A DNA stretch of 64,000 nt from a virus. A model generated the notes under the pieces. It saw nothing but the letters and a program-made list of their open reading frames with translations, was not told the DNA's origin and made no database searches. Numbering within the stretch: the first letter of the stretch is position 1; each line of letters opens with the position of its first letter. Of the stretch, positions 1 through 64,000 are shown piece after piece. Where the stretch lies: positions 1 through 64,000 of the IMG/VR virus record IMGVR_UViG_3300033489_000005; one strand, written 5' to 3'. The position numbers and the translations under genes are program-made.

Positions 1-240
1 CGGGCTCTCCGTGACGCCCCAGCTCGGCGTGGGGCTATCGGCGGTCCTGAACGGCGTCTCCGGGCTCTCCGTGACGCCCCAGCTCGGCGTGGGGCTATCG
101 GCGGTCCTGAACGGCGTCTCCGGGCTCTCCGTGACGCCCCAGCTCGGCGTGGGGCTATCGGCGGTCCTGAACGGCGTCTCCGGGCTCTCCGTGACGCCCC
201 AGCTCGGCGTGGGGCTATCGGCGGTCCTGAACGGCGTCTC
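1..240. repeat. perfect 60-bp tandem repeat x4 (plus 7-nt partial fifth copy); array may continue upstream of the window
   Basis: Positions 1-60, 61-120, 121-180 and 181-240 are identical. The repeat is in frame and encodes the 20-aa unit LSVTPQLGVGLSAVLNGVSG. Confidence 0.97.
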
Positions 241-1237
241 CGGGCTCGCGGCGTCAACCGCAGTTGGCATGGTTCAGACGGCGACGCTTACGGGCGCGTC
301 AAGCCTCTCGGCGCTTACAACCATGTCGCTCACGACTTTTTACGTCGCAACCACCACACTCACCATTCCGGCAGGCGTAACCACCATTGCGGCAAAGGCT
401 ATTGGCGGCGGCGCGGGCGGGTATGATTCAGTAGTCCCCACTAATTATGGCGGCGGCGGCGGCGGCGGGGCCTATGCCGCCACAACCGCCATTTCGGTTA
501 CGCCAGGAAATACTTCATGGATTACAGTCGGCGCAGGTGGAGCGCGCCTCACTAACGGCAATGATTCTTGGTATAACGTCGTCTCCAACGCCGCCCCCAC
601 GCTGACTTCACAGGGCGCGCGCGCCAAGGCGGGCCTCGCCGCGACCACCGCAGGAACGGTTGGCGGTCTGGGCGGCGCGGCGGCGAGCTGTGTAGGCAAC
701 ACGACTTTCAGCGGCGGCAATGGCGGGAGTTGCGCGACTCCCAGTTCAACCGGCGGCGGTGGCGGCGGCGGCGCTGCGGGCTCCGTTGGCGCTGGTAAAG
801 CGGGGGGCGCGTCTACAGGGACTAACGCGGGCGGCTGTGGCGGCGGCGGCTCGAATGGCGGAACTTCCACGGCGGGCGCCAACGGCGGAGCGGGGGCGTT
901 CGGCGCTGGCGGCGCTGGCACGGGCGGAACGGGCGGCGGCGCGACCTCTGGCGCGGCGGGCACGGTTGGCGGCGGCGGCGCGGGCAGTAATGGCGGCGTA
1001 TCCAACACGGCGGCGGGCGGCGCGGGCGGAAGCGACACGACATTGAACGCCACACACGGGTCTGGCGGCGGCGGCGGCGGGTCTGGCGGCGCGAGCAGCG
1101 GCACTTCAGGAAATGGCGGCGCAGGCGGCGCTTTCGGCGGTGGCGGCGGTGGTTCTGGTTTCCCTGTCTCGGCTGCCGGAAACGGCGGCGCTGGCGGCGC
1201 GGGGTTGGTTGCCTTAACATATACGATAACGAGCTAA
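2..1237 (+). CDS. tail-fibre-like protein, 5-prime partial: tandem 20-aa repeats plus glycine-rich C-terminal domain
   Basis: The frame is open from the window edge (ORF track 11..1237). The C-terminus ...ATHGSGGGGGG...GLVALTYT is paralogous to 14807..15622. It lies in the tail module. Confidence 0.7.
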   Translation, partial: GLSVTPQLGVGLSAVLNGVSGLSVTPQLGVGLSAVLNGVSGLSVTPQLGVGLSAVLNGVSGLSVTPQLGVGLSAVLNGVSGLAASTAVGMVQTATLTGASSLSALTTMSLTTFYVATTTLTIPAGVTTIAAKAIGGGAGGYDSVVPTNYGGGGGGGAYAATTAISVTPGNTSWITVGAGGARLTNGNDSWYNVVSNAAPTLTSQGARAKAGLAATTAGTVGGLGGAAASCVGNTTFSGGNGGSCATPSSTGGGGGGGAAGSVGAGKAGGASTGTNAGGCGGGGSNGGTSTAGANGGAGAFGAGGAGTGGTGGGATSGAAGTVGGGGAGSNGGVSNTAAGGAGGSDTTLNATHGSGGGGGGSGGASSGTSGNGGAGGAFGGGGGGSGFPVSAAGNGGAGGAGLVALTYTITS

Positions 1238-1249
1238 GGATTTGATGAC

Positions 1250-1642
1250 ATGGCGGCTTTTACGGCGACCCCGCGCAACGCGATGATTGACTGGTATACC
1301 GGCAAGACGACGCCTGCGGCCGTCGCAACGCGGTATATCTCGATTTGGAACGGTGACCCTCAGGGCGCCGGAACCGAGGTTATCTCGACTATCACAGGCT
1401 CGGCCAACCGACAACCGATTACCGCGAGCATGGCGGCTGCGGCGGCGGGCTCGGCGGCCTCAACCGCCAACATCGTGTTCACGACAAGCGCGGTTGGCTC
1501 CGCCGTGGTCAACTTCATCGCGATTCACGACGCAATAACAGCCGGAAATATCATTGGCTCTGTTGGTGTTACGTCGAAAACCCCCCAAGTCGGTGATAGT
1601 CTGTCAATTCTGTCAGGCAATCTCGTCGTCAGCATCACATAA
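1250..1642 (+). CDS. hypothetical small tail-module protein
   Basis: 130-aa ORF starting 12 nt after the previous stop, with coding-like composition. Function not recognisable. Confidence 0.7.
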   Translation: MAAFTATPRNAMIDWYTGKTTPAAVATRYISIWNGDPQGAGTEVISTITGSANRQPITASMAAAAAGSAASTANIVFTTSAVGSAVVNFIAIHDAITAGNIIGSVGVTSKTPQVGDSLSILSGNLVVSIT

Positions 1643-1651
1643 GGAGCCGCC

Positions 1652-1957
1652 ATGCCGGAAAACGAACTGACCATTTCGGTTCACCAAGCTTTTGTCACCC
1701 GCCAGGAAATGCTGGCGGGAGTCGCCGTTCATGCGCGCTCGATAGCGCTCTGCCTGGACCAGCATTTGACCACGGACTTAAGCAATCTCAACCTCAAGTG
1801 GCTGTTTGAGGAAGTGAAAAGGATGGAAGAATTGATAATTCAGGCCAATAATGCGACCATGGCTGAAATTCAGCTCAGAAATACAACTGAACTCGCCAAT
1901 GAAGCTAAAATTTCGTGCGAGCTTACCGTCACAAAGCCTGACGGTTCTGTGGAGTAA
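1652..1957 (+). CDS. hypothetical protein
   Basis: 101-aa ORF, lower GC than its neighbours, tightly packed. Confidence 0.6.
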   Translation: MPENELTISVHQAFVTRQEMLAGVAVHARSIALCLDQHLTTDLSNLNLKWLFEEVKRMEELIIQANNATMAEIQLRNTTELANEAKISCELTVTKPDGSVE

Positions 1958-1977
1958 CATAAAGAGCGGAGCAGCGC

Positions 1978-2688
1978 ATGTCTTTTACCTATTCAACGTT
2001 TTTGACCGCGCTTGCTCAAGAAATCGCGATCACTACGACAAATCCTGACTTTCAGGCTATACTTCCGACGTTTATCCAGAACGCGGAGTTGAGGATTTTT
2101 CGTGACCTCGACCTATTGTCGACTGTTTTTCGTGACGCCGCGCTTACCCCGGCGCACAACCAGCGCTCACAGACGCTGCCGCAGACCTACGGGCAGTTTG
2201 TGGTGGTTGAGGGGGTCAACTTCATGAATCAGACAGTGCGTTTAAACGCTCTCACCCCCTGTTCGCGTGAGTTCATTGACGGACTGTTCCCAACCGAGAC
2301 CGCCCCGGCGTCGACCTCATCGCCCCGGTTTTTCGCCCGAGACACGGACCAAACGATTCTGGTGGCCCCCTCATTGGGGAACGGATACGCCACACCCAGT
2401 CTCGAAGTCGTGGGGACCGTGCGCCCCAATCCGCTCAGCGCGACCACGACCACGACGTTCATTTCGCAGAATCTGCCGGACCTGCTGCTCTATGCGGCCA
2501 TGGTTGAGGCGACGGGGTGGATGAAAAACTATGGCGCGCAGGCTGAAGACCCGAAGATGGGGATGAGCTGGGAGTCCCGGTATCAGGGCGCGCTCAGCCC
2601 GGCGCTGTCCGAAGAGACGCGGAAAAAATTCCAATCAGGCTCATGGTCCGCGAAGTCCAGGCCGATGAGCCAGCCGGAAAGGGTGTGA
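1978..2688 (+). CDS. virion structural protein, possibly tail tubular/adaptor protein (T7 gp11-like position)
   Basis: 236-aa ORF immediately upstream of a 686-aa ORF and the internal-virion-protein block. The assignment rests on size and order only. Confidence 0.4.
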   Translation: MSFTYSTFLTALAQEIAITTTNPDFQAILPTFIQNAELRIFRDLDLLSTVFRDAALTPAHNQRSQTLPQTYGQFVVVEGVNFMNQTVRLNALTPCSREFIDGLFPTETAPASTSSPRFFARDTDQTILVAPSLGNGYATPSLEVVGTVRPNPLSATTTTTFISQNLPDLLLYAAMVEATGWMKNYGAQAEDPKMGMSWESRYQGALSPALSEETRKKFQSGSWSAKSRPMSQPERV

Positions 2689-2689
2689 T

Positions 2690-4750
2690 ATGGGCGTCTC
2701 CACCGTCACCCTCAGACCAGGGCTCAATGTCGAGATTACGCCGACCCAGAACCAGGGCGGCTATACCGTAACCCAGCTCGGCCGCTACAAGGCCGGGCTG
2801 TTTCAGAAAATGGGCGGCTGGGCGAAGTTTTTTCCCGTGAAGGTCGACGGGGTTTCTAAGGTCTCTCATACATGGCGCGACCTTGCCGGGAACAATCATT
2901 TATCCATCGGCACGACAGCCGACTTGGATGTAATCACCAATGGCGTTTATCGAGATGTATGTCCGCAAACCCTAACGACGAACCCAGCTGTCAATTTTGC
3001 AACGACGATAAACACAAATATCGTCACTATTACTGACACTGCAGTCAATAATATCACCAATTATGATGCAGTATTCTTGAATACGCCTATATCTGTTGGC
3101 GGTCTGAATCTATCTGGGTTATATCAGGTTGCGGCCAATATCTCGCCTACATCCTACCAGATTTATGCTTCGTCGCTGGCGACCGCGACCGTCGTTGCGC
3201 CCGGCGGCGCTGCGCCAGCGTTCACAACCGTATCCGGCTCGGCGCTGGTCACCGTCACCTTCGCCAACCACGGCCTGCAGGCGGCCTATGATATCGTGTT
3301 CCCCATCGCTACCACCACGGGCGGCGTCACGATTCTTGGCCGGTACGAGGTGGTCAGCATCATAGACGCCAACAACTTTATCATCAGCGCCACGAACGCG
3401 GCGTCATCGGCGGCCGGGCCAACGCCCATGAACGGCGGGCTGGCGCAATTCCTATACTACATCGCCATCGGCCCCCAGGCGCTCGCCGGAGCATACGGAG
3501 CCGGGCCGTATGGCGCCGGGCCATACGGCATCGGGACGCCGATTACTGGCCAGACAGGAACCGATATCCAGGCTGTCGACTGGTCCTTGGACCACTGGGG
3601 CGAGCTGCTGATGAGCTGCCCCAAGAACGGCCCTATCTTCTATTGGGGGCCGTCATCCGGGTTCGTGAACAGCTCTGTGGTTCCGGCCGGGCCGCCGATT
3701 AACACCGGCATGTTCGTGAGCACCAACAATCAGTTCGTCATCGCATACGGCTCGACGTCGTATGCGTCCATCGGCGTGTATCAGGACCCGCTGCTCATCC
3801 GGTGGTGCGACGCCAACAACTTTTTCAACTGGCAGCTGTCAGCGGTCACCCAGGCGGGCAGCTGGCGCCTGTCATCCGGCTCCCAAATCATGGGCGGCGC
3901 GTCGACGCAGCTGCGGAATCTAGTCTGGACCGATAAAGATCTCTGGGTGAGTTCCTACATCGGCTCGACCCTGGTGTTCAATATGGTCAAGACGGCCGAG
4001 GGGGCCGGGATGATTGCCCAACACGCGTGGGGCAAGCTGGGGGACACCGTCTACTGGATGGGGCAGAAAAATATCTGGGCGTACGACAACAGTGGCCCGC
4101 GCATCGTGCCGTGCCCGGTGTGGGACGCCATTTTTCAGGATATGGACCCGAACCACATGGATAAATGCTTTGTTGGCGTCAATAAAGCATTTAGCGAGAT
4201 TATGTTTTTCTGGCCTTCTGAGTCCGGCGCCCTTGGTTATTGTGACAAGATGGCCAAGATGAACATCGAAGAGGGGGCGTGGGACCTCTCTAGCATTCAG
4301 AGAAACACATGGACAGATGTTGATACATTCAACTATCCCATAGCAACTACAAATGATGGGCTAATTTATTCCCATGAATACGGATATGATGCTGATGGGA
4401 ACGTCCTGAACCCCTATTTTGAAACAGGCTATTTCTACATCAGCGACGGAGAAGACAAAGTTTTCGTCGACCGAATCTATCCTGACTTCAAGTGGGGTGA
4501 ATATAACGGCACCCAGAACGCCAATATGCTGATTACAATCAAGGCTATTGACGAAATGGGGCAGATAACGCCAGATGTCTATGGCCCGTTTCTGGTCACC
4601 AACACCTCGCGGTGGATTGAGCCACGGCTGCGCGGGCGGATGATTTCCATCCGCATCGAGAGCCAGGACGCCGGGTCATTCTGGCGGCTCGGCGCGGTGC
4701 GCTTCAGATGGTGCCCGGATGGCCGGGCTGGAGGGTTGAACAATGGTTGA
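2690..4750 (+). CDS. large virion structural protein, possibly tail tubular/nozzle protein (T7 gp12-like position)
   Basis: 686-aa ORF starting 2 nt after the previous stop. The assignment rests on position and size. It contains lower-GC patches (about 2880-3130 and 4150-4560). Confidence 0.4.
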   Translation: MGVSTVTLRPGLNVEITPTQNQGGYTVTQLGRYKAGLFQKMGGWAKFFPVKVDGVSKVSHTWRDLAGNNHLSIGTTADLDVITNGVYRDVCPQTLTTNPAVNFATTINTNIVTITDTAVNNITNYDAVFLNTPISVGGLNLSGLYQVAANISPTSYQIYASSLATATVVAPGGAAPAFTTVSGSALVTVTFANHGLQAAYDIVFPIATTTGGVTILGRYEVVSIIDANNFIISATNAASSAAGPTPMNGGLAQFLYYIAIGPQALAGAYGAGPYGAGPYGIGTPITGQTGTDIQAVDWSLDHWGELLMSCPKNGPIFYWGPSSGFVNSSVVPAGPPINTGMFVSTNNQFVIAYGSTSYASIGVYQDPLLIRWCDANNFFNWQLSAVTQAGSWRLSSGSQIMGGASTQLRNLVWTDKDLWVSSYIGSTLVFNMVKTAEGAGMIAQHAWGKLGDTVYWMGQKNIWAYDNSGPRIVPCPVWDAIFQDMDPNHMDKCFVGVNKAFSEIMFFWPSESGALGYCDKMAKMNIEEGAWDLSSIQRNTWTDVDTFNYPIATTNDGLIYSHEYGYDADGNVLNPYFETGYFYISDGEDKVFVDRIYPDFKWGEYNGTQNANMLITIKAIDEMGQITPDVYGPFLVTNTSRWIEPRLRGRMISIRIESQDAGSFWRLGAVRFRWCPDGRAGGLNNG

Positions 4751-5120
4751 GTTTAGGGCGACCGCCCAACAGTCGCGGGGTGGCGGCGATATCGATATGC
4801 TGGCGCAGGCGAACGGCCTGAACGCCAACATAGGACAGCTCATATCCGTTATGAAGAGCCGGTTCGCCTTGAGCGCCTTCAACGGGTCTTTCACCATGGG
4901 CGCTGTCGTCACCCAGGTTATCCCGGACGTGAACGCCAAGGCGAACTCGATTATCTGGCTGGTCGCCGATAACGCAGCCGCCGCGACCATGCAGGCGACG
5001 ACCAAGAACGCCTACGTCTCGGCGAAGGCGGCCGGGACCAGTTTCACCGTGGCGACGGCGGACGGGACGGCGGCGACCGGCGGCCAGATTTTCAGCTATG
5101 TTATCTTGAACGTGGGGTGA
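4743..5120 (+). CDS. hypothetical virion protein
   Basis: 125-aa ORF with an 8-nt ATGGTTGA overlap onto the upstream stop. An alternative start at 4797 is possible. Confidence 0.6.
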   Translation: MVEFRATAQQSRGGGDIDMLAQANGLNANIGQLISVMKSRFALSAFNGSFTMGAVVTQVIPDVNAKANSIIWLVADNAAAATMQATTKNAYVSAKAAGTSFTVATADGTAATGGQIFSYVILNVG

Positions 5121-5123
5121 GCC

Positions 5124-5870
5124 ATGCCGTTAGCAAAGGGCAAAAGCGCCAAAACCGTGAGTAAAAACATAGTTGAGATGGTCCGCTCGGGGCATCCGAG
5201 GAACCAAAGCATTGCTGCGGCGCTCGACACCGCGCGCCGGTCTAGCAAAGCCATGGGCGGCCCAATCAAGAAAATGCCCGGTATGCCCAACATGCCGGGA
5301 ATAACCAAGCCTGAAGAAGACCAGGGCCAGAACAAGGGGCGCGGCGGCCCGACCGTGAACCCCCCGGCAGTCGCCCATGTCCCGTGGCGAGTGAAACCCA
5401 TGATAGCCGCGCCGACCAAGGTTGTGCCCCCGGTCAAGATCGTGACGGGCGCTCTTACCGGCCCGACGTCGGGCCGGGCCGACAAGTTGCCGATGAGCGT
5501 TCTCAACGGCTCTCATGTGCTCCCGGCCGACACGGTCGCGGCGCTCGGCGACGGGAATTCGATGTCCGGGCACCACGTCTTGAAAAGCATGTTCCCGCGC
5601 TCATCCGCCACGGCGAGCGGGTCTTTGGGCGGAGGCTCGAAGGCGGGGCATCCGTTCGGCCCCAGGGGACGGCGGTTTGCCTCCGGCGGGGCGCCAGAGA
5701 CCGTTCCCGTGAATGTCAGCGATGGCGAGTTCATAATCCATCCAGAAGACGTTCTCAAAATCGGAAAAGGGGACGCCAAGCGCGGCCATGAGATTCTTGA
5801 CAAGTTTATTCTACATGTCAGGAGTCACTATCAAAAGAAACTCAAAAATCTGCCGGGACCAAGTAAATGA
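5124..5870 (+). CDS. hypothetical internal virion protein
   Basis: 248-aa ORF with a basic N-terminus (KGKSAKTVSKNIVEM...QSIAAAL) and a Pro/Gly-rich middle. Confidence 0.6.
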   Translation: MPLAKGKSAKTVSKNIVEMVRSGHPRNQSIAAALDTARRSSKAMGGPIKKMPGMPNMPGITKPEEDQGQNKGRGGPTVNPPAVAHVPWRVKPMIAAPTKVVPPVKIVTGALTGPTSGRADKLPMSVLNGSHVLPADTVAALGDGNSMSGHHVLKSMFPRSSATASGSLGGGSKAGHPFGPRGRRFASGGAPETVPVNVSDGEFIIHPEDVLKIGKGDAKRGHEILDKFILHVRSHYQKKLKNLPGPSK

Positions 5871-6349
5871 ATAAAAGCAATGTCCAGCCATTGCCCCACG
5901 TAAGAGTAGCAGTCGCAGGTGATTTTAATGACCTAATCAGAATGGGACACGAGGTTTTTGCCGAAAACGGGCTTATGACGCTCAATGAAGACATGATTCG
6001 TACGGGGGCTCTGAGAGCTATTGAAGGCGTTGATTCTGTTGTAGGATGTATTGGCCCTGTTGGCGCGCTTGAGGCGGCAATTCACCTGTCTATGCGTCAT
6101 TTCTGGTACACTGAGCAGGCGCATCTTGAGGAGCTATGGGCGTTCGTCCGGCCTGAATTCAGGAAAACGAGGAACGCACAGGCTCTTATTGAGTTTGCTA
6201 AGAATTTAGCGGTGGAGTTAAAGAGACCTCTGTTAATAGGTGTTCTGTCATCGCATAGAACCGAAGCTAAAGTTAAGATGTATCGACGTAAATTGGGGGC
6301 TCCATCGGGGGCGTACTTCCTCTATAATGCTAAAACAGGGGTTGGATGA
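5867..6349 (+). CDS. hypothetical protein, possible GNAT-fold acetyltransferase
   Basis: 160-aa low-GC ORF with an ATGA overlap. VRPEFRKTRNAQALIEFAKNLA resembles GNAT motif A, but the match is weak. Confidence 0.4.
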   Translation: MNKSNVQPLPHVRVAVAGDFNDLIRMGHEVFAENGLMTLNEDMIRTGALRAIEGVDSVVGCIGPVGALEAAIHLSMRHFWYTEQAHLEELWAFVRPEFRKTRNAQALIEFAKNLAVELKRPLLIGVLSSHRTEAKVKMYRRKLGAPSGAYFLYNAKTGVG

Positions 6350-9300
6350 TGGGCGGCGGCTCTCAGAATCAGGACACTAGCCAGACGTACACGCCGAACG
6401 CTGAAGCCATGAGCGCGTTCAGGGGCGTCATGAGCGGCGCGCAGGGCGTCGCCAACCGGAACCAGACCTGGAATCCGGCCATGGCGCAGCGCGTCGCCGG
6501 TCAGAACGCCATGCAAACGCAGGGGTATTCCGGCATTCAGGGCCAGCTGGGGCAGTACTCGCCCCAGGTTAACGAGGCCCTTGGAATGACCAGCGCCGCC
6601 GGTCAGAACATCACCGGCGAGGACATTTCCCGTTATCAGAACCCCTACACCCAACAGGTCATAAACGCCACGATGGCCAACGCCCAGCAGCAGCAGGGCG
6701 CAGGCATGGCGAACGTGGTAGGCAACCAGATTGCTCAGAACGCCCAAGGCGGCGACCGGGCGATGCTGCAGAAGGCGCTCACTCAGGGCCAGTACGCCAT
6801 GGCCAACAACCAGACAATCGCCGGGCTGGAGCAGCAGGGCTACAACACCGCGCTCGCCACCGCGCAGGGGGAGAAAGGGCGCCAGCTGCAGGCGGGCATG
6901 GGCCTCATGAGCGAGGCTGGCGCGGCGCAGAATTACAATCTGCAGGGCCTCGGCGCGATGATAGGCGCGGGCGGAGCACAGCAGGGGCAGCAGCAGAACG
7001 AATACAACGCCGCGACCCAGAACGCGACCAGTCAGACCATGTGGCCGATGCAGCTTCAGCAGTGGCTCGCGGGCATTACCGGCTCGATGGGTTCGCTGAT
7101 GGGCGGCACCACCACCGGCACGTCGCAGACAACTGAGCACCCAGGCTTCTACAACTATCTCGGCGCGGGCATGGGCGGCCTGTCGGCGATGTCCGACGAG
7201 CGCGTAAAAGAGAATAAGCGCGAAGTTGGCGAGCTGTTCGACGGTCAGAAGGTTTATGCGTTCAACTATAAGGGCCACCCCACGACCCAACTCGGGTTGA
7301 TGGCGCAGGAAGTTGAGCGCCGTCATCCGGAGTCCGTTGGCCAGACCGAGGACGGCGTAAAAACCGTTCAATACGACATGGCCACCGACCGCGCGGCCAA
7401 GCGCGGCAACTTCGCCGATGGCGGGGCGCCGGGGTTCGGCGGCTCGAACCCATGGGATACGGCGAGCAGCCCGTGGGGCTCGCTTATCCAGAGCGCGCCG
7501 CAGATTCATTCAGGCGGGTTCAACCCGCCGGTCGCCGCCGGTACGGCCCCCGCGCCCATGTCTTCAAAAGATAAGGAACAGCGCGAGCAGGCCCAACAGG
7601 GCAAGCAGGGCGGCCAGGGCATGAAGGATATCTACAACAAATACCTCAACAAAGAGGGAACGGGAACGCCCGGCAGTACGGGAACGCCTTCCACAGCCAA
7701 CGGATGGGAGGCAAAAACCGTGCCTTCCAGCGAACTTGGCGGCTCGACGGATTTGACGGTGACCACCCCCGTTGAGACGGTGAGCGAAAGCACGTCTGGC
7801 CTTGGGAGCATGGGCGCAAGCGCCCCCGCGAGCGCGGCCCCATCGAGCATGATGGGCGCGGCCCCGGCGGGCGCAGGCGCAGCGGCTCCAATAGGAGAGG
7901 CTGCAACCGGGTTCGGCGGCGCGGCTACTGGGGCTGGAGGCGCGAGTCTCGCCAGCACTGGTTCTCTTGGCGCGGCTCTGTCGGCTGGGATGGGCGGCGC
8001 GGGCGCAGCCGGAGCTGCTGGAGCTGGCGCGGCGGGAGCCGGAGCCGCTGGCGCGGCGGGAGCCGGAGCCGCTGGCGCAGGCGCGGCCGGAGCTGCCGGA
8101 GCGGGCGCGGCCGGAGCTGCAGGGGCAGGCACGGCTGCAGCCGGTTCAGCTGCGGCTGCGGGCGCGGCTGGCGCGGGCGGCGCGGCCGGAGGCGGCCTCG
8201 GGGCGCTGATTGGCGCGCTCTTTTCAGACGAGCGCATGAAAGAGAACAAGCGCGTCGTGGGCCGCACGTTCGACGGTCAGAACATCTATGCCTACAACTA
8301 CAAGGGCCATCCCATGACCCAGCTCGGGTTGATGGCGCAGGAAGTGGAGAAGCGTCACCCCGGCTCCGTGGGCGAGCACGGCGGCATGAAGACGGTTCAA
8401 TATGACCGGGCGATTCAGGCGGCGTCCAGGCGCGGCCACTTCGCCAACGGCGGCGACGCGTCCAGCAACGATGATATGCGCCGCCATGCGGAGCGCATGC
8501 TGCATCTGGCGTCCGGCGGCGCGGCGCAGAACTTCGCCGATGGCGGCGAGCCGTTCATCAATCCTGACGAATTTACCTTTGACGCGCCGGAGCCCTATGA
8601 GCCCACAAAACGTGATTATGGCCATTTCGATCCATATGGCGGCGTCTCCGCTAGCGGGAATATAGAGAATATGATTCCCGGCGGGTTTTCAGCAAAACGG
8701 GCATACCGGAGGGAGCAGGCAGACAACGCCTATAATCTGAAAAACCCGGAAGACAGCCAAAAAGACACGACTGAAACACCGCTGGATACGCCAGATATTC
8801 GTGATGGCATGTGGCGCAGTCCGCACGAACAGCGCACGCATTTTGACCCGTACATGGGCAAATTCCCTGTCATGGAGCCCATCGTTCCGCATGAGCAGGT
8901 GAAAACCATGGTCCGCGCGCCAGAGGTTCCTGAACCAGGGGAGCCAAAAGGCCGGGCGCTTCCTGACTATGCGCCAAAACTCTCGCATGAGATGTTATCG
9001 GACCGGCCGCTGACTTCCGCGCCCGTGGCGACCGCGCTTGCGGAAGCGAAGATGGCGCGCAACCAGGGGCTCGACCAGCCTCCGGAGACCATGGCGCGCG
9101 GCCGGTTACCGGCTGAAGGGGCCGGGCAGCGCCCATCGTTCGAAATTCCCAAGTTCCCGGCTGGCGTCGACGTGGCGGACGTCGGCCGCGCCGCGATAAA
9201 CAAAATCACCGACCCCTATGCGGAGGCCCTGCGCGAAAGAGTATCGGATGCTGGCGGCCTGTATGCGCAGGCCGGGAGAGAGGCTCGCGGTCTTGCGCCT

Positions 9301-12168
9301 AATCTGCGCCTCCCCACGCGCGCCGATGTCACGGAGCTTATGCGCTCGGCGCGCGGCGCTGGCGAGATGGCGGCCGATTATGCTTCGCCAGGCTCCCGGA
9401 TGGAGCGCGCGCAGGCCGCAGACGCCGCAGGCGAGTTCAAATGGAACCCGGCTTCCGGCCGCTCGGAATTTATCTCGGGCGAGCAGCTGGCGCGCGAGCA
9501 GGCGGCGAAAGGAACGCCGCGCCTCGATGCAGAGCGCGGGCAAAGCATCCAGCCGGGAACGCCTTTTGAGGGCGGCCCGCCGCTCCCAGAACGCAGGCCT
9601 GCGACTCCGGCCGCCGCCGAACCCGTTCCGCCCATGCCGGAGCGCAATATTGTCGAGCAGTCCAGGCTTGAGGCGGAGCGCGCCCTTGAGGATGAAAAGC
9701 GCGCCAAGCTTCTGCGCTACTTTGAGGCCGCTCAGGATGCAGTGCGTTTAAACGCTCCCGCTGCTGGCGGCGTGACGCCGGAGGCCGCCGCAGAGCGCGG
9801 ACACGCTGACCGCGCGGCCATCATGGACACGCTGAAGCAGTATTTCCCCCATACGCTCGGCGGCGAACCGATTACGCCCGCCGCGCCAGCTGCAGCGCCC
9901 GCAGAAGCGCCGCGCCAGCATGGGCCGGAGGCGTATCCTAAGGAACTCGGGCTCGGCGACGTCGCGCCAACCAAAGTCCATTCTCAGGAACTCACTGATT
10001 TAGAAAAGGACCTGCAGACAAAAGTCGAGCCTTACTCGGCGGCTGTCGGCGCGCCCAAGGCGCAGACTTTCCAGGAACAGCAGCCGGACCGGTACGCGGC
10101 GGGGGCTCAAACCTCCATGACCAAACGGCTTAAGTTTGAGAACGACTTGGGCGGCGTGACGCGGGACACCGGCGGCAACCCATCCATGGGCAATTACGGC
10201 ATCCTCGCCCGCAAGGGCGGCGCGTCTTCAGGAAGCGACTTTTACGACAACTACGGCGAAAAGCTCGGGTTCACCCATGACCCGCGCCATGACCCGTGGG
10301 GGTTCGCCGCCGATTGGAAGCGCGTCGCCAAGGACAACCCGCAAGGGCTGGAGGCCGCAGAGGACGCGTGGCACAACAAGTTCATCAAAGGCTCCGTGCG
10401 CGCCCACGTTCTGAACGCAAATCTCCCCGGAACGCTCGCCGATGACCCGCGCGTGCAGGAGTACTTTCAGGACCGGTACGTGCAGCACGGCACCGGCATC
10501 AGCAAGGACCCGAACGGCCGCAACGGCGCGGGCCGTCTGAAGCAGGCTTGGGCGAAGGCCGAGGGCGATATCCCGACTTTCTTGAAAGAAATGTCGGCCA
10601 TCGACAAGGCCCATATCCGCCACGACTTTGAGACGTATCTGAGCGAGCATCCCGACCACCAGCCGGGCCTTGAAAAGCGCATCAGCAACCGGCTCGCCGG
10701 GGCGCTTGGCGAAAAGGTTCAGCCGGGCGGAACTTCGGAGCAGGTCACCCAGGCGGCTTCCGATAAGAAGGAGACTGCCGCGAACACGCCGAAGTCGGCG
10801 GCCGAGCTGCTCCCGCACGAGCAGGACCAAGTCGGGTTCATCAAGAAAATCATGGGCGGTTGGAACCCGCTCGAAGGCGTCACCGGCCCTGGAAAAGAGG
10901 GAAAAGACAGTTGGAACCCCCTCGGGCTGACGTCGGACCAGCGCCGCAACCTTATGATGACCGGCCTGCAGATGGCGGGCGGCTCGCCGCTGGGCATGCG
11001 GGCGCTCGCGGGCGGCGCGTCCGGCATGCAGGCCGCGCAGCAGATGCAGATGAACGAGCAGAGCATGGGCATCCAGCGCGCTAAGCTGGCGCTTGACGCC
11101 ATGAACCAGCCGAAGTTCTCGCCGGTTCACTGGACCGACTTCATGGGTATGCAGCACGCGGGCTCGATGGACGTGCACAGTGGCGCGATAACCGAGGCCG
11201 GGCAGACTGCGCCCGTGCCAGCAGGCAGCATTGCGCCGGGGACCGTGCAGGCGGCGCCCGAGGCCGGGGGAGCCGGAGCGCCAGGGGCAGGCGCGGCCGA
11301 CCAGCCAACCGGCAACGCTCAGATAGACCAGATGTTCAAGCAGTATCCGGAGGCTCGCGGCACTGTAGAGGGCCTGCTTGACGGCCGGTTCACGCTTCAG
11401 CAAATCCCGACCCGCCAGCGCGCCGGAATGGAAATGGCGGCGAACGCCGTGGCCAGGACGCGCGGCGAGGTCTACGACCCCGTTAAAATTCAGAAGCAGA
11501 GCGACTTTGAGAAGGACTTTTTAAAGCCCGACTCCAAGACCGCAATCCAGGTCGAGAGCCTGAACCGCGCCAGCGAACATATCGGCACCATGATGGGTCT
11601 GAGCGAGCAGCTTGGCGCAAACACCGGGCTCGGCGACTACCTGTCCGGCAAGGCGGCCGACAACATCACCATGATGCGCGACCCCAAGCGCGAACAGTAC
11701 CGGGTTATGGGTCGCGCCATCGCTTCCGAGCTGGCTAAACTGGAGTCCGGCGGCAAGGGCGCGCAGAAGACAACCGAAGAGTGGGAGTCCATGTTCGACC
11801 CGAGCTTGCCGAAGGCGGTCCGGGACGGCAACATCATGCAGGCCTTCAATATCATGAAGGGCAACATGAAAGGGCTCGACCAGAAGTGGATTAACGGCGC
11901 CCGCAGAGGGAAAAACGGACCGACAATCGACTATATGGCCCCTGAAGTGCGGCAGAACATGCACACCGCGCAGCTCAGATATGAGCAGGCGACCGGCCGC
12001 ACGCCGGAAGGGACTAAGTCAACGGTCGAGAGGCCCCCGGCTCCCATTCCTGAAATCCGGGAACAGCTTGGCCGCGCTCTGAAAAAAGCGGATACGCCGG
12101 AGAAAAAGGCGGCTATCCTTGAGCGCGCTAAGAAGTGGGGCGTTTACGGACTGGAGACTCAGCAGTGA
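6346..12168 (+). CDS. giant (1940 aa) internal-virion/ejection-type polyprotein with two peptidase-S74-like intramolecular chaperone domains
   Basis: Uninterrupted ORF. Two homologous segments, SDERVKENKREVGELFDGQKVYAFNYKGHPTTQLGLMAQEVERRHPESV (7192..7425) and SDERMKENKRVVGRTFDGQNIYAYNYKGHPMTQLGLMAQEVEKRHPGSV (8224..8454), match the S74 pattern SDxRxKxN...GxxAQEVexxxPexV. Confidence 0.7.
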   Translation: MMGGGSQNQDTSQTYTPNAEAMSAFRGVMSGAQGVANRNQTWNPAMAQRVAGQNAMQTQGYSGIQGQLGQYSPQVNEALGMTSAAGQNITGEDISRYQNPYTQQVINATMANAQQQQGAGMANVVGNQIAQNAQGGDRAMLQKALTQGQYAMANNQTIAGLEQQGYNTALATAQGEKGRQLQAGMGLMSEAGAAQNYNLQGLGAMIGAGGAQQGQQQNEYNAATQNATSQTMWPMQLQQWLAGITGSMGSLMGGTTTGTSQTTEHPGFYNYLGAGMGGLSAMSDERVKENKREVGELFDGQKVYAFNYKGHPTTQLGLMAQEVERRHPESVGQTEDGVKTVQYDMATDRAAKRGNFADGGAPGFGGSNPWDTASSPWGSLIQSAPQIHSGGFNPPVAAGTAPAPMSSKDKEQREQAQQGKQGGQGMKDIYNKYLNKEGTGTPGSTGTPSTANGWEAKTVPSSELGGSTDLTVTTPVETVSESTSGLGSMGASAPASAAPSSMMGAAPAGAGAAAPIGEAATGFGGAATGAGGASLASTGSLGAALSAGMGGAGAAGAAGAGAAGAGAAGAAGAGAAGAGAAGAAGAGAAGAAGAGTAAAGSAAAAGAAGAGGAAGGGLGALIGALFSDERMKENKRVVGRTFDGQNIYAYNYKGHPMTQLGLMAQEVEKRHPGSVGEHGGMKTVQYDRAIQAASRRGHFANGGDASSNDDMRRHAERMLHLASGGAAQNFADGGEPFINPDEFTFDAPEPYEPTKRDYGHFDPYGGVSASGNIENMIPGGFSAKRAYRREQADNAYNLKNPEDSQKDTTETPLDTPDIRDGMWRSPHEQRTHFDPYMGKFPVMEPIVPHEQVKTMVRAPEVPEPGEPKGRALPDYAPKLSHEMLSDRPLTSAPVATALAEAKMARNQGLDQPPETMARGRLPAEGAGQRPSFEIPKFPAGVDVADVGRAAINKITDPYAEALRERVSDAGGLYAQAGREARGLAPNLRLPTRADVTELMRSARGAGEMAADYASPGSRMERAQAADAAGEFKWNPASGRSEFISGEQLAREQAAKGTPRLDAERGQSIQPGTPFEGGPPLPERRPATPAAAEPVPPMPERNIVEQSRLEAERALEDEKRAKLLRYFEAAQDAVRLNAPAAGGVTPEAAAERGHADRAAIMDTLKQYFPHTLGGEPITPAAPAAAPAEAPRQHGPEAYPKELGLGDVAPTKVHSQELTDLEKDLQTKVEPYSAAVGAPKAQTFQEQQPDRYAAGAQTSMTKRLKFENDLGGVTRDTGGNPSMGNYGILARKGGASSGSDFYDNYGEKLGFTHDPRHDPWGFAADWKRVAKDNPQGLEAAEDAWHNKFIKGSVRAHVLNANLPGTLADDPRVQEYFQDRYVQHGTGISKDPNGRNGAGRLKQAWAKAEGDIPTFLKEMSAIDKAHIRHDFETYLSEHPDHQPGLEKRISNRLAGALGEKVQPGGTSEQVTQAASDKKETAANTPKSAAELLPHEQDQVGFIKKIMGGWNPLEGVTGPGKEGKDSWNPLGLTSDQRRNLMMTGLQMAGGSPLGMRALAGGASGMQAAQQMQMNEQSMGIQRAKLALDAMNQPKFSPVHWTDFMGMQHAGSMDVHSGAITEAGQTAPVPAGSIAPGTVQAAPEAGGAGAPGAGAADQPTGNAQIDQMFKQYPEARGTVEGLLDGRFTLQQIPTRQRAGMEMAANAVARTRGEVYDPVKIQKQSDFEKDFLKPDSKTAIQVESLNRASEHIGTMMGLSEQLGANTGLGDYLSGKAADNITMMRDPKREQYRVMGRAIASELAKLESGGKGAQKTTEEWESMFDPSLPKAVRDGNIMQAFNIMKGNMKGLDQKWINGARRGKNGPTIDYMAPEVRQNMHTAQLRYEQATGRTPEGTKSTVERPPAPIPEIREQLGRALKKADTPEKKAAILERAKKWGVYGLETQQ
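7987..8190 (+). repeat. Ala/Gly low-complexity coding repeat (GAAGAAGAGAAGAG...)
   Basis: Reiterated gccggagc(c/t)gc(t/c)gg units at the DNA level. They encode about 68 aa of (A/G)n between the two S74-like domains. Confidence 0.85.
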
Positions 12169-13982
12169 GCGGCACCGAGCTATTTGACGATATCCTGAAC
12201 GCTCCCTCGCATGCGCCCGTAAGAACGGCGGATGCGGGGCCGTCCAACACGCCTCTGTTTGACGACGTTCTTCAGAACGCGCCGCGAGGCGAGCAGAACC
12301 CGTCCATCCGGCGGCCGGTAGAGCGTGCATCGGAGACCGCGCCCGAGCCAGGGTTCGGGTCTTCAAAAATCGGCCGGTTCGCCCTCGGCGCAGCTGAGCC
12401 GGTTGTCGGCGCCGCACAGATGGTTTCCCATCTTATGCCGTTCGGCGGCGAGACCATGGATTCAGCCGCGGGGGCGTTTAAACGCTACCAAGAGGACCGC
12501 CGCCGGGCGGCGGGCATCGAGCCGGGCGGCTGGGATGTGCCCGGCCTTATCGGCAACATCGCGGCGACGGCCATGCCGTTGGCGCGCGCCGCCTCGATGG
12601 CGTCCAAGGCCCCATCGTATCTCGGCATGATGGGCCGGGGCGCGGCGGCCGGAGCCGCCGGAGCCGCTGCAGAGCCGATTGCAGACACGTCTGAAGGGTA
12701 TTGGGGCCAGAAGGCCGGGAACGTCGCCCTTGGCGCAGGCCTCGGCGCGGGCGCTGGCGTCCTCGGCGAGACGGCCGCCCGCGTCGCGCTGCCGGTTATC
12801 GATGAAAAGGCGCGCTGGCTCGCCGAGCGAGGCGTGCGCACCACCATCGGCCAGACCATCGGCGGCTGGGCGAAACGAGCTGAAAACGTCGCCGAGTCTC
12901 TTCCATTCGTTGGCGAGAGTATCCGCCAGAAGCGCGAACAGGCGATGCATGACGCATGGCGCGGCATGGGCAAGGAGACAGCCGGGCTCGTCGGCGAGAC
13001 TATTCCCGAAGATATGCCGACCGAAGATATCCTGAAGCACCTTGGCGGCATGGGGGCGGACGCCAACGCGGCGGCCGGGCAAACCCCAGGCGGCATACTT
13101 GGTCAGAAATTCGATGAGGCCTATCAGAACGCCGCCCTGCTGCCGCAAGGGCCGTCTGGCGTTGGGAACCGAACGTTCGCACGGCTGAAGACCAATATGA
13201 AGGCGCAGGCCCGGCGCGCGCTTACCGAGTCTGAATTCGAAGCGTTCGAAAAGAAGATGAATACGCACGTTGACGACGTCATTAAAAAGGCGGCGCACCC
13301 TTCAAGAGGCGGCAGAGGCGCGCCCATCGCCGGTAAAGACCTTCAGCAGATGATTTCTGACCTAAAAGGGTTAGAAACTGAGGCTTATAACGCTGGTTCG
13401 ACAACTGAGCGCAATCTTGCGCCGTGGTATACAAAGTACCGCGAAGCTATCGAGACGGCCGCCGATACGAATACGCCGGGTTTTATACAGAAACTTGAGG
13501 CCGCAAGCGACGCGTGGAGCAATTTCACGCGCATGCAGAAGGCGGCCGGGACCTCGGCGGCTATCGGCCATGATAATATCCCGACCATGACGCAATTCGC
13601 GTCGGCTGTCGCGCACCTGGACCCGTCGACCCGGAACCGGCTGACAAGCACCGGCCGCTCGCCGCTGCAGGAGTGGCCGGAACACGGCAAGGCGGTGTTG
13701 CCCGCCAAAGTCTCCGACTCCGGCACGCCGGAGCGCGGGTTCTGGGGAGGCCTCGGCGCGGCGGTGGCGACCGGCACCCTGCCACATGTCGCCATTCCCG
13801 CTATCGCGGCGACCGGCATAGGGATTCCAACGCTCTACACGAACACGGGTCAGAATCTTGCCCGGCGGTATCTGCTCTCGCGCACCGCGCCACAGCGGGC
13901 CATCGCCGGGACAATCAGAAATGCAACTCCATGGGGGAGCCTCTACGCCGGTCACGAAGTCGCCGACAGAGAACAGCCATAA
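12135..13982 (+). CDS. internal virion protein (hypothetical)
   Basis: 615-aa ORF. The true start may be GTG at 12165, overlapping the upstream TGA as GTGA. It has Ala/Gly-rich hydrophobic stretches. Confidence 0.65.
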   Translation: MGRLRTGDSAVSGTELFDDILNAPSHAPVRTADAGPSNTPLFDDVLQNAPRGEQNPSIRRPVERASETAPEPGFGSSKIGRFALGAAEPVVGAAQMVSHLMPFGGETMDSAAGAFKRYQEDRRRAAGIEPGGWDVPGLIGNIAATAMPLARAASMASKAPSYLGMMGRGAAAGAAGAAAEPIADTSEGYWGQKAGNVALGAGLGAGAGVLGETAARVALPVIDEKARWLAERGVRTTIGQTIGGWAKRAENVAESLPFVGESIRQKREQAMHDAWRGMGKETAGLVGETIPEDMPTEDILKHLGGMGADANAAAGQTPGGILGQKFDEAYQNAALLPQGPSGVGNRTFARLKTNMKAQARRALTESEFEAFEKKMNTHVDDVIKKAAHPSRGGRGAPIAGKDLQQMISDLKGLETEAYNAGSTTERNLAPWYTKYREAIETAADTNTPGFIQKLEAASDAWSNFTRMQKAAGTSAAIGHDNIPTMTQFASAVAHLDPSTRNRLTSTGRSPLQEWPEHGKAVLPAKVSDSGTPERGFWGGLGAAVATGTLPHVAIPAIAATGIGIPTLYTNTGQNLARRYLLSRTAPQRAIAGTIRNATPWGSLYAGHEVADREQP

Positions 13983-13994
13983 GGAACGGGCGTC

Positions 13995-14810
13995 ATGCCA
14001 GCAACAGTTTATAAGGGATACAGCGTCCCGACGCCGGGCACCGAGAGCGGTACATGGGGCGCAGACCTGAACGCCAACACTTTCGCCGTAATTGACTCCA
14101 ATCTCGGCGGCATTGTGACGAAAACTCTCAGCAACGCGCCCGTCACGCTTTCGGCGGCCGAGAGCCAGAACCTTATCTTGAGGCTGACCGGCACGCTAAC
14201 CAGCGCGGTTCAGGTCACCACCGCGTGCCAGGGGTTGACGATTATCGAGAACGCCACGACCGGCGCGTTCAACGTGACGCTGGCGAACGGCTTCGGGACG
14301 CCTGTTTTCTGTAAACAGGGGTATCAGACGCTTGTCGTGTTCGATACGACCAACGGCCCGCGCGTCGTGTCGGACTCGACAATATGGGGTCTGGCGACTG
14401 CTGGGGCGGTTATCCGGAGCGCGGCGGGCGTTATCAGCACCGACTCGTGTGTGGCCTCGGCGCAGTTTCAGCGCGATAACGGCGGCGCGGCGCTGACAAC
14501 CGGCATCCAGGGCGATATCCTGATTCCTTTCGCCGGGACAATCACGGGGGCGACCCTGCTTGCCGACGTCTCCGGCTCCATGATTGTTGACCTATGGAAA
14601 GCGCCGTATGCGTCATTCCCGCCAACCGTCGCCAACACCATAGTTTCACTGACCCCGCCGACTCTCGCGACGGCTAACAAATATCAGGATACGACGTTAA
14701 CCGGCTGGACAACGGCGATTGCTGCAAACGACGTTATTAGGGTTAATATTAACAGTGTAACGACTATAAGCCGCTTCGTTATCGCGCTTTCAATCGCGAG
14801 ATACACATGA
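13995..14810 (+). CDS. tail fibre / receptor-binding-type protein
   Basis: 271-aa ORF. The N-terminus YSVPTPGTESGTWGADLNANTFAVIDSNLG resembles the conserved N-terminal motif of phage tail fibres. It sits next to the Gly-rich fibre paralogue. Confidence 0.5.
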   Translation: MPATVYKGYSVPTPGTESGTWGADLNANTFAVIDSNLGGIVTKTLSNAPVTLSAAESQNLILRLTGTLTSAVQVTTACQGLTIIENATTGAFNVTLANGFGTPVFCKQGYQTLVVFDTTNGPRVVSDSTIWGLATAGAVIRSAAGVISTDSCVASAQFQRDNGGAALTTGIQGDILIPFAGTITGATLLADVSGSMIVDLWKAPYASFPPTVANTIVSLTPPTLATANKYQDTTLTGWTTAIAANDVIRVNINSVTTISRFVIALSIARYT

Positions 14811-15622
14811 CGATTATAAATCTGTTCTACACTTTTGGTTCAGGAACTGTCCCGACCCCTAGCGGTTGGAACCCAACCGATAACTCGTGCAAATGCTGGG
14901 GCGCTGGCGGAGGCGGAGGGGGCGGCGGCTCCGATAACAATAACCATGGCGTGTCCGGAGGCGGAGGCGGAGGGGGCGGCTTCTCTTCGGCCGCCAACGT
15001 CACGCTGCCGTTCGGCGGCTCGACCGCCTATAGCGTCGCCTCCGGAGGAGCGGGAGGCAGCCACTACACGACCGGAACCGCTGGAGGCCAGACTACGTTC
15101 GGGGCTATTCTGCTGGCGAACGGCGGCAACGGCGGCGGGGGCGGCGTTGGCGGTGGAGGCGGGGGCGGCCTTGGGGGGTCAACGACTGGCGCTATCGGGG
15201 ACGTCAAATATGGAGGCGGCCGAGGCGCGTCTGGCGGTCTGTCGCCAAACTCGGGCGGCGGAGGCGGCGGCGCTGGCGGTCCGGCTGGCGTAGGAGGGAC
15301 GGCTACAGCTGGCTCCGCGTCGGCGGGCGCGGCGGGCGGCTTTGGCTCCGGCGGCGCGGGCGGGACCGGCGGCACAGCGGGCACAGGCGGAACCGGGACC
15401 GAAGTTGACGCCACGCACGGGTCAGGCGGAGGCGGCGGCGGACGGTATTATGCGAACTCGGGCGCAGGCGGCACAGGCGGCGCTTATGGCGGCGGCGGCG
15501 GCGGTTCGGGCGGCTATGATAACGGCGGCTACGGCGGGCCGGGCGGCGTGGGCGGCCATGGCCTCCTTGCTCTCACATATACGAGAGTCATCCCAAATAT
15601 TATAACGATGATCATCTGCTAA
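14807..15622 (+). CDS. glycine-rich tail-associated protein (paralogue of 2..1237 C-terminal domain)
   Basis: Shares VDATHGSGGGGGG...GLLALTYT and overall poly-Gly architecture with the first ORF. ATGA overlap with the upstream gene. Confidence 0.7.
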   Translation: MTIINLFYTFGSGTVPTPSGWNPTDNSCKCWGAGGGGGGGGSDNNNHGVSGGGGGGGGFSSAANVTLPFGGSTAYSVASGGAGGSHYTTGTAGGQTTFGAILLANGGNGGGGGVGGGGGGGLGGSTTGAIGDVKYGGGRGASGGLSPNSGGGGGGAGGPAGVGGTATAGSASAGAAGGFGSGGAGGTGGTAGTGGTGTEVDATHGSGGGGGGRYYANSGAGGTGGAYGGGGGGSGGYDNGGYGGPGGVGGHGLLALTYTRVIPNIITMIIC

Positions 15623-15637
15623 CTGAACAGGTCCAGC

Positions 15638-17128
15638 ATGGCGAAAAACCTCAGCTTCTCATTCAACCGGGAAGAATACAACGCCTTGGCCGCATGCGCG
15701 CATCCGTCAAATGCGGAGCAAGCAGCCAAAATCCTCAACCGCGCCCATGTAATCCTTCGCTTTAAACCTCGGTATATGGCGGTTCAGCAAAGAACCGGCA
15801 TTCCGGCGCTTTGGTACATGGTGATTAATGAACGGGAGTCAGGCGGAGACTTCAGAACGTATCTCGGCAACGGGCAGTCCCTGCGCCGGGTCACGACCCT
15901 TGTTCCGGCCGGGCGGGGACCATGGGCAAGCTGGGAGGATGGCGCAATTGACGCGACCACTTATGACCATGTCGGGCGTCCAGGCCCGGATGGCTGGACG
16001 TGGTCCTGGTTCCTTTTCAAATGCGAGGGATGGAACGGGTTTGGCCCCAGGCTGCGCGGCCGTCATACCGGATACCTGTGGGCCGGGACGCAGGCCTATG
16101 ACGGCGGAAAATACGTGGCGGATGGCGTATGGGATGCGACCGCCCACGATACGCAGCCCGGATGCTACCCGCTCGCCCGCGCGCTCGTTCAGCTCGACTC
16201 ATCGCTAAAACTTATCGGCGAACCTCCGTTCTCTACATCTTGGGGCGTGGAGAGCGGCAAGCCACTACCTGTTGTGTCCAAGCCTGAACCGCAACCATTA
16301 AAGCTTACCGGCATCCGCTGGCTGCAGGTTTCGCTGAACAAGATTCAGGGCTCAGGCCTGATTGTAGATGGCTCGTACGGGCGGCATACTCGGGCGGCGG
16401 TCAGACGCTTCCAGGATATTCACGGACTGAACGTTGATGGGCAAGCCGGTGACCTGACGTGTTCAGCTATTGACGCACAACTCATCGTTATGTCAAAATC
16501 TGCAGGCATTCCGACAGAGTTAGCCGCTGCCCCCTCAAACTCTGCCCCCCAAAAAGGACGGTCCATGGACTTCACATCAATCATCAATCTCGCTCGGCTT
16601 GTGGCGCCCAAGTTCGTGCCCGCGCTCGGCGCGGTGAATCCGCTTCTGCCAGTCGCGCTCGAAGCGCTTGGCAAGGCGTTGGGGGCCGATGGCCCTCATA
16701 CGGGCGACACCATCACAGCCGCAGCGAAAGAAAAGCTGCCCGATGAAGTGGCGAACGCCATCAAGTTGGCGGCTGTCGAGTATGCAAAGCACGTCACGGG
16801 GGCTGCAACCTCCATCGGCGTGTCTGTCGGCGACGCAGCTGTTTACCGCCCGGCCTCTCCCGTGACCACGCCAGTAAGCGCGCCTGCCCCGCTGCCGTCG
16901 ACCGGAGGCATTCTCATGAATCCATGGATTCAAAGCGGCCTCCACGTCATCAGCGGCCTCGGCGGCGTTATCGCCGGGTCCGGGCTGCTCGACCCCAACG
17001 GCCCCCTCGCGGGCCTCACCAACGGGCGGCCTGTTCTCGGGCTGTTGTTTGTCATCGCGTCGTCCGTCATCAACCATTACATGATTAAGGCGTCCAATGA
17101 GGCGACTGTTCAGGCTGGCCTGAAATAA
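15638..17128 (+). CDS. peptidoglycan hydrolase (endolysin-like) with PG_binding_1-like domain and hydrophobic C-terminus
   Basis: The N-terminal lysozyme-family-like region contains INERESGG...GRGPWASWEDGAIDA. The central WLQVSLNKI..LIVDGSYGRHTRAAVRRFQDIHGLNVDGQAG resembles a PG-binding repeat. The C-terminal roughly 70 aa are hydrophobic and Gly-rich. Confidence 0.6.
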   Translation: MAKNLSFSFNREEYNALAACAHPSNAEQAAKILNRAHVILRFKPRYMAVQQRTGIPALWYMVINERESGGDFRTYLGNGQSLRRVTTLVPAGRGPWASWEDGAIDATTYDHVGRPGPDGWTWSWFLFKCEGWNGFGPRLRGRHTGYLWAGTQAYDGGKYVADGVWDATAHDTQPGCYPLARALVQLDSSLKLIGEPPFSTSWGVESGKPLPVVSKPEPQPLKLTGIRWLQVSLNKIQGSGLIVDGSYGRHTRAAVRRFQDIHGLNVDGQAGDLTCSAIDAQLIVMSKSAGIPTELAAAPSNSAPQKGRSMDFTSIINLARLVAPKFVPALGAVNPLLPVALEALGKALGADGPHTGDTITAAAKEKLPDEVANAIKLAAVEYAKHVTGAATSIGVSVGDAAVYRPASPVTTPVSAPAPLPSTGGILMNPWIQSGLHVISGLGGVIAGSGLLDPNGPLAGLTNGRPVLGLLFVIASSVINHYMIKASNEATVQAGLK

Positions 17129-17136
17129 GCATGCAT

Positions 17137-17175
17137 CCGCCCGGCGCTATTTTGTAGCGCCGGGCGTTCTTTTGA
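17137..17175 (+). terminator. rho-independent terminator
   Basis: Stem CCGCCCGGCGCT / AGCGCCGGGCG with loop attttgt, followed by ttcttttgag. Confidence 0.75.
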
Positions 17176-17203
17176 GACTTTTTCAGGCGGGTTGGGCGTT
17201 GTT

Positions 17204-17653
17204 ATGGTAAGAAAGACGACCGAAAACGGAACGCCAACATCGGAGCGCCCGGTGCATGAACGTATTTCACGTCTGGAGGGGAACTACGAGACGCTGGCGT
17301 CTCGCATCGGCGGCGTTGAAGTCAAGATGGATAGAATGCTGGACATTCTGTCGCAGCAGAAAGCCAAGCAGCTCCCCCCGATTCAAACAATTCTGACCAC
17401 GGCCGCCATCAGCATGGGACTCATATCGAGCCTGTTAGGGGGTTTTTTTTGGCTGGTGGATGCGAGAGTTGGTTCCGCAGTTGCCGACAGCAACAAATTC
17501 ATGAACCAGATGACCGACAAAGGCGGGATATGGGTGACCCTGTCGAGGATGGAAGACCGTTTAAACGGGCTGGAGAAGGACGTTAACGGCGTTGTGAAAT
17601 GGCGCCCGGTCATCTCCAGCGAAGCGGAGCAACCGGGCGCCCAGAGGCGTTAG
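17204..17653 (+). CDS. membrane protein, holin- or i-spanin-like (lysis module)
   Basis: One TM segment (ILTTAAISMGLISSLLGGFFWLV) followed by a coiled-coil-like tail, immediately after the lysin. The ATG at 17204 is preferred over the track start at 17192. Confidence 0.5.
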   Translation: MVRKTTENGTPTSERPVHERISRLEGNYETLASRIGGVEVKMDRMLDILSQQKAKQLPPIQTILTTAAISMGLISSLLGGFFWLVDARVGSAVADSNKFMNQMTDKGGIWVTLSRMEDRLNGLEKDVNGVVKWRPVISSEAEQPGAQRR

Positions 17654-18336
17654 GCCGGGAAGTTCAGCGCATACCACTTCTCGTAAAGAACAGTGTACAC
17701 GCCGTCAAAACGCTCCCCTTCTTTCAGTATCATGAAGACTGTGCGGGCTCCGCCTCGATGAAGGCCAAGGCGCACCTTGTTCGACCCATCGCTAAACCCA
17801 GACATTGTGGACACATCCCTGAGGTCAATCACCGTGGGTAGACCGCCAACGTCGCGAAACGCCTGCACCGTCCCCGTCATGCGCGGCGGCATCTCCATAA
17901 CCGGCCCAAGCTGGCCCACGACGGACGGAGGGGACGCGGGGAACTGGGGCCGGGTCTGGACTGGGGAGACTATTACCCCACTTTTCAACAGCTCATCAGC
18001 CATCGCCGTAAGCGCCTTGCGTGGCGTTGCAGGCGTGGGCGCAACCGGCTCAACGACCTTTGCCGGACGCCCAACCTTCTTTGGCGGCTCAACTTCATGG
18101 AGTTTCCGCCACGCCGCTGTCATCTCAATAAACTTGTCGGCAGACCTATTCAAAAGTTCAATGCCGGACGCCCGCTCAGACGCCAGGGAGTATTCGTACC
18201 AGCCGCCGGGAACCACGACCCCCACTGTGTTCTGCCCAATTCTGATAATCGCGTTGACTTCTGAAAGGTTAATCAAAGCTTCATGAATAGCTGGCTCTTT
18301 TGAATTCTCTTTATAGTAAAGCTGAATTATATTCAT
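17650..18336 (-). CDS. hypothetical protein
   Basis: 228-aa ORF, last gene of the leftward module, convergent with the lysis genes. Confidence 0.7.
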   Translation of the reverse strand: MNIIQLYYKENSKEPAIHEALINLSEVNAIIRIGQNTVGVVVPGGWYEYSLASERASGIELLNRSADKFIEMTAAWRKLHEVEPPKKVGRPAKVVEPVAPTPATPRKALTAMADELLKSGVIVSPVQTRPQFPASPPSVVGQLGPVMEMPPRMTGTVQAFRDVGGLPTVIDLRDVSTMSGFSDGSNKVRLGLHRGGARTVFMILKEGERFDGVYTVLYEKWYALNFPA

Positions 18337-18340
18337 CTGG

Positions 18341-18715
18341 TTACTCCTCTGTTTTAGCTGGGGCGGACATGAGTCTGGTAACGCCTATTATTCGCCTAAA
18401 CTCATCGTAGAATGGGTTGTGTCTTGGGCGAGTTGCAGGCGCAAAAACGTCTTTTCGTCCGGAAACTTCAGGGTGGTTGAGTACTTCTCTAGAGACTAAA
18501 TATGCTATGCCCTTAACCGGGTCTGGAAGTCCGATAATTTCCCCCCTACATGATGATAAGACAGGGATATCTCCTATTGGTTCATCGTCGCCTTCAAGCA
18601 TAACTACTCTAGCGACTCCATGAGATACGATATCAAACCTTCTATGTTTTGCGTCAACGATAGTAACTTCATGTGGTGTTAAGTTGATGAGGCGTAAATC
18701 CTCACGTTTCATCAA
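18341..18715 (-). CDS. hypothetical protein
   Basis: 124-aa low-GC ORF with coding-like sequence (LINLTPHEVTIV...). Confidence 0.7.
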   Translation of the reverse strand: MMKREDLRLINLTPHEVTIVDAKHRRFDIVSHGVARVVMLEGDDEPIGDIPVLSSCRGEIIGLPDPVKGIAYLVSREVLNHPEVSGRKDVFAPATRPRHNPFYDEFRRIIGVTRLMSAPAKTEE

Positions 18716-18929
18716 TTTTTCTCCTATAAGATTTTGGCGGTCTTACGACAGATTCGAGCTCAACTGGTGGCTTCATACTGAACGGGCCATCATTAAGAGG
18801 TCTATTCATAATTCCTCGCAGAAACCCATCGGGTTGATTGCCGCAAGGGCATTTTTTAAAATCTGTTATCTTTAGGAAGAACAAATTTATCTGTATCTGC
18901 TCTTCTTCAGAAAACTGTTGTTCTTTCAT
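18702..18929 (-). CDS. hypothetical small protein (75 aa)
   Basis: Internal ATG (MKEQQFSEEEQ...) of track ORF 18702..19349. It follows a terminator and is low in GC. The upstream part of the track ORF is Arg-rich shadow sequence. Confidence 0.5.
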   Translation of the reverse strand: MKEQQFSEEEQIQINLFFLKITDFKKCPCGNQPDGFLRGIMNRPLNDGPFSMKPPVELESVVRPPKSYRRKIDET

Positions 18930-18944
18930 GAGTGATTTCTTTCT

Positions 18945-18981
18945 GAAAAAAGGCGACCGGCGGTTCAGCGCCGCCGGTCGC
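18945..18981 (-). terminator. rho-independent terminator (minus strand)
   Basis: Stem GGCGACCGGCGG / GCCGCCGGTCGC with loop ttcagc. The A-run on the + strand gives a U-run on the minus transcript. Confidence 0.7.
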
Positions 18982-18987
18982 TGCGCC

Positions 18988-20475
18988 TCAGTTGTTGGGA
19001 ATGGACATGCCGAGCGCAGAATTAAGCTGGCTCTGCAGAGCGTTGGTCGCAGGAGTTCCCCCAGCCATGCCGTAGCCCGCTGAGAGGTTGGGTTGCGGCT
19101 GCTGGCCGCCAGATGGGCCGTTTGAAGGCAACGCCTGCGCCTGCGCGGCTGCTGCGTTGTCCGCCGCAATCTGCGCCTTCGTCCGGCGAGTGCGCTTGGC
19201 CTTGGCTGCCTCGCCCTCAATCTCGGCGCCGTCGTGCATGCCCGGCTGACCCTGCTGTGTCGGCGGGATGTATTCGACCTCAGCTGACGGGGGCGGCGGA
19301 AGCTGCGCAGGCTGGCCGTAACCGGCCGGGGGCTGCCCGTAACCGCCATTTCCTACTCCAGATGGCTGATTTTGGGCCTGATAAGCCCCAGGACCGCCAG
19401 AATAGCCGCCAACCGGCGGATACGCCGAGGGCTGCGCCGCCGGTCCTGCAGCCGCGCCATAGCCCGCAGGGGTGACAGGAGCGGGAGCCGGGTTATATGA
19501 CGCGGGCGCGTTCTGCTGGTGAGCCGGCGGAGCCTGATAGGCCGCCGGAGGAGGGTTGTATTGGTCAGACGGCCCTGCCTGATGGGACGGAGCCGGGGCC
19601 TGATGCTGCGCGGGTTGAGCATAGTTCTGAATCGGTTGAGTCTGGACATAGCCGACAGCTGGCTGACCGACTGAGGCGGCGAGCTGCGCGGCGCCAGCGG
19701 GAGCCGCCAAGCCAGGGTTCCACTTGGACGGGTCCATCGGCTTGTCATTGCCGCCGAGCAGCACACGGGTTTCATCGCTCAACATATGCCGGTGAACGGC
19801 GGGCATGGCCGTAGGGCCGAAAACCTGCTCATTGTAGCCAAGCGGCGACAGCGTGAACTTTAGGAACCCATCCTCGTTGGCGATGAAATAGGCGCGAATC
19901 ATCACCTGCTCGGGCCGGGTAATCTTGCCGTCCCGGAGCATCTGCGTAAGAGCCGCCCAGTTCTGGAAAGCCGCCGGAGGGATGTCGAACTGAAGCGGGG
20001 TATCCCAGCCGAACGCGGGAACGATGACGGCGAGGCGCTTCTTGGTGGTGCACGCCGGGATACGCTCGCCGCGCTGCGACAGCGCCGATCCCCACTCACG
20101 CGCCCAGCAGTTCGCGCAGAACGCCGCCTGTGGCTGGCGGGCGTCCACTGAGGGGCCAACGCCGTTTTCTGAAGAGCAAACAGGGGGCTGCTTGTTCTTT
20201 GGGTCGTAGGTGCTGACCTGAGCGGGGTTCGGGTTGTTCGGGTCCTTCGCCGCCAGGGGGAAGTGCAGGCGAATCGGGTGTTTGGCCATCCCGACCAGAA
20301 TAAACTCCAGATACATCGTCCGCGCCTGTTCATCGTATAGAGCGATGGGGCGCAGTTCCTTGCCGACGACGGCGGCAAACTCCTTATTATCCGTGCTGAT
20401 GTGCGGCATCCGTCCAACGGATATGCCGACCATCATGTCATCCATAAGATTGGGCAACGCCAATTCAGTCGTCAT
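18988..20475 (-). CDS. hypothetical replication-module protein with Cys cluster and long P/Q/A/G-rich C-terminal low-complexity region
   Basis: 495-aa ORF. The N-terminal roughly 260 aa look globular, with several Cys. The C-terminal roughly 200 aa are PAAYQAPPAHQQ...-type low complexity. A possible ssDNA-binding role is speculation. Confidence 0.6.
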   Translation of the reverse strand: MTTELALPNLMDDMMVGISVGRMPHISTDNKEFAAVVGKELRPIALYDEQARTMYLEFILVGMAKHPIRLHFPLAAKDPNNPNPAQVSTYDPKNKQPPVCSSENGVGPSVDARQPQAAFCANCWAREWGSALSQRGERIPACTTKKRLAVIVPAFGWDTPLQFDIPPAAFQNWAALTQMLRDGKITRPEQVMIRAYFIANEDGFLKFTLSPLGYNEQVFGPTAMPAVHRHMLSDETRVLLGGNDKPMDPSKWNPGLAAPAGAAQLAASVGQPAVGYVQTQPIQNYAQPAQHQAPAPSHQAGPSDQYNPPPAAYQAPPAHQQNAPASYNPAPAPVTPAGYGAAAGPAAQPSAYPPVGGYSGGPGAYQAQNQPSGVGNGGYGQPPAGYGQPAQLPPPPSAEVEYIPPTQQGQPGMHDGAEIEGEAAKAKRTRRTKAQIAADNAAAAQAQALPSNGPSGGQQPQPNLSAGYGMAGGTPATNALQSQLNSALGMSIPNN

Positions 20476-20959
20476 CCGATATGTCTCCCTTTTTGCGGAC
20501 TTTAATAAAAACTGTCGAGTTTCTGTTTAGTCCTGGCGGTAAAAAGTCCTCAAATTTATATATGACTTTGTCACCGCCTGTTTTTACATACTCTCGGTAA
20601 TCTTCGAACCGCCGCCCCGCCCAAGCGTCAATCTCTTTGGCGTCGGGCTGGAGCTTTACAAGCTCCCAAATATTGGGGTCATTCTGAGAAAGTAACCATC
20701 TCAGGAACTCGGTCTTGTCGACTACCTTATACTCTACCTTGCTGGTTGTAAATGCTGTTCCTGACGGCGCAGCTACGCCGTTAAGCTTGCTCTGAGTGAG
20801 GGTGGCGGCGAGATAGTTTCCGAGAAACACCTTGCTTTTCTCATACTCAGCCATTGCGCCTTTGAGCTTTTCTTTTTCGGCATCAATAAAAGCTCTGAGC
20901 TGGATAAATTTTCTTATGATGGGTTCTAGCTCAGTGACTAGCGTATTATTATCAGTCAC
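20465..20959 (-). CDS. hypothetical protein, acidic C-terminus (Gp157-like size and position)
   Basis: 164-aa ORF with a GTG start in an 8-nt GTGACTGA overlap with the helicase stop. It ends in GDISDDD. Confidence 0.6.
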   Translation of the reverse strand: MTDNNTLVTELEPIIRKFIQLRAFIDAEKEKLKGAMAEYEKSKVFLGNYLAATLTQSKLNGVAAPSGTAFTTSKVEYKVVDKTEFLRWLLSQNDPNIWELVKLQPDAKEIDAWAGRRFEDYREYVKTGGDKVIYKFEDFLPPGLNRNSTVFIKVRKKGDISDDD

Positions 20960-22634
20960 GGATATCCCTATCTTCTATCAGTTTTAGAAACACATCTTGC
21001 ATGTCCTCCTGAGATTGGAGTCTATCATAGACTGCATCCTCTAAGTGATGAGACGAAATGCAAATTACAAGGGTCGGTTTCTTCTGGTTTGGGCCGCAAA
21101 CGCGTCGGTTTGCTTGTATCCACGTTTCGGTCTTATCAACCGGGCCAAACCAAACTATGATAGAGGCGGCGGATAGGTCAAGCCCAAATTTTAATATTTC
21201 TGGCTGTGCGACTAAAAACCGTTTCTGGTCACCCATAAGGAAGTCGTTTAAACGGTCTGACCGCTCGTTATATGGGGTTGAGCCGTCGATAAAAACGCTT
21301 TTAGCAGCGCCGAGGTGTTTATGCAGTATGTGCAAAACGGAGGTGAACGGAGCTAAAATAATAAGTTTATCGTCCGTCTCCTCGATAATCTCATCTAATA
21401 CGGCGAGTCTACCGGGGGCGTCGACCTTAAGCGCAACGCCTGCGTCGTCATAAACTGCGCCAGACAGGATTTGCAGGGATTTGGAGCGCATGACGCCAGC
21501 GTTCGCCACGCTGACTTTTGAGACGTCGCCGTTGGCCTGCTGGAGCATGGCCAAGGCGTCACTCTTGAGCCTGCGCAGCAGCGCCCGCTGCGAATCGGAC
21601 ATCTGCGCCCGGCGGCGCACGATGGTCTGAGGCAGCGCATCAAAGCAATCAGCGGCCCGGAACCGGACAGCCGGGCGCAGGAGGCGGGCGGCCATCTCGA
21701 TGGCCGTAACGGACTCGGTGAAGCCGTCCGGGCGCCGGATGATAATCTGTTCCTTCGGTTTCCATCGGTACTGGGTCTTGAGCTCCATCAGGAGCGCCCG
21801 GACATTGTCAAACCGGTCAATATAGTCGGGCTCGCACAGACGGCGCAACCCGTGAATGTCCGTGGGGGCCTGCGCTGTCGGCGAGCCGGTCATCGGCCAG
21901 CGAACCAGCTTGTTCTTGGCGATGATTTCGCGGCCCGCCTTTGAGCGGTCTGTGGTCCCATCCTTGAACGCCGACGCCTCATCAATGATGACAACCCCGA
22001 TGTCGGTGCGCTCGATAAGGCGCTTGGCCATGCCGCCGATTCGCATGAACTTGGCGCCGTTCGACCGGCGTTCCCAGCTCACCCCCATGCGGAGCATGTC
22101 ATGGTTGCCGATGTAGAAATCTACATCGGCCTCCAGTTTCTTCAGGCGGGCCTCGGCCGAGTGGGCGTGCAGGACGACGCAGGTGCGCCGCCCCAGGAAG
22201 TTTCTGATAATTGACTGCCGCCAGACGTCCTTCAGCGTGCTGAGATTGGACAGCACAAGACATTTCAAGCCGGGATGGATGCGCATCAGGAAGTCAGCCG
22301 CCCAAAGGCTCGCCATGGTTTTGCCCGTCCTCATTTCGTTCAGGACGTAGCAGCAGGGGTTCAGGACGAGCATGTTCGCCGTAACGCGCTGGGAGCTGTA
22401 CGGCCTGAACTCGCCGGGCCAGTCATAGCCGAAAAAATCTAGCGGGGGCGGGACGTCGATTTTGTGCTGGTGGAGCGTTTGGAGGTTCCCGAGCGTGGCT
22501 TTGACACAGAGATAATTGGGGAGGTTGACGAGCGGGCCTTGTACGTCCTCTTGACGCGGAACCCAAGAGCCTCTCTCAAGGCGGTCCCGGTCATAGAACA
22601 GATAACCGGAGGCTTGATCCCACATGAAAGGCAT
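20952..22634 (-). CDS. SNF2-family DNA helicase
   Basis: Motif I LNEMRTGKT, motif II VVIIDEASAF, motif III MTGSPTAQ, and a C-terminal helicase lobe (FIDGSTPYNERSDRLNDF...FGLDLSAASIIVWF...QANRRV). The ATG at 22634 is preceded by GGAG. Confidence 0.85.
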   Translation of the reverse strand: MPFMWDQASGYLFYDRDRLERGSWVPRQEDVQGPLVNLPNYLCVKATLGNLQTLHQHKIDVPPPLDFFGYDWPGEFRPYSSQRVTANMLVLNPCCYVLNEMRTGKTMASLWAADFLMRIHPGLKCLVLSNLSTLKDVWRQSIIRNFLGRRTCVVLHAHSAEARLKKLEADVDFYIGNHDMLRMGVSWERRSNGAKFMRIGGMAKRLIERTDIGVVIIDEASAFKDGTTDRSKAGREIIAKNKLVRWPMTGSPTAQAPTDIHGLRRLCEPDYIDRFDNVRALLMELKTQYRWKPKEQIIIRRPDGFTESVTAIEMAARLLRPAVRFRAADCFDALPQTIVRRRAQMSDSQRALLRRLKSDALAMLQQANGDVSKVSVANAGVMRSKSLQILSGAVYDDAGVALKVDAPGRLAVLDEIIEETDDKLIILAPFTSVLHILHKHLGAAKSVFIDGSTPYNERSDRLNDFLMGDQKRFLVAQPEILKFGLDLSAASIIVWFGPVDKTETWIQANRRVCGPNQKKPTLVICISSHHLEDAVYDRLQSQEDMQDVFLKLIEDRDIRD

Positions 22635-22987
22635 TCTTCGCTCCACTGCTGCAACAGGCTCTCGATGCTGTCGGCTTCAAACGCCCAACCGCCGCGCTTG
22701 GCCCACTCGTTCAAAAAATCGCGCTGTTTGTCCGTCGCTTTTTCACCAGGCGCCTTAGCCTCTACAGCGACCGCCGCCGACCTCCAGACGCCAAGGAAGT
22801 CAACGGCGCGGTCGCCGCGCCCGTTCTGAGAGGGCATGAACTTGAAGACGCCGATGGCGTCAAAGAAGGCCTTCATCTCGGCCTTGACGATTCCCTCCGG
22901 CGTCTCGCCGGAGGGGATGCTGCGCTTCTTTTTCGGGATGTCGAGGGTTTCGACCACCACGCCGGGAATAACCTCGATTTCACCCAT
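22439..22987 (-). CDS. VRR-NUC-like (PD-(D/E)xK) nuclease; its 3-prime end overlaps the helicase gene
   Basis: GDRAVDFLGVW...AVAVEAKAPGEKATDKQRDFLNEWAKRGGWAF fits the VRR-NUC pattern (D...ExK...Q). The frame stays open about 200 nt into the helicase gene. Confidence 0.6.
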   Translation of the reverse strand: MGEIEVIPGVVVETLDIPKKKRSIPSGETPEGIVKAEMKAFFDAIGVFKFMPSQNGRGDRAVDFLGVWRSAAVAVEAKAPGEKATDKQRDFLNEWAKRGGWAFEADSIESLLQQWSEECLSCGIKPPVICSMTGTALREALGFRVKRTYKARSSTSPIISVSKPRSGTSKRSTSTKSTSRPR

Positions 22988-23150
22988 TTTTCTCATCCTC
23001 ATCAGCTGGCAGCTTCTCTTCGTGGGAAAAGCTAAGCTTGCCTTGCTTACACATGGGGCATATGTCCGGGGCATCGTCCGGATCGTAGTAGGCCGCTGAC
23101 TCGCCACAGGCGTTGCAGCGGAAAATGAACGTTATAATCTGCTCACTCAT
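22980..23150 (-). CDS. zinc-ribbon miniprotein (56 aa)
   Basis: MSEQIITFIFRCNACGESAAYYDPDDAPDICPMCKQGKL... has CxxC...CPxC. It has 8-nt overlaps with both neighbours (ATGAGTGA, ATGGGTGA). It is below the ORF-track size cut-off. Confidence 0.55.
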   Translation of the reverse strand: MSEQIITFIFRCNACGESAAYYDPDDAPDICPMCKQGKLSFSHEEKLPADEDEKNG

Positions 23151-23406
23151 TGATAAACCTTATGTTTTCTTCCCCATGCAGGAGAATCGAGCCGTTCCTG
23201 TACTCTCCCGAAACGCCGTTATGCGGGGCGGCGCCAAAGCCATCCCGTATGCATTTCCAGCCGCCCGGTTCGCTGATTGGCTTGATTTCGAAAACCAAAT
23301 CAGGGTCCGTGACCCCTTTGTTGGCGTTCTGGGGCCACGTCCAGGCGCGCATGTCATGGAGAACGGTCGCGCCAACTTTGATGCGTCCGCGAAGCCTGCG
23401 CGTCAT
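23143..23406 (-). CDS. hypothetical protein (87 aa)
   Basis: Internal ATG of track ORF 23143..23448, in an ATGA overlap with the upstream stop. Confidence 0.6.
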   Translation of the reverse strand: MTRRLRGRIKVGATVLHDMRAWTWPQNANKGVTDPDLVFEIKPISEPGGWKCIRDGFGAAPHNGVSGEYRNGSILLHGEENIRFINE

Positions 23407-24092
23407 TCGAACCCCGCGAACTCGCATGGCGCGTGGCACCATTTGCACGGGAACGGATCACCGGGAACCGCGGTGAATTTCCCGGCGTCGAGCGGCGACG
23501 TAACCCGCTCGTCGACGCCGTCAGCCATGGCGATAAGGCGCGGCATGGCCTTCTCCCACGCATCGTTGAGGTCATAGTGCGGGCCTGACCGCGCGTCCTG
23601 CGTCCAGTAATAGGCCCCCTTGATTGATTGAATCGAGGGGAAATGCGCCTGCACCACAATAGCCTGCAGGTATAGCTGAAACGGGTCTTCGCGCGGCTTG
23701 CCCGTCTTGATATCCAGCGTGAACGCCATAGAGCGGTCAGCGTTCATCAAGATGATATCTCCCTTGGCCGTCACGGCGCAGCCTTCCTTATACGGCTCGC
23801 GGGCCTCCCCTTCCCAGGACATTCCATAATTGCGCTCGGTAATGACAACCGGGTAAGCCTCAACTATCTGACAAAACGGCTCGAACTGTTGCATGTTCTC
23901 GGGAAGCGGGCGCTTGCCCTGCTTAAGCCGCAGCTCAATAGCCTTGTGAACGGCGTTTCCCCAGTCAAGAGCTTCAGATTTTGCCTGTTTGGGGTAGTCC
24001 TTGGCGATATGCCGGTGGAAGAATTTCTTCGGGCATTGCTCGAACTCATTGAACGACGTATAGGAAATCGAGTGTTTGCTACTCCAGGTCAT
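23403..24092 (-). CDS. Cas4/RecB-like PD-(D/E)xK exonuclease with 4-Cys cluster
   Basis: N-terminal CPKKF, the motif LDIKTGK, QLYLQA (QxxxY), and C-terminal CKWCHAPC. This is the typical Cas4/AddB-type nuclease layout. Confidence 0.75.
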   Translation of the reverse strand: MTWSSKHSISYTSFNEFEQCPKKFFHRHIAKDYPKQAKSEALDWGNAVHKAIELRLKQGKRPLPENMQQFEPFCQIVEAYPVVITERNYGMSWEGEAREPYKEGCAVTAKGDIILMNADRSMAFTLDIKTGKPREDPFQLYLQAIVVQAHFPSIQSIKGAYYWTQDARSGPHYDLNDAWEKAMPRLIAMADGVDERVTSPLDAGKFTAVPGDPFPCKWCHAPCEFAGFE

Positions 24093-24358
24093 TGAACTGT
24101 GTCGCTTTCGTTCTTATTCGCTGAGTTAATCTTGATGACGCTCGAAATAGAATCAATCGCCTTCATTCGTTCGGCTTCGTCTGGGAAATCTTTTTTGAAC
24201 ATCATAGATAATATTGTCAGGATGACGTTTAAAACGCGCTGTCTTGACATATCATCTTTTATGAAAACAGAGATGAGCTTAAGAACATCTTCGTTTGTCT
24301 GGTCAAGTTCAGCATCTGTGGTGAACCTGATTGACATATCTTCTGTTGTTAGCTTCAA
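24089..24358 (-). CDS. hypothetical protein
   Basis: 89-aa low-GC ORF with an ATGA overlap. Confidence 0.65.
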   Translation of the reverse strand: MKLTTEDMSIRFTTDAELDQTNEDVLKLISVFIKDDMSRQRVLNVILTILSMMFKKDFPDEAERMKAIDSISSVIKINSANKNESDTVQ

Positions 24359-24624
24359 TGTGTGACTCCATTGTCCACATCTTCAAACACGATGTTGGCC
24401 AAGATGGCCTCGCTAATCCCCTTTGCAAGCTTTATCTTCTTATCATTGGGGACTTCTTTTGCTGAAAGTGCAGACGCCAAGACCATTACTAGGGTATTGA
24501 TTCCAATCTGAAAGGGGACCGGCCCATTGTTGTCAAGAACCACCGTAATTTTACGGGCTAGTTCTATGACTATCCGCTTATCTTCGTCATTCGGAATGTA
24601 TATTTCTCCAATGGGAACTTTCAT
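24355..24624 (-). CDS. hypothetical protein
   Basis: 89-aa low-GC ORF, the same size as its neighbour (possible paralogue). Confidence 0.65.
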   Translation of the reverse strand: MKVPIGEIYIPNDEDKRIVIELARKITVVLDNNGPVPFQIGINTLVMVLASALSAKEVPNDKKIKLAKGISEAILANIVFEDVDNGVTH

Positions 24625-24682
24625 TGTGCCTGCGCTCCGAGGGGTTTCGCTGCCCTTGGTGTCGCATAAAATTCAGTGAATG

Positions 24683-26596
24683 TCACTTCGAATAGTCCTC
24701 GGCGATGCGGATATCCACCCCAAGAGGGATGTTCGGGAGCCACCAGATTTGGCGGGTAGGCTCCTCGCCGAGAATCTGCTTGGCTTCCTCGGCGCAGGCC
24801 TCCGGGCAGTGGACGGCCATATCGTCGTGGGTGTGCAGGCAGATGCGGCCCCAGCCCTTGATGCGCTCGCGGACGCGCAGCTCGGCCTGTGAGAACGCGA
24901 GCCTGGACAGGGCGGCCACGATGTTCTGTGTCATCTTGCCCCCGTACAGAACCTCAAAGCCGTTCAGGCGCGGCAGCTTCCACCCCTGTTTGACCACGTC
25001 CACGCCATCGATGCTCCGGGTGAATTCGCCCCAGTGAAGGCCGTCATAGTGGAGCATGAGGCCGGTGGGCAGGATGACTTTCTGATTCCTGATGCGCAGG
25101 AGAGGCCTGTCATAGAAGGGCTGTCCCGGCTCGACCGGCGCGAACACATCGAAGTTGTGGCGACCGGCGAGCAGCTTCAACCAGTCCTCGGCGTGCTGCC
25201 ATATGCCGCCTGTCAGCTGTCGGCCGTCACGCCGCCCGGCAATCTGCAGGTTATCGTCGCGGTACGTGCGCACGAACGCCTTGCACTCGTCTTCGGACAA
25301 GTCGACGCCGAACATGCGCTTGGCCGACGTCTGGACCTTGCCCCAGCCCGACTGGAAGCCTAATTGAAGTGTTCCTACTTTGCCTAGCTGGCGCTCGAAT
25401 TCGTCGGCCTTGGTTATCGGGCGCCCATAGAACTTGGACGCCAGCTCGCAATAGAGGTCGCGCTTCTCGCGGAACGCTCTCAGCTTATCGAACTGCCCGG
25501 CGAGGGCGCAGAGCATGCGGCACTGGATTTGCGCCATGTCGGCGACCACCAGCTTGGACCCAGGCTGCGACTTGATCGACTTGCGCAGCTCCTGGCCGTT
25601 GCGGCCGCGAGAGGGAAGATTTTGGAAGTTATCACCCCCAGACCCCGCCCAATGGCTTGTTTTTGTTCCATAATAATTGTATGGAACCCGCATTGCCCCC
25701 CGTTGGGCCTTGGTCAGGAACCGGGCGGCCCGCGTCTCCTGAATAGTCGACTTGACGTCGAGCCGCATCTGCGCCAGATGGGCATGATGTTCGTCCGGCG
25801 AGTCGAGCAGGTCCACCATGAACGGGTCTGATTTGGCGAACGCCCCTTTCCAACCGCGCTTGGTCTTGGCGGGCTTCAGAATGACCTCAATGCCTTCGCG
25901 AAGTAGAAGCGCCTCGAACCGGTCATCGGACGCAAAGTCCTCGCGGGTCAGCTGCAGGCGGTCGAGCAGCTCTTGCTTGCGGAACGCCTCATCATGAACA
26001 AGGGTGTTTAAACGCGCTATGTCGCCGCGCAGGCAGGGCTCGGTGAACATGCGAATCGTCATATCGATAAGCTCAAGTTCCTCAGCGGGCAAAAGCGGAA
26101 CCATGAGCTGTGCGATGGTCCAAGTGCGCTGGCTGTCGCCGAGGCACTGGGAGCCAAGGTTCATCCGCTCCTGAGCCGTCAGCTCGGCCCATCGCTTGCC
26201 CTTGAAGACGTTGTACTCGACCGTTTTCGGAGGCAACCCGTAGCGCTTGCATTGGGCGTCCAGGCTGTGCAGGACGGCGACGCCAGACAGCGCCCGGCTC
26301 ATGGCCAGGGTGTCCACGATGAAGGCGGGGTAAAAATCGAAATGTTCAGCCAGGATACCAGCGTCAAACATGGCGTTCTGTGCAATCAAACCAGTCTTGG
26401 CGGGGTTTTGCCGGGACAGCCACCCGGCGATGGCTTCTTGGGGTAGGATAATCCGTGTATTGGTGTTAAAGACCGATAGACACAGCGGCTCAAAACGTTC
26501 ATCGCTTATGTATTCGTCAGTTGTCATCTTACCGCGATACAGAGTGTACTCATCGCTATAATGAGTCTCAAAATCCATCGCATAAAACGTTATCAT
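24683..26596 (-). CDS. family-A DNA polymerase with 3-5 exonuclease domain
   Basis: Exo I AMDFETH and Exo II NAMFDAGIL. Pol motif A LVVADMAQIQCRML, motif B RQLGKVGTLQLGFQSG, motif C HTHDD. Confidence 0.9.
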   Translation of the reverse strand: MITFYAMDFETHYSDEYTLYRGKMTTDEYISDERFEPLCLSVFNTNTRIILPQEAIAGWLSRQNPAKTGLIAQNAMFDAGILAEHFDFYPAFIVDTLAMSRALSGVAVLHSLDAQCKRYGLPPKTVEYNVFKGKRWAELTAQERMNLGSQCLGDSQRTWTIAQLMVPLLPAEELELIDMTIRMFTEPCLRGDIARLNTLVHDEAFRKQELLDRLQLTREDFASDDRFEALLLREGIEVILKPAKTKRGWKGAFAKSDPFMVDLLDSPDEHHAHLAQMRLDVKSTIQETRAARFLTKAQRGAMRVPYNYYGTKTSHWAGSGGDNFQNLPSRGRNGQELRKSIKSQPGSKLVVADMAQIQCRMLCALAGQFDKLRAFREKRDLYCELASKFYGRPITKADEFERQLGKVGTLQLGFQSGWGKVQTSAKRMFGVDLSEDECKAFVRTYRDDNLQIAGRRDGRQLTGGIWQHAEDWLKLLAGRHNFDVFAPVEPGQPFYDRPLLRIRNQKVILPTGLMLHYDGLHWGEFTRSIDGVDVVKQGWKLPRLNGFEVLYGGKMTQNIVAALSRLAFSQAELRVRERIKGWGRICLHTHDDMAVHCPEACAEEAKQILGEEPTRQIWWLPNIPLGVDIRIAEDYSK

Positions 26597-26599
26597 CGT

Positions 26600-27091
26600 T
26601 CACTCCCTCACAGGCTTAGATGATACGGTAATAGCGTTTTTGGCGTAGTCAAGAGCCTGAACGCTAGAGGATAATCTAGACCACTCAGGGTCTATCGTAG
26701 TGACTGTTAGAAGCCTATTCTCAGTAGTGCTAATCATTCTATTAAGATTAGAGAACTTACGAGAAAACAGAGGGTCATTAGTGGGGGTGGTCAGCAGCTC
26801 TTTAGAGCGCAAGAGCAATTTTTTTGTAATGGCTACAAGAGCGCTCTTAAACTGCATGCACTCTATATAATCAAGTCGAGTGTCTTCTCCACTAATCTCC
26901 CGCCTCTTGACGCTCAGGGACCGGGTTCTGGGCGTGCAGTTCATCTTTACATACATCCACTGCACCCAATAGGGAGACCTGTTAAAGTATTCAGCAATCT
27001 GGGGACGCGTCATGCGTTCGTCGCCGTCAAGCTCCCAGATTCGCGTGAACTCTTCAAAAACAGGGTCCTCTGCAGCTCTCTTAGTACGCAT
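26600..27091 (-). CDS. hypothetical protein
   Basis: 163-aa low-GC ORF. Confidence 0.65.
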   Translation of the reverse strand: MRTKRAAEDPVFEEFTRIWELDGDERMTRPQIAEYFNRSPYWVQWMYVKMNCTPRTRSLSVKRREISGEDTRLDYIECMQFKSALVAITKKLLLRSKELLTTPTNDPLFSRKFSNLNRMISTTENRLLTVTTIDPEWSRLSSSVQALDYAKNAITVSSKPVRE

Positions 27092-27169
27092 ACTGGCTTT
27101 CCATGAATTAAAATCACTCGTCTTTTTTACGGGAAAAGAGACAAATTTGTCAATAAGAACTATCGATTA

Positions 27170-27203
27170 GGCAAAAAAACACCCCCATGCGACAGCATGG
27201 GGG
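27170..27203 (-). terminator. rho-independent terminator (minus strand)
   Basis: Minus-strand stem CCCCCATGC / GCATGGGGG with loop tgtc, followed by TGTTTTTTTG. Confidence 0.75.
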
Positions 27204-27243
27204 CGGGCAGGAAGAAGATTTTCGCTCATCAGATGAGCCATAC

Positions 27244-27504
27244 TTAGGGCGTCCTCTTGTGTTTGGCAAGAGCTGATTCATGACAGCTCGGGCACAGATG
27301 CGCCCATGAGCCGCTGCGCTGCACAGACTTCCACCCAGCCTTACGCGTCTCGGCCAGGGCGGATTCCCATCCATCAGCGTCTGGCATATCCAGGCTTTCT
27401 GAACAGTCATCACAATGACACTCCCAGCCGCCGCCATCACTCTTAGGTTTTCTTTGAAGCACTGTAGCCTCCCAATAGAGGAAATCGAACAGAGTTATTG
27501 TCAT
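27244..27504 (-). CDS. hypothetical Cys-rich protein
   Basis: 86-aa ORF with CHCDDC...CPSC. Confidence 0.65.
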   Translation of the reverse strand: MTITLFDFLYWEATVLQRKPKSDGGGWECHCDDCSESLDMPDADGWESALAETRKAGWKSVQRSGSWAHLCPSCHESALAKHKRTP

Positions 27505-27875
27505 GCCTCTGGTAGAACTCCAGAACCGAGCGCCGAGAAGATAACATTAGCCTCAGATGTTCTTGGCTGCGTCTTAAGAAGCTGGAATAACGGCCGCCAT
27601 GGAGGCGTGTCAAGCTCTGTCATGGCTTTGAATTCAATATTTGTCATGTGGCATACGGCCTGCACCATCTGTGCGGCCACAGTACGATAGATGACACGCG
27701 TTTCTTCATCGCATGATTTCCAGTTCATAAGGAGGAGCTGGTCAACGTTCTCTTTGTTTTTCATCTGATTCGCGATGGCGCAGAGCGCCATGGACTCGTA
27801 GGCTATTTGGCCGACTAGGTCTATACCGGCTCTATCAACGTATAGCGTCCGGTCTTCTACGTTCTCTACTTTCAT
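27501..27875 (-). CDS. hypothetical protein
   Basis: 124-aa ORF with an ATGA overlap onto the downstream gene. Confidence 0.7.
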   Translation of the reverse strand: MKVENVEDRTLYVDRAGIDLVGQIAYESMALCAIANQMKNKENVDQLLLMNWKSCDEETRVIYRTVAAQMVQAVCHMTNIEFKAMTELDTPPWRPLFQLLKTQPRTSEANVIFSALGSGVLPEA

Positions 27876-27906
27876 GCGATTTCCCTCTCATGAGCACAAC
27901 AGAATA

Positions 27907-27938
27907 AGCCGGGGATAGAGTGAGGTCTATCCCCGGCT
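27907..27938 (-). terminator. strong hairpin, probable terminator closing the tRNA/ncRNA unit
   Basis: Stem AGCCGGGGATAGA / TCTATCCCCGGCT (13 bp, loop of 6 nt), followed on the minus strand by TTATTCTGTT. Confidence 0.5.
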
Positions 27939-27945
27939 TTTCCCC

Positions 27946-28415
27946 CATTCACATGGGCCGGAGGCGCGGGCGCACGCATCCGGTTTCTCAGCCGCCGGAG
28001 AGGGAACCCCACGGCTTCGAATCTGTTACCGATGGCGCGCAGGAGTCGAACCTGCACCCGGCGCCGGGCCACCAAGAACGCGAACGCTTCATGAGGGATA
28101 GACCAGCGTTGCAACCCCGGTCAGTCCTTTGTCGCGAACCCCCGCTTGAGCGGGGCATCGGTAATCTGGCGAGAGGAGTTGCGTTTGGGCCTCGCCCGTT
28201 TGAACCACAAGACTAGCGTTAACCGCAACTCCCCTCATAAACTCGGCGGGCGGGGCATCGGATATAGCCCACGCTTTCGGCTTGCTGGCTCTTGTACAGC
28301 TCCCGCCTTCAAATCTTAACGACCGAGGCCCGTTGACGCGTCGGGCCTCGGTCGACAGAGGCGCTTCCCGGAGATGGACGTCACTATACCGGGCCGCGTT
28401 GCTCGTCTCAAAAAC
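27946..28415 (-). ncRNA. about 470-nt highly structured non-coding region co-oriented with the tRNAs, ending in a T-arm-like hairpin plus GCCA; function unknown
   Basis: Several 13-bp perfect or near-perfect stems. The 3-prime part reads GTGCAGG-TTCGACT-CCTGCGC-GCCA. The only ORF here (28089..28445) starts inside a tRNA and looks non-coding. Confidence 0.3.
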
Positions 28416-28490
28416 TGGCTGGGGCAGGTGGATTCGAACCACCATAACGCGAGTGATTAGCTCGCCGCCTTACCTGTCAGCCACACCCCA
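28416..28490 (-). tRNA. tRNA with Gln-like scaffold (U1-A72, G73, 3-bp D stem, encoded CCA) but anticodon loop CUAAUCA (formal anticodon AAU)
   Basis: Hand-folded cloverleaf: TGGGGTG/TGCCCCA acceptor, GGTGG-TTCGAAT-CCACC T arm, GCGAG-CTAATCA-CTCGC anticodon arm. Confidence 0.7.
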
Positions 28491-28717
28491 TAACGCCGCG
28501 ACACGAGGCCGGGCGCCGTCTCTGTGGGTCAACGGACCCTCCGCACTGGGCAGCGGTCAGCCCCGGCTTATCGGCGTCAAGACAGGGGGAGAATGAACAA
28601 AAAACTCCCCTGCAACGTGGCGCTCGCTTCCCCCGGCGGGGAATTGGGACCTGGACGCCGGGCGCCTCTCTTGAGGCTCACACGGACAGGGTTAGACCCG
28701 GCGTCCAGGAGGCTGAG

Positions 28718-28805
28718 TGGGCAGGTCAGGATTCGAACCCAAGAACCGCATCAAGCGGGGGCGGATTTACAGTCCGCTGGCGCTCACCACGCGCCACGCC
28801 TACCC
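28718..28805 (-). tRNA. tRNA-Tyr(GTA), type II with long variable arm, no encoded CCA
   Basis: Hand-folded: GGGTAGG/CCTGCCC acceptor, GCGGA-CTGTAAA-TCCGC anticodon arm, CCGC-TTGAT-GCGG variable arm, TTGGG-TTCGAAT-CCTGA T arm. Confidence 0.8.
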
Positions 28806-28899
28806 GAATTCATGACGGCAGGGGAAATGCAACAAACCCCTGCCGTCTCATGCGTTCGCGCCTCAAATGCCGCTGAGTCGCGCTTCGCATCCCTCATAG

Positions 28900-29217
28900 T
28901 CAATTTCCCTGCGTCGCCCCAATTCGAGCGTTGAACAGCAATTGGCTGGTGTCCCGTCGCTTCTGAAAGACTTCAGCCCTCTTCTTTGCGGACAACTCCC
29001 ATACGCGCGTTCTCGGGTTTTTCCCCAAAAAATGGACGCCAGCACATTTGGCGTGATAGAGGCTGCTGTATGGCTCGATATCAAATCTGGTGTACAGCAT
29101 ATCATGCATCTTAGAGGCGCTGACAGGCCCGTCAGCCAGGGCCTCGCATATGGCGTTCTGTATAGCCAGACTCCGCTTTGCCCGCCTGCCGGTCTTTGCC
29201 TGTCCTGCCAGCGCCAT
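28900..29217 (-). CDS. putative winged-helix/HTH DNA-binding protein
   Basis: Internal ATG (MALAGQAKTGRRAKRSLAIQNAICEALADGPVSASKMHDML...) of track ORF 28900..29262. The size and pattern are those of small transcription regulators. Confidence 0.45.
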   Translation of the reverse strand: MALAGQAKTGRRAKRSLAIQNAICEALADGPVSASKMHDMLYTRFDIEPYSSLYHAKCAGVHFLGKNPRTRVWELSAKKRAEVFQKRRDTSQLLFNARIGATQGN

Positions 29218-29503
29218 CTCACCACCCCATGCGCTTTGGGCGCTTCGTCTTGTTGTAGACATTCATATATTCGTAAGCCCGCATTAAAAGACTCATCAGG
29301 CTTCTTACGGCGACACCACCAGTTTATCCCCCCTTGTGGGCGGCTGGTAGGCGTTTCGTCTTTTTATTGGCGCCGCCCGACAAGGGAAACAGGTTGTCAG
29401 CCAGTTCCAATGTAGACAACCCGCGCATTCGGGCGGCGCTAAAGGTGCTTAGAAGGTAAACGGGCAGGGGGAGCCGGGGGCAACTCCCCCTATGGGACTG
29501 TGT

Positions 29504-29869
29504 TCAGGCTTCGTAGCGAACTAGCGATGGGTCGCTAAACCCGCTGACCAACTGTCTAACCCAGTCCGACACGCGTTGCAACATGTTTTTCGTTCGCTGA
29601 ATCTCTTTTTCTGGGGAGAGCCAACGGGCGAACGCCTTGTGAAAAAGATGCTCCTCAAGGCTGACCGGCGTCCAAACGCCGGTATAGCGGAACTCCAAAG
29701 AACGAGATTTGTCATAACGCTGGAGCTGCATCAACCACGCCCATTCGTTTTCGAACCAGATGGACGCCCCGGCGGGCACTTCGAAAGTGTTGAACCCCAG
29801 GCGGACCGCGTCACGCTCTGACGGCGTCAGGGCCACCCATTCCTCGTTTGTGAGCTGACAGACAATCAT
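29504..29869 (-). CDS. hypothetical protein
   Basis: ORF with its ATG at 29869 in a TGATG overlap with the upstream stop. Confidence 0.65.
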   Translation of the reverse strand: MIVCQLTNEEWVALTPSERDAVRLGFNTFEVPAGASIWFENEWAWLMQLQRYDKSRSLEFRYTGVWTPVSLEEHLFHKAFARWLSPEKEIQRTKNMLQRVSDWVRQLVSGFSDPSLVRYEA

Positions 29870-30111
29870 CACCAAACCGCCTTTGACCGCCGGGCGCGTC
29901 TCCAGGCGTCAATGATGCGCTCCATGGCGTCAGCGCCCGTCTCGGCGTCATGAGCGGGGATGATATTCACCTCGGTAGGGACTTCATCATCAAGAGATTC
30001 GAGCAAATCAAGCTCGAACTCTACATCGTCTGCCAATATTGAAACGACAGCAGACAGGTCGACCCACTGGAAAACACCAGGGCGACCGCGAGCTTTGAAC
30101 TTAAATATCAT
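29869..30111 (-). CDS. hypothetical protein
   Basis: 80-aa acidic ORF, translationally coupled. Confidence 0.65.
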   Translation of the reverse strand: MIFKFKARGRPGVFQWVDLSAVVSILADDVEFELDLLESLDDEVPTEVNIIPAHDAETGADAMERIIDAWRRARRSKAVW

Positions 30112-30428
30112 CGTCTTCCTCTTTGTCTATAAGGCCTGAAACTTGGTCTGCGCGCACACGCATGTAGCATGTGTGCTTTTTGTGAAACTGATGAAACGTG
30201 TATCCGGGGGGCAACCCCTCTGTGTTCGGCTCTGTCTTGCTGCGTTAGAACAAAGCGATATTCTTCATCAGGAAGTATTTCATGGGTAATACGGTCTTTA
30301 TCGTACACCCTAATGCTGTCGTAAACTATCCCGTACTCGGCAGAGCTATCATTCAGATAAACAGATCTGCCATTCTGAAGTTGTTCAAGGCATACCTTGA
30401 ACGAGATGATTTGCTGTTTCTTAAGCAT
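30108..30428 (-). CDS. hypothetical protein
   Basis: 106-aa ORF with a lower-GC 5-prime half. Confidence 0.6.
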   Translation of the reverse strand: MLKKQQIISFKVCLEQLQNGRSVYLNDSSAEYGIVYDSIRVYDKDRITHEILPDEEYRFVLTQQDRAEHRGVAPRIHVSSVSQKAHMLHACARRPSFRPYRQRGRR

Positions 30429-30431
30429 CTA

Positions 30432-31037
30432 TTACCCGCCGACCCCATCACCGCTGCGCGAGCGGTCCTTAATGCGAAGGTTCATCCAGGCCGAGAGCGC
30501 CGTCTTGGCGTTCGCCAGGGGGATGACGTCAAGTACGCCAGCGATAGGTTCGTTGGGCATACACGCATGATTCGTATAATCAATCTGGTCAATGAGGACC
30601 GCCAGGGCGGCGTAAAGCTCCTCGCCTGCGTTCTGCCAATCAAGTACGGGCTCAACCTTCGGGGCAGCGCCCTTGAAAGACTCAAGGAATTGAGCGGCCT
30701 TATCAGGCCCGCTAGAACTGCCACCCATTATCTGTTCTCCCTCTTTCCTGAAAAAGTCCATGAACCCATCCATGCGCCGGGGGCTGTGAGCCCACGACTT
30801 GCGGACGCCATACTCGGTGAAGCCGCCCGACAGCATCTTGCCGTTGCGCTCCTGCAGGGCAGATATCGCCGCGAGCTTGGCGTCTCCCACCGTGTCGAAC
30901 GGGGCGGCGTCCTTCTCCTCGTCGACAAGGAGAACTGCAAAGGCCCCTTGCTGCATGGGGCGCTTGTTGTACGCCACGAACCGCTTGTACGTGCCGCACG
31001 GCGTCGAGAGGATGGCTACAAATTTTCCATAACTCAT
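30432..31037 (-). CDS. hypothetical protein
   Basis: 201-aa ORF. The opposite-strand ORF 30282..31088 looks like a shadow. Confidence 0.65.
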   Translation of the reverse strand: MSYGKFVAILSTPCGTYKRFVAYNKRPMQQGAFAVLLVDEEKDAAPFDTVGDAKLAAISALQERNGKMLSGGFTEYGVRKSWAHSPRRMDGFMDFFRKEGEQIMGGSSSGPDKAAQFLESFKGAAPKVEPVLDWQNAGEELYAALAVLIDQIDYTNHACMPNEPIAGVLDVIPLANAKTALSAWMNLRIKDRSRSGDGVGG

Positions 31038-31105
31038 ATATATACCTCGAGTTCGTTCAGCACCCCGTCACCTCTTTATAGTAGTTGAACTCATGGATGA
31101 AGTCT

Positions 31106-31381
31106 TCAGTCTTTCTCATCGTTAATCCTTATCGTGAAAGAGACGACCAGATACCCAACGCCAAACACGAGCATCATCATAAGTAAGGCGAAGATAATAA
31201 CAAAGAACGAGATGGCCATAATCTTGGCTATCGTCAGGAAGAGGGGTATCTGAAACAAATCTCCTATGAAGCCGAAGATAACACCGATGAATAGAATAGA
31301 CCAGATAGCGACACCGGCAACTATATTGAGCCGGTCTTTTCTGGGAACCGGACGCCCCAGCTTGTCTTTGATGTAAATCAC
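31106..31381 (-). CDS. small integral membrane protein
   Basis: 91 aa with two or three hydrophobic helices (VAIWSILFIGVIFGFIG...FFVIIFALLMMMLVFGVGYLVV). Confidence 0.65.
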   Translation of the reverse strand: MIYIKDKLGRPVPRKDRLNIVAGVAIWSILFIGVIFGFIGDLFQIPLFLTIAKIMAISFFVIIFALLMMMLVFGVGYLVVSFTIRINDEKD

Positions 31382-31425
31382 GTTCCACCCATGGGATAGG
31401 CGACGCCGGAGCGTCGCCGTTGTTA

Positions 31426-32154
31426 TCAGCTCTTGTTGTGCTCTTCTTTCGGCTTCACCTGCTCAGCGGCGCTGATGGCGCGGTCAAGAAAATCACGGAC
31501 ATTGACCAGCTCGACGTCAACGTGCTCCCAGCTGAACGACTTCGCCATCATGACGCTGCGGTCCATCAGCATCCTGATGTCACGCAGACTTTGAATCAGC
31601 CTGCCGCGCATATGCTCCTCAGGGTTCGGCGCGGCGACGAGCGCCAACAGCTCATCAATAATGGGGGAGGGGGAAGAGGCTCGCCCGGCGGATTCCTTGG
31701 GGGTTATCTCCTCGCGAATCGTCGCTAAGAGGCTGCGTATGTCGCCAGGATTGACAGCGTGGAACTTGATTTCTCCGCTATCAAGAGGGATTTCGAAATA
31801 GGAGCCAAGGGCGTTGTCCGAGGCTGGCTTCGGGCTGGAGGCCTCCAGGTCTGCGGCCTCTATGCTCGCGGCTCCCGCTCCCCAGGGACCATCAACCTTG
31901 GCTTTCAACGCGGCGCGCTCGGCGCTGCCCGGCTCTGAAAAGGGGGAACCGGATATTTCCAGGGGGGCGACTTCATCGGCGGCGCCCTCAACCGGCGCAG
32001 GGCCAAACTTGGGCGCTTTCTCCGCCGCGAGCATGTTTTCCACATATTCGCACCCGAATTTCAGCGCGCTCTCGCGGCTCCGATTGGGGATATCGCAAAC
32101 GCCGCAGTCCTGGTCAACTGCCTTGTAAGCGGGGTTGTAGGTTAGTTTACTCAT
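31426..32154 (-). CDS. hypothetical protein (first gene of the leftward operon)
   Basis: The ATG at 32154 is preceded by GAGAGAG. The track start at 32190 is GTG. Confidence 0.65.
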   Translation of the reverse strand: MSKLTYNPAYKAVDQDCGVCDIPNRSRESALKFGCEYVENMLAAEKAPKFGPAPVEGAADEVAPLEISGSPFSEPGSAERAALKAKVDGPWGAGAASIEAADLEASSPKPASDNALGSYFEIPLDSGEIKFHAVNPGDIRSLLATIREEITPKESAGRASSPSPIIDELLALVAAPNPEEHMRGRLIQSLRDIRMLMDRSVMMAKSFSWEHVDVELVNVRDFLDRAISAAEQVKPKEEHNKS

Positions 32155-32247
32155 GTTTTCTCTCTCTGATGACGAATTATCTTCGTTCACCGATTACATA
32201 GTCCGAATAGGTTCGGACCGCAAGGGGGAAATCGGATTCGGTGAATT

Positions 32248-32276
32248 TTTATTGAACTGGAATAAACCCACGTCAA
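32248..32276 (-). promoter_or_regulatory. candidate sigma70-type promoter for the leftward replication operon
   Basis: Minus strand: TTGACG, 17 nt, AATAAA, with an A-rich upstream element. It lies about 60-90 nt upstream of the first minus-strand gene. Confidence 0.4.
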
Positions 32277-32310
32277 GCTTTTTATTTGCATACAGAGACA
32301 AAAGGGAGGG

Positions 32311-32457
32311 TTGACCGCGCGAGCCGGGCGGGCCTAACCTGCTGCCTCGCATCTGGGTTCTCGAACCCTGGCGCATGGATAGGGAGGCCACCCGAATAGC
32401 TGCTGGAAGGCTTCCCGGCGGCTCTCCATGCCTTTCCTAAGAAGCCGGGAGAAGCCC
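32311..32457 (+). promoter_or_regulatory. conserved promoter (TTGACC-N17/18-TAACCT) plus structured leader, family member 1
   Basis: Shares the TTGACC -35, a gccggg-containing spacer, and a leader with stem-ATAGGG-N-CCCGAA-...-stem-TTTCC with the copies at 35906, 36730 and 38657. Confidence 0.5.
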
Positions 32458-32679
32458 ATGGACCACCGCACCCGTACATGCAGAGATTGTAGTTTTTGGG
32501 AACAGAGTAGCCCAAAAAGTCTCTATGGGGTATGCGTAAGAAATTCTCCGCGCCCACAGCAAGCTGTACATGGTGAAGACGTGTGTGAACACAGAACATT
32601 TTGGCCTCTCACTGAACAGCATGAGAGGTGTGGAGATTTTGTGTTTGAGACCATAAGACCCGTCATAACATTTCCATAA
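32458..32679 (+). CDS. small Cys-containing protein (hypothetical)
   Basis: MDHRTRTCRDCSFWEQ...GVCVRNSP...WPLTEQHERCGDFV. RBS GGGAGAAG. It starts at an internal ATG of track ORF 32428. Confidence 0.6.
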   Translation: MDHRTRTCRDCSFWEQSSPKSLYGVCVRNSPRPQQAVHGEDVCEHRTFWPLTEQHERCGDFVFETIRPVITFP

Positions 32680-32681
32680 AG

Positions 32682-32720
32682 AAAAAACCCCCAGACCTGG
32701 AACTCTGGGGGTTACTTTAT
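32682..32720 (+). terminator. terminator/attenuator hairpin
   Basis: Stem AACCCCCAGA / TCTGGGGGTT flanked by an A-run and ACTTTATGCTT, between the small gene and the primase gene. Confidence 0.5.
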
Positions 32721-32743
32721 GCTTGCAACAACAAGGAGTTACT

Positions 32744-35533
32744 ATGAATTCATCTCGGCAGGAGACAAACCTTGCCTGCGCTCTTAGGCTCGCAAAGGCG
32801 GGGTACTCGGTATTTCCGCTGCAATATCCCAGGTTGTCAAGCAGTTTCACGATAGAAGCGCCTCTGCAACCCGGAAAATACACATGTTCATGCCATGCGA
32901 CCCGTTTTGGAGTCCCTTTAAGCGCTGCAGAGCGCAGTAGGGGGCTTACGCATGAGTTCGACCGGGGTTGTTGTGAACAAATCGGAAAACACCCTCTGTG
33001 GATAAGGGGCTTGTTCGAGTCCGGCCACAACGACGCGACCAACGACGTCGCCAAAATCACCAAGGCGTGGACGAAACACCCGGACGCCAACATCGGCATC
33101 GGTGGAATTTTCCATAACCCAGACGGCTCGACCTCGCGAATCATCGCAATCGACGTCGACGGCAACGCCGACCCGGAAAAGGACGGAGAGGCGACTATCG
33201 CCGCTCTTGAACAAAAGTATGGGCCTCTGCCGGTTACGTGTGAAGTCGTGTCGGGGCGCGAAGTCCCCGGCCGCGACATCGGCGGCCGTCACCTCATTTT
33301 CAGGATACCGGACGACTGGGGCGGAGTGTTTAAACGCACTCTCGGACCGGGCGTCGACATCAAATGCGCCGGGCTCGGCTACGTCGCCGCGCCCCCCTCG
33401 CTCCACAAGTCCGGCAAGCGTTACGCCTGGACGGCGACGCCGGACGGGGGGCCGGTCACGGCTCCGGAGTGGCTGCTGACCGAGGCGAGCCGCCCGGCGC
33501 AGGCCTCCGGCAAGAGCGGCCCGTCAACTCCCGTGGGCGACCCCTACGAGCCGGGCTCGATGCTGTCGAACGGCCTGCACGGCATCAGCTGGCAGGAGAC
33601 GGAGACCGGAGACCTGGAGGCTGTCGTGGGGGCTGTCATGGCGCTCGACGGCGACTGTGATTTCCGCCTGCGCGGCCAGCGCAAGTTCATGTCTCCCGAC
33701 GTTTTCAAGGAAATCCACTGGTCTCTGCGCGCCCTGCAGGACTGGTTCGCCCACGACCCCCGCGTCAGCACGCTGGCGTTCGCCCACGCGCATCAGTTCG
33801 CCGGGCACGACGAGCAGCGCTATTTCTCCACCCTGTGGAATTACCGGCGACCCAACGGCCGCGAATTCGGCCGTGGGCATCTTTTCGCCGCTGCTGACCG
33901 CGCGGCGCCGGGCTGGAGGCTGAGGTTGCCGGACGCCGCGCGCCGCGCGGCCCGGCGACTGCATGACGACGGTTCAGCTGTCGACATCCCAGCATGGATT
34001 TCCCCCGGCGCAATGGCCGGCGCCGGGGGCTCGCCTTCCGCGCGGCCAACGGCCGGCATGGACGGCGCGGGAAGCCCGGCGGCTCCGTACCCATCCGCCG
34101 GGGGGCCAGAGGGCGCAGATGGCCCAACACTCTCTCATGGCAACCCGGCGCGCTCGGCGCAGATTTTCCGTGAAACCCAAGCAAAGACGCTGATATGGGC
34201 GAACGGGGACTATCTGAACTGGGAAAACGGAGCCTATGCCGCCGAGGAAGTCGACGGCGTCGCTTCTGACGTCCACAAATTCCTCAAGCGGGCGAAAACA
34301 CGCACCAAATCCGAGACGGGGGAAGAGAAGATCAGCGCGTTCATCCCGCTCAACAAAGATATAACGGAGGTGACAGGGGCGCTGAAGCGGGAATACCACA
34401 AACCTCCGATGGACAAGCCACGGTGGATGAACGGAGTCACCGGCCCTGACCCCCGGAACATCATTTCATTTCCGAATGGGCTTCTCGACATAACGACAGG
34501 CGTTCTGTACGCGCCGAACCCAAATTTTTTCACCTACAACGCTCTTGGGTTCAAATATGACCCGGACGCCCCGGAGCCGGTCAACTTCCTCGCGTTCCTT
34601 GAATCGATTTTCGCCCCTGACCAAGTTAGAGAGGCTATCCCGCTGCTTCAGAAAATGTTCGGGTATCTGGTATCTGGTGATACCAGCATGCAGAAGATTT
34701 TTATGATTATAGGTGAGACCAGGAGCGGTAAAGGTACTCTTTCAGGAGTTATCAAGCATCTACTTGGTGAGCCTAACTATAATTCCTCAACCCTAAGTAG
34801 ACTTGACTCAAAATTTTCTATGGAATCGATGATAGGTAAGAGTATTACTGTCATTCCTGACGCACATGTTGGGAAAAAATCCGATTCTCAAGTAGTTGTT
34901 GAGATACTTAAGTCTATTTCTGGAGAAGACACTCAAAGTGTCGAGCGCAAATGGAAGGCTGATTGGACTGGAGTCTTGGGAACTCGCCTATTAATTCTAG
35001 CTAATAGAGCCCCAAAACTTATGGACACGTCGCAGGCTCTTGCTAATCGGCTCGTCGTATTCACAACGCCAAATTCTTTTGAAGGGCGTGAAGATTATAA
35101 GCTGGCGGAGAAGCTGGCGGCAGAAGCCCCAGGAATCTTGAATTGGGCGCTGCAGGGGCTGAAAGACCTCCGGGCGGATGGGCGCTTCATTCTTCCGAGC
35201 TGGGCTTCCGCCAGCCAGAGAGAAGTCGCCGAACTCGGCTCGACGGTTCAGGCGTTCTTCAACGAGTGCTGCGAATTCAGCCCGGCCGGAAAAGTCGGAA
35301 AGCAAGCGCTGTATGAAAAATATGTGGCGTGGGCGCTAGCGGCGCGCGAGCCCGTGACTCTGTCGAGACGTCAGTTTGCGGCTGACCTGTACAGTATTGG
35401 GCGCGGGAAAATCACAGGTCGTAAGGATGAAGTGAAGTTGCCGGTGACTGATCACACCGGCAAACCAGTGCGCGATAAAGACGGGAAACCGGAGAGAGCT
35501 ACAGCCTATGGTGGTATTTTAATCAGAATTTAG
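32744..35533 (+). CDS. bifunctional primase-polymerase / D5-P4-type helicase (NTPase)
   Basis: The N-terminal prim-pol-like region has AGYSVFPL, IIAIDVDG and GYVAAPPSLHKSGKRYAW. The C-terminal part has the P-loop GETRSGKGT and Walker B VIPDAHV. RBS AAGGAG lies before the ATG at 32744. Confidence 0.85.
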   Translation: MNSSRQETNLACALRLAKAGYSVFPLQYPRLSSSFTIEAPLQPGKYTCSCHATRFGVPLSAAERSRGLTHEFDRGCCEQIGKHPLWIRGLFESGHNDATNDVAKITKAWTKHPDANIGIGGIFHNPDGSTSRIIAIDVDGNADPEKDGEATIAALEQKYGPLPVTCEVVSGREVPGRDIGGRHLIFRIPDDWGGVFKRTLGPGVDIKCAGLGYVAAPPSLHKSGKRYAWTATPDGGPVTAPEWLLTEASRPAQASGKSGPSTPVGDPYEPGSMLSNGLHGISWQETETGDLEAVVGAVMALDGDCDFRLRGQRKFMSPDVFKEIHWSLRALQDWFAHDPRVSTLAFAHAHQFAGHDEQRYFSTLWNYRRPNGREFGRGHLFAAADRAAPGWRLRLPDAARRAARRLHDDGSAVDIPAWISPGAMAGAGGSPSARPTAGMDGAGSPAAPYPSAGGPEGADGPTLSHGNPARSAQIFRETQAKTLIWANGDYLNWENGAYAAEEVDGVASDVHKFLKRAKTRTKSETGEEKISAFIPLNKDITEVTGALKREYHKPPMDKPRWMNGVTGPDPRNIISFPNGLLDITTGVLYAPNPNFFTYNALGFKYDPDAPEPVNFLAFLESIFAPDQVREAIPLLQKMFGYLVSGDTSMQKIFMIIGETRSGKGTLSGVIKHLLGEPNYNSSTLSRLDSKFSMESMIGKSITVIPDAHVGKKSDSQVVVEILKSISGEDTQSVERKWKADWTGVLGTRLLILANRAPKLMDTSQALANRLVVFTTPNSFEGREDYKLAEKLAAEAPGILNWALQGLKDLRADGRFILPSWASASQREVAELGSTVQAFFNECCEFSPAGKVGKQALYEKYVAWALAAREPVTLSRRQFAADLYSIGRGKITGRKDEVKLPVTDHTGKPVRDKDGKPERATAYGGILIRI

Positions 35534-35552
35534 CTATTTTTAGCTAAATCCT

Positions 35553-35890
35553 TGTCCGGTAGGAAACCTGTCAATGTCCGGTATCTTTTTTGGGAAAGAA
35601 ACCGGACATGAGCGCAAGCCCGCTGTTAAAATCGTAAGATTTTTTAGCGGGCTTTTTATTGTCCGGTATCTTGCCCCGTGTCCGGCCGCCGTCCGGCTCC
35701 TAGTCCGGCTCTAAGCTATTGAATTTAAAGAAATGTCCGTCTGTCCGGTATTTTTTTCTTGATACTCAAAAAATATATAAAAAAGGTTTATATGTTAAAA
35801 TTATGTAAAAATATAATAGGGTTTATGTATAAATTATAAGGTGTATATAGGGTGGTATTTAAATAGGGTTTTGAACCGGACACCGGACAC
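35553..35890. repeat. iteron cluster (TGTCCGGTATCTT and shorter GTCCGG units, both orientations) flanking an AT-rich block; origin-like
   Basis: Copies at 35553, 35575, 35601(inv), 35660, 35678, 35691, 35703, 35733(variant), 35742, 35875(inv) and 35883(inv). The AT-rich stretch spans about 35756-35870. Confidence 0.6.
35617..35660 (+). terminator. rho-independent terminator after the primase-helicase gene
   Basis: Stem AGCCCGCT / AGCGGGCT followed by TTTTTATT. The loop is unusually long at 21 nt. Confidence 0.5.
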
Positions 35891-35905
35891 GGAGCCGATT
35901 GTGGG

Positions 35906-36035
35906 TTGACCGGACGCCGGGCGTCAGCCATAAGGGGTGGGCGGCGGATAGGGCGACGGCCTGAAACACCCGCTCTTATGCTTTCTGGCAGGTTTTCCGC
36001 CGCCTCATCTCACAGAAAGCATAGAGGAAAGCAGA
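35906..36035 (+). promoter_or_regulatory. conserved promoter (TTGACC-N17-CATAAG) plus structured leader, family member 2
   Basis: Leader: GGCGGCGG(35940-47)-ATAGGG-...-CCTGAAA-...-CCGCCGCC(35997-36004). Confidence 0.5.
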
Positions 36036-36689
36036 ATGTCTGGTGAAATAGTCCCATTCGGTAAGTATAAAGATCAGCCTGTTGAGGTTCTACTTGCTGA
36101 CCAACAATATGTTGGCTGGCTGATAAATCAGCCATGGCTGAAAGATGTAAAATTTCAGGCGATATATAATACTATCGTCAATTTCACGTCTCCCCCTGAA
36201 GACACCCCCGAACATAACGCCATGCAGGCCCGGTTTCTTGTTCCTATTGTCAGGAGGGCGATTTATGCATTTGTGGCGCTTAGAGAAGTTGGTCCTGACG
36301 AAAAACAGATGGTATTGCGCGATTGTTCCGTTAAGTTTGAGTGTAACGGATGGGATGTGGCCTTAAATCCAGCTGATTGCTTTGATAACTGGGCTACTGG
36401 CGTGGCTATCGAGATAAAACCTTCAGTGGGTGACGATTTTCCAGCGGTCTTGCGCCAGATGAACGCGAGAAAACCTATCCCAAGAACTGATAGGCCATAT
36501 AATATTGGAACATGGAATCCAAAATACAGGGTTTTGTATACAGATAAGTTCACCTGTTCTAACTTGACATTAGAGCAGGTGCGGGAGATGTTTAAACACT
36601 CTGGCGTTACGCTTGTATTATCTAGCGAAATAACAGATTTTGTTGTGGGTAACGAGAGCCGTCTTAGGAGTTTTCTCCTAGATGAATGA
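36036..36689 (+). CDS. hypothetical protein with DUF3820-like N-terminus
   Basis: The N-terminus PFGKYKDQPVEVLLADQQYVGWL matches the PFGKYKG...Y..W motif from memory. 217 aa, lower GC. Confidence 0.55.
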   Translation: MSGEIVPFGKYKDQPVEVLLADQQYVGWLINQPWLKDVKFQAIYNTIVNFTSPPEDTPEHNAMQARFLVPIVRRAIYAFVALREVGPDEKQMVLRDCSVKFECNGWDVALNPADCFDNWATGVAIEIKPSVGDDFPAVLRQMNARKPIPRTDRPYNIGTWNPKYRVLYTDKFTCSNLTLEQVREMFKHSGVTLVLSSEITDFVVGNESRLRSFLLDE

Positions 36690-36729
36690 AAAATGGTTAG
36701 GGTATCGCCGAGGCCCTTAAGAACCGGGA

Positions 36730-36856
36730 TTGACCGGAGGCCGGGAACCGGCTATCCAGGACCAGACGCGGCTAGGGGTTGCTCCCGAAAACCGTGACCT
36801 TGACGGGTCGCCGCGTTTTCCCACACAAGGACAACAGCCGAAAGGAGGCTGTTCAG
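36730..36856 (+). promoter_or_regulatory. conserved promoter (TTGACC-N17-TATCCA) plus structured leader, family member 3
   Basis: Leader: ACGCGGC(36766-72)-TAGGGG-...-CCCGAAAA-...-GCCGCGT(36810-16)-TTTCCC. Confidence 0.5.
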
Positions 36857-37594
36857 ATGACAGCCATCATTCCATTCCATTTTGAATCGTCCGAAGTCCG
36901 CGTTCTCGACCAGGACGGCGAGCCATGGTTCGTGCTTGCCGACGTGTGTTCGGTTCTGGAGATCGGACATACCGCCACAGCGGCGCTGCGCCTTGAGGAC
37001 GACGAGAAAGCTGGTGTGGTTTTGACCGACACCAGCTCTAACGGCGTATCACAGAAGCGGGAATTTACCATCATCAACGAGTCCGGCCTTTGGAATCTCG
37101 TTATCCGCTCTGATAAGCCCCAGGCGAAAACCTTTCGCAAGTGGCTCACATCCGAGGTTATCCCTCAAATCAGGAAAACCGGAGCCTATGCCCGGCCCCT
37201 GACCCCCGGCGAACAGCTCCTCGCCAGCGTGCAGCTTTCCGTCGAGCTGGAGCGCCGGACCGCCGCCATCGAGGCCAAACAGGTTCAGACGGCCGGTATT
37301 GCCCATCAGGCGCTTGCTGTCGCTCAACAGGTCCAGGTACAGTTAGGTGTTCATGAGACAAGCGAAGAGCTTATGTACACCGTTTCTCACTACTGCGAGC
37401 TTATGGGAGTGCGGTGGCCTGTAGATACTCTGTCTATGCTTGGTAAAAGGGCCGTGGCCCTTTGTGAGTACCGTGGCGTTCTCTATGAGCGCATCAGCAA
37501 TAAGCCATACGGAAAAGTCAATCTCCATCGCGTAAGTATTCTTCGTGATGTATTTGACCGTTATGTGGCTGAACTCGAAGATTACGCGAGCTAA
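36857..37594 (+). CDS. Bro-N domain protein (antirepressor-like)
   Basis: IIPFHFESSEVRVLDQDGEPWFVLADVCSVLEI...GLWNLVIRSDKPQAKTFRKWLTSEVIPQIRKTGAY is a classical Bro-N pattern. RBS AAGGAGG. Confidence 0.75.
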   Translation: MTAIIPFHFESSEVRVLDQDGEPWFVLADVCSVLEIGHTATAALRLEDDEKAGVVLTDTSSNGVSQKREFTIINESGLWNLVIRSDKPQAKTFRKWLTSEVIPQIRKTGAYARPLTPGEQLLASVQLSVELERRTAAIEAKQVQTAGIAHQALAVAQQVQVQLGVHETSEELMYTVSHYCELMGVRWPVDTLSMLGKRAVALCEYRGVLYERISNKPYGKVNLHRVSILRDVFDRYVAELEDYAS

Positions 37595-37596
37595 CC

Positions 37597-37773
37597 ATGA
37601 CCAAAAAATACAAACCTTGCCCATCCTGCAAGCAGAAGGGTCCTGAACCTTGCTCTGCTTGTTCAGGAACCAAAAAAGACGCCAAGGGGGGTAAATGCCC
37701 CAAGTGTGGCGGCTGGGGCTACCAGGACTGCGCCACCTGCAACGGCAATGGCCAGATTGTGGTGAGCGGCTGA
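37597..37773 (+). CDS. DnaJ-type zinc-finger miniprotein (58 aa)
   Basis: MTKKYKPCPSCKQKG..CSACSGTKK...CPKCGGWG..CATCNGNG: four CxxC(xGxG) units. It is below the track cut-off. Confidence 0.55.
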   Translation: MTKKYKPCPSCKQKGPEPCSACSGTKKDAKGGKCPKCGGWGYQDCATCNGNGQIVVSG

Positions 37774-37967
37774 TGGGCGACATCCACGGAGGCCGGAAAA
37801 TCTGCCCCAGCTGCGCGGGCGGGAAGCTCGTGAAATGCCCGGCGTGCGATGGCTGGGGCCATCCGGAGAACGACGGGTACAGGGTCTGCCCGACCTGTTC
37901 GGGCGGCGGTTCTGTGAGCTGCCCGACCTGCGGCGGCGCGGGGACTGTGACCGGAGGGAAATCTTAA
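37773..37967 (+). CDS. DnaJ-type zinc-finger miniprotein (64 aa), paralogue of 37597..37773
   Basis: MGDIHGGRKICPSCAGGK..CPACDGWG...CPTCSGGG..CPTCGGAG. TGATG overlap with the upstream stop. Confidence 0.55.
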   Translation: MGDIHGGRKICPSCAGGKLVKCPACDGWGHPENDGYRVCPTCSGGGSVSCPTCGGAGTVTGGKS

Positions 37968-38047
37968 TGGGAAACCGTGTCGTTTATATTTGGCTAGCTG
38001 TGTTGTTGATGTTCGTGGTCCTGGCGCTTATGGGCTACAACCCGTAA
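37967..38047 (+). CDS. 26-aa hydrophobic peptide
   Basis: MGNRVVYIWLAVLLMFVVLALMGYNP with a TAATG overlap. Confidence 0.35.
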   Translation: MGNRVVYIWLAVLLMFVVLALMGYNP

Positions 38048-38080
38048 ACGCTTCGAAGAACTGTTAATGGAGATTTTAAA

Positions 38081-38212
38081 ATGGGAAATCCGATGCAGAA
38101 TGCAGCCGGTGACGATATTGTGGAATCGTTTCCTGGCGGTAAACCCCGTCCGGCTCCGGCTCCGGCTCCGGCTCCGCAGCCTGCCCCGCAGCCAAAACCC
38201 CAGGGGAAGTGA
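38081..38212 (+). CDS. 43-aa Pro/Ala-rich mini-ORF containing a (CCGGCT)4 microsatellite
   Basis: MGNPMQNAAGDDIVESFPGGKPRPAPAPAPAPQPAPQPKPQGK. The alternative reading is the 111-aa track ORF 38067..38402. Confidence 0.3.
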   Translation: MGNPMQNAAGDDIVESFPGGKPRPAPAPAPAPQPAPQPKPQGK

Positions 38213-38325
38213 TGGCGAAGAAACCCAGAACGCCGGGAAAGCCGGGAACCGGCGGCGGTCCCGGCGGCCCGAAAAACCCGACAGACTACCCCCGGCCGAC
38301 GCCGCCGCGAAAACCGGGGGCGTGA
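38212..38325 (+). CDS. 37-aa basic Pro/Gly-rich mini-ORF
   Basis: MAKKPRTPGKPGTGGGPGGPKNPTDYPRPTPPRKPGA, coupled by TGATG at both ends. Confidence 0.3.
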   Translation: MAKKPRTPGKPGTGGGPGGPKNPTDYPRPTPPRKPGA

Positions 38326-38402
38326 TGAGCAATCCAACGTTTTTGCTGTGGGTGTTCGTGGGGTTCGTGATTGTGTTTGTGGCCGCGTCGCTCTGCTTGT
38401 GA
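38325..38402 (+). CDS. 25-aa hydrophobic peptide
   Basis: MSNPTFLLWVFVGFVIVFVAASLCL. Confidence 0.35.
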   Translation: MSNPTFLLWVFVGFVIVFVAASLCL

Positions 38403-38415
38403 AAGGAAAATCTGA

Positions 38416-38493
38416 ATGAAAATCCAGCTTTTATGGGTTCTCGTCGCCCTGCTGTCGATTGCCGCTTTTGCGATGGTGGTAGCGGGCTCCTGA
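38416..38493 (+). CDS. 25-aa hydrophobic peptide
   Basis: MKIQLLWVLVALLSIAAFAMVVAGS, preceded by GAAAGGAAAA. Confidence 0.35.
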   Translation: MKIQLLWVLVALLSIAAFAMVVAGS

Positions 38494-38656
38494 ACGGCGC
38501 CGGACAAGCTAAGTAGTTATCCGGAAAGGGGTAAAATGCCGGTTCTCGCTTCCGAATCGAAAAAATTCGAGGCCTCGAAATTGGGAGTATTTCAACCGGA
38601 GATATCCATCCCCAAAATTGGGGATGGGTACTAAAAGTTGTAATAGGCCATAGGTC

Positions 38657-38785
38657 TTGACTCGGGCGCCGGGAACCGGTTAACAACAGGCGGCGCGGAT
38701 AGGCTGATCCCCGAAAGACAGATACTCTGGCTGTTTGCCGCGCCGCCTTCCCTCCCAGAGCCAACAGCAACAAGAGGCTGTTCGC
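38657..38785 (+). promoter_or_regulatory. conserved promoter (TTGACT-N17/18-TAACAA) plus structured leader, family member 4
   Basis: Leader: GGCGGCGCGG(38689-98)-ATAGG-...-CCCCGAAA-...-CCGCGCCGCC(38738-47)-TTCCC, a perfect 10-bp closing stem. Confidence 0.5.
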
Positions 38786-39979
38786 ATGACCAGCAAAAAA
38801 TTTCCCCCGATTCCCCCGTACTATCCCGCTCCGTCCGAGGGATGGACTGTTCCGCAGCCGGGCGCCGGGTATCCTCCGCTTCCAGGCAACCCGATTCCGC
38901 GCCGCACGCCGCCGCCCCTTCCGCCCGCTTTTGAGCAGCAGGCGGGCGGGTATGCGGCTCCATCTTCCCCAATGGAAGGGGCAAGAACAGGTCTTGACCC
39001 CTGGCGGTCGTCAAACGTCGCCCAAAAGGACGGTATGAACCCAATCCAGAAATTTACGCATGCGCTGTCCACCGGCTACATGATGGAGCTTTCCGCCATT
39101 ATCGGCGCGGATGGCTCGCATTGGTTTCTCGCCTCGGAAACGGCGCGGGCGCTGGGATACCTTAATCCGCGAAAGGCGATTATTGACCACTGCAAGCATG
39201 CACAACTTGTAGGGGGCGTAACGAATCGTGACCCCATACCAGGGGTTGCATCGCTAGATCCCCAGACTAAAATTATCCCGGAGGGGGATGTAAACCGCCT
39301 GATTGCCCGGAGCCGGTTACCGGCTGCCGTCGAGATACAGGATTGGTGGTTTGATGAGGTTATCCCGACAATTCGCAGGACAGGGGGATATGGGGTTCAG
39401 AAGCCTCTGACGCCGCGCCAACTCGCTCAGATGGTGATCGACGCCGAGAACCGCGCCGACGCTGAGAACGCCGCCCGGCTCGCCGCCGAGGCCCGGCATC
39501 TGGTCGCCGAGCGGGATAATCACCGTCTGGAGCAAATTTCAAGCTATCAGAATGTGATTATCAAGCAACAGATGGAGGATTTGACCGGACTCCATATGGT
39601 TACAAACACTTCCGATTCTTTTGCTATTCGTACCGTAGTAAAGCTCCTCGGGCAGAAAGAGAAACTATTCAATAAGTGGCTTCGTGAAAAGAAGTTTACG
39701 TTCCCTTTCTACACAGAATCTGGGGAATTACGAGGCTATCAACCATACGCCGACAAGATTTCTGCCGGGTATATGGTTCTCCGCTGGCATAATGACGATT
39801 TTGTCGGGTATGACACTCGTGATCGGGGATGTAACCGCCCCGCATCCAGGTTTTTGAAGGCTGGGATTATTCACGTTGCCGGGCGGGCAGACCTTCCCTA
39901 CCCACGAACGCATGAGCTGTATGCTGTCAGGGACCGGATACTGAAAACCGGGAATCCATTTGAGATAGACGAGCCGTAA
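38786..39979 (+). CDS. Bro-N plus KilA-C/ANT-type antirepressor-like protein with Pro-rich N-terminus
   Basis: The Bro-N-like core has HWFLASETARALGY...DVNRLIARSRLPAAVEIQDWWFDEVIPTIRRTGGY. The C-terminal part (IRTVVKLLGQKEKLFNKWLREKKF...) is ANT/KilAC-like. Confidence 0.7.
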   Translation: MTSKKFPPIPPYYPAPSEGWTVPQPGAGYPPLPGNPIPRRTPPPLPPAFEQQAGGYAAPSSPMEGARTGLDPWRSSNVAQKDGMNPIQKFTHALSTGYMMELSAIIGADGSHWFLASETARALGYLNPRKAIIDHCKHAQLVGGVTNRDPIPGVASLDPQTKIIPEGDVNRLIARSRLPAAVEIQDWWFDEVIPTIRRTGGYGVQKPLTPRQLAQMVIDAENRADAENAARLAAEARHLVAERDNHRLEQISSYQNVIIKQQMEDLTGLHMVTNTSDSFAIRTVVKLLGQKEKLFNKWLREKKFTFPFYTESGELRGYQPYADKISAGYMVLRWHNDDFVGYDTRDRGCNRPASRFLKAGIIHVAGRADLPYPRTHELYAVRDRILKTGNPFEIDEP

Positions 39980-39983
39980 GACG

Positions 39984-40019
39984 AAAAAAGCCCCCGACCT
40001 CCCGGTCGGGGGCTTTTTT
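39984..40019. terminator. bidirectional rho-independent terminator at the convergence point
   Basis: AAAAAA-GCCCCCGACC-tccc-GGTCGGGGGC-TTTTTT. Confidence 0.85.
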
Positions 40020-40152
40020 CCTTTACCAAAGGCCGCGCTCCTCTTGTTTTCCTTCAAGAAATTTCCGTTCCCGGTTCGCCGCTTTCGCCAACATTCAAGC
40101 TTTGAACAGCCGGTCTCGCCGGTTCCCACACCAGCGCCGGAATGCCCGAATT

Positions 40153-40413
40153 TTATTCACAAAGGGCCTCCGCTTCCGCCAATTCGGATTTCCAGTTCAG
40201 GGGCAACGGTTCGCCCGCCAGGGCTTTTTTCTGCCATTTCCGCAGGATAGCCGCCCGCTGGCGGAGCATCCGAACCCGCTCGCCGTCAAATCTCCGTTTT
40301 TTGTCCGTGAACGATGCTCGGAATTTGAGGCATATCTCGTTTGCCCGGACTTCCAACTTTTCCGCGCTGCGCCCAAGTTCGACGTGGTCGAGCCAGTCAA
40401 GAAGCTTCTCCAT
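40153..40413 (-). CDS. hypothetical protein
   Basis: 86-aa ORF, last gene of the leftward early cluster. Confidence 0.6.
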   Translation of the reverse strand: MEKLLDWLDHVELGRSAEKLEVRANEICLKFRASFTDKKRRFDGERVRMLRQRAAILRKWQKKALAGEPLPLNWKSELAEAEALCE

Positions 40414-40891
40414 CCGCCTCCCCCTTCCGCGCTTTCCAGTCGAGCTGGGTGAGTTCCGCCGCAGTGCGCCATACGGAGGCCGTTGGGTCTGTCACCTCGC
40501 TAAGGTCGCCGTTGGCGAGCTGGAGGGCTTCCCAGAACTCCCGTTGCATCCAGGCCGCCCGGTCGTAGTAGTCCGAAACCGAGTGAATCGAGACGTCGAA
40601 TCCGAATTGAGCCGGGGATTTGCAGATTTCAATCAAAATCGCCCGGCCGTACAGCTCACAGATCCGGAATAGCTCCGCTTCAGAGAGCCGGAGAGGCTTC
40701 TCGGCCGGTTCACAGGCCCGGATGGTCCTGAGACGCGTCTCAGACGCCTGTAGCGGGCTCTCTGGCCCTCCTAGGGCCAAATTAGCCGCTATCGTCGCCT
40801 CCATGAGGCCCGTGGGGCTCAGAACGGCGTCTGGGGGCGTTTTCGCCCCCTTCCCAACGCCCGAAGTTTTCCATAATCCGAAAAGGCTCAT
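40397..40891 (-). CDS. hypothetical protein
   Basis: ATG at 40891 (MSLFGLWK...) abutting the upstream stop. Confidence 0.6.
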   Translation of the reverse strand: MSLFGLWKTSGVGKGAKTPPDAVLSPTGLMEATIAANLALGGPESPLQASETRLRTIRACEPAEKPLRLSEAELFRICELYGRAILIEICKSPAQFGFDVSIHSVSDYYDRAAWMQREFWEALQLANGDLSEVTDPTASVWRTAAELTQLDWKARKGEADGEAS

Positions 40892-41148
40892 CACGCGGCC
40901 CTCCAATCCGGTTTTGGCTCAAGGCGGACTTCTCCCCACGCGCCACGAAATTCGTTATCCTGGTTCCGGTACAGTCCGGCCCTGGTCAGCTGGGCAAACA
41001 GATTGCTGAGTTGCCGCCCGTCCGGTCGAGGCATCAATTCGGCCGTGGCGTTATCTAGGTAAACCATCCTCCAAATTGTTCCGTCTTTGTCCTCCTCGGC
41101 CTCTTGCTCCTTTTGGGAGGCGAGCGCTGAATACAGCGCCCGTCCCAT
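40891..41148 (-). CDS. hypothetical protein
   Basis: Internal ATG (MGRALYSALAS...) of track ORF 40891..41385. The upstream part of that ORF overlaps the better ORF 41165..41407. Confidence 0.5.
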   Translation of the reverse strand: MGRALYSALASQKEQEAEEDKDGTIWRMVYLDNATAELMPRPDGRQLSNLFAQLTRAGLYRNQDNEFRGAWGEVRLEPKPDWRAA

Positions 41149-41164
41149 TGCCGACACGTTGATT

Positions 41165-41407
41165 TTAGCCAACGGCTTTCCCCTTCTGACTGTTAGATAG
41201 TGGCAGGATATACTTATCAAACGCAGATTTAGGCGGCATAGGAACTTCGTAAAGCGGCTCACCTTCCCGTGTGCACGGGTAGAAGCCGAACTTTTCCGCC
41301 TCAAATCTTCCGTCATTCTGAATGCAGTAAAGTTTACGACTCTCCGGAGTAATATAGAATACTCGGAAAAAGCCGTTATCTTCACTGTGAAATTTATATT
41401 TAATCAT
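41165..41407 (-). CDS. hypothetical protein
   Basis: 80-aa ORF, MIKYKFHSEDNGFFRVFYITPE... Confidence 0.6.
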   Translation of the reverse strand: MIKYKFHSEDNGFFRVFYITPESRKLYCIQNDGRFEAEKFGFYPCTREGEPLYEVPMPPKSAFDKYILPLSNSQKGKAVG

Positions 41408-41618
41408 CTTCTCCTTCCACCGTGAGAGTTCCGCAAGATTTTCCGTTAGAATCCCGGAGTTTCAACTCGACTTTTTTCTGCTTTCCGCGTCCGCACAGCT
41501 CATGGGCCGCCCACGGGAAAGCCCGTTCAAAAAACGTGTACAGCTCCGCCGCTCTGCCTTCTCCCATGAAGGCGTCAGTTCCGCAGTCGATTTTGAGCGT
41601 AATTGTCTTAACTTTCAA
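41400..41618 (-). CDS. hypothetical protein
   Basis: 72-aa ORF with an 8-nt overlap. Confidence 0.6.
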   Translation of the reverse strand: MKVKTITLKIDCGTDAFMGEGRAAELYTFFERAFPWAAHELCGRGKQKKVELKLRDSNGKSCGTLTVEGEDD

Positions 41619-41800
41619 CGTCCTACCTCCAAAATTTGAGATGCAAGCCTGTCGCGGTCAGAACCGCGCACAACTCCGCCCTTTTTCCCTTCCGCGTCCG
41701 TGTACAGATAGACGTACTGGCCACGGATCTTATCGCCCGTTTTGCGCAAATAGAGGCGTTCATCCTTCTCTTGAGCTGAACGCAAGTCTTTCTTTTTCAT
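41615..41800 (-). CDS. hypothetical protein
   Basis: 61-aa basic ORF with an ATGA overlap. Confidence 0.55.
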   Translation of the reverse strand: MKKKDLRSAQEKDERLYLRKTGDKIRGQYVYLYTDAEGKKGGVVRGSDRDRLASQILEVGR

Positions 41801-41853
41801 GCTGTTTCTCCCTAAAATTTAGAGCGACGAGTTGCCCCGCCGCTCCGCCCCCT

Positions 41854-42111
41854 CTACGCCTTCACGAGTCCAAATTTTCCCATCCATTCAATGAGTTCGT
41901 GTTCCGACGTGAAGCATTTCGTTCCGTCGTGGCACTCCTCATTGTATGCTGGGCGTTCGTTCGGTTGTCCCCAGCCAATAGTGCTCACATTCCACAAGTC
42001 CTCGAGTTCAATCTCCGGAGTAGTTTTCACTATGGTTGCTCCAAAGTACACCGAAACGACTTTATCGTCGTCCCCATCATCTTCAGAGGGTATGAAGTGG
42101 ATTGTAATCAT
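41854..42111 (-). CDS. hypothetical protein
   Basis: 85-aa acidic ORF. Confidence 0.6.
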   Translation of the reverse strand: MITIHFIPSEDDGDDDKVVSVYFGATIVKTTPEIELEDLWNVSTIGWGQPNERPAYNEECHDGTKCFTSEHELIEWMGKFGLVKA

Positions 42112-42148
42112 CTTATTTCTCCGCTAGTCCGTTCGGATTGAACGTCGT

Positions 42149-42172
42149 GGGAGAGCGTTTAAACGCTCTCCC
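42149..42172. repeat. 24-bp perfect palindrome GGGAGAGCGTTTAAACGCTCTCCC
   Basis: Intergenic, centred on GTTTAAAC. Confidence 0.95.
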
Positions 42173-42179
42173 CAAAGCT

Positions 42180-42611
42180 TCAATCTTTAGTAGGGCTCAC
42201 GCGCAGCGATTCAGCCCGAATATCCCGAATAAGTTGAACATATCCGTCAATCTCGTCTTTAGATTGTGCCCCGTATGGGCAGTACATCTCAAGATAGTGC
42301 TCCAATGCGTTGCACAACTTCATGAGACGCGAGCCGTTGATTTCGATAGTCACGAGGTCGGGCCCAGCATGGCCTTTAGGCGTAGACGCCATGAACTTTT
42401 TGCGAACTTCCAACGTCTTATCCCCCACAATAAATGTGCTCGATAGTTCTCTATACGGCAGGCTGCCCGTTTTCATCGCTTCGCGAGCAAGACGATATGC
42501 ATCAAACGCGTTTTCCGGAGTTGGGTCAGCGTCGAAGCGCTTTTCGGCCGCCAGGGCGGCTTGATGCGCTTGCGTGGACTTTTCAAAATATGGGTTGTGA
42601 TTGTCCGTCAT
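42180..42611 (-). CDS. hypothetical protein
   Basis: 143-aa ORF. Confidence 0.65.
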   Translation of the reverse strand: MTDNHNPYFEKSTQAHQAALAAEKRFDADPTPENAFDAYRLAREAMKTGSLPYRELSSTFIVGDKTLEVRKKFMASTPKGHAGPDLVTIEINGSRLMKLCNALEHYLEMYCPYGAQSKDEIDGYVQLIRDIRAESLRVSPTKD

Positions 42612-42629
42612 GTTTGGTCCTTTCTCAGG

Positions 42630-43004
42630 TTATATTTTCGCTAGTTTTTCTAGCCCTTTGGCAGATACCCAGCGCCCGTGTGGGCTTATTCTTGCGAGAA
42701 CTGTTATCTTCTCCCAATATTCAGGTTTTGGTATTCTGCCTATCCCGCAAATAAATATGTAATCAAAGTTATTATACGACTCTTTTATACATATTTCACA
42801 TGGATTATTTATATAATCCATTATGTAATTTACTGCTTTTTCTGCGGTATCCCGTAAAGACACATCGATTCTAACATCATTATATACTGGACCAACTTGA
42901 AAACTATTTTCTTCGGTTTCGTCCACCTTGCTTATACTAACACTATATGCGCCCACACATTTTGAAGATTTACTTATTTTGTACTTCATTTGAATTCTAA
43001 ACAT
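42630..43004 (-). CDS. hypothetical protein
   Basis: AT-rich ORF. The ATG at 43004 is preceded by AAAGGA. The track start at 43028 is GTG. Confidence 0.6.
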   Translation of the reverse strand: MFRIQMKYKISKSSKCVGAYSVSISKVDETEENSFQVGPVYNDVRIDVSLRDTAEKAVNYIMDYINNPCEICIKESYNNFDYIFICGIGRIPKPEYWEKITVLARISPHGRWVSAKGLEKLAKI

Positions 43005-43061
43005 GCTTGGTCCTTTCAAGTTAACCACACAGTAGGGCGAATAAATCGCCCTACTATATTG

Positions 43062-43901
43062 TTAGCTAGTCGCACCATAGAAAGCATCGTGCCAGCGCTT
43101 CGAACCGGCTTTATCAGTCCCGAATGCATTGCGCGCTATTATTTCACTCCAGCGTTCAAGAGTTGAATTATACGGGTCGCGCCTACAACGATAACTCGCT
43201 GTAAATGGGACTGTGACGTCTTTCCCACCATGAAATCGCGCCATACGCCACACATAGTAAGCTCTGTTGAATGTAACCCTATCGTGTGTCGTTCCTTTCG
43301 GCTCACCTTTCCAGGCCCACGATGATTTGAGCCTGCCTTTGCTTTTGCCTTGCTGGGAGACGATAAGTAGCAAGATTCTGTCAAGTTCCGTTTTGCCAGC
43401 GTGGCGGAACTCCCCTAAACCCCAGCAAACGCCGCAGGTGTCCCATTCTTTTATGTTTTGGAATTCACTATCGACCTTCCCCGTTCCCCTGCACTTAATG
43501 CACGTGCAAATCGCGTCGTCCCCCTCCCCCTCTTGAACTACCGCCTTTTTCGGTTCTGGCGCGATTGACGCTGGGAAATGTTCTTCCGGAACACCTGGAT
43601 TGATGCATGGCGCTGAACGAAGCGTGTCAGTCAGTTTTTTGACGCCAATGCGGTTCGCAATGCGTCGCAGCGCCCGCCCCACTTTTTGAGCTTCTATGCC
43701 TGTCCATTCACTCAAGTCACGAACGGCGATATGACCGGAGTTGAATTCAGAGAGACGCAGGGCGCCATACTGTGACTTATGCGCCACAAAATAGAATTTA
43801 TCTTTTCCTATAAATACCTCGTATGCGGTTCCTTCGGCCGTTGTATAGGTTATTTCGTCGCTGTCTTTAGATTTTACAGGTATATTGAAGGCTATAGTCA
43901 T
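43062..43901 (-). CDS. hypothetical protein with CxxCxGxG-type zinc finger
   Basis: 279-aa ORF with CIKCRGTGKV...CGVCWGLG. Confidence 0.65.
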   Translation of the reverse strand: MTIAFNIPVKSKDSDEITYTTAEGTAYEVFIGKDKFYFVAHKSQYGALRLSEFNSGHIAVRDLSEWTGIEAQKVGRALRRIANRIGVKKLTDTLRSAPCINPGVPEEHFPASIAPEPKKAVVQEGEGDDAICTCIKCRGTGKVDSEFQNIKEWDTCGVCWGLGEFRHAGKTELDRILLLIVSQQGKSKGRLKSSWAWKGEPKGTTHDRVTFNRAYYVWRMARFHGGKDVTVPFTASYRCRRDPYNSTLERWSEIIARNAFGTDKAGSKRWHDAFYGATS

Positions 43902-43933
43902 CTTTACTTTCCTTTCTTCATAGTAAACAACCG

Positions 43934-43957
43934 CAGAGAGCGTTTAAACGCTCTCTG
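43934..43957. repeat. 24-bp perfect palindrome CAGAGAGCGTTTAAACGCTCTCTG
   Basis: Intergenic, centred on GTTTAAAC. Confidence 0.95.
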
Positions 43958-43967
43958 AAATTGTTCT

Positions 43968-44627
43968 CTATTTAGATTTAGGCTCTAAAAGGTGGGCTTC
44001 GTCATCATGAACCCAGACTGACCAAGTAACAGAGAATTGCTCTGTATCATCTATCTGGAAAATGAAGTCCTTAACGCCATGCTCGCGTAATTTCTTGGCA
44101 GCATCGCGAGGGTTATCATTCTGCCATTCATGCCAACCTGTAACATATGAGGAAGTTTGCTTGACATAACTATATTCTGTTAAGTCTATATCAAGCGTCA
44201 TTGCGGCGTTATCATTGCCTGTCAAAAACTCTATATACTCGGATGGTTCTTCCTTTACGCAATCACCGCAGATTATTTCACTAGCGCTTTCATTCAACCA
44301 GAAGTAGCGTTTCCACCCGTGACTATCGGGGGAAGTGCGTACGCACTTCCCACATTCACAAACTGCCCATTCATCACTCCATTCGAGTTCAGCGCCGAAG
44401 TGCTCAAGGATGTTGACCAAGCGAGACATGGTTCGCTCCGCTTTGGCCTCCCCCCTTGCGTGTTCGTTCCAGTTCGCTAGGACGACAACGCCGTTTTCGA
44501 GCGTCTCATATCCCGGTTCGGCATAACCGTTGTGAGCGACGCTCATATCCGGGCATACGTGAGGCATGGTCTGAGCAATCTCTAGAACTTTTCTAATCCA
44601 CCCAGTTCTTGCTTTCAAATCAGTCAT
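43968..44627 (-). CDS. hypothetical protein
   Basis: 219-aa ORF with several Cys pairs. Confidence 0.65.
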   Translation of the reverse strand: MTDLKARTGWIRKVLEIAQTMPHVCPDMSVAHNGYAEPGYETLENGVVVLANWNEHARGEAKAERTMSRLVNILEHFGAELEWSDEWAVCECGKCVRTSPDSHGWKRYFWLNESASEIICGDCVKEEPSEYIEFLTGNDNAAMTLDIDLTEYSYVKQTSSYVTGWHEWQNDNPRDAAKKLREHGVKDFIFQIDDTEQFSVTWSVWVHDDEAHLLEPKSK

Positions 44628-44698
44628 ATTCGCGCCTTCTCAAGTTAAACGCATTGCACTCATAATAAGCCACAGCATTGTGTGGCTTATCGCTGAAT

Positions 44699-45007
44699 TC
44701 AATCGCGTTTGTATGAAGAGTTAAATTCGCTATTCAGCTGTAAAGCTATATGTTCTTTGGCCTCGTCTAGCGACTCAGCCCTAAAAAATCGCTTCATTCT
44801 ATCCCACTGCACTATAATGTAGTAATTGGGATAACAAACTGTTTTATATTTGCCAGTAAATTTCCCCCCTCGTCTCACAGGTTCTTTTTCAAACTTCATA
44901 TCAAATACACATTCAATAGGGTCATACCCATTTACCTCAAGAGTGAACCCCTTGGGCGTGTCTTTACCTAACTTTACATCATTCGGCATAAGAAATGGCG
45001 CGCCCAT
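44699..45007 (-). CDS. hypothetical protein
   Basis: 102-aa AT-rich ORF with a TAATG overlap. Confidence 0.6.
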   Translation of the reverse strand: MGAPFLMPNDVKLGKDTPKGFTLEVNGYDPIECVFDMKFEKEPVRRGGKFTGKYKTVCYPNYYIIVQWDRMKRFFRAESLDEAKEHIALQLNSEFNSSYKRD

Positions 45008-45264
45008 TAGTATTCACTCCACATAAGGTTACCTTCTCTGCCCATTCCAATCCCGTAAGCATCAAGCGTGGCTTGCGCCAGTTCTTTCCGGAGCTTGATG
45101 ACCCTTTCGGTCAGCATGGCAAACGACAGCTTGGCGCGCTTGCACACATCGCTGTCAGGGCTAAACCGCCCGGCAATGCGTTCAGCGCTTTCGCGCCTGG
45201 ACATAGCCTCTCGATATTCGGCTTCAATCCGTTCGATTGAAGCCAATGCATCTACAAGTTGCAT
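45007..45264 (-). CDS. hypothetical protein
   Basis: The ATG at 45264 is preceded by AAAGGTGAG. Confidence 0.6.
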   Translation of the reverse strand: MQLVDALASIERIEAEYREAMSRRESAERIAGRFSPDSDVCKRAKLSFAMLTERVIKLRKELAQATLDAYGIGMGREGNLMWSEY

Positions 45265-45292
45265 CCTTCTCACCTTTCGCTTGCGTTAATCG

Positions 45293-45322
45293 CTACAGAG
45301 AGCGTTTAAACGCTCTCTGTAG
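45293..45322. repeat. 30-bp perfect palindrome CTACAGAGAGCGTTTAAACGCTCTCTGTAG
   Basis: Intergenic. Its flanks are conserved with the copies at 45680 and 46006. Confidence 0.95.
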
Positions 45323-45334
45323 ATTTAACACACT

Positions 45335-45649
45335 CTAAAGACCATTAAACGCGTCAAGCATGTCTTGATAACGAATATCGTCATAGTATGCTGTTATCTC
45401 ACGTCTCCACTGCTTACGCTTTGTGGCGTCTTTTGGAACGTATTTTAGAGGACAACTCCATGCTTCACGTTGCATACGTTTCTTTTCTAAGCGCATTGTG
45501 CGCTTTCTAAGCTCCGTTTTTGCTTTGATTTTGGTATATCTTAATCCTGGGATACTTCCTTCCGCATTAAATCTAACAGCATAGTGTTTCTTTCCTTTGA
45601 ATATGAAATGAATATTCATCACCATGCCACAGCAGATATAATCAGACAT
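45335..45649 (-). CDS. hypothetical protein
   Basis: The ATG at 45649 is preceded by AAAGGTG. Confidence 0.6.
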   Translation of the reverse strand: MSDYICCGMVMNIHFIFKGKKHYAVRFNAEGSIPGLRYTKIKAKTELRKRTMRLEKKRMQREAWSCPLKYVPKDATKRKQWRREITAYYDDIRYQDMLDAFNGL

Positions 45650-45679
45650 AAGTTTCACCTTTCGTTATGTGTTGATGGA

Positions 45680-45707
45680 TACAGAGAGCGTTTAAACGCT
45701 CTCTGTA
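45680..45707. repeat. 28-bp perfect palindrome TACAGAGAGCGTTTAAACGCTCTCTGTA
   Basis: Intergenic. Confidence 0.95.
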
Positions 45708-45721
45708 GATTTAACACAAGT

Positions 45722-45979
45722 TTAACTATCTGCTTTCCAAACAATCGTTTTATCTGTGAAAACAATATCTGCGTGAGTGTTGAGCATCATTTGAGCAACG
45801 GCTTTCGCGGCTTGCGTCATGCTATCGTATCTCTGCTCTTTCTGCTTATTAAACCACTCCTTATCATGAGTATCATAGTGGTCTGGATATGGGCTTAACC
45901 ATACCTGATAATCATGTGAGCACTGATACAGATAAGCCAGCGCCTTATCTAATGTAAGTTCTGTGTTTTCTTCCATCAT
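45722..45979 (-). CDS. hypothetical protein
   Basis: 85-aa ORF with RBS GGAGAAAGG. Confidence 0.6.
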   Translation of the reverse strand: MMEENTELTLDKALAYLYQCSHDYQVWLSPYPDHYDTHDKEWFNKQKEQRYDSMTQAAKAVAQMMLNTHADIVFTDKTIVWKADS

Positions 45980-46005
45980 ACTCGCCTTTCTCCATGTGTT
46001 GATGA

Positions 46006-46035
46006 TTACAGAGAGTGTTTAAACACTCTCTGTAA
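46006..46035. repeat. 30-bp perfect palindrome TTACAGAGAGTGTTTAAACACTCTCTGTAA (outer arms TGTGTTGA/TCAACACA extend it to about 50 bp)
   Basis: Intergenic. It carries compensated symmetric changes (CG to TG and CG to CA) relative to the other copies. Confidence 0.95.
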
Positions 46036-46047
46036 GTTCAACACACA

Positions 46048-46239
46048 TCAATAATAACGTATTTTCTTAGGAAAACGCTTTCCTGACAGCTTTCGTAGCA
46101 GTTTTAGCGCTCGCGTCTTCAGTGTGTCGTGCGTTAATGCACCGAGGCGTATACCGCTCAACTCTTCCTCAACAACGTAATTCCTACGCCCAATTCTGTT
46201 ATCTTCGATTGTCATGATAAATTTGCGTTTTCGCATCAC
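46048..46239 (-). CDS. hypothetical protein
   Basis: 63-aa basic ORF. Confidence 0.55.
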   Translation of the reverse strand: MMRKRKFIMTIEDNRIGRRNYVVEEELSGIRLGALTHDTLKTRALKLLRKLSGKRFPKKIRYY

Positions 46240-46469
46240 ACAACTCCTTGCTCTCGCATACGGAGTGCGCGCGCTTGCGCCACATGAAAGCGCGCAAGCC
46301 CATACTCCCCATAAAATCTATGGACTCTGGCTGACTCCAACAGTTCACTGTGTGAACCGTACGGAACCCATTTTTTAGAACGTGCTAATATATCAGCCAT
46401 AAGTTTAAGTTCTGAGAACATACATAACTCCCCCATAGGAAATGTTCTCACAATGAGAACACTCGCCAT
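46236..46469 (-). CDS. hypothetical protein (first gene of the leftward early cluster)
   Basis: 77-aa ORF with an ATGA overlap. Confidence 0.55.
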   Translation of the reverse strand: MASVLIVRTFPMGELCMFSELKLMADILARSKKWVPYGSHSELLESARVHRFYGEYGLARFHVAQARALRMREQGVV

Positions 46470-46761
46470 GAGGCGCTTGTACGCTTCAACCCATGGTGGA
46501 AGTCTTTAAACCCATAATCGCACTACGGGCATAAAGATCATTTACAATTTCAAAGAGCACTGCTTAGCAGACACACTTATGGCTTGCGGCCAAAAGCGCC
46601 TATGAAGGGTCAAAACCGGGGTAAACCCAGGGAAACCATCACCAAAACCTCACTAACTCAATTCATGCATTCACCATCAACATAAAAACACAACATATCA
46701 TTTCGTGCAAGCCTATTTCATCGGTTGTGGTAAAAAAATCTTTTCAACCTAAAATACCCCT

Positions 46762-46814
46762 CACAGAGGGCGTTTAAACGCACACTAATATGTTGCGTTT
46801 AAACGCCCTCTGTG
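46762..46814. promoter_or_regulatory. twin-operator-like inverted repeat in the divergent control region
   Basis: CACAGAGGGCGTTTAAACGC (46762-81), a 13-nt spacer, then GCGTTTAAACGCCCTCTGTG (46795-814). It lies between the divergent gene blocks (46469 leftward, 46878 rightward). Candidate -35/-10 elements overlap each arm. Confidence 0.55.
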
Positions 46815-46877
46815 CCAAATATGGGTTGGGTTGGTTATACCGAATAACTAACACGGTGATAAAGAAGGAAAAACAAT

Positions 46878-47453
46878 ATGTTAGCTAAATTGACGCGTGA
46901 AGGTTGGCTCGAACTGGCAATATCAAGACTGAAGCCACGTTTTGTTGAACATGGCGTGCAACTGCCTGACAATATCAGAGTAACAGTAGGGTTTACCTCA
47001 CGGGGCGGCAAAAAGGCGATAGGTCAAGTGTGGTCAGATACAGCATCTGAGGGCGGATACTATGAGATATTCATCCACCCCAGTCTTGAGCAAGCAAAAG
47101 CGCTGGGCGTGCTAGTTCATGAGTTGGTGCATATCGGAGTTGGGTTGAAAGCAGGCCATGGCCAACAGTTTAAGAAGATAGCTATCAAAGTTGGGTTGAC
47201 TGGCAAAATGCGAGCCACGGAAGAAACTGAAGAACTATTGGAGCATTTCAAGGATCTAGACTTGCCTGATTACCCCCATTACGTACTGAATTCTGACGCA
47301 ATATCCTCAGGACCAAAGAAACAAAGCACAAGACTAATAAAAGCAGAGTGCATTATTTGCGGATACAACTTCAGAATAACTCAGAAATGGATAGACGAGG
47401 CAGGATTACCTGATTGCCCTTGCTGTCGCGAGCCGATGACTGTGGCAGCGTAG
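46878..47453 (+). CDS. SprT-like zinc metalloprotease-domain protein with C-terminal zinc ribbon
   Basis: HELVH motif (LVHELVHIGVG) and C-terminal CIICG...CPCC. Confidence 0.55.
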   Translation: MLAKLTREGWLELAISRLKPRFVEHGVQLPDNIRVTVGFTSRGGKKAIGQVWSDTASEGGYYEIFIHPSLEQAKALGVLVHELVHIGVGLKAGHGQQFKKIAIKVGLTGKMRATEETEELLEHFKDLDLPDYPHYVLNSDAISSGPKKQSTRLIKAECIICGYNFRITQKWIDEAGLPDCPCCREPMTVAA

Positions 47454-47460
47454 GGTAATA

Positions 47461-47486
47461 CAGCGAGGCGTTTAAACGCCTCGCTG
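47461..47486. repeat. 26-bp perfect palindrome CAGCGAGGCGTTTAAACGCCTCGCTG
   Basis: Lies 8 nt downstream of the stop of 46878..47453. Confidence 0.95.
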
Positions 47487-47550
47487 ACTATTCGAAATAT
47501 GCACGAATATTGATATTCCAGAATACATGTTATGCGAATGGAGAGACGAC

Positions 47551-47868
47551 ATGCTGACAACCATCACACGTATATTCGGAATGACCATGAGACGCCCACA
47601 GAAGCCCACAGAAGCCCCCAAGCCCAGAGAGGCTACGCCCATAGCAGTGTATGCCAGAAGGGCGCTAGAAGAGCTGGAATGGCTGTCTGAGCAGGTTTAT
47701 TGGGAGGGGTTAAGGGAAGAGCGTCAAGCGGCAGTTGAGCTAGCGGCGTTTGAGCGGGAGCAAGCGGCAATCGGCGCCCGACAACTGGCAGCCAAGCGCA
47801 GGGAATGGAGCAAGCGGATGCATGCGGCCAAGGCAGCCAAGAAGGCAGCAATGAAGAAAGCTAAATGA
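47551..47868 (+). CDS. hypothetical basic coiled-coil protein
   Basis: The ATG at 47551 is preceded by GGAGAG. The track start is 47527. Confidence 0.55.
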   Translation: MLTTITRIFGMTMRRPQKPTEAPKPREATPIAVYARRALEELEWLSEQVYWEGLREERQAAVELAAFEREQAAIGARQLAAKRREWSKRMHAAKAAKKAAMKKAK

Positions 47869-47886
47869 TATCAATGAGTTATCAAT

Positions 47887-47910
47887 GCGAGAGCGTTTAA
47901 ACGCTCTCGC
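47887..47910. repeat. 24-bp perfect palindrome GCGAGAGCGTTTAAACGCTCTCGC
   Basis: Lies 19 nt downstream of the stop of 47551..47868. Confidence 0.95.
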
Positions 47911-47984
47911 CATACGCCAACGATATCAATGGGTTAGTATACATTTACACATTTGAGTATTCCATAACACAGGGGCTAGCTCCC

Positions 47985-48006
47985 GTGAAACATTTAAATG
48001 TTTCAC
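47985..48006. repeat. 22-bp perfect palindrome GTGAAACATTTAAATGTTTCAC
   Basis: Intergenic, centred on ATTTAAAT, upstream of the tRNA and the late genes. Confidence 0.95.
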
Positions 48007-48178
48007 AGCCGGAGGGGGGAGGGGCCCCTGGCCAAGGCCCGAGCTTTGGCTAAGCGTCGTCCAAAAATTTTTTTGAAATTTTCTGGTAGGGCCAAAACCC
48101 CCTTGCCGCTGCCCGGTCCCTGACTTATGTTCCCCAAGCTCATTGCGTTTCTTTCTGAGTCCCGGCGGCCGGTCTTAA

Positions 48179-48255
48179 TGCGGGATAGAGAAGTGGCCCA
48201 TCTCGTCGGTCTCATAAACCGGAAACCGGCAGTTCGAATCTGCCTCCCGCTCCCA
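48179..48255 (+). tRNA. tRNA(CAT), Met/initiator-like, with encoded CCA
   Basis: Hand-folded: GAGA/TCTC D stem, TCGGT-CTCATAA-ACCGG anticodon arm, GGCAG-TTCGAAT-CTGCC T arm, acceptor TGCGGGA/TCCCGCT with a 1:72 U-U mismatch, then C-CCA. Confidence 0.75.
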
Positions 48256-48275
48256 ACTATCAGGACCACCAACCC

Positions 48276-48482
48276 ATGAAGCCCAACGCCGCCATTGCCT
48301 TCTTTGTTTTTGTCGTCTTCCTTATCATCAGCTCAGCAATCTATCACGCCCACGCCGCCGGTAGCTGCACGTACGAAACGCGCATCCGCCACGCCGAGGG
48401 CGGCGGGACGGTCGCCGTCACCGTCCGTATCTGTTGCGACGCCAGAGGCCGGTGCACGGAAACCGTCATCCCGAATCGCTAA
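48276..48482 (+). CDS. small secreted/membrane Cys-rich protein
   Basis: Signal-peptide or TM-like N-terminus (AIAFFVFVVFLIISSAIYHAHA) followed by 5 Cys. Confidence 0.55.
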   Translation: MKPNAAIAFFVFVVFLIISSAIYHAHAAGSCTYETRIRHAEGGGTVAVTVRICCDARGRCTETVIPNR

Positions 48483-48552
48483 AAATCTACCCATGACCCC
48501 GATGTCATGGGTAAATTATCTCGTTTTTTACCCATGACTCAGGAATCCAGCC

Positions 48553-48822
48553 ATGCCCCAGAAAATCACTGTCCACACGTCGGGGTTCATTATCATCGAG
48601 AACTCGGACGCCGAGCCCTGCAGGCTTCCCGGCGCCTTCTCTCTGGCCATCGATAAAATCTATTGCGTCTCCCCATTCCAGTACGAGGGCGGCGGCGAAG
48701 GCGTCGTTGTCTACGTTGACGGCTCAGACGAGGTATACAACGTTGAGCTGCCGCTCATAACGGTCCTGAACGCCATCGCCGACGCGGCCCGCATGCGCGC
48801 AATCGATCTGAAGCACATCTGA
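48553..48822 (+). CDS. hypothetical protein
   Basis: 89-aa ORF. Confidence 0.6.
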   Translation: MPQKITVHTSGFIIIENSDAEPCRLPGAFSLAIDKIYCVSPFQYEGGGEGVVVYVDGSDEVYNVELPLITVLNAIADAARMRAIDLKHI

Positions 48823-49034
48823 TGCCGTCGCGCGCTAATCCTCCGGCCCGGCCGACCCGATGGTCAGACACACAGCAGCGCAAGGATTTTGACCGTATCC
48901 GGCAACTGTGGTCCGAGTGGAAGAACAAGCACACCGGCGACTTTCTTGAGATAGAGGAAGCCGCCGATGGCATAGACGCGGCGCTTGAAGTTCTGGACGA
49001 ATTGATGAAAGGTCGTATCATATACGACGAGTAA
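48822..49034 (+). CDS. hypothetical protein
   Basis: 70-aa ORF with a TGATG overlap. Confidence 0.6.
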   Translation: MPSRANPPARPTRWSDTQQRKDFDRIRQLWSEWKNKHTGDFLEIEEAADGIDAALEVLDELMKGRIIYDE

Positions 49035-49054
49035 TCATTCGGGAGTCCAGCCCC

Positions 49055-49579
49055 ATGGCGTCTATCAGTTTTATCAAACCGGCTCTGCCGGTAATCGACC
49101 CAACAAAGCAGCGCGCCCCCGCGCCGGAAGCCCAAGAGCTGCAATGCTCGACCACCATCCAGATGCAGGGCGCGCTGACCGTCGCTATAGAAGCTCCGGC
49201 CGATGACCAGCTTTTATTTAAGCTTGTCCCCCCAGCCGACCGGCAGCAGGGAATGCTCAAGCTCGTTTGGGTTCAGTCGTCCATTCGCGCGCTTATGCCG
49301 ACCGTCAACCAGATGGTTGAGCAGGCGCTTGTTCAGACACAGCTTTTCCCCATCGCCCGTGTCGTGAATCCGGCGTTCGCCACCGACGCCCAAGGCGGCC
49401 TGCTTTATCTTTTTCAAGTGCCCGTCAGCACGTTCCCGCCCCAGCAAGCGCCATCCCCCACGCCCCAACAGCGCCCGGCTGCGCCCGGCCCCATCGAGCC
49501 GCTTCCTTACACGACAAACCCGGCGATGACCCAGGCGGACATTGACGCTTTAATTGGGGTGTCCAATGGCGGCGCGTAA
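49055..49579 (+). CDS. hypothetical protein
   Basis: 174-aa ORF. Confidence 0.6.
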   Translation: MASISFIKPALPVIDPTKQRAPAPEAQELQCSTTIQMQGALTVAIEAPADDQLLFKLVPPADRQQGMLKLVWVQSSIRALMPTVNQMVEQALVQTQLFPIARVVNPAFATDAQGGLLYLFQVPVSTFPPQQAPSPTPQQRPAAPGPIEPLPYTTNPAMTQADIDALIGVSNGGA

Positions 49580-50228
49580 GGGCGAGCCACACGGGCAGGT
49601 CAACCCGAAGACGGGGCTTGTCCCCCGTCAGGAGTTGTTTTGTCAGTATATCGTCGCTGGGATGACCCTGGCCGAGGCCACCAAGCTTGCCGGTTACCAG
49701 ATAACGTCCGCCGCGACCACCAAGCGCGACATAGACCAGTATTGGTCAGAACGAGGCGCTAAAATACGGAAAGCTCCGCTCGTTCAGGCGCGCATCGGCG
49801 TGTTGATGGCTGAACAAGCGGAAGTGCTGGCCAAGCAGCGCAATCAGCTGTCTGATAAATTTCAGATGAACATCGAGCGCTTGACGGAGATGCTTCTTCA
49901 GGACAGGCATTTCGCCCGAACTGGCCGTCTGTCCATGGAGGAGAACGCCGAGGTTCAGCCGGACCATCGGCCGGACGCCCGCGCCGCCGTGCAGGCCTCC
50001 ATGGGGCTCGCCAAGCTGCACGGCCTCTTAATCGACAAGTCGGAAATCACCGTCCAGGGTTCGATTACCCGGATGTCGAATGAGGAGCTTTTGCGGTTCA
50101 TCGACACTGTGCATAAGGAAATCGGCCCCATGATTGAGGTAGAGGCCCTGGAGATTCCGGACTCCCCCCGACAGCGGCGTCTACCGGCTAAGAAGGGGCA
50201 TGTGGTTCTGGATTTAGACAATGACTGA
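49566..50228 (+). CDS. terS: terminase small subunit
   Basis: LVPRQELFCQYIVAGMTLAEATKLAGYQ... fits the HTH N-terminus typical of TerS, and the gene is immediately upstream of TerL. Confidence 0.7.
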   Translation: MAARKGEPHGQVNPKTGLVPRQELFCQYIVAGMTLAEATKLAGYQITSAATTKRDIDQYWSERGAKIRKAPLVQARIGVLMAEQAEVLAKQRNQLSDKFQMNIERLTEMLLQDRHFARTGRLSMEENAEVQPDHRPDARAAVQASMGLAKLHGLLIDKSEITVQGSITRMSNEELLRFIDTVHKEIGPMIEVEALEIPDSPRQRRLPAKKGHVVLDLDND

Positions 50229-53016
50229 CGACTACCACTTCCGCCGCCTGCTGGAGAAGACGGCCGACCCGAGGCAGGCCCATGAGCTGCTGGCCTCGGC
50301 GATGCACGAGTTCAAGATGCGCATCGAGCGCCAGAAGCAGAGCCGCCCTGGCGGTCTGCTGGAGTTCGTAGAGTATTTTTGGGAGTGCATCGAGCCGGGG
50401 CGCGAGTTCGTCAAGGGCTGGCCGCTTGAGGCGATGGCCATGCACTTGGAAGGAGTGACATATGGAGCTATTACCAGATTATTAATTAATGTGCCGCCTG
50501 GAAGCATGAAAAGTTTACTCTTAAATTGTTTTTGGCCTGCATGGGAGTGGTCAGCATGCGATAGACCAGGAACTCGGTACATATCGTTCAGTTATTCTTC
50601 ATTACTTACTGAGCGCGATAACCAGCGTATGCTTGACCTTATTGAGAGTCAGAAATTCCAAGACTTGTGGGGGCACAAGTTTTCTATGCGTCAGAAGGGC
50701 GTTACTAAGATTTCCAACACTAAGTTCGGTTGGAAGTTCGCATCCTCTGTGCGCGGCACTGGCACCGGCGAGCGCGCCGACCGGGTTCTATGCTTCCCCC
50801 ATGAAACGCTGGTCGCCACTGAGCACGGGCCGATGGCCATCGGCGATATCGTCAAGAAGCGTTTAAACGTTCGCGTCTGGAGCCGGAATTTGGTGACCGG
50901 CCGCAACGAGCTGCGGCCGGTCACCGGCTGGCGGCATAACCCAGGCTCAGACCTTGTCAGGATCAGCTATACTGGGGGCTCCATCAGATGTACGCTTGAC
51001 CACAGGTTCTGGGTTGAGGGGCGCGGATGGGTTGAGGCCCGGCTTTTGGAGGCCGGTGACGTGGTTCCATGTGCGGCCGGTTTTAATGTGCGTGACATTT
51101 TGCCCGCTCATTCCATATCTGAGTCCTATTTCAGTGGGCGTCCCGGCAGCATTGAAAATCTCAAGCGCAGTTTCCGCCGTTATTTTGGCAGTCGGCCTTG
51201 GGTGAGCCACGCCTTTTTTAACCCTTTCTCCATGATTTCCCGCAATAAGATTAAGGTGCGCCCACGTTCTACCGTTAAATATACTCTCGATAGTGCTAGG
51301 ATGGACGCCGAACTCAAGAGCTACGCTTTTAGCGGTATGCGTATCTCTTCTGGAGAATATTTTGCGGACGAGTTCATCGGTAAGATGTGCCGCGCCGTTA
51401 CGGAATCCTCCGTTTTTCTTGCAGTCCGCAATATTTTGCGCCCGCGTTCCATATTCGAGGTTGGAAAGACGACAGTTCGCGCGTTTGTCGTTGCGGTGTC
51501 TGACTTCTTGGCCTTCAGGAACCGGCCCTATGAACGTCAGCATCATGAGCTGATGGACGAACACATAATGGGTTTGTCCATCCCGGCGCAGGGTGACGCG
51601 GGGGTAGCCCTTACTCAAAGTCGGGGTCATAAAACGGCCGTCGCGGCTGATTGTGTGGGCGGTGGTAGAGTTCCGATCCCGGTCAGTGTAGACAGGGGCG
51701 CTTCCCTTGCGCGCTGTGGTTCGAGGCTTGCTATAGACGCGGCCGTAGTTGGAAATAAGGTAGTTGGGGAAGCCAGCGGCTTCACGCCAGACTTCGGGAC
51801 CGTTCTCGGCGTCGAGGATGATGGACATGTTATGGAAACCTTCTGTTTGACCGTAGAAGGCAACCATAACATGTTCGTTTCTGACAAGCAAGACACTGTG
51901 TTCAGTCTTGCCAGCAATTGTGATGATCCACACAACATCAAAGAGGGCGAGTCGCAGACCATCCGCGAAGAGACGGTGCGCTGGTTCCGCGAGGCCATGT
52001 CTAACCGCCTCAACCACATGACCAAGTCGGCGATTATCGTCATCATGCAGCGCGTCCATCAAGAGGACGTGTCGGGCGTCATCCTTCATGAGGACCTCGG
52101 CTACGACCACCTCATGATTCCGATGCTCTATGAGGAGGGCGCCCGCTGCCACACCTCCCTCGGCTGGACCGACCCGCGCAGCGTCGACGGCGAGTGCTTC
52201 TGGCCAGACCGGTTCCCGCCCGCCGCCGTCGAGGAGTGCTTGAAGCTCGGCGAGTTTGCTTTTGCCAGTCAATACCAACAGAGGCCCGCGCCGCGCGGCG
52301 GCGGCATCTTCAAGAACGAATATTGGAACATCTGGGAACCGGATGACGGCCGCTACCCCCGGTTTGACTTCATCCTGGCCTCGGTGGACCCGGCGTACAC
52401 GCACCATGATGAGAACGACCCGTCAGCCATGACGGTCTGGGGGCTCAATTACGCCGATGACGGGACGCCGCGCGTGTTCCTTATCGCCGCGTGGCGCAAG
52501 TGGCTGCAGATTCACGGGCCGGACGTTGACCGGGAGTATGGGGAGCCACTCCAGGCCTATGAGGAGCGACGGAAAAAGAGCTGGGGGCTGGTTGAGTGGA
52601 TTTCGCACACCTGCAAGCGGTTCCAGGTCGACCGCCTTCTTGTCGAGGCCAAGGCCTCCGGCATCTCTGTGGTTCAGGAACTGCAGCGCCTCTTGTTTCA
52701 GCAACAGTTCGGCATCGAGTTTGTCAATCCTGGCCGGGCTGACAAAGAAGTCAGGGCGAACCGAGTGCAGCATATCTGGTCCGCAGGCATGATTTACCGA
52801 CCAGATCGCCCTTGGGCGGAGATGGTTGAGGAAGAAATGGCCGCTTTTCCAAAAGCGCGCTATGATGACCTGTGCGACTCCGCCACCCAGGCTTTGTGGT
52901 GGTTCAGGCAGAACAATATGCTGATGCGCCGGGAAGAAATACGGGCCGCGAATGACCCGGAGACGAACGCTAGCAGCAACCCGATGGCGGATTCAGCGCC
53001 TCTTTATCCGATGTGA
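50221..53016 (+). CDS. terL: terminase large subunit interrupted by a 376-aa intein (spliced product about 555 aa)
   Basis: Walker A VPPGSMKS. The Walker-B-like ADRVL|CDDPHN is restored across the insert. A C-terminal nuclease-type region is present. The ORF is 931 aa. Confidence 0.85.
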   Translation: MTDDYHFRRLLEKTADPRQAHELLASAMHEFKMRIERQKQSRPGGLLEFVEYFWECIEPGREFVKGWPLEAMAMHLEGVTYGAITRLLINVPPGSMKSLLLNCFWPAWEWSACDRPGTRYISFSYSSLLTERDNQRMLDLIESQKFQDLWGHKFSMRQKGVTKISNTKFGWKFASSVRGTGTGERADRVLCFPHETLVATEHGPMAIGDIVKKRLNVRVWSRNLVTGRNELRPVTGWRHNPGSDLVRISYTGGSIRCTLDHRFWVEGRGWVEARLLEAGDVVPCAAGFNVRDILPAHSISESYFSGRPGSIENLKRSFRRYFGSRPWVSHAFFNPFSMISRNKIKVRPRSTVKYTLDSARMDAELKSYAFSGMRISSGEYFADEFIGKMCRAVTESSVFLAVRNILRPRSIFEVGKTTVRAFVVAVSDFLAFRNRPYERQHHELMDEHIMGLSIPAQGDAGVALTQSRGHKTAVAADCVGGGRVPIPVSVDRGASLARCGSRLAIDAAVVGNKVVGEASGFTPDFGTVLGVEDDGHVMETFCLTVEGNHNMFVSDKQDTVFSLASNCDDPHNIKEGESQTIREETVRWFREAMSNRLNHMTKSAIIVIMQRVHQEDVSGVILHEDLGYDHLMIPMLYEEGARCHTSLGWTDPRSVDGECFWPDRFPPAAVEECLKLGEFAFASQYQQRPAPRGGGIFKNEYWNIWEPDDGRYPRFDFILASVDPAYTHHDENDPSAMTVWGLNYADDGTPRVFLIAAWRKWLQIHGPDVDREYGEPLQAYEERRKKSWGLVEWISHTCKRFQVDRLLVEAKASGISVVQELQRLLFQQQFGIEFVNPGRADKEVRANRVQHIWSAGMIYRPDRPWAEMVEEEMAAFPKARYDDLCDSATQALWWFRQNNMLMRREEIRAANDPETNASSNPMADSAPLYPM
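50791..51918 (+). mobile_element. intein (Hint domain split by a 0.9-kb insert)
   Basis: It starts CFPHETLVATEHGPMAIGDIV, has TLDH (block B-like), then FCLTVEGNHNMFV...SLASN followed by the +1 Cys. Confidence 0.8.
50947..51828 (-). CDS. HNH homing endonuclease (NUMOD4-like + HNH_3-like + two NUMOD1/IENR1-like HTH repeats), antisense inside the intein
   Basis: MSIILDAENGPEVWREAAGFPNYLISNYGRVYS...GYPRVTLRRDGQTHYVFVHQLMMLTFIGPVPEGQEVRHRNDKRANCRLSNLEYGTRAQN...STIESIFNGRTWAHL...NVTHIKTGRTWNHV. The internal ATG at 51828 of track ORF 50947..52407 is preceded by GAAGG. Confidence 0.75.
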   Translation of the reverse strand: MSIILDAENGPEVWREAAGFPNYLISNYGRVYSKPRTTARKGSAPVYTDRDRNSTTAHTISRDGRFMTPTLSKGYPRVTLRRDGQTHYVFVHQLMMLTFIGPVPEGQEVRHRNDKRANCRLSNLEYGTRAQNIADCKKNGGFRNGAAHLTDELVRKIFSRRDTHTAKSVALEFGVHPSTIESIFNGRTWAHLNLIAGNHGERVKKGVAHPRPTAKITAETALEIFNAAGTPTEIGLRYGMSGQNVTHIKTGRTWNHVTGLQKPGLNPSAPLNPEPVVKRTSDGAPSIADPDKV

Positions 53017-55175
53017 CGGAGCAAATTATGCTAAATACGGCTCAAGTCTTTGACTTTCAGAAATATATTGACGAACAGCCGTCATTTGAGCCGCAGGGCG
53101 TTCGGTTTTCAGAAAGTAATGACGCTCTGGTTATTGATGAGCCGGACGGCGGCGTCACTATCGAGTTCAACCCGCGAAATCATAACGTCAAGGCTGGGCG
53201 CGCGGACCACAACGCGAATCTGGCGGAGTTCATTGATGAGGGCGACCTCAACGCCCTGGCTGTTGACCTGATTGAGGGCATCGAGGAAGACCGCCGGAGC
53301 TTTTCGGAGTGGCTGCAGACGCGGGCGAACGGGGTCAAGCTGCTTGGGTTCAAGGTCGAGGAGCCGCGCAGTGACTTGGCGTCCACGTCCGCCCCCCTTG
53401 AGGGCATGTCGACAGTTCGGCATCCGCTGCTCGGCGAGGCGTGCCTGCACTTTCAGGGAAACGCCCGTCGTGAGATGATTCCGAGCAATGGACCGGCGAA
53501 AATCGCCGTTTATGGCGGCCAGACCGCCGTGAAAGACTGGCTGGCGGAGAAATTAGAGTCAGAAATCAACTGGTATCTGACCAAAAAGGCCACTGAATTC
53601 ACCCCTGGCACCGACCGTCTCCTGTTCATGGTGGGGTTCTCGGGCATGGCGTTCAAAAAGGTGTATTTTTGCCCGATGCGGCGCCGCCCGGTCTCCGAGA
53701 TGGTGGACGCCGAGCACTTCGTGGTGGCCAACACCACCACAGACATTCAGACCACGCCGCGCGTGACCCACATCATCCCCATGCAGCAGACGACGTTTAA
53801 ACGCATGCAGTTGCTGGGGGTCTACCGGGACATTCCCATCCAGCGGCCGGACGCCAACATCAACGCCTTTGACGCCGCCGTGGCGCGCTCCCAGGGCATC
53901 AGCCTCAATGTGACCCGTCCAGAAGACCAAGTGCACACGATCTACGAATGTTATGCCGATGTCGACCTCCCCGAGTTTGAGCACCATCTTGATGGAGAGC
54001 CCACAGGCCTTCCGCTCCCTTATCGAATCACCATTGACCTCACGTCACGAGCAATTCTGGAAATCAGAAGGGATTGGGACGAAGGCGACGAGGATTTCAT
54101 CCGGAGACGCACTTTCGTTCCCTTTGGCTTCGCCCCAACCTTCGGGTTCTACTGCACTGGTCTCCTTCAGATACTCGGTAACGCGACGTCTGCCCTGACC
54201 GGCGCATGGCGCCTGCTGCTCGACGCCGGGATGTTCAGCAACTTCCCCGGCTTCCTCTACGCCAAGAACGGCGCGAAGCAGAGCAACAACACGTTTCGCG
54301 TCCCGCCCGGCGGCGGCGCGCCCGTCGACGTGCCCGGCGGCGTCAAGCTGGCCGACGCCATCATGCCGTTGCCGTATAAGGAGCCGTCGCAGACCCTTAT
54401 CGCCTTGACCCAGACCATCGGCGCGGCCGGGCAGAAACTTGGCGGGACAGCCGAGCTGCCGACCGCCGAGGGCAAGGCTGACGTGCCCGTTGGCACGATG
54501 CTCGCCGCCATTGAGCAGGCCGGGAAAATCCTGAACGCGGTGCATACGCGGCTTCATGACGCGCAGACAGTTGAGCTGGAATTGATTCTGGAGCACCTGC
54601 GCCAGCATCCCGAGGCCCTGTACCGGCCCGACCCGGACCAGCCGCTCTGGACCCTGGACATGGTCAGGCAGGCCCTGGCCAACTACAATCTCGTGCCCCG
54701 GTCCGACCCGAACACCCCGAGCCATGCGCACCGGCTGATGAAGGCCATCGCCCTTGGGACAGTGGCGCAGCAGACGCCGCCCGGCGTGTTCGACCCGAAG
54801 AAGATTGCGACGCGCGTGCTGCACATGATGCAGATTGATGACGTTGACGACCTGTTTATGCCGCCGCCGCCCCCTGGCGCCGCGCCGCCGCCCAACCCGG
54901 AGCAGATTAAGGCGCAGTCGGCCATGCAGACGAACCAGGCTAAGCTGGCGACCGCCGCGCAGACCAGCCAGACCAAGATGGCGGATATCCAGGCCCGCGT
55001 GCAGGTCGAGATGGCCAAGATGGACCATGAGAAACAGCTTGAATATATGCGCCTGATGCAGCATTTGGTAACGCATCCCCTTGCCGCGCACATCTTTGGT
55101 TTGGGGGGAGAAACAGGGGGTCAGGGGCAGGTTCCAGCCATGCCCGGAGGTTATGACCCGTTAGCCCAACAGTGA
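53013..55175 (+). CDS. portal protein
   Basis: 720-aa ORF directly after TerL (GTG at 53013 overlapping the TerL stop; alternative ATG at 53028). The assignment rests on size and position. Confidence 0.65.
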   Translation: MTEQIMLNTAQVFDFQKYIDEQPSFEPQGVRFSESNDALVIDEPDGGVTIEFNPRNHNVKAGRADHNANLAEFIDEGDLNALAVDLIEGIEEDRRSFSEWLQTRANGVKLLGFKVEEPRSDLASTSAPLEGMSTVRHPLLGEACLHFQGNARREMIPSNGPAKIAVYGGQTAVKDWLAEKLESEINWYLTKKATEFTPGTDRLLFMVGFSGMAFKKVYFCPMRRRPVSEMVDAEHFVVANTTTDIQTTPRVTHIIPMQQTTFKRMQLLGVYRDIPIQRPDANINAFDAAVARSQGISLNVTRPEDQVHTIYECYADVDLPEFEHHLDGEPTGLPLPYRITIDLTSRAILEIRRDWDEGDEDFIRRRTFVPFGFAPTFGFYCTGLLQILGNATSALTGAWRLLLDAGMFSNFPGFLYAKNGAKQSNNTFRVPPGGGAPVDVPGGVKLADAIMPLPYKEPSQTLIALTQTIGAAGQKLGGTAELPTAEGKADVPVGTMLAAIEQAGKILNAVHTRLHDAQTVELELILEHLRQHPEALYRPDPDQPLWTLDMVRQALANYNLVPRSDPNTPSHAHRLMKAIALGTVAQQTPPGVFDPKKIATRVLHMMQIDDVDDLFMPPPPPGAAPPPNPEQIKAQSAMQTNQAKLATAAQTSQTKMADIQARVQVEMAKMDHEKQLEYMRLMQHLVTHPLAAHIFGLGGETGGQGQVPAMPGGYDPLAQQ

Positions 55176-55182
55176 GAAAAAC

Positions 55183-56037
55183 ATGAATGACGTCGTCCAG
55201 AACGGCTTTCGGATTCACATCGAAACCAAGCAACTCGCCGAGGGCCTGCTTGCGTCCGAGGCCTATTTTCAATTCCCAGGCACGACGGTTGTCGTCTGCC
55301 TGTTGACCACGCACCACGGCCATCATGCGGTTGGTTCGAGCTATTTTCCCGACCCGATGGAGTTTGAAGACGCCCTCGCCCGTCAGGGTTCGCGTGAAGA
55401 CGCGATGGAGAAGCTTTTCCCTGTCGCGGACTATCTTTATCGGGAGAGACGGTACAACGACGGCGCGACGCTTGAGCCGGCTGTTCCCGCGCCTGTTGTT
55501 CAAGAGGTGGGGATGGGCTATTCAATCACGCGGGTTCCCATTGTGGAGGCCATGACGCGCCCGCCCATCGTTGAGCCGGGCGGCATTAAGTTCATTGAGC
55601 GGGACGCGCCCCCGTTCGTGTACAGCGACGTCGGTCCGGAGGAGTTGAGCGCGGCGATGGTCGAGGTAGTCGAGGATGATATCGCCGAGGTCATCACCCG
55701 TATGTATGCGGCCATGAAGGCCAAAAAGGAAACCCGGAAGGAAGTCTATCAGCGCGAGCTTGAGCGCCTTGGTCAGGAAATGGATCAGCAGCTTGCCGCC
55801 GAGATTGAGGCGACCAAGCAGTACACGGCGGGCGCGGGCGAAGAGCTTATTGCCGAGATTGCCGCCACTCTTCACAAGGGCGACCTGATTACCGCCGACG
55901 AGGCGGCCCGCGTCTCAGGGGGAGCGGCGATGGCGTCGTTTAAACGCTCTGACCTCGTGCGCGACTCCATGGTGAGCGGCGACGGCGTCGCGCTGATATC
56001 TATCACGCATCCCGGTTCAGTGGAGGATATGGAATGA
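55183..56037 (+). CDS. hypothetical head-module protein (N-terminus reminiscent of the N4 gp49 / Sf6 gp66 family)
   Basis: TTVVVCLLTTHHGHHAVGSSYFPDPMEFEDALARQGSREDAMEKLFPVADYLYRE. The match is from memory only. Confidence 0.4.
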   Translation: MNDVVQNGFRIHIETKQLAEGLLASEAYFQFPGTTVVVCLLTTHHGHHAVGSSYFPDPMEFEDALARQGSREDAMEKLFPVADYLYRERRYNDGATLEPAVPAPVVQEVGMGYSITRVPIVEAMTRPPIVEPGGIKFIERDAPPFVYSDVGPEELSAAMVEVVEDDIAEVITRMYAAMKAKKETRKEVYQRELERLGQEMDQQLAAEIEATKQYTAGAGEELIAEIAATLHKGDLITADEAARVSGGAAMASFKRSDLVRDSMVSGDGVALISITHPGSVEDME

Positions 56038-56342
56038 GCGCGCGTCATCCAGAGCGAGAATCCCGCGAACCCGCCGCCCGCCGCCGGAAGGGCTCAAGTC
56101 AGGACCGCCTGAACGCCGAGATTGCGCTCGCCGAGGGCGGCAGACGCCTGATTCGCGAGCGTGGCCGGAAAAAGCTGTTCGCCCAGCCGCGCAACCTGAT
56201 TGCCCATTGGGCGACATTCGACGGCAAGTGGAATGGCGTTGAAATCCGTCATAACCGCCTTATCAAGGGCGTTGGACGGCCCCCGAAAGCACGTTTCATC
56301 CCGGACCCGGTTATCGGCGTCCTGGAAAAGTGGGGGTTCTGA
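56034..56342 (+). CDS. hypothetical basic protein
   Basis: 102-aa ORF with an ATGA overlap. Confidence 0.6.
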   Translation: MSARHPERESREPAARRRKGSSQDRLNAEIALAEGGRRLIRERGRKKLFAQPRNLIAHWATFDGKWNGVEIRHNRLIKGVGRPPKARFIPDPVIGVLEKWGF

Positions 56343-56698
56343 TGGTCGAGCTGTTCACATGGGAGCATGTCCCGGAGCTGGTTAAGCTGGCTGTCGAGAA
56401 GGGGCGCGTCGTCAAAAACGCGTTTCCGTCCGTCCGATGCGCTACGGGCGAAAACTATACAGAGTTCCAAATCGGCGCAGATGGCCCGGACATTAATTTC
56501 CGGGAGGCGGCGGCGTATATCGCCGTGAATATAATCTCCCATTTCGAACCGGCCTCAAAGTATCTATACTGGAGAATCAGGCCGGAGTTTGAGCCAGTTG
56601 AGGTTGACTGGCTTGAAGGGACCACATGTAAAAAGAAGACGATTTATAAGTTCTATGCCCGTCTTCTCATTACAGACGCAGAAGAAATCTATGTGTGA
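56342..56698 (+). CDS. hypothetical protein
   Basis: ATG at 56342 in a TGATG overlap (track start 56330). Confidence 0.6.
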   Translation: MVELFTWEHVPELVKLAVEKGRVVKNAFPSVRCATGENYTEFQIGADGPDINFREAAAYIAVNIISHFEPASKYLYWRIRPEFEPVEVDWLEGTTCKKKTIYKFYARLLITDAEEIYV

Positions 56699-56734
56699 AA
56701 AGACCAAGAGTTAGTCTCACGGGAATAGGAAACC

Positions 56735-57310
56735 ATGAAAGAAATCAAGGCGCGGGCGAAAGCCCTGCACGGGGCGCGGTTCGCCAGCTACGGCGCAAGC
56801 TCGACGTCCAAGCATCCTGGCAAGGCTAATGGCGGGCATGCCGACGCCGCTGAAGACCGCGCCATGATTAAAGGCATGGTCAAACCTTCGGCGATGAACC
56901 GGGCGAGCGGCGGTCAAATCGCCCGGTTGGGCGATTTGGTCAAGAGCACTGCCGACCCGAACTTGGCCAAAGACCCAAAGACAAACCCCGGCGCGCAGAA
57001 AGCGGGCTATAAGCGCGGCGGCCGGACGACGAAAAAGGGAAAGACCCACGTCAATATCATCGTGGGGCAACCGGGCGGCCAAGCCAAGCAGCCCGTGCCC
57101 ATCCCCGTGCCTATGCCCGCTCCGGGCGGGGGAGCTGGCGGCATGCCTCCAGCCGGACCGATGGGCGGCATGCCCCCGGCTGGACCGCCGCCATCTATCG
57201 GCGCGCTCGGCGGCACGGCTGGCCTGCCCCGCAAGAAGGGCGGCATGGTCCACCTGACCGGCGGCGCTGGCGGCGGGCGTGGCCGTCTTCAGAAGAACCA
57301 CATGCGCTAA
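56735..57310 (+). CDS. hypothetical basic Gly/Pro-rich protein (possible internal head protein)
   Basis: 191-aa ORF, basic, with PAGPMGGMPPAGPPP repeats. Confidence 0.55.
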   Translation: MKEIKARAKALHGARFASYGASSTSKHPGKANGGHADAAEDRAMIKGMVKPSAMNRASGGQIARLGDLVKSTADPNLAKDPKTNPGAQKAGYKRGGRTTKKGKTHVNIIVGQPGGQAKQPVPIPVPMPAPGGGAGGMPPAGPMGGMPPAGPPPSIGALGGTAGLPRKKGGMVHLTGGAGGGRGRLQKNHMR

Positions 57311-57336
57311 TCGCGCCAACATAAGGAAGGCCGCAG

Positions 57337-57444
57337 ATGGAGTCCGAAAAGCATCCGGAGCTTATTAAGTTCATCAAAACATACGTGTTTTGGATGACGT
57401 TTGTCGGGGTGCTGGTCACTGCGGCCTACTTCCTCTTAACCTGA
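57337..57444 (+). CDS. 35-aa membrane mini-protein
   Basis: MESEKHPELIKFIKTYVFWMTFVGVLVTAAYFLLT with RBS AAGGAAGG. It is below the track cut-off. Confidence 0.4.
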   Translation: MESEKHPELIKFIKTYVFWMTFVGVLVTAAYFLLT

Positions 57445-57456
57445 AGACTTTAAACC

Positions 57457-57660
57457 ATGGTTCAAGTAAGCTATTGGGATGAGGTCTTTTATGAGAAGTT
57501 CGTAGCCGCGCTGGAATTGAAGCGGCTTGAACTTCTGGAAGGTCTTGCTCGGGGCGTCGAGTATGACGAGTATTTACGGCAGGTAGGGCAAATCAACGGC
57601 TTAAGGATTGCGGGGGATATCGCGAAAGAACTTCAGGATAAATACAGGTCCAGCACATGA
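57457..57660 (+). CDS. hypothetical protein
   Basis: 67-aa ORF. Confidence 0.6.
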   Translation: MVQVSYWDEVFYEKFVAALELKRLELLEGLARGVEYDEYLRQVGQINGLRIAGDIAKELQDKYRSST

Positions 57661-58139
57661 GCAGTTTTTTCAAGTCTGATTTAATCAGACTTCTGGCTAA
57701 AGCCGAAGACCAGAAAGCAGCAATCGTCGAAGCCCTAGGCGATTCTATTGAACATCTTTCTCTTACTGGCAATGATGTTATTATTGCTGTTTATATAGAG
57801 AAAGAGATAAGCAAAGGCGGGCTCATTATGCCGGATGAGCGCCTTAAGGAGAGCCTCTACCAGTCCAAAGTTGGGCTTGTGGCCAGGGCAGGTCCTGACG
57901 CCTTCCGGTTCCGTGGCGCGTTCCCGTGGGTCAGCCCGCGCCCCGAAGAAATCGGCGAAGACGGCAAGCTCAAGAAGGGCTACGGCATGCGCTCAAAAAA
58001 GCACACGCCAAAAGTGGGCGATTGGGTTGTCCACTTCCCAACCGACTCGAAGCTGTTTGGCCTGCGTGGCGTGCCATGCCGGTACTCGCTCGACAGCACG
58101 GTGAAGATGATCACCACAGCGCCAGACGAGATTTTGTAA
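57657..58139 (+). CDS. GroES/Cpn10-like co-chaperonin candidate
   Basis: GNDVIIAVYIEKEISKGGLIMPD...SKVGLVARAG...PKVGDWVVHFP...STVKMITTAPDEIL parallels GroES (DRVIVKR..AGGIVL...GEVLAVG...VKVGDIVIF...SDILAIV). Confidence 0.45.
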   Translation: MSSFFKSDLIRLLAKAEDQKAAIVEALGDSIEHLSLTGNDVIIAVYIEKEISKGGLIMPDERLKESLYQSKVGLVARAGPDAFRFRGAFPWVSPRPEEIGEDGKLKKGYGMRSKKHTPKVGDWVVHFPTDSKLFGLRGVPCRYSLDSTVKMITTAPDEIL

Positions 58140-58148
58140 GGAGCCCCC

Positions 58149-59198
58149 ATGTCCAGGCGGAAAAGAGCGGCTGCAGCGCAGCTTGAACAGATGGCCAGCG
58201 CGCGCGAGGCGGCGCCCGAGATTGAGTTCGAGGTCGTTGACGAGTCAGGCGTGGTTATCGCCGAGTCGTTGAGCGACGAGATTATCATCGAGCATGCGGA
58301 GGAACACGCCCCGGCGTATGAGCAGCGCGCCGAGGAAGAGCCGGACGCGCTGACCAAGCTCAAGGCGCAGTACGCTGAGCGCGAGACGGAGATTCAGCGG
58401 CTCAAGCGCGAGCGGGCGGAGGCCGAGCACCGGGCGAACGAGAACGCCAACCACGCCGTTCAGGGAGAGCGGAATTACCGTGAGGCGACAGTGGCGGCGG
58501 TGGAGAACGCCATCGCCCTGGCCAAGTCCAACATCAATCAGGCCCAACAGGCGGCGTCCCTGGCGGCGCAGCGCGGCGACTGGGATACGCACGCCAAGGC
58601 CCTGGCGGCGTTGACCGAGAACACCGCGCAGATTCAAAGTCTGGAGCGGGCGAAGTCAGATGTCGAGCGGGCCCCCGAACCAACGGCGCAGCACTATCAG
58701 CGCCCGCCCGATAACGACTTTGAAATGCAGATTAAGGCGTTCCCGCACAGGACCCAGGCGTGGCTCCGGGAGCATAAGGACGATATCTACCTGAACCAGG
58801 AACGCGCCATGCTGGCGGAGTCAGCGGCCAATCTGGCGCAGCGGAAGGGGATTGAAGTCGAGAGCCAGGACTACTTTGATTTCATTGACGAGCAGATGGG
58901 GTATAAAACCGTGACCAGCGATTCCAGGTCGAATGGCGGCTCCGGCGTCCCGCCAGTTCAGAGGAAGGCCCAGACGCCCGCCGCCCCTCCGGCCCGGACG
59001 TCATTTGGCGCGCCTCAGGGGAAGGGAAGGCGCGTGCAGCTCTCTCAAGAGCAGAGGAAGGCCGCCGTCCAGCTTTACGCTGACCTCCCCGAGCATGAGG
59101 CCCTGGCGCAGTACGCTAAGGGCGTCGCTGAAATCGACTCGGGCAAGTCCAACTTGCTCTGGTCAAGAGACAAGTATAAGGGAGGCGTCGGTGTCTAA
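58149..59198 (+). CDS. scaffolding-like protein
   Basis: 349-aa, Ala/Glu/Gln-rich coiled-coil-type sequence lying between portal and capsid. Confidence 0.5.
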   Translation: MSRRKRAAAAQLEQMASAREAAPEIEFEVVDESGVVIAESLSDEIIIEHAEEHAPAYEQRAEEEPDALTKLKAQYAERETEIQRLKRERAEAEHRANENANHAVQGERNYREATVAAVENAIALAKSNINQAQQAASLAAQRGDWDTHAKALAALTENTAQIQSLERAKSDVERAPEPTAQHYQRPPDNDFEMQIKAFPHRTQAWLREHKDDIYLNQERAMLAESAANLAQRKGIEVESQDYFDFIDEQMGYKTVTSDSRSNGGSGVPPVQRKAQTPAAPPARTSFGAPQGKGRRVQLSQEQRKAAVQLYADLPEHEALAQYAKGVAEIDSGKSNLLWSRDKYKGGVGV

Positions 59199-59997
59199 AC
59201 CCCCATACAATTGGCGCAAGACCGAGAAAACACCGGTCGCCAAGCCCGTAATCAAGAAACCACCCGAGGTTGAGGAACCCATGACAAAAGCGCCTCAAGC
59301 GTCTGATCCCGTCGCCATTGAGGCGCTTACGATTCAGATGGCGCAGCTCGCATCTATGATGGCCGAGTCCCAAAAGCAAATGGCGGAGCAGATTACCGCG
59401 CTCGGGAGACAGGTCGCCGAGGACCGCAAAGAGGTGCGCGTCGAAGCTGCGCGGCCCAAGCGCCCCCAGGCTCGGGAAACCGGGATTACTACGGCGATTG
59501 GCCGCGACGGTGAAGTTGTCACGCGCCGGGCGCAGTTTGCGTCCAGTGACCCTTTCGAGCTGCCGCCCGAATTCGTGGAGGCTACTTTAGCCGAGGGATA
59601 TACTCTTGAATGGAAAACCCGGTTCGTCTACAATGAGGAGCGCGGAGTTTATATTTCTCGACTCCAAAGAGATGGCGGATGGCGACCTGTTAAGAATAGC
59701 AGGCTACTCGGCGTCTTCTCTGGTGAAGAAGAGGAGGCTGTTCAACACGATGGTATGATTTTGATGGAGCGTCGCGTAGAGTTAACCAACGCAGCGCGAC
59801 GTGAGGAACAGATTAGCGCCCGTGAACAGCTTTTGATGCGTCAACGGAATTGGGGTGTCGATTCGAAACGGGAAGACTATTTCGACCCGAACACCCAGGA
59901 AGCACAGAAGCATACGCTTTTGAGAGCGCAGCGTGAGCGGGCGGACCCATCATGGGCTCCATCGCACACTATCGCTGGAGGCGACGAGTTTTCGTAA
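59191..59997 (+). CDS. hypothetical head-morphogenesis protein
   Basis: GTG at 59191, 5 nt after GGAGG, overlapping the scaffold stop. An alternative ATG lies at 59281. It is the in-frame portion of track ORF 58933..59997. Confidence 0.55.
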   Translation: MSKPPYNWRKTEKTPVAKPVIKKPPEVEEPMTKAPQASDPVAIEALTIQMAQLASMMAESQKQMAEQITALGRQVAEDRKEVRVEAARPKRPQARETGITTAIGRDGEVVTRRAQFASSDPFELPPEFVEATLAEGYTLEWKTRFVYNEERGVYISRLQRDGGWRPVKNSRLLGVFSGEEEEAVQHDGMILMERRVELTNAARREEQISAREQLLMRQRNWGVDSKREDYFDPNTQEAQKHTLLRAQRERADPSWAPSHTIAGGDEFS

Positions 59998-60006
59998 CGC
60001 GTGAAG

Positions 60007-60032
60007 GTCCAGACCGTTTAAACGGTCTGGAC
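60007..60032. repeat. 26-bp perfect palindrome GTCCAGACCGTTTAAACGGTCTGGAC
   Basis: Lies 10 nt downstream of the stop at 59997. Confidence 0.95.
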
Positions 60033-60051
60033 GCCAGACTTTCAGACCACC

Positions 60052-60172
60052 GTTCCGCCTCGGCGTTGAAGGTGGCAGTACAGCAGAACCGCACAGTTCC
60101 GCCTCGGCGTTGAAAGTGCAAAAGACCCAGGCATGCGCCATTCCGCCCCCGCGCCGGGGAGCGTTGAAAGCA
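60052..60172 (+). repeat. three direct repeats (G/A)TTCCGCC..GGCGTTGAA(G/A)G upstream of the capsid-region genes
   Basis: 60052-60074 and 60096-60118 are 22/23 identical. The third copy, 60140-60172, is expanded. Confidence 0.8.
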
Positions 60173-60202
60173 AAGCCGGTTAACCCAATCAGGATTTAAG
60201 AA

Positions 60203-60808
60203 ATGGCCAATACGAACAGCCCGTTCGGATTGCGCCCGCTAGGGATTTACGGCGCGGCGCAGCCAACGTTTCAGCAGCAGGCTTGGAAAGTTGCCAGCGG
60301 CAACACGCACCAGTTCTTTAGGGGCGACCCGATTATCCGCCTGAACACCGGTTACGTTGACTATTGGGTCAACGGTCAGCCCGCGAGCTATCTCGTTGGC
60401 GTGTTCTGGGGCGCGAAATACCTGTCGACAGCGCTCGGCCGCACGACTCAGAACACATTCTGGCCGGGTAACGACGCCACCACCGACGGCACCGTTTACG
60501 TTATCCCCTGCGATAACTTCCCGACCCCCCTGTTCGCCATCCAGGCCAGCAGCGCTTCCACCCCGATTGCTTTGTCTGACGTCGGCAAGAACGCCGATAT
60601 CGTCATGGGCACCGGCCATATCCTCGGCGGCTCTCTCGGCCTGTCCGGCGCCACGCTCGGCGTTCCGACCACCACCGCCACGTTGCCGTTCCGCGTTGTG
60701 GGCCTCTTGTCGGACTATTTCCCGGCCGGAACCCCAGGCGCCGACAACACCACCCCATACAATATCGCAGTGGTGACGCCTAACACCGCTCAGATGACCG
60801 GCATTTAA
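60203..60808 (+). CDS. capsid-associated protein (decoration/cement or second capsid protein candidate)
   Basis: 201-aa ORF immediately upstream of the major capsid gene. The assignment rests on position only. Confidence 0.4.
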   Translation: MANTNSPFGLRPLGIYGAAQPTFQQQAWKVASGNTHQFFRGDPIIRLNTGYVDYWVNGQPASYLVGVFWGAKYLSTALGRTTQNTFWPGNDATTDGTVYVIPCDNFPTPLFAIQASSASTPIALSDVGKNADIVMGTGHILGGSLGLSGATLGVPTTTATLPFRVVGLLSDYFPAGTPGADNTTPYNIAVVTPNTAQMTGI

Positions 60809-60822
60809 GGAGGGCGTAAACA

Positions 60823-61752
60823 ATGGCTATTAATCTAGCGGCAGAACGCGACCTCCTACTTCCAGGTCTCGCGGCCATCACCGGCCAGTATCGGAATATC
60901 GAGCCTCAGTGGAAGCGCGTGTTCCGTTCTATCCAGTCAAAAATGCAGATTGAGCGCACCGTTCAGGCGCGATATTTGCAACTCGCGGCTCTTAAGGAAG
61001 AAGGCGCTCAGACGTTGTTTGATAACAACGCTGGCCAGCGCTGGATTTACAATATGGAGCCTATCGAAGCTGGTCTGGGGTACGCAATTACCCGTAAGGC
61101 TATCGACGATAACTTGTACAAGTCCGATTTCAACCCAATGAATCTTGGGTTGGCTAAGTCGTTCGCGGACTACTGGGAGATTCAAGCAGCGAACATCTTC
61201 AATACCGCTGGCACGTACAATGCGTCCATCGGCGGCGACGGCGTTTCCCTGCTCAACAGCGCGCATCCGCTTACAGAAACTTCGCCGTTCGTCGGGGGCT
61301 CTTGGGGCAACCGGCCAAGCGTCGATGTAGACCTCAACGAGGCAACCCTCATCGCAGGTCTAAAGCAGATTCGCGCTGGGTTCGTGAACGAGGCGGGCCT
61401 GAAAATCCGGGCTCGCGGCCGTCTTCTCTGCGCCCCAATCGCCCTTGAGGATGTGTGCATCCGCCTTATCAAGGCCGAGCTGCGGCCGGGCACCACCGAC
61501 AATGACCCGAACGCCATTCACACGCTGTCCGGCGGTCTGCATGACTTCGAGATTTTTGATTACTTCACGTCGAACTTCTCCTGGTTCATCAAGACCGACG
61601 TCGAGGGACTGGTTCATATCGACCGGATACCGTTTGAACTAGACATGCACGTGGACTTTATGACGGATAATCTCCTTGTGAAAGGATATCAACGTGCAGG
61701 GTTCTTTTTTAATGATCCGCGCTGCCTGTATGGGAGCCTTCCCACGTCTTGA
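60823..61752 (+). CDS. major capsid protein (HK97-fold type)
   Basis: 309-aa ORF whose size, position after the scaffold and overall pattern are typical of podovirus major capsid proteins. It needs HMM confirmation. Confidence 0.6.
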   Translation: MAINLAAERDLLLPGLAAITGQYRNIEPQWKRVFRSIQSKMQIERTVQARYLQLAALKEEGAQTLFDNNAGQRWIYNMEPIEAGLGYAITRKAIDDNLYKSDFNPMNLGLAKSFADYWEIQAANIFNTAGTYNASIGGDGVSLLNSAHPLTETSPFVGGSWGNRPSVDVDLNEATLIAGLKQIRAGFVNEAGLKIRARGRLLCAPIALEDVCIRLIKAELRPGTTDNDPNAIHTLSGGLHDFEIFDYFTSNFSWFIKTDVEGLVHIDRIPFELDMHVDFMTDNLLVKGYQRAGFFFNDPRCLYGSLPTS

Positions 61753-61754
61753 TA

Positions 61755-61783
61755 TTGACTAGGTGGGTAGTTTTTGCTAGAAT
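61755..61783 (+). promoter_or_regulatory. near-consensus sigma70 promoter TTGACT-N17-TAGAAT
   Basis: Lies directly upstream of the HNH-AP2 gene. It is followed by the inverted repeat GCTAGAATCCT...AGGATTCTAGC, which ends at the start codon. Confidence 0.6.
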
Positions 61784-61815
61784 CCTTTGGTTGCAACCAT
61801 AAATAGGATTCTAGC

Positions 61816-62370
61816 ATGGCTACACCTACAGATAGAGAGCACGCGCTCACGGTTCGGGAATTAAGATCGCGTCTTGATTACGACCCGCACACAGGTATCT
61901 TTAAGTACAAGATACCACCTAAGTACAGTAAAGTTCGGGCCGGTGACATAGCGGGGTATGTCAGAGATGGAAACTATCTACTGATTAAAATAGATAGTAT
62001 TGCGTATTACGCGCATCGTCTTGCATGGCTCTATGTCTACGGAGCATGGCCTAAAGAATACTTAGATCATGCTAATTTGAATAAGCTGGATAATCGTATC
62101 GCAAATTTACGACCAGCTAGTATGGCAGAAAATAGGACAAATACCCCCCTAAGTAAGGGAAATTCGTCCGGGTTTAAAGGTGTGACAAAATATAGGTGCA
62201 AGCATGTTCAAAAAGGAATTGAATGTACTTGCCCAACACGCTGGAAAGCACAAGCGACGATAGACCAAAAGGTAATATACCTTGGGCTATTCGACACGAA
62301 GGAACTGGCTCATGAAGCCTACGTTAAAGCAGTTACTGCGGCGCGGCCAGATTTTGTTCGTGTCGGATAA
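61816..62370 (+). CDS. free-standing HNH-AP2 homing endonuclease
   Basis: YYAHRLAWLYVYGAWPKEYLDHANLNKLDNRIANLRPASMAENRTN is HNH_3-like. SGFKGVT...WKAQATIDQKVIYLGLFDTKELAHEAY is AP2-like. It forms a low-GC island between structural genes. Confidence 0.8.
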   Translation: MATPTDREHALTVRELRSRLDYDPHTGIFKYKIPPKYSKVRAGDIAGYVRDGNYLLIKIDSIAYYAHRLAWLYVYGAWPKEYLDHANLNKLDNRIANLRPASMAENRTNTPLSKGNSSGFKGVTKYRCKHVQKGIECTCPTRWKAQATIDQKVIYLGLFDTKELAHEAYVKAVTAARPDFVRVG

Positions 62371-62384
62371 GGGAGAGCCCCGTA

Positions 62385-63329
62385 ATGGCTAAGTCAACTA
62401 TCAGCGGCCCTTTCATCGTCTACGGGAACGAGGCGACCCCTCCGGGGATGGCCGCCCGGTCCGCGAACCAGAACCCGGACGCGGGGCCGAGCGTCTTCTA
62501 TGGCGGCGTGGCGTCTCTTGACCCGCGCCCCATTTTCACGTTCTTCCCCGGTCAGACGCCCGGCTCGCCGCCGGTTCTCGCCTGGATGAGTTCGGATATC
62601 ATGGCCGTTGACTTCGCCCCCCTGGCTGCGGCCACGGCGAACCTCGCGGCCCTGCAGGGCAACACGATAAACGTTCCTCTCACGCTGGTCACCGTCAGCG
62701 GGGGAGACGTCACCGTTGGCGACACGTTCAAGAACGCGTCGACTGGCGCCACGGTCACCGGCGCCCGGCGCATCGGTCCAAAACCCGCCGTGCTCCCAGT
62801 CGGCTCGTCCGGGCTGGTGAACTTCTGGGACCCCGCAACCGTCAGCAGCCGGGCGGTGTCCATCACCTCCGGCACGACCACGCTTGCGGGCATCACCTAC
62901 ACCGTTGTCGGCTATGACGTGTTCGGCCAGCCCCAGACCGAGGCCATCACCGGCCCTGGCGCGGGCCTGACTGTCAGCGGCAAGAAGACCTGGAAGTGGA
63001 TTGCCAGCGTGACCCCCTCGGCGACCAACGCCGCGACGGTCAGCATCGGGACTCCGGATATTTTCGGCTTCCCAATCAAAGTCGCTTCCTATCCGTACGT
63101 CCAGGTGTATTGGAATAACGTCCAGCAGCTGACGGCCACGGTCACGGCTGCCGACGCCACATCTCCAGCCACCACGACAACTGGCGATGTGAGGGGAACT
63201 TTCACGCCGGGTTCGGCTGCAAACGGAACCATTCGCATGGTGGCGTTCGTCAATATCCCAGTGGCGGGCATTGCGGTGACTTCAACAGCAGCCCTGACCA
63301 CGGCCATGTTTGGCGTAACGCCAGTATAA
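62385..63329 (+). CDS. virion structural protein (hypothetical)
   Basis: 314-aa Thr/Ala/Gly/Val-rich ORF in the structural module. Confidence 0.6.
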   Translation: MAKSTISGPFIVYGNEATPPGMAARSANQNPDAGPSVFYGGVASLDPRPIFTFFPGQTPGSPPVLAWMSSDIMAVDFAPLAAATANLAALQGNTINVPLTLVTVSGGDVTVGDTFKNASTGATVTGARRIGPKPAVLPVGSSGLVNFWDPATVSSRAVSITSGTTTLAGITYTVVGYDVFGQPQTEAITGPGAGLTVSGKKTWKWIASVTPSATNAATVSIGTPDIFGFPIKVASYPYVQVYWNNVQQLTATVTAADATSPATTTTGDVRGTFTPGSAANGTIRMVAFVNIPVAGIAVTSTAALTTAMFGVTPV

Positions 63330-63341
63330 GGACAAGTCGAT

Positions 63342-63551
63342 ATGGCTAAGACTAAAGGCGGCCTCAGCTCCAAGACCCCGGCTTTCGCCGGGGGCAACAA
63401 GGACGTGATTAAAGAGGCCAAAGCCGGTAAGAACATTGGTAAGGTGGGCGGCGTCTCGCGCAAGCGCGGCGGGGCCTGCAAGGCCTCCGGCGGCGGCGCG
63501 GATACGTCCCCCTACAGCTCTGCGGGCCGGAGCCTGCGCAACAAGAGCTAA
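63342..63551 (+). CDS. small basic protein
   Basis: 69-aa Lys/Gly-rich ORF. Confidence 0.55.
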   Translation: MAKTKGGLSSKTPAFAGGNKDVIKEAKAGKNIGKVGGVSRKRGGACKASGGGADTSPYSSAGRSLRNKS

Positions 63552-63578
63552 CATCGAGAGCGTTTAAACGAGGCGACC

Positions 63579-64000
63579 ATGAGCAGAATCATTCAGGCGA
63601 CGGTTGGTCCATTAGCTGCGGCGGCTGCGAACAATGTTGGGCTGTCCCAGACGCCACTTGCGGCGGGCGACCTGACCCTGAATGGCGTGCTTGTCGTGGG
63701 CGGCGTGGCTACGCTGGATCAGCCACGCCGCATCATCATCACGTCGGCCGGGAACGACAGCGCCGTGACGTTCACCGCCTATGGGACTGACTGGAGCGGG
63801 CAGGCGCTGCAGGCCAGCGTGGCTGGCGCCAACGTGGGCGCGGCGGACTTCGGCGTGAGCTTCAAGACGGTAACCCGCATCGCCGTCTCGGCCGCCACGG
63901 CGGCGGCTGTGACCGTCGGGACCAACGGCGTAGCGGACTCGCGGCCCATTTTTCTCGACGCGTTCGGGTTTGCCCCGACGTCGCTGCAGGTGACCGTGAC
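63579..64000 (+). CDS. virion structural protein, 3-prime partial
   Basis: ATG at 63579, open to the window end (MSRIIQATVGPLAAAAANNVGLSQTPLAAGDLTLNG...). Its composition resembles 62385..63329. Confidence 0.55.
   Translation, partial: MSRIIQATVGPLAAAAANNVGLSQTPLAAGDLTLNGVLVVGGVATLDQPRRIIITSAGNDSAVTFTAYGTDWSGQALQASVAGANVGAADFGVSFKTVTRIAVSAATAAAVTVGTNGVADSRPIFLDAFGFAPTSLQVTV

Follow-up and report, generated by a model that had tools for sequence, protein, structure and literature searches.

The int-alpA RNA motif (Rfam RF02996; Weinberg et al. 2017, PMC5737381) is a three-way junction with a covarying stem P1, junction bases UAG(G) and C(C)GAAA, a P3 hairpin with a loop that matches sequence in the 3′ flank, and a pyrimidine-rich linker. 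Canonical copies lie 8–15 nt after an integrase stop codon and frequently lack their own promoter. The Rfam entry is typed as an sRNA gene, and its consensus contains a U-rich run after P1, a possible terminator. The four leaders described below share its junction, P1 covariation, junction bases, loop complementarity, and linker.

Two other groups of RNAs resemble these leaders. The IncI-alpha/IncB plasmid rep mRNAs (Rfam PK-repZ/PK-repBA) carry a translational-activator pseudoknot: the loop of an upstream hairpin pairs beside the downstream gene's ribosome binding site (RBS), and this long-range pseudoknot decides translation. Unlike the leaders, they have no three-way junction and no duplicate decoy site, require translation of a leader peptide, and are opposed by an antisense RNA; their sequence is unrelated. 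The preQ1-II/III and SAM-II/V RNAs are pseudoknot-forming translational riboswitches, likewise located in 5′ UTRs, with a compact aptamer-like fold, conserved junction bases, and a pseudoknot that engages or adjoins the Shine-Dalgarno (SD) sequence. In contrast, the genes that follow int-alpA are mutually unrelated and nonmetabolic, and the core sequence of the leaders matched no riboswitch family in Rfam.

Four int-alpA copies in a phage genome

Within the 64-kb window (the whole stretch of DNA analyzed), an earlier note had described four rightward promoters, each followed by a structured leader. We rechecked the coordinates of these modules, and all were correct (Table 1). Spacers of 17–18 nt separate the predicted −35 boxes from weak −10 boxes. 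With both strands of the window searched, the pattern TTGAC[CT]..GCCGGG matched these four places alone. The core TAGG..CC.GAA occurs seven times; closing stems of 7–11 bp are found in the four copies only, and the remaining three matches have 5 bp. By itself, a 7-bp stem is not rare, occurring at 22% of all TAGG sites (at least 9 bp, 4.5%). The case for copy 1 therefore rests on its orthologues and not on its own stem.

The four leaders are copies of int-alpA and not a new RNA; what is added here to a known family is a proposed, testable mechanism. The Rfam search that the earlier note had called for recovered this family in part: copy 3 scored 39.2 bits, over the gathering score of 35.8, copies 4 and 2 fell below it (31.2 and 25.9 bits), and copy 1 had no match at E ≤ 10. 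The L240 orthologue of copy 4 exceeded the threshold (37.2 bits), as did 12 of the 16 metagenome sequences bearing the P2 core of copy 1 (GGGAG..CACCC). A further covariance model, R2, comprised 27 sequences, all outside this phage group (unrelated genomes and metagenomes). It placed the same four copies at ranks 1–4 in the window (copy 1, 33.1 bits, E = 1.7e-6; copy 3, 32.8 bits; copy 4, 29.4 bits; copy 2, 28.2 bits, E = 3.7e-5), with a best score of 17.6 bits elsewhere. Two covariance models found no fifth copy in the window.

The locus differs from canonical int-alpA in its surroundings. The genome is that of a ~70-kb phage carrying DNA polymerase and primase genes, and no int or alpA lies nearby: the window holds neither an integrase nor an AlpA gene (we sought an AlpA homologue by tblastn and ran Pfam on neighboring genes). 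Each of the four copies has its own sigma-70-like promoter. Copies 1 and 2 have an extended P3. Copy 1 also carries an additional 5′ hairpin, P0, whose position is occupied in the orthologues by a hairpin with another sequence. Four int-alpA copies in one genome are unusual.

The four units, described as early genes of this uncultivated phage, include two that encode Bro-N proteins, as the earlier note had claimed. Genes downstream of the element are mutually unrelated across the family (primase operon, Bro-N, ANT, ORF6N/C, and unknowns). No relation of the element to terminators was seen.

The promoters had been proposed to form a conserved family with a GC-rich gccggg word in the spacer; the ordinary sigma-70-like −35 and −10 boxes are kept in orthologues, but the spacer word is not. 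Five of five copy 1 orthologues retain TTGAC[CG]-N18-TAAC[CT]T with a variable spacer, the L242 orthologue of copy 2 retains the −35 box and the spacing with a changed spacer sequence, and the copy 4 orthologues (L240 15476 and L243 5504) score 9–10/12, with a different spacer in L243. The copy 1 promoter scores 8/12 (chance of at least 8 at a random position, 0.023). A simple sigma-70 scan did not call the predicted promoters, that of copy 1 included. The copy 2 promoter overlaps an iteron-like word.

Table 1. Features of the four units (window positions; all on the + strand)
Copy	Feature	Position	Details
1	Predicted promoter	32311..32340	−35 TTGACC 32311-16; 18-nt spacer; −10 TAACCT 32335-40
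1	Extra hairpin P0	32355..32368	GGGUU/AACCC; from the MFE fold; primase-type copies only
1	int-alpA junction	32373..32431	P1 32373-79/32425-31; UA; P2 GGG 32382-84/CCC 32391-93; GAAUA; P3 32399-406/32415-22
1	L3 segment	32409..32414	GGCUUC; complements GAAGCC at 32441-46 and 32451-56
1	Sites	32441..32456	Proximal GAAGCC 32441-46; SD GGGAG 32447-51; second GAAGCC 32451-56; ATG 32458
1	First gene	32458..32679	73-aa Cys-rich protein; 54% identity with L246 orthologue
1	Primase-helicase gene	32744-35533	After the 73-aa ORF; domains Prim-Pol/D5_N/DUF5906
2	Predicted promoter	35906..35934	−35 TTGACC; 17-nt spacer; −10 CATAAG; score 9/12
2	int-alpA junction	35939..36005	P1 35939-48/35996-36005 (core 35940-47/35997-36004); P2 35951-54/35959-62; GAAAC; long P3 region 35968-95
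2	L3 segment	35977..35987	UAUGCUUUCUG; 11-nt Watson-Crick complement of 36013-23; part UGCUUUC also complements 36027-33
2	Sites	36013..36033	Proximal CAGAAAGCAUA 36013-23; SD GAGGA 36024-28; second GAAAGCA 36027-33; ATG 36036
3	Predicted promoter	36730..36758	−35 TTGACC; 17-nt spacer; −10 TATCCA; score 8/12; predicted +1 ~36765, P1 first base
3	int-alpA junction	36764..36818	P1 36764-72/36810-18 (core 36766-72/36810-16); P2 36775-78/36783-86; GAAAA; P3 36792-95/36803-06
3	L3 segment	36798..36802	CCUUG; complements CAAGG 36826-30; CCUU also complements AAGG 36842-45
3	Sites	36826..36848	Proximal CAAGG 36826-30; SD AAGGAGG 36842-48; ATG 36857
4	Predicted promoter	38657..38686	−35 TTGACT; 18-nt spacer; −10 TAACAA
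4	int-alpA junction	38688..38748	P1 38688-98/38738-48 (core 38689-98/38738-47); P2 GG 38702-03/CC 38711-12; GAAAG; P3 38718-21/38731-34
4	L3 segment	38725..38730	CUCUGG; complements CCAGAG 38755-60 (p=0.018); part CUCU complements AGAG 38773-76
4	Sites	38755..38777	Proximal CCAGAG 38755-60; SD AAGAGG 38772-77; ATG 38786
4	Bro-N/ANT gene	38786-39979	First gene of unit 4

Covariation of P1 and of the P3 loop with its sites

The evidence for the element is covariation, not thermodynamic stability. Folding stability of the four leaders is ordinary (z-scores −0.3 to −2.1), and P1 covaries strongly over 22–27 sequences: it is paired in 96% of cells, with changes on both sides in eight of eight pairs and a covariation score of 1.04 compared with 0.22 in shuffles (0/500 as high). 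An unfitted MAFFT alignment gave a score of 0.579 compared with 0.156, and slid controls reached at most 0.19. P2 of copy 2 shows a change from G-C to A-U in L242. The observation in the earlier note that the closing stems differ between copies yet stay complementary is true covariation. Its proposal of a conserved structured RNA is borne out by this covariation and by orthologous leaders in related phages, which preserve the pairing via compensatory changes. Of the architecture described there, the stem and core stand; the "variable insert" proves to be helix P3, the third of the junction, and the T/C-rich run is the linker to the predicted pseudoknot partner.

The P3 loop, L3, has two complementary sites in its leader, one just 3′ of P1 (the putative pseudoknot) and one at the RBS, and L3 covaries with both. 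Complementarity to the 3′ flank is present in 20/22 leaders and takes at least 12 different sequence forms (combined p by Fisher's method, 3e-14), and both sites are present in 17/20 leaders of one set and 14/21 of another. An L3 match of at least 5 nt in the RBS window was found in 72% of leaders with their own L3 and 10% of cross-paired leaders (Mann-Whitney, p 7e-18); for the proximal window, the values were 64% and 3.9% (p 4e-17). The match between L3 and 36013-23 in copy 2 was equalled by none of ~2000 random windows. Orthologous leaders in related phages retain complementarity with wholly different L3 and site sequences. For copy 4, the L240 orthologue has CCUUUCA:UGAAAGG plus GAAAGG, and that of L243 has UCUCU:AGAGA plus UUCUC:GAGAA; for copy 1, both sites are kept in L246, and the L3/site pairs of L239, L240, and L243 are different ones.

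Possible functions of the leader

In 19 of 22 leaders, 23–39 nt separate the end of P1 from the start codon, and in 21 independent leaders this gap is 20–44 nt; across ~40 instances, the start codon lies 20–44 nt past P1 irrespective of the gene. Since this distance is constant and short whatever the gene, and since L3 is able to pair with a decoy or with its own RBS, we read the element as most likely a built-in, cis-acting switch on translation initiation at the first gene, a reading in which our confidence is evenly balanced. Among the functions put forward earlier, "riboregulator" fits best. Some observations count against a switch: no start codon is found within 45 nt in two members of the family (L242 copy 1 and L322), the L3/RBS match in copies 3 and 4 is 4 nt and individually at chance level, the junction is lost from some nested MFE folds of complete leaders, the −10 boxes are weak and the promoters escape the simple scan, and the sRNA type and U-rich run of the Rfam entry point elsewhere.

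The earlier note had also suggested a put/nut-like antitermination element, in which the nascent junction would bind RNA polymerase for terminator read-through in early operons. HK022 put RNA, two side-by-side stems that bind the RNA polymerase zinc-binding domain (PMC9378689), is likewise a structured RNA of ~60–70 nt that acts in cis from the start of a phage early transcript. Like putL (PMC9378689), the element lies close to the promoter in phage early units, RNA antiterminators are known from integrative elements (PMC11658703), and a terminator-like hairpin lies at 32686-32713, between the 73-aa ORF and the primase gene. However, the fold does not resemble the two stems of put, units 2–4 have no internal terminator-like sites, and canonical members directly follow an integrase stop codon and precede single cargo genes. 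Antitermination would also leave unexplained the 20–44 nt spacing and the match of L3 to its own RBS; put stands in no constant relation to start codons. The anatomy adds nothing to this proposal, the constants of the family being start-codon distance and P3 loop/RBS complementarity, and we consider it improbable.

We rate no higher the possibility that P1, by pairing the first transcribed nucleotides, shields the mRNA from 5′-end-dependent decay. The predicted +1 coincides with the start of P1 in copies 2–4 and their orthologues, and copy 1 has a different hairpin at its 5′ end, as protection would have it. However, a simple hairpin would suffice, leaving the conserved junction bases and L3/site covariation unexplained, and canonical members are transcript-internal or have no recognizable promoter. 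Protection could be a secondary benefit in this phage.

Release of the ~60-nt junction as a trans-acting sRNA with other targets would agree with the Rfam type ("Gene; sRNA") and the U-rich consensus tail past P1, but it is very unlikely. In the cross control, each L3 fitted the leader that carries it but not the other leaders; the tails of the phage copies are C/U-mixed and lack a terminator; and the spacing to the start codon is short and constant.

The last two explanations are the least probable, and by a similar measure. A loading site in the promoter spacer for a protein antiterminator or activator (Q-like or like Pseudomonas aeruginosa AlpA), with a functional gccggg dyad and the leader as target, draws on the GC-rich spacer dyads of copies 2–4 and on the precedent of a binding element between −35 and −10 (PMC9371919), but it is largely refuted by the orthologous promoters of copies 1, 2, and 4, which keep −35, −10, and the RNA but not the spacer; moreover, an AlpA homologue was found neither by tblastn nor among the Pfam matches of neighboring genes, and the copy 2 spacer instead resembles adjacent origin iterons. 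A self-cleaving ribozyme or hammerhead relic is suggested by the helix order of the type I hammerhead (stem I, core, stem II, GAAA, stem III, stem I) and by the clustering of bacterial hammerheads near integrases and in prophages, with multiple copies flanking cargo genes (PMC3088659), but the leaders lack half of the catalytic core (CUGANGA) as well as a defined cleavage site and are therefore not expected to cleave; the P1-P2 link is UA only, and Rfam searches gave no hammerhead match.

Proposed mechanism of a translational switch

Transcription would start at P1, and in copies 2–4 the element would make up essentially the entire 5′ UTR of a sigma-70-type-promoter transcript. The RNA folds in the order P1, UA, short hairpin P2 (GG..CC), GAAA, and hairpin P3; L3, the apical loop of P3, would serve as an anti-RBS sequence. 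Complementarity suggests that L3 may form a pseudoknot with the proximal site 5–17 nt past P1 or, alternatively, pair with the near-identical SD/spacer site of the first gene. The duplex energies of the two pairings are nearly equal (−6.9 and −7.9 kcal/mol), and we infer that they would be mutually exclusive states. In the putative ON state, the proximal decoy would hold L3 and the RBS would be free; in the OFF state, L3 would sit on the RBS and block initiation, a proposed direction of regulation. The trigger is probably supplied by the host (a ligand, a protein, temperature, or ribosome traffic), as the phage does not carry the island's own genes int and alpA. In single-site variants, the pseudoknot itself would cover the RBS. 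The SD of copy 3 sits in the loop of a hairpin, ACAGCC/GGCUGU, and that of copy 4 in the loop of ACAGC/GCUGU.

The int-alpA identity of the four leaders

An earlier note on four promoter and leader modules (copies 1-4) had taken the leaders for a probable conserved RNA and proposed an Rfam search, which matched int-alpA (RF02996), a three-way junction of a closing stem (P1), a short hairpin (P2), and a third hairpin (P3). Copy 3 scored 39.2 bits, above the gathering threshold of 35.8; copies 4 and 2 fell below it (31.2 and 25.9 bits), and copy 1 was absent from the matches at E<=10. The orthologue of copy 4 in a related-phage locus (L240) reached 37.2 bits. Further members comprised 11 genome sequences from a pattern scan, one in a Klebsiella phage record, and ∼22 metagenome sequences sharing copy 1's P2 core (GAUAGGGAG..CACCCGAA); 12 of 16 scanned metagenome loci with this core passed the Rfam threshold. 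We trained a covariance model, R2, on 12 genome and 15 metagenome sequences (n=27), none of them from the window phage or its relatives. With both strands searched and filters off, R2 gave the four copies the top four ranks of the window (33.1, 32.8, 29.4, and 28.2 bits), and its fifth-ranked match was a plain palindrome at 17.6 bits. All four copies are int-alpA RNAs; covariance-model searches found no further copies in the window. At the junction, the UAG(G) that follows P1 and the C(C)GAAA that follows P2 are kept in 4/4 copies and in 34/34 compared members, and their columns are invariant in two member alignments (A7 and A8).

The earlier description of the modules (TTGAC[CT] boxes, 17-18 nt spacers, −10 boxes, and stems) is exact in the 32200-39000 sequence. 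The TAGG..CC.GAA core occurs seven times in the window, with closing stems of 7, 10, 9, and 11 bp in the copies and 5 bp in the other three occurrences. The case for the element rests on comparison with other sequences because a 7-bp stem alone is commonplace (22% of TAGG sites) and the folding energies of the leaders are no better than those of shuffles (z −0.3 to −2.1).

Related-phage contigs, reached via primase homologues, hold orthologues of copy 1 upstream of primase (L239, L240, L242, L243, and L246), orthologues of copy 4 upstream of a Bro-N/ANT gene (L240 and L243), and a partial orthologue of copy 2 (L242). Loss of the pairing in relatives was what the earlier note had named against its claim of covarying stems; the orthologues keep P1 paired, and the claim was borne out by compensatory changes (GCAUGGA/UCCAUGC to GAGUGGA/UCCAUUC or GUGAA/UUCAC) and by scores far above shuffles. 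Over 22 distinct sequences, 96% of P1 cells are paired, two-sided changes occur in 8/8 pairs, and the covariation score, with the register chosen per sequence, is 1.04 vs. 0.22 in shuffles (0/500 as high). When 27 independent members were aligned by MAFFT without fitting, P1 was 95.8% paired and the overall covariation score was 0.579 vs. 0.156 when shuffled and at most 0.19 with slid partners. The short P2 (GG..CC) is largely invariant, apart from a few flips (CCC/GGG in L252, G-C to A-U in L242). MAFFT on the four copies alone misaligned their 3′ halves, and a two-sequence seed model was used instead; in a later alignment, one N inserted in junction J3/1 fixes the register.

No integrase or AlpA gene was found in the window by tblastn with island integrase and AlpA queries; the genes near the copies are primase, Bro-N genes, and unknowns. 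The int/alpA neighborhood is the naming context of the family and not a structural criterion, and the four leaders extend an already known RNA family to a new setting.

Each phage-group copy matches the sigma-70 consensus at 8-10 of 12 positions (chance of at least 8/12 at a random position, 0.023), and a promoter-word regex returned only the four sites on both strands of the 64 kb. The −10 boxes are weak, and a simple promoter scan does not call them. The predicted +1 falls on the first bases of P1 or, in copy 1, of an extra hairpin P0. Because orthologues of copies 1, 2, and 4 preserve the −35 and −10 boxes but have completely different spacers, the spacer word gccggg, which the earlier note had listed as shared by the four promoters, is judged not to be a functional element. 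Scans of IMG/VR with the promoter words TTGACCGGNNGCCGGG and GCCGGGAACCGGNTA gave >230 loci, all chance, with no motif behind them. We rejected an ECF-type GGAAC promoter, which would start transcription inside P1 and is missing from copies 1 and 2, and a sigma-dependent pause at TAGGG, which has no T at position 6. Since canonical members are frequently without their own promoter, lying 8-15 nt past the integrase stop codon, the 5′-terminal placement is specific to the phage copies and not family-wide.

Positions of features in the window and in compared loci (−10 boxes read from the sequence)
Feature	Position	Detail
Copy 1	−35 box 32311; start codon 32458	−10 box TAACCT; L3/proximal pair GGCUUC:GAAGCC
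Copy 2	−35 box 35906; start codon 36036	−10 box CATAAG; L3/proximal pair UAUGCUUUCUG:CAGAAAGCAUA
Copy 3	−35 box 36730; start codon 36857	−10 box TATCCA; L3/proximal pair CCUUG:CAAGG
Copy 4	−35 box 38657; start codon 38786	−10 box TAACAA; L3/proximal pair CUCUGG:CCAGAG
Rfam match, copy 2	35941-36016	
Rfam match, copy 3	36765-36830	
Rfam match, copy 4	38692-38760	
RBS hairpin, copy 3	36836-36854	ACAGC(C)-loop-(G)GCUGU, SD in loop
RBS hairpin, copy 4	38766-38783	ACAGC(C)-loop-(G)GCUGU, SD in loop
254-aa gene of leftward operon	31426-32190	
Control region	32190-32310	Between leftward operon and copy 1
105-aa ORF call	32282-32599(-)	Over copy 1 and start of 73-aa gene
10-bp hairpin	32686-32713	Loop CCUGGAAC; between 73-aa ORF and primase start; terminator-like on both strands
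Repeat region	35550-35900	At least 10 copies of TGTCCGGT(A), both orientations
Terminator	35616-24/35646-54	Stem plus T-run
Iteron-like word	35909-20	Overlapped by copy 2 promoter
CxxCxGxG ORFs	37597-37967; 38081-38330	DnaJ zinc finger-like
tRNA genes (Ile, anticodon aat; Tyr; Met)	28416-28490(-); 28717-28805(-); 48179-48255(+)	
CUGGAC-loop hairpin, relatives	L239 ∼9835-9870; L240 ∼9930-9965; L243 ∼795-830	Covarying
YrlA (Y RNA-like), L240	6258-6391(-)	56.7 bits
YrlA (Y RNA-like), L239	5869-6004(-)	47.2 bits
Island L368	470995-478367	E. coli ET670 chromosome

The P3 loop and its two complementary sites

The stretch called a variable insert in the earlier note is the third hairpin, P3, with a complementary apical loop, L3. 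In 20/22 leaders, with at least 12 sequence versions, L3 is complementary to a proximal site 5-17 nt past P1; the match to the 3′ flank is present in 4/4 window copies and is 5-11 nt long. The L3 words of orthologues (AUUACCCGU, CACCC, UCCAUC, CCUUUCA, and UCUCU) differ, and canonical members carry the pairs CCUUCA:UGAAGG, ACUUCA:UGAAGU, CCCUG:CAGGG, and GCCUCAC:GUGAGGC. In the Rfam model, the P3 loop has a conserved CCuU to which the four final positions (AgGG) are complementary, so the proximal pairing may already be known to the Rfam curators. A second complementary site lies at the SD/spacer region in 17/20 leaders (14/21 independent leaders), and the two sites can be plain duplicates, as with GAAGCC in copy 1, GAAAGCA in copy 2, and UUGAAGG in canonical members.

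For the pseudoknot, counting pairs column by column was discarded as circular, and random-window and cross-pair nulls were used, with L3 positions taken from RNAfold-predicted loops. Against random windows of the same loci, the L3/proximal match gave a combined P of 3e-14 (1.4e-5 for the four window copies alone). The cross-pairing control takes account of the purine richness of ribosome-binding sites (RBS); in it, a match of at least 5 nt to L3 was found in 72% of own RBS windows vs. 10% of those of other leaders (Mann-Whitney P of 7e-18); the corresponding values for the proximal window were 64% and 3.9% (P of 4e-17). In copies 3 and 4, L3 matches the RBS side over a short stretch. The two L3/site duplexes are nearly equal in stability, at −6.9 and −7.9 kcal/mol, and minimum-free-energy folds of full leaders were inconsistent. 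A pyrimidine tail acting as anti-SD was dropped as a candidate; the specific, covarying match comes from the P3 loop.

Copies 3 and 4 have a common RBS hairpin, with equivalents in L243 and L240; in copy 3, its GGCUGU can alternatively pair with ACAGCC just past the ATG.

A candidate control of translation initiation

In 19/22 leaders, the start codon lies 23-39 nt past the end of P1; the range is 20-44 nt (median 31) in another 21 leaders, and two members have distant start codons. The first genes after the motif are unrelated: a 73-aa Cys-rich protein (before primase), a 217-aa unknown, Bro-N and Bro-N/ANT proteins, ORF6N/C, DUF6387, and many unknowns. In relatives without the 73-aa gene, an ORF of 25-28 codons begins at an equal distance. 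Because the junction, the complementarity of L3 to the proximal site (decoy) and the RBS, and this spacing hold across the whole family, they point to a cis-acting control of translation initiation.

L3 would act as an anti-RBS. The proximal site, transcribed first and adjacent, would capture L3 in a pseudoknot, so that the RBS stays open; otherwise, L3 would pair with the RBS, which is frequently part of a small hairpin's loop (e.g., copies 3 and 4). Where a leader has a single site (L239, L240, and L264), the RBS would be covered by the pseudoknot. We infer this mechanism, including the mutual exclusivity of the two L3 pairings and the direction of regulation, computationally. No recognizable regulator was found among the genes neighboring the copies, and since the window also lacks an integrase or AlpA gene, the regulatory partner probably comes from the host. 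Island copies may be coupled to upstream translation, as a ribosome that terminates on int would extend into P1.

Conserved junction bases together with a pseudoknot at the RBS make a suggestive likeness to riboswitches. Tentatively, int-alpA could be an orphan riboswitch-like two-state translational switch and not an sRNA, its junction sensing a host signal and setting L3 on decoy or RBS; it might then serve as a portable cassette timing early, antirepressor, and cargo genes in phages, satellites, and islands, with a four-gene regulon here.

The other explanations each leave the RBS-linked constants unexplained or are contradicted by the orthologues. Antitermination by a put-like RNA is unlikely: the single terminator-like hairpin between the 73-aa ORF and primase is what speaks for it, and the put RNA of HK022 has a pair of neighboring stem-loops through which it binds RNA polymerase and suppresses termination, whereas the window copies form a junction closed by P1. 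Protection of the 5′ end by the leader structure is comparably improbable, and an sRNA acting in trans is very improbable. We give hardly any credence to a promoter element of the Q or Pseudomonas aeruginosa AlpA type, given the wholly different sequences between −35 and −10 in orthologous promoters (copies 1, 2, and 4). A hammerhead-like ribozyme, whose helix order the leaders share (PMC3088659), is just as implausible, as the CUGANGA of its catalytic core (CUGANGA ... GAAA ... UH) is missing, P1 and P2 are separated by UA alone in every copy, and the leaders have no hammerhead match in Rfam.

For translational control in cis, the four natural variants would be ready-made test cases, and with ∼40 other instances, the three-way covariation of loop, decoy, and RBS and the fixed start-codon spacing point to a mechanism that is open to testing by mutation. 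In the literature searched, we found no functional study of int-alpA and only one other paper that mentions it, in a table. The motif is employed here outside the integrase/alpA setting, and one genome uses it four times, on unrelated genes; if the mechanism is confirmed, int-alpA would cease to be an "sRNA of unknown role" and become a portable gate by which mobile elements control translation.

Distribution and surrounding features

The int-alpA family is found in E. coli and Klebsiella islands, many proteobacterial elements, and metagenomic phages. Canonical copies lie in satellite-like islands (L368, L377, L405, and L409) with the order int, motif, variable cargo gene, AlpA, KilAC antirepressor, Icd-like, and DUF927 primase-like; such islands often adjoin a tRNA gene. 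Otherwise similar islands differ in the gene that follows the motif, as expected of a cargo hotspot. Searches for relatives by megablast of window positions 30-42 kb against phage records gave no match, an IMG/VR primase search gave one distant match only, and a protein-pattern scan of metagenome contigs found nothing.

The repeats downstream of the primase-helicase gene and its terminator surround an AT-rich stretch, and the region is probably a replication origin; L242 has an equal iteron/origin layout. The control region upstream of copy 1 is kept among relatives and carries on its minus strand a likely leftward promoter (TTGACG-N17-AATAAA) and a hairpin (GUCCGAA..UUCGGAC). The 105-aa minus-strand call in the source contig's gene calls is probably spurious, since the ORF conserved in L246 is the plus-strand 73-aa Cys-rich one (54% identity). 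The first Bro-N gene is followed by two small ORFs that carry CxxCxGxG repeats and by Pro/Ala-rich mini-ORFs, and L243 has similar CxxC ORFs. Matches to YrlA near the relatives' tRNAs score below Rfam's threshold of 69 bits, and the window has no YrlA match. The relatives' counterpart of the hairpin before primase, with its CUGGAC loop, sits within their conserved 25-28 codon ORF (M.ATL.KNLS.P.WTPEG.DRLGF).

Follow-up and report, generated by a model that had tools for sequence, protein, structure and literature searches.

A perfect inverted repeat in the divergent control region of a tailed phage and a dispersed palindromic motif that accompanies a SprT-like gene family

Described systems and how the locus compares

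Short palindromes dispersed through phage genomes have been noted before without a candidate reader, and the closest described case is the 17-bp palindrome of the Cluster O mycobacteriophages. This dyad, 5'-TGTTCGGNNNCCGAACA, is present in 34 copies in Corndog and is presumed to be the target of a DNA-binding protein, although no reader is known (PMC4351075). The motif described here, GTTTAAAC, resembles the Cluster O repeat in that it is a short palindrome with tens of copies genome-wide, split between intergenic regions and open reading frames (ORFs) (PMC4351075). It differs in that the core is 8 bp long and the intergenic copies are extended into perfect hairpins. Furthermore, it is found in unrelated phages that differ widely in G+C content, and it goes together with one gene family, which encodes SprT-like proteins. 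The motif system is best placed with the dispersed phage operators, a family that is already known.

The L5 gp71 stoperators and the P1 C1 operators consist of many copies of one short site spread genome-wide, often in operons. Both kinds of site are asymmetric, stoperators work in one orientation, and the readers are classical temperate-phage repressors. The motif is similar to these systems in that many transcription units would be under the control of a single phage protein, or elongation would be blocked by it. It differs in being a palindrome or a half-site hybrid; in addition, a classical repressor is not seen here, and the phage appears to be lytic. Repeated stem-loops between small early genes are found in the PeSL cassettes of T4-type phages and at the RNase III sites between the early genes of T7. 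The present locus also has repeated stem-loop cassettes between small early genes, whereas the PeSL cassettes and the T7 sites are not known to have an invariant palindromic apex, copies in ORFs, or a link to a specific protein gene.

In the IrrE/DdrO system, with its RDRM palindrome, and in ImmA/ImmR, a palindrome is read by a helix-turn-helix (HTH) repressor, which is cleaved by a protease of the COG2856 family. The likeness to the present case lies in a zinc metalloprotease gene that is conserved together with a putative palindromic operator regulon. In contrast with these systems, no partner repressor is conserved beside the SprT-like gene, and the protease is SprT-like and not of COG2856. 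IrrE/DdrO is a described combination of a metalloprotease with a repressor regulon, and ArdC and Spartan are DNA-dependent SprT-type metalloproteases that provide precedents on mobile elements (PMC7213743). ArdC counters type I restriction and binds single-stranded DNA non-specifically via a separate N-terminal domain (PMC7213743). The SprT-like protein shares with ArdC and Spartan a HExxH zincin core and a further metal ligand. The other features in which it is likened to them are a putative coupling of DNA binding to the protease domain, carriage on a mobile element, and predicted early expression (PMC7213743). No sequence motif is known for ArdC, and the sequence similarity is weak.

The inverted repeat and the motif within the window

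The window is the whole 64-kb stretch of DNA that was analysed (positions 1 to 64,000 of IMG/VR virus record IMGVR_UViG_3300033489_000005), and it derives from a novel tailed phage. A megablast search of positions 44000-49000 against deposited phages revealed no close DNA relative, and the nearest deposited genome, MW202675, has a portal that is 46% identical and does not contain GTTTAAAC. The genes identified encode small and large terminases (the large one with an intein), a portal, virion and ejection proteins, a family A DNA polymerase, a primase-polymerase and a SNF2 helicase. Two Bro-N proteins (Bro-N/ANT antirepressor-like), a PD-(D/E)XK nuclease and three tRNAs are also encoded. Searches with Pfam or PHROGs found no HTH protein or repressor, Cro-like protein, integrase or RNA polymerase in the flanking genes or among about 50 ORFs, and a full-circle check found no overlap between the window ends.

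The divergent gap is 408 bp long and extends between two ATG codons, a leftward one at 46469 and a rightward one at 46878; these are also the boundaries that had been given for it in the original prediction. A repeat search retrieved a perfect inverted repeat with two arms of 21 nt that are 100% complementary and separated by 11 nt (Table 1). The same element had been described with arms of 20 nt and a spacer of 13 nt, which trims one base from each arm. The arms are palindromic at their cores, as had been stated, and each contains the 12-bp palindrome GCGTTTAAACGC (46770-46781 and 46795-46806). Given two such 12-bp cores, the chance of nine extra outer complementary bases was calculated by us to be approximately 4e-6, and the 21-nt perfect inverted repeat is far beyond chance. 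The two identical 12-bp dyad sites are 25 bp apart from centre to centre. The complete 53-bp element folds as a 21-bp stem with −39 to −42 kcal/mol and a z value of about −10 to −11, and the start of the SprT-like gene lies 64 nt to its right.

Table 1. Positions of the control-region elements, candidate promoters and motif copies in the window
Feature	Position	Strand	Remarks
SprT-like zinc-metalloprotease/zinc-ribbon gene	46878-47453	+	191 aa; phrog_6361, E = 4e-44; first rightward gene
Left arm CACAGAGGGCGTTTAAACGCA	46762-46782		GTTTAAAC at 46772-46779; same alignment position kept in L199 and L012
Asymmetric 11-nt spacer CACTAATATGT	46783-46793		Loop if the element folds
Right arm TGCGTTTAAACGCCCTCTGTG	46794-46814		GTTTAAAC at 46797-46804; lineage-specific copy
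Conserved non-coding block GATCATTTACAATTTCAAAGAGCA	46536-46560		Minus strand TTGAAA here, TTGACA in relatives
Candidate rightward promoter TTGCGT-18-AAATAT	46793-46822	+	Putative; TTGCGT 46793-46798, AAATAT 46817-46822; −35 overlaps right-hand site; weak in consensus scans
Candidate leftward promoter TTTAAA-16-TATTTT	46751-46778	-	Putative, weak; −35 is the left-site core; 8.8 bits
Perfect hairpin palindrome, GTTTAAAC apex	47461-47486		Starts 8 nt past the end of the SprT-like gene (47453)
Hairpin palindrome	47887-47910		After gene 47527-47868
Intercistronic hairpin cassette, leftward early operon	46006-46035		Repeat search and folding
Intercistronic hairpin cassette, leftward early operon	45680-45707		Folding
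Intercistronic hairpin cassette, leftward early operon	45293-45322		
Intercistronic hairpin cassette, leftward early operon	43934-43957		Passes terminator scan
Hairpin palindrome	42149-42172		Between convergent genes 41422-42141 (+) and 42180-42611 (-)
Hairpin palindrome	60007-60032		Directly 3' of gene 58933-59997
12 bare core copies (8-12 bp)	2240-63569		11 in ORFs, 1 just ahead of a start codon
Starts of the bare copies	2240, 9746, 12476, 17559, 21246, 26006, 33328, 36590, 50861, 53795, 55938, 63562		Motif scan

All promoter matches in the gap are weak: no candidate passed a sigma-70 consensus scan, and the maximum in a position-weight scan was 8.8 bits. The rightward hexamers TTGCGT and AAATAT were recovered exactly as predicted, with a spacer of 18 nt, and the homologous position in the relative L199 reads TTGCAT-17-CATATA. 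The right-hand site of the window overlaps the −35-like TTGCGT, and the same overlap is found in phage 4A (TTGCGTTTACAC). In the leftward direction, the proposed pair TGCGTT and TATTTT is 20 nt apart and not about 18 nt, and TTTAAA-16-TATTTT is better spaced; this arrangement is not conserved as such in L199 or L012. The conserved non-coding block at the left of the gap may be part of a leftward promoter or leader.

The homologous regions of four relatives were compared, as had been proposed for checking the idea of a two-operator switch. In L199, which is the closest relative (SprT-like protein 78% identical), the left site is kept, whereas the right position reads GCATCCTAAAGC followed by GCCCCCTATG and is decayed. 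L012 (SprT-like protein 73% identical) has a single site, the right part being deleted. L008 (portal 72% identical) has two sites that are 252 bp apart, with one of them 50 nt ahead of the start codon, and L009 (portal 71% identical) has a divergent gap without a site. The four relatives contain 18 (L008), 11 (L009), 10 (L012) and 9 (L199) copies of GTTTAAAC. Because the second site is lost or decayed in relatives, the 21-bp repeat is best read as a lineage-specific doubling, or homogenised version, of a single conserved site, and a conserved two-operator geometry is unsupported. The switch as originally conceived also lacks a repressor gene in the searches described above.

The window contains 22 copies of GTTTAAAC, 18 of them in the longer form CGTTTAAACG, whereas 100 dinucleotide shuffles gave 0.61 copies on average and never more than 2. 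At the control region, the motif appears as GCGTTTAAACGC flanked by CACAGAGGGC arms. Nine copies are perfect palindromes of 24-30 bp with arms of 8-11 bp. These hairpins are G+C-rich, have a UUAA loop and a folding energy of −18 to −30 kcal/mol, and are found after almost all of the early genes. Five of them belong to the leftward early operon, either within it or at its end (including the copy at 42149-42172 between convergent genes); the first and the second rightward gene are each followed by one, and a further one comes after gene 58933-59997. Those of the leftward operon start at most about 12 nt from a stop codon and lie 30-40 nt ahead of the next start. The hairpin at 43934-43957 is the sole one in the window that passed a terminator scan, the others being without a T-run; in the relatives L210 and MW202675, T-runs are present after the stem.

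The arms of the hairpins vary from site to site in relatives while their complementarity is kept (L008, L150), and a compensatory change is found between the L008 sites at 1872 and 2333. Imperfect arm pairs contain G.U in the mRNA sense in eight cases versus A.C in one (one-sided P of about 0.02 in a small sample), and this bias suggests that the hairpin arms work in RNA.

The bare copies of the core are situated in late and replication genes. The 11 sites within ORFs compare with 0.99 ± 0.81 sites, and a maximum of 4, in 2000 synonymous-codon shuffles of 39 genes, which indicates selection on the DNA or RNA sequence as such. Beyond the early region, the spacing is more even than random, with a coefficient of variation (CV) of 0.33 (P = 0.003) for positions 1-42200 and 0.23 (P = 0.017) for positions 50000-64000, and the spacing of the sites in L008 is also even (P = 0.002). 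Since most copies are at gene ends or in ORFs, the role of the motif exceeds the switching of two promoters. An Rfam search returned tRNA and a meaningless miRNA-like match to the repeat, and nothing else.

The SprT-like gene family and the motif in other phages

The SprT-like protein carries a HExxH...GH motif and a C-terminal zinc ribbon. The stretch with HExxH and the downstream third metal ligand (GH) matches the Spartan motif when aligned. In an alignment of 61 homologues, residues H81, E82, H85, H94, F98, R152, C158 and C180 are invariant, and K147, K148, Q149, T151 and K155 are nearly so. AlphaFold modelled the protein with confidence (pLDDT 92.9), and a Foldseek search of this model against the PDB retrieved nothing significant, with no match below E = 0.2. 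A profile search of the PDB gave a weak Spartan match (E = 0.03). The Pfam SprT-like match of the window protein scores 17.1 bits, under the cut-off of 25.6, although PF10263 is assigned to several of its homologues. The protein is without a nuclease motif.

A motif-first sample was obtained by a pattern scan of IMG/VR for paired CGTTTAAACG sites, which retrieved 41 loci. Several of them are very rich in the motif: L124 has 21 sites in 7.4 kb at 32% G+C, L157 has 16 sites in 5.6 kb, 13 armless sites are arranged in tandem in L146 with a period of 16-17 bp, and L150 has eight hairpin cassettes. All-versus-all blastp of their ORFs, together with those of the window's lineage, identified the SprT-like family as the one family common to seven unrelated motif-rich groups, and a hidden Markov model (HMM) search added members in L129, L130/L145, L168, L172, L178 and L179. 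No second shared family was found with phmmer within 5 kb on either side of the SprT-like gene. The gene clusters that seemed to neighbour it are antisense ORFs of the same gene.

A protein-first sample consisted of 12 homologues that were picked by protein similarity and sequence length alone, with the motif ignored. Eight of these loci (L199, L201, L203, L204, L205, L206, L209 and L210) are enriched in the motif by 12- to 112-fold (Poisson P < 1e-3). Two are borderline, with one site 13 nt past the stop codon in L202 and two sites, both in the gene, in L208. The last two, both of 69% G+C, are without GTTTAAAC; L200 contains 8 copies of GTTTACAC versus 0.06 expected, and L207 contains 12 copies of GTGTACAC versus 0.17 expected. 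In a control set of 62 portal-retrieved loci of at least 8 kb, enrichment was observed in all four loci with a SprT-like gene and in none of the 58 without it (Fisher P = 1.8e-6, for loci that are not phylogenetically independent).

The carriers include the cultured phages Dinoroseobacter R5C (6 sites versus 0.14 expected), Enterobacter Arya (5 versus 0.39), Acinetobacter Alexa (5 versus 0.42) and Microbacterium SuMoo. In Arya and Alexa, a site is found 24-28 nt ahead of the start codon of the SprT-like gene. SuMoo has no GTTTAAAC and instead contains 16 copies of GTGTAAAC or its complement versus about 0.3 expected, one of which is 59 nt ahead of the gene. The genome of MW202675 encodes a distant SprT-like homologue with a TCGTACGA-capped hairpin 34 nt upstream, and contains 10 copies of TCGTACGA versus 0.66 expected. 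Phages of 32-70% G+C thus carry the motif, as GTTTAAAC or as the variants GTGTAAAC and GTGTACAC, together with the SprT-like gene. The 8-bp motif and its half-site variants track a single gene family across this range, cultured phages included, which makes the question directly testable. The variants form the series GTTT/AAAC, GTGT/AAAC and GTGT/ACAC, with the hybrid in either orientation in promoter spacers, and this series fits a dimer reading double-stranded DNA.

Changes in the protein are also found in some lineages with a changed or missing motif. The homologue of Bordetella CN1 has lost the zinc-ribbon cysteines and the KKQxTRxxK segment, and CN1 is without any such motif. Pseudomonas Epa5, the sister of CN1 on the SprT-like tree, has a genome without the motif, and the TCGTACGA lineage has changed residues in the KKQxTRxxK segment. 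From these comparisons, the SprT-like protein is a candidate reader of the motif, and probably the one that reads it. Full-text searches on the phages, on R5C and on SprT-like phage proteins retrieved no account of the GTTTAAAC/GTGTAAAC motif or of its link to SprT-like proteins.

The position of the sites relative to the gene recurs across the family. In the window, L012, L199, L008, L124, L210, Arya, Alexa and SuMoo, the start codon of the SprT-like gene is preceded by a site at a distance of 24-110 nt. A GTTTAAAC core is located about 13-23 nt past the SprT-like stop in the window, L012, L008, L009, L124, L150, L157, L202 and L210, where it is usually part of a hairpin, with arms that are weak or absent in L009 and L202.

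Actinophage relatives that carry the SprT-like gene, such as SuMoo, L200 and phage 4A, have the motif, or a variant of it with one or two bases changed, in the 17-18-nt spacer of sigma-A-type promoters. The pattern is TTGCGC-N5-6-motif-N3-4-TANNNT, the asymmetric variant being found in either orientation. The corresponding arrangements are TTGACA-g-GTTTAAAC-N9-TAAGTT in L210 and TTGACA-N7-TCGTACGA-N2-TAGGGT in MW202675. The promoter spacer is the classic position of a repressor operator, and the presence of the motif there in relatives lends support in kind to the link with transcription control that had been proposed for it, although the promoter matches of the window itself are weak. To this extent, the motif appears to behave as a transcription-linked cis-element.

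Possible roles of the motif

The explanation favoured here, to which about even credence is given, is that the repeat is an operator, doubled and close to a promoter, of a regulon whose sites are dispersed and are read by a phage protein acting as a dimer, probably the SprT-like one. The motif would be the DNA partner in a conserved phage module centred on the SprT-like gene. A two-fold symmetric phage protein would bind each 8-bp palindrome as a dimer, and the best candidate for the binder is the SprT-like protein, which would make contact via its KKQxTRxxK segment and C-terminal zinc ribbon. Binding over the rightward −35 and spacer, and beside the leftward promoter, would set the expression of the SprT-like gene and of the early operons. 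The hairpin copies after early genes would have an additional role as stem-loops of the transcript, at its 3' end or between cistrons, and the bare copies, regularly spaced through late and replication genes, would serve as further docking sites. The motif most likely marks a widespread and undescribed phage control system and not a one-off genetic switch. The thousands of existing "SprT-like protease" annotations would gain a concrete cis-partner, and a new way of regulating or protecting phage DNA may be revealed. When phages of this kind are annotated, the motif can serve in practice to mark promoters and the boundaries between cistrons.

Several observations run against the doubled operator and its SprT-like reader. 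The SprT-like fold is a protease fold and not a known sequence-specific reader of DNA. The distance from site to start ranges from 24 to 110 nt, so that the geometry is not fixed. The covariation of the arms and their tolerance of G.U, which point to a role of the intergenic copies at the RNA level, are unexplained by DNA binding alone. The sigma-70-like hexamers in the gap are weak, and the second site, which makes the repeat, is not conserved. Alternatively, the motif could be read by a small, rapidly evolving regulator whose gene lies elsewhere; the SprT-like gene would then be no more than a conserved part of that regulator's regulon.

The strength of the fold, a 21-bp stem of −39 to −42 kcal/mol, would also suit a purely structural stem-loop or cruciform that has no dedicated binder and is of one class with the intercistronic hairpins. 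Such a structure would terminate transcription in both directions or insulate the divergent operons from each other, or else it would stabilise the rightward mRNA at its 5' end. Nine other copies are perfect hairpins directly past stop codons, the arms covary between sites and relatives (L008 1872 versus 2333), mismatches are G.U in the mRNA sense by eight to one, and in L210 and MW202675 the motif caps hairpins that are followed by T-runs. This explanation is considered unlikely, because it leaves without a cause the invariance of the 8-bp apex, the synonymous-site selection and even spacing of the bare copies in ORFs, the armless tandem arrays (L146), the armless promoter-spacer copies of actinophages, and the link to one protein family. 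Moreover, the hairpins of the window have no U-tracts, and just one of them passes the terminator scan. A lambda-like bistable switch, in which a classical repressor would bind cooperatively at both sites and shut both divergent promoters, is very unlikely. Such a switch would account for two identical dyad sites 25 bp apart between divergent gene blocks and for the −35-like hexamers that overlap each site, and the phage encodes Bro-N/ANT antirepressor-like proteins. However, the pair of sites is not kept in L199, L012 and L009, the search of about 50 ORFs yielded neither an HTH repressor nor an integrase or a Cro-like gene, the promoter matches are weak, and most of the 20 further copies of the motif lie outside promoters.

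A site for DNA transactions, such as those of a nickase or nuclease, recombination or cassette exchange, replication or packaging, or the docking of a DNA-anchored protease, with the copy in the control region being incidental, would fit the tandem arrays at contig ends (L146, L153 and L155) and the even spacing that is found beyond the early region (P = 0.002 to 0.02). The copies that bound small early genes look like mobile regulatory cassettes, and Spartan- and ArdC-type proteases are DNA-dependent (PMC7213743). A role of this kind is nonetheless rather improbable: the SprT-like protein is without a nuclease motif, and the promoter-spacer placement in several lineages favours transcription. 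Physical ends or nicks at the sites were rejected, since contig L001 alone begins within a site and eleven other contig ends do not coincide with one.

A more far-reaching proposal, which is quite doubtful, extends the preferred reading to a two-part system in the phages of many bacterial phyla, composed of an early SprT-like protease whose zinc ribbon would read GT(T/G)TA(A/C)AC and of sites seeded genome-wide in promoters, in gene-end hairpins and evenly through long operons. If true, the protease would be anchored along the phage DNA. From there it could govern transcription and remove or cut host proteins that are bound to the DNA, such as translocating restriction enzymes, silencers or roadblocks. 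It would then be a sequence-addressed relative of ArdC and Spartan, with the inverted repeat as an autoregulatory docking site of highest affinity. There is a modest chance of a sequence-addressed protease system of this sort, which would be new in kind.

Three further identities were considered for the motif and rejected. The first is a model with a phage RNA polymerase or a hairpin promoter of the N4 type; no RNA polymerase was found among about 50 ORFs, and the 1940-aa protein of the window matches ejection and virion proteins. UUUAAAC is a slippery heptamer of programmed frameshifting, but the sites occur in both non-stop frames and many of them are intergenic. In integron attC sites, the conserved core is at the base of the hairpin, whereas in the sites described here it is at the apex.

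Palindrome placement in other phages

In MW202675.1, the nearest deposited genome, an 8-bp palindrome of its own, TCGTACGA, is overrepresented (10 copies versus 0.66 expected). Two copies of it cap terminator-like hairpins that lie inside promoters, and one hairpin-capping copy is located 34 nt upstream of the SprT-like gene. In Microbacterium phage SuMoo, the intergenic sites are part of a promoter cassette that is strongly conserved and recurs upstream of at least five genes, with the pattern CGCGTAAGACG-N1-2-TTTGCGCG-N4-GTGTAAAC-N3-4-TANNNT. The palindromic core of the window, GTTTAAAC, also forms tandem arrays with periods of 13 to 18 bp in three contigs, frequently located at contig ends, and these arrays are similar to iterons or centromere-like sites.

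In the motif-rich phage L206, the site falls no more than about 10 nt past the start codon in several genes, two of which open with M-x-T-F-K, the site forming codons 3 to 5. Many further sites of this phage are immediately upstream of the ribosome-binding sequence, as is also the case in contig L124.

Coordinates of the features in the window, its relatives, and other motif-bearing phages
Sequence	Position	Feature
Window	1-250	Four tandem copies of a 60-bp unit
Window	11-1237	ORF with glycine-rich product
Window	43031-43055	Intercistronic hairpin without GTTTAAAC apex
Window	about 44650-44690	Intercistronic hairpin without GTTTAAAC apex
Window	46536-46560	Control-region block GATCATTTACAATTTCAAAGAGCA
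Window	47990-48255	Conserved non-coding stretch
Window	48179-48255	tRNA-Met
Window	50221-53016	Large terminase gene with intein (931 aa; Pfam Intein_splicing and PT-HINT)
MW202675.1	31613 and 32537	TCGTACGA capping terminator-like hairpin inside TTGACA-N17-TAGGGT promoter
SuMoo	34690-47230	Intergenic sites in promoter cassette
L146	6546-6760	GTTTAAAC array
L210	11095-11129	GTTTAAAC array
L153	5478-5590	GTTTAAAC array
L206	6603, 8533, 8688, 10118	Site past start codon
L008	4323-5633	SprT-like protein, long N-terminal extension
L009	103-813	SprT-like protein, long N-terminal extension

Control region and conserved non-coding blocks

The control-region block GATCATTTACAATTTCAAAGAGCA, which reads TTGAAA or TTGACA on the minus strand, is kept in the window and in relatives L012 and L008, and possibly belongs to the promoter or leader of the leftward genes. 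A stretch with a G-rich run followed by aaaaattttttt, upstream of tRNA-Met, is common to the window, L001, and L012; it possibly encodes a small RNA or serves as a promoter/terminator region. Position 1 of the contig of relative L001 lies exactly within the control-region site (TAAACGCAAC...). This start is probably an assembly break, because none of the 11 other contig ends checked coincides with a site.

The leftward operon contains two hairpins without the core at the apex, one of which is followed by GCGTTTAAC, the core minus one A.

Coding features of the window and its relatives

The intein matches fall between the ATPase and nuclease parts of the large terminase; the large terminase genes of relatives L199 and L008 have no intein and encode about 556 to 575 aa. 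The N-terminal extensions of two relatives' SprT-like proteins contain (KAP)n or (AKPE)n repeats. The 60-bp repeats are in frame at the beginning of their ORF, probably that of a tail or fibre protein truncated by the window edge.
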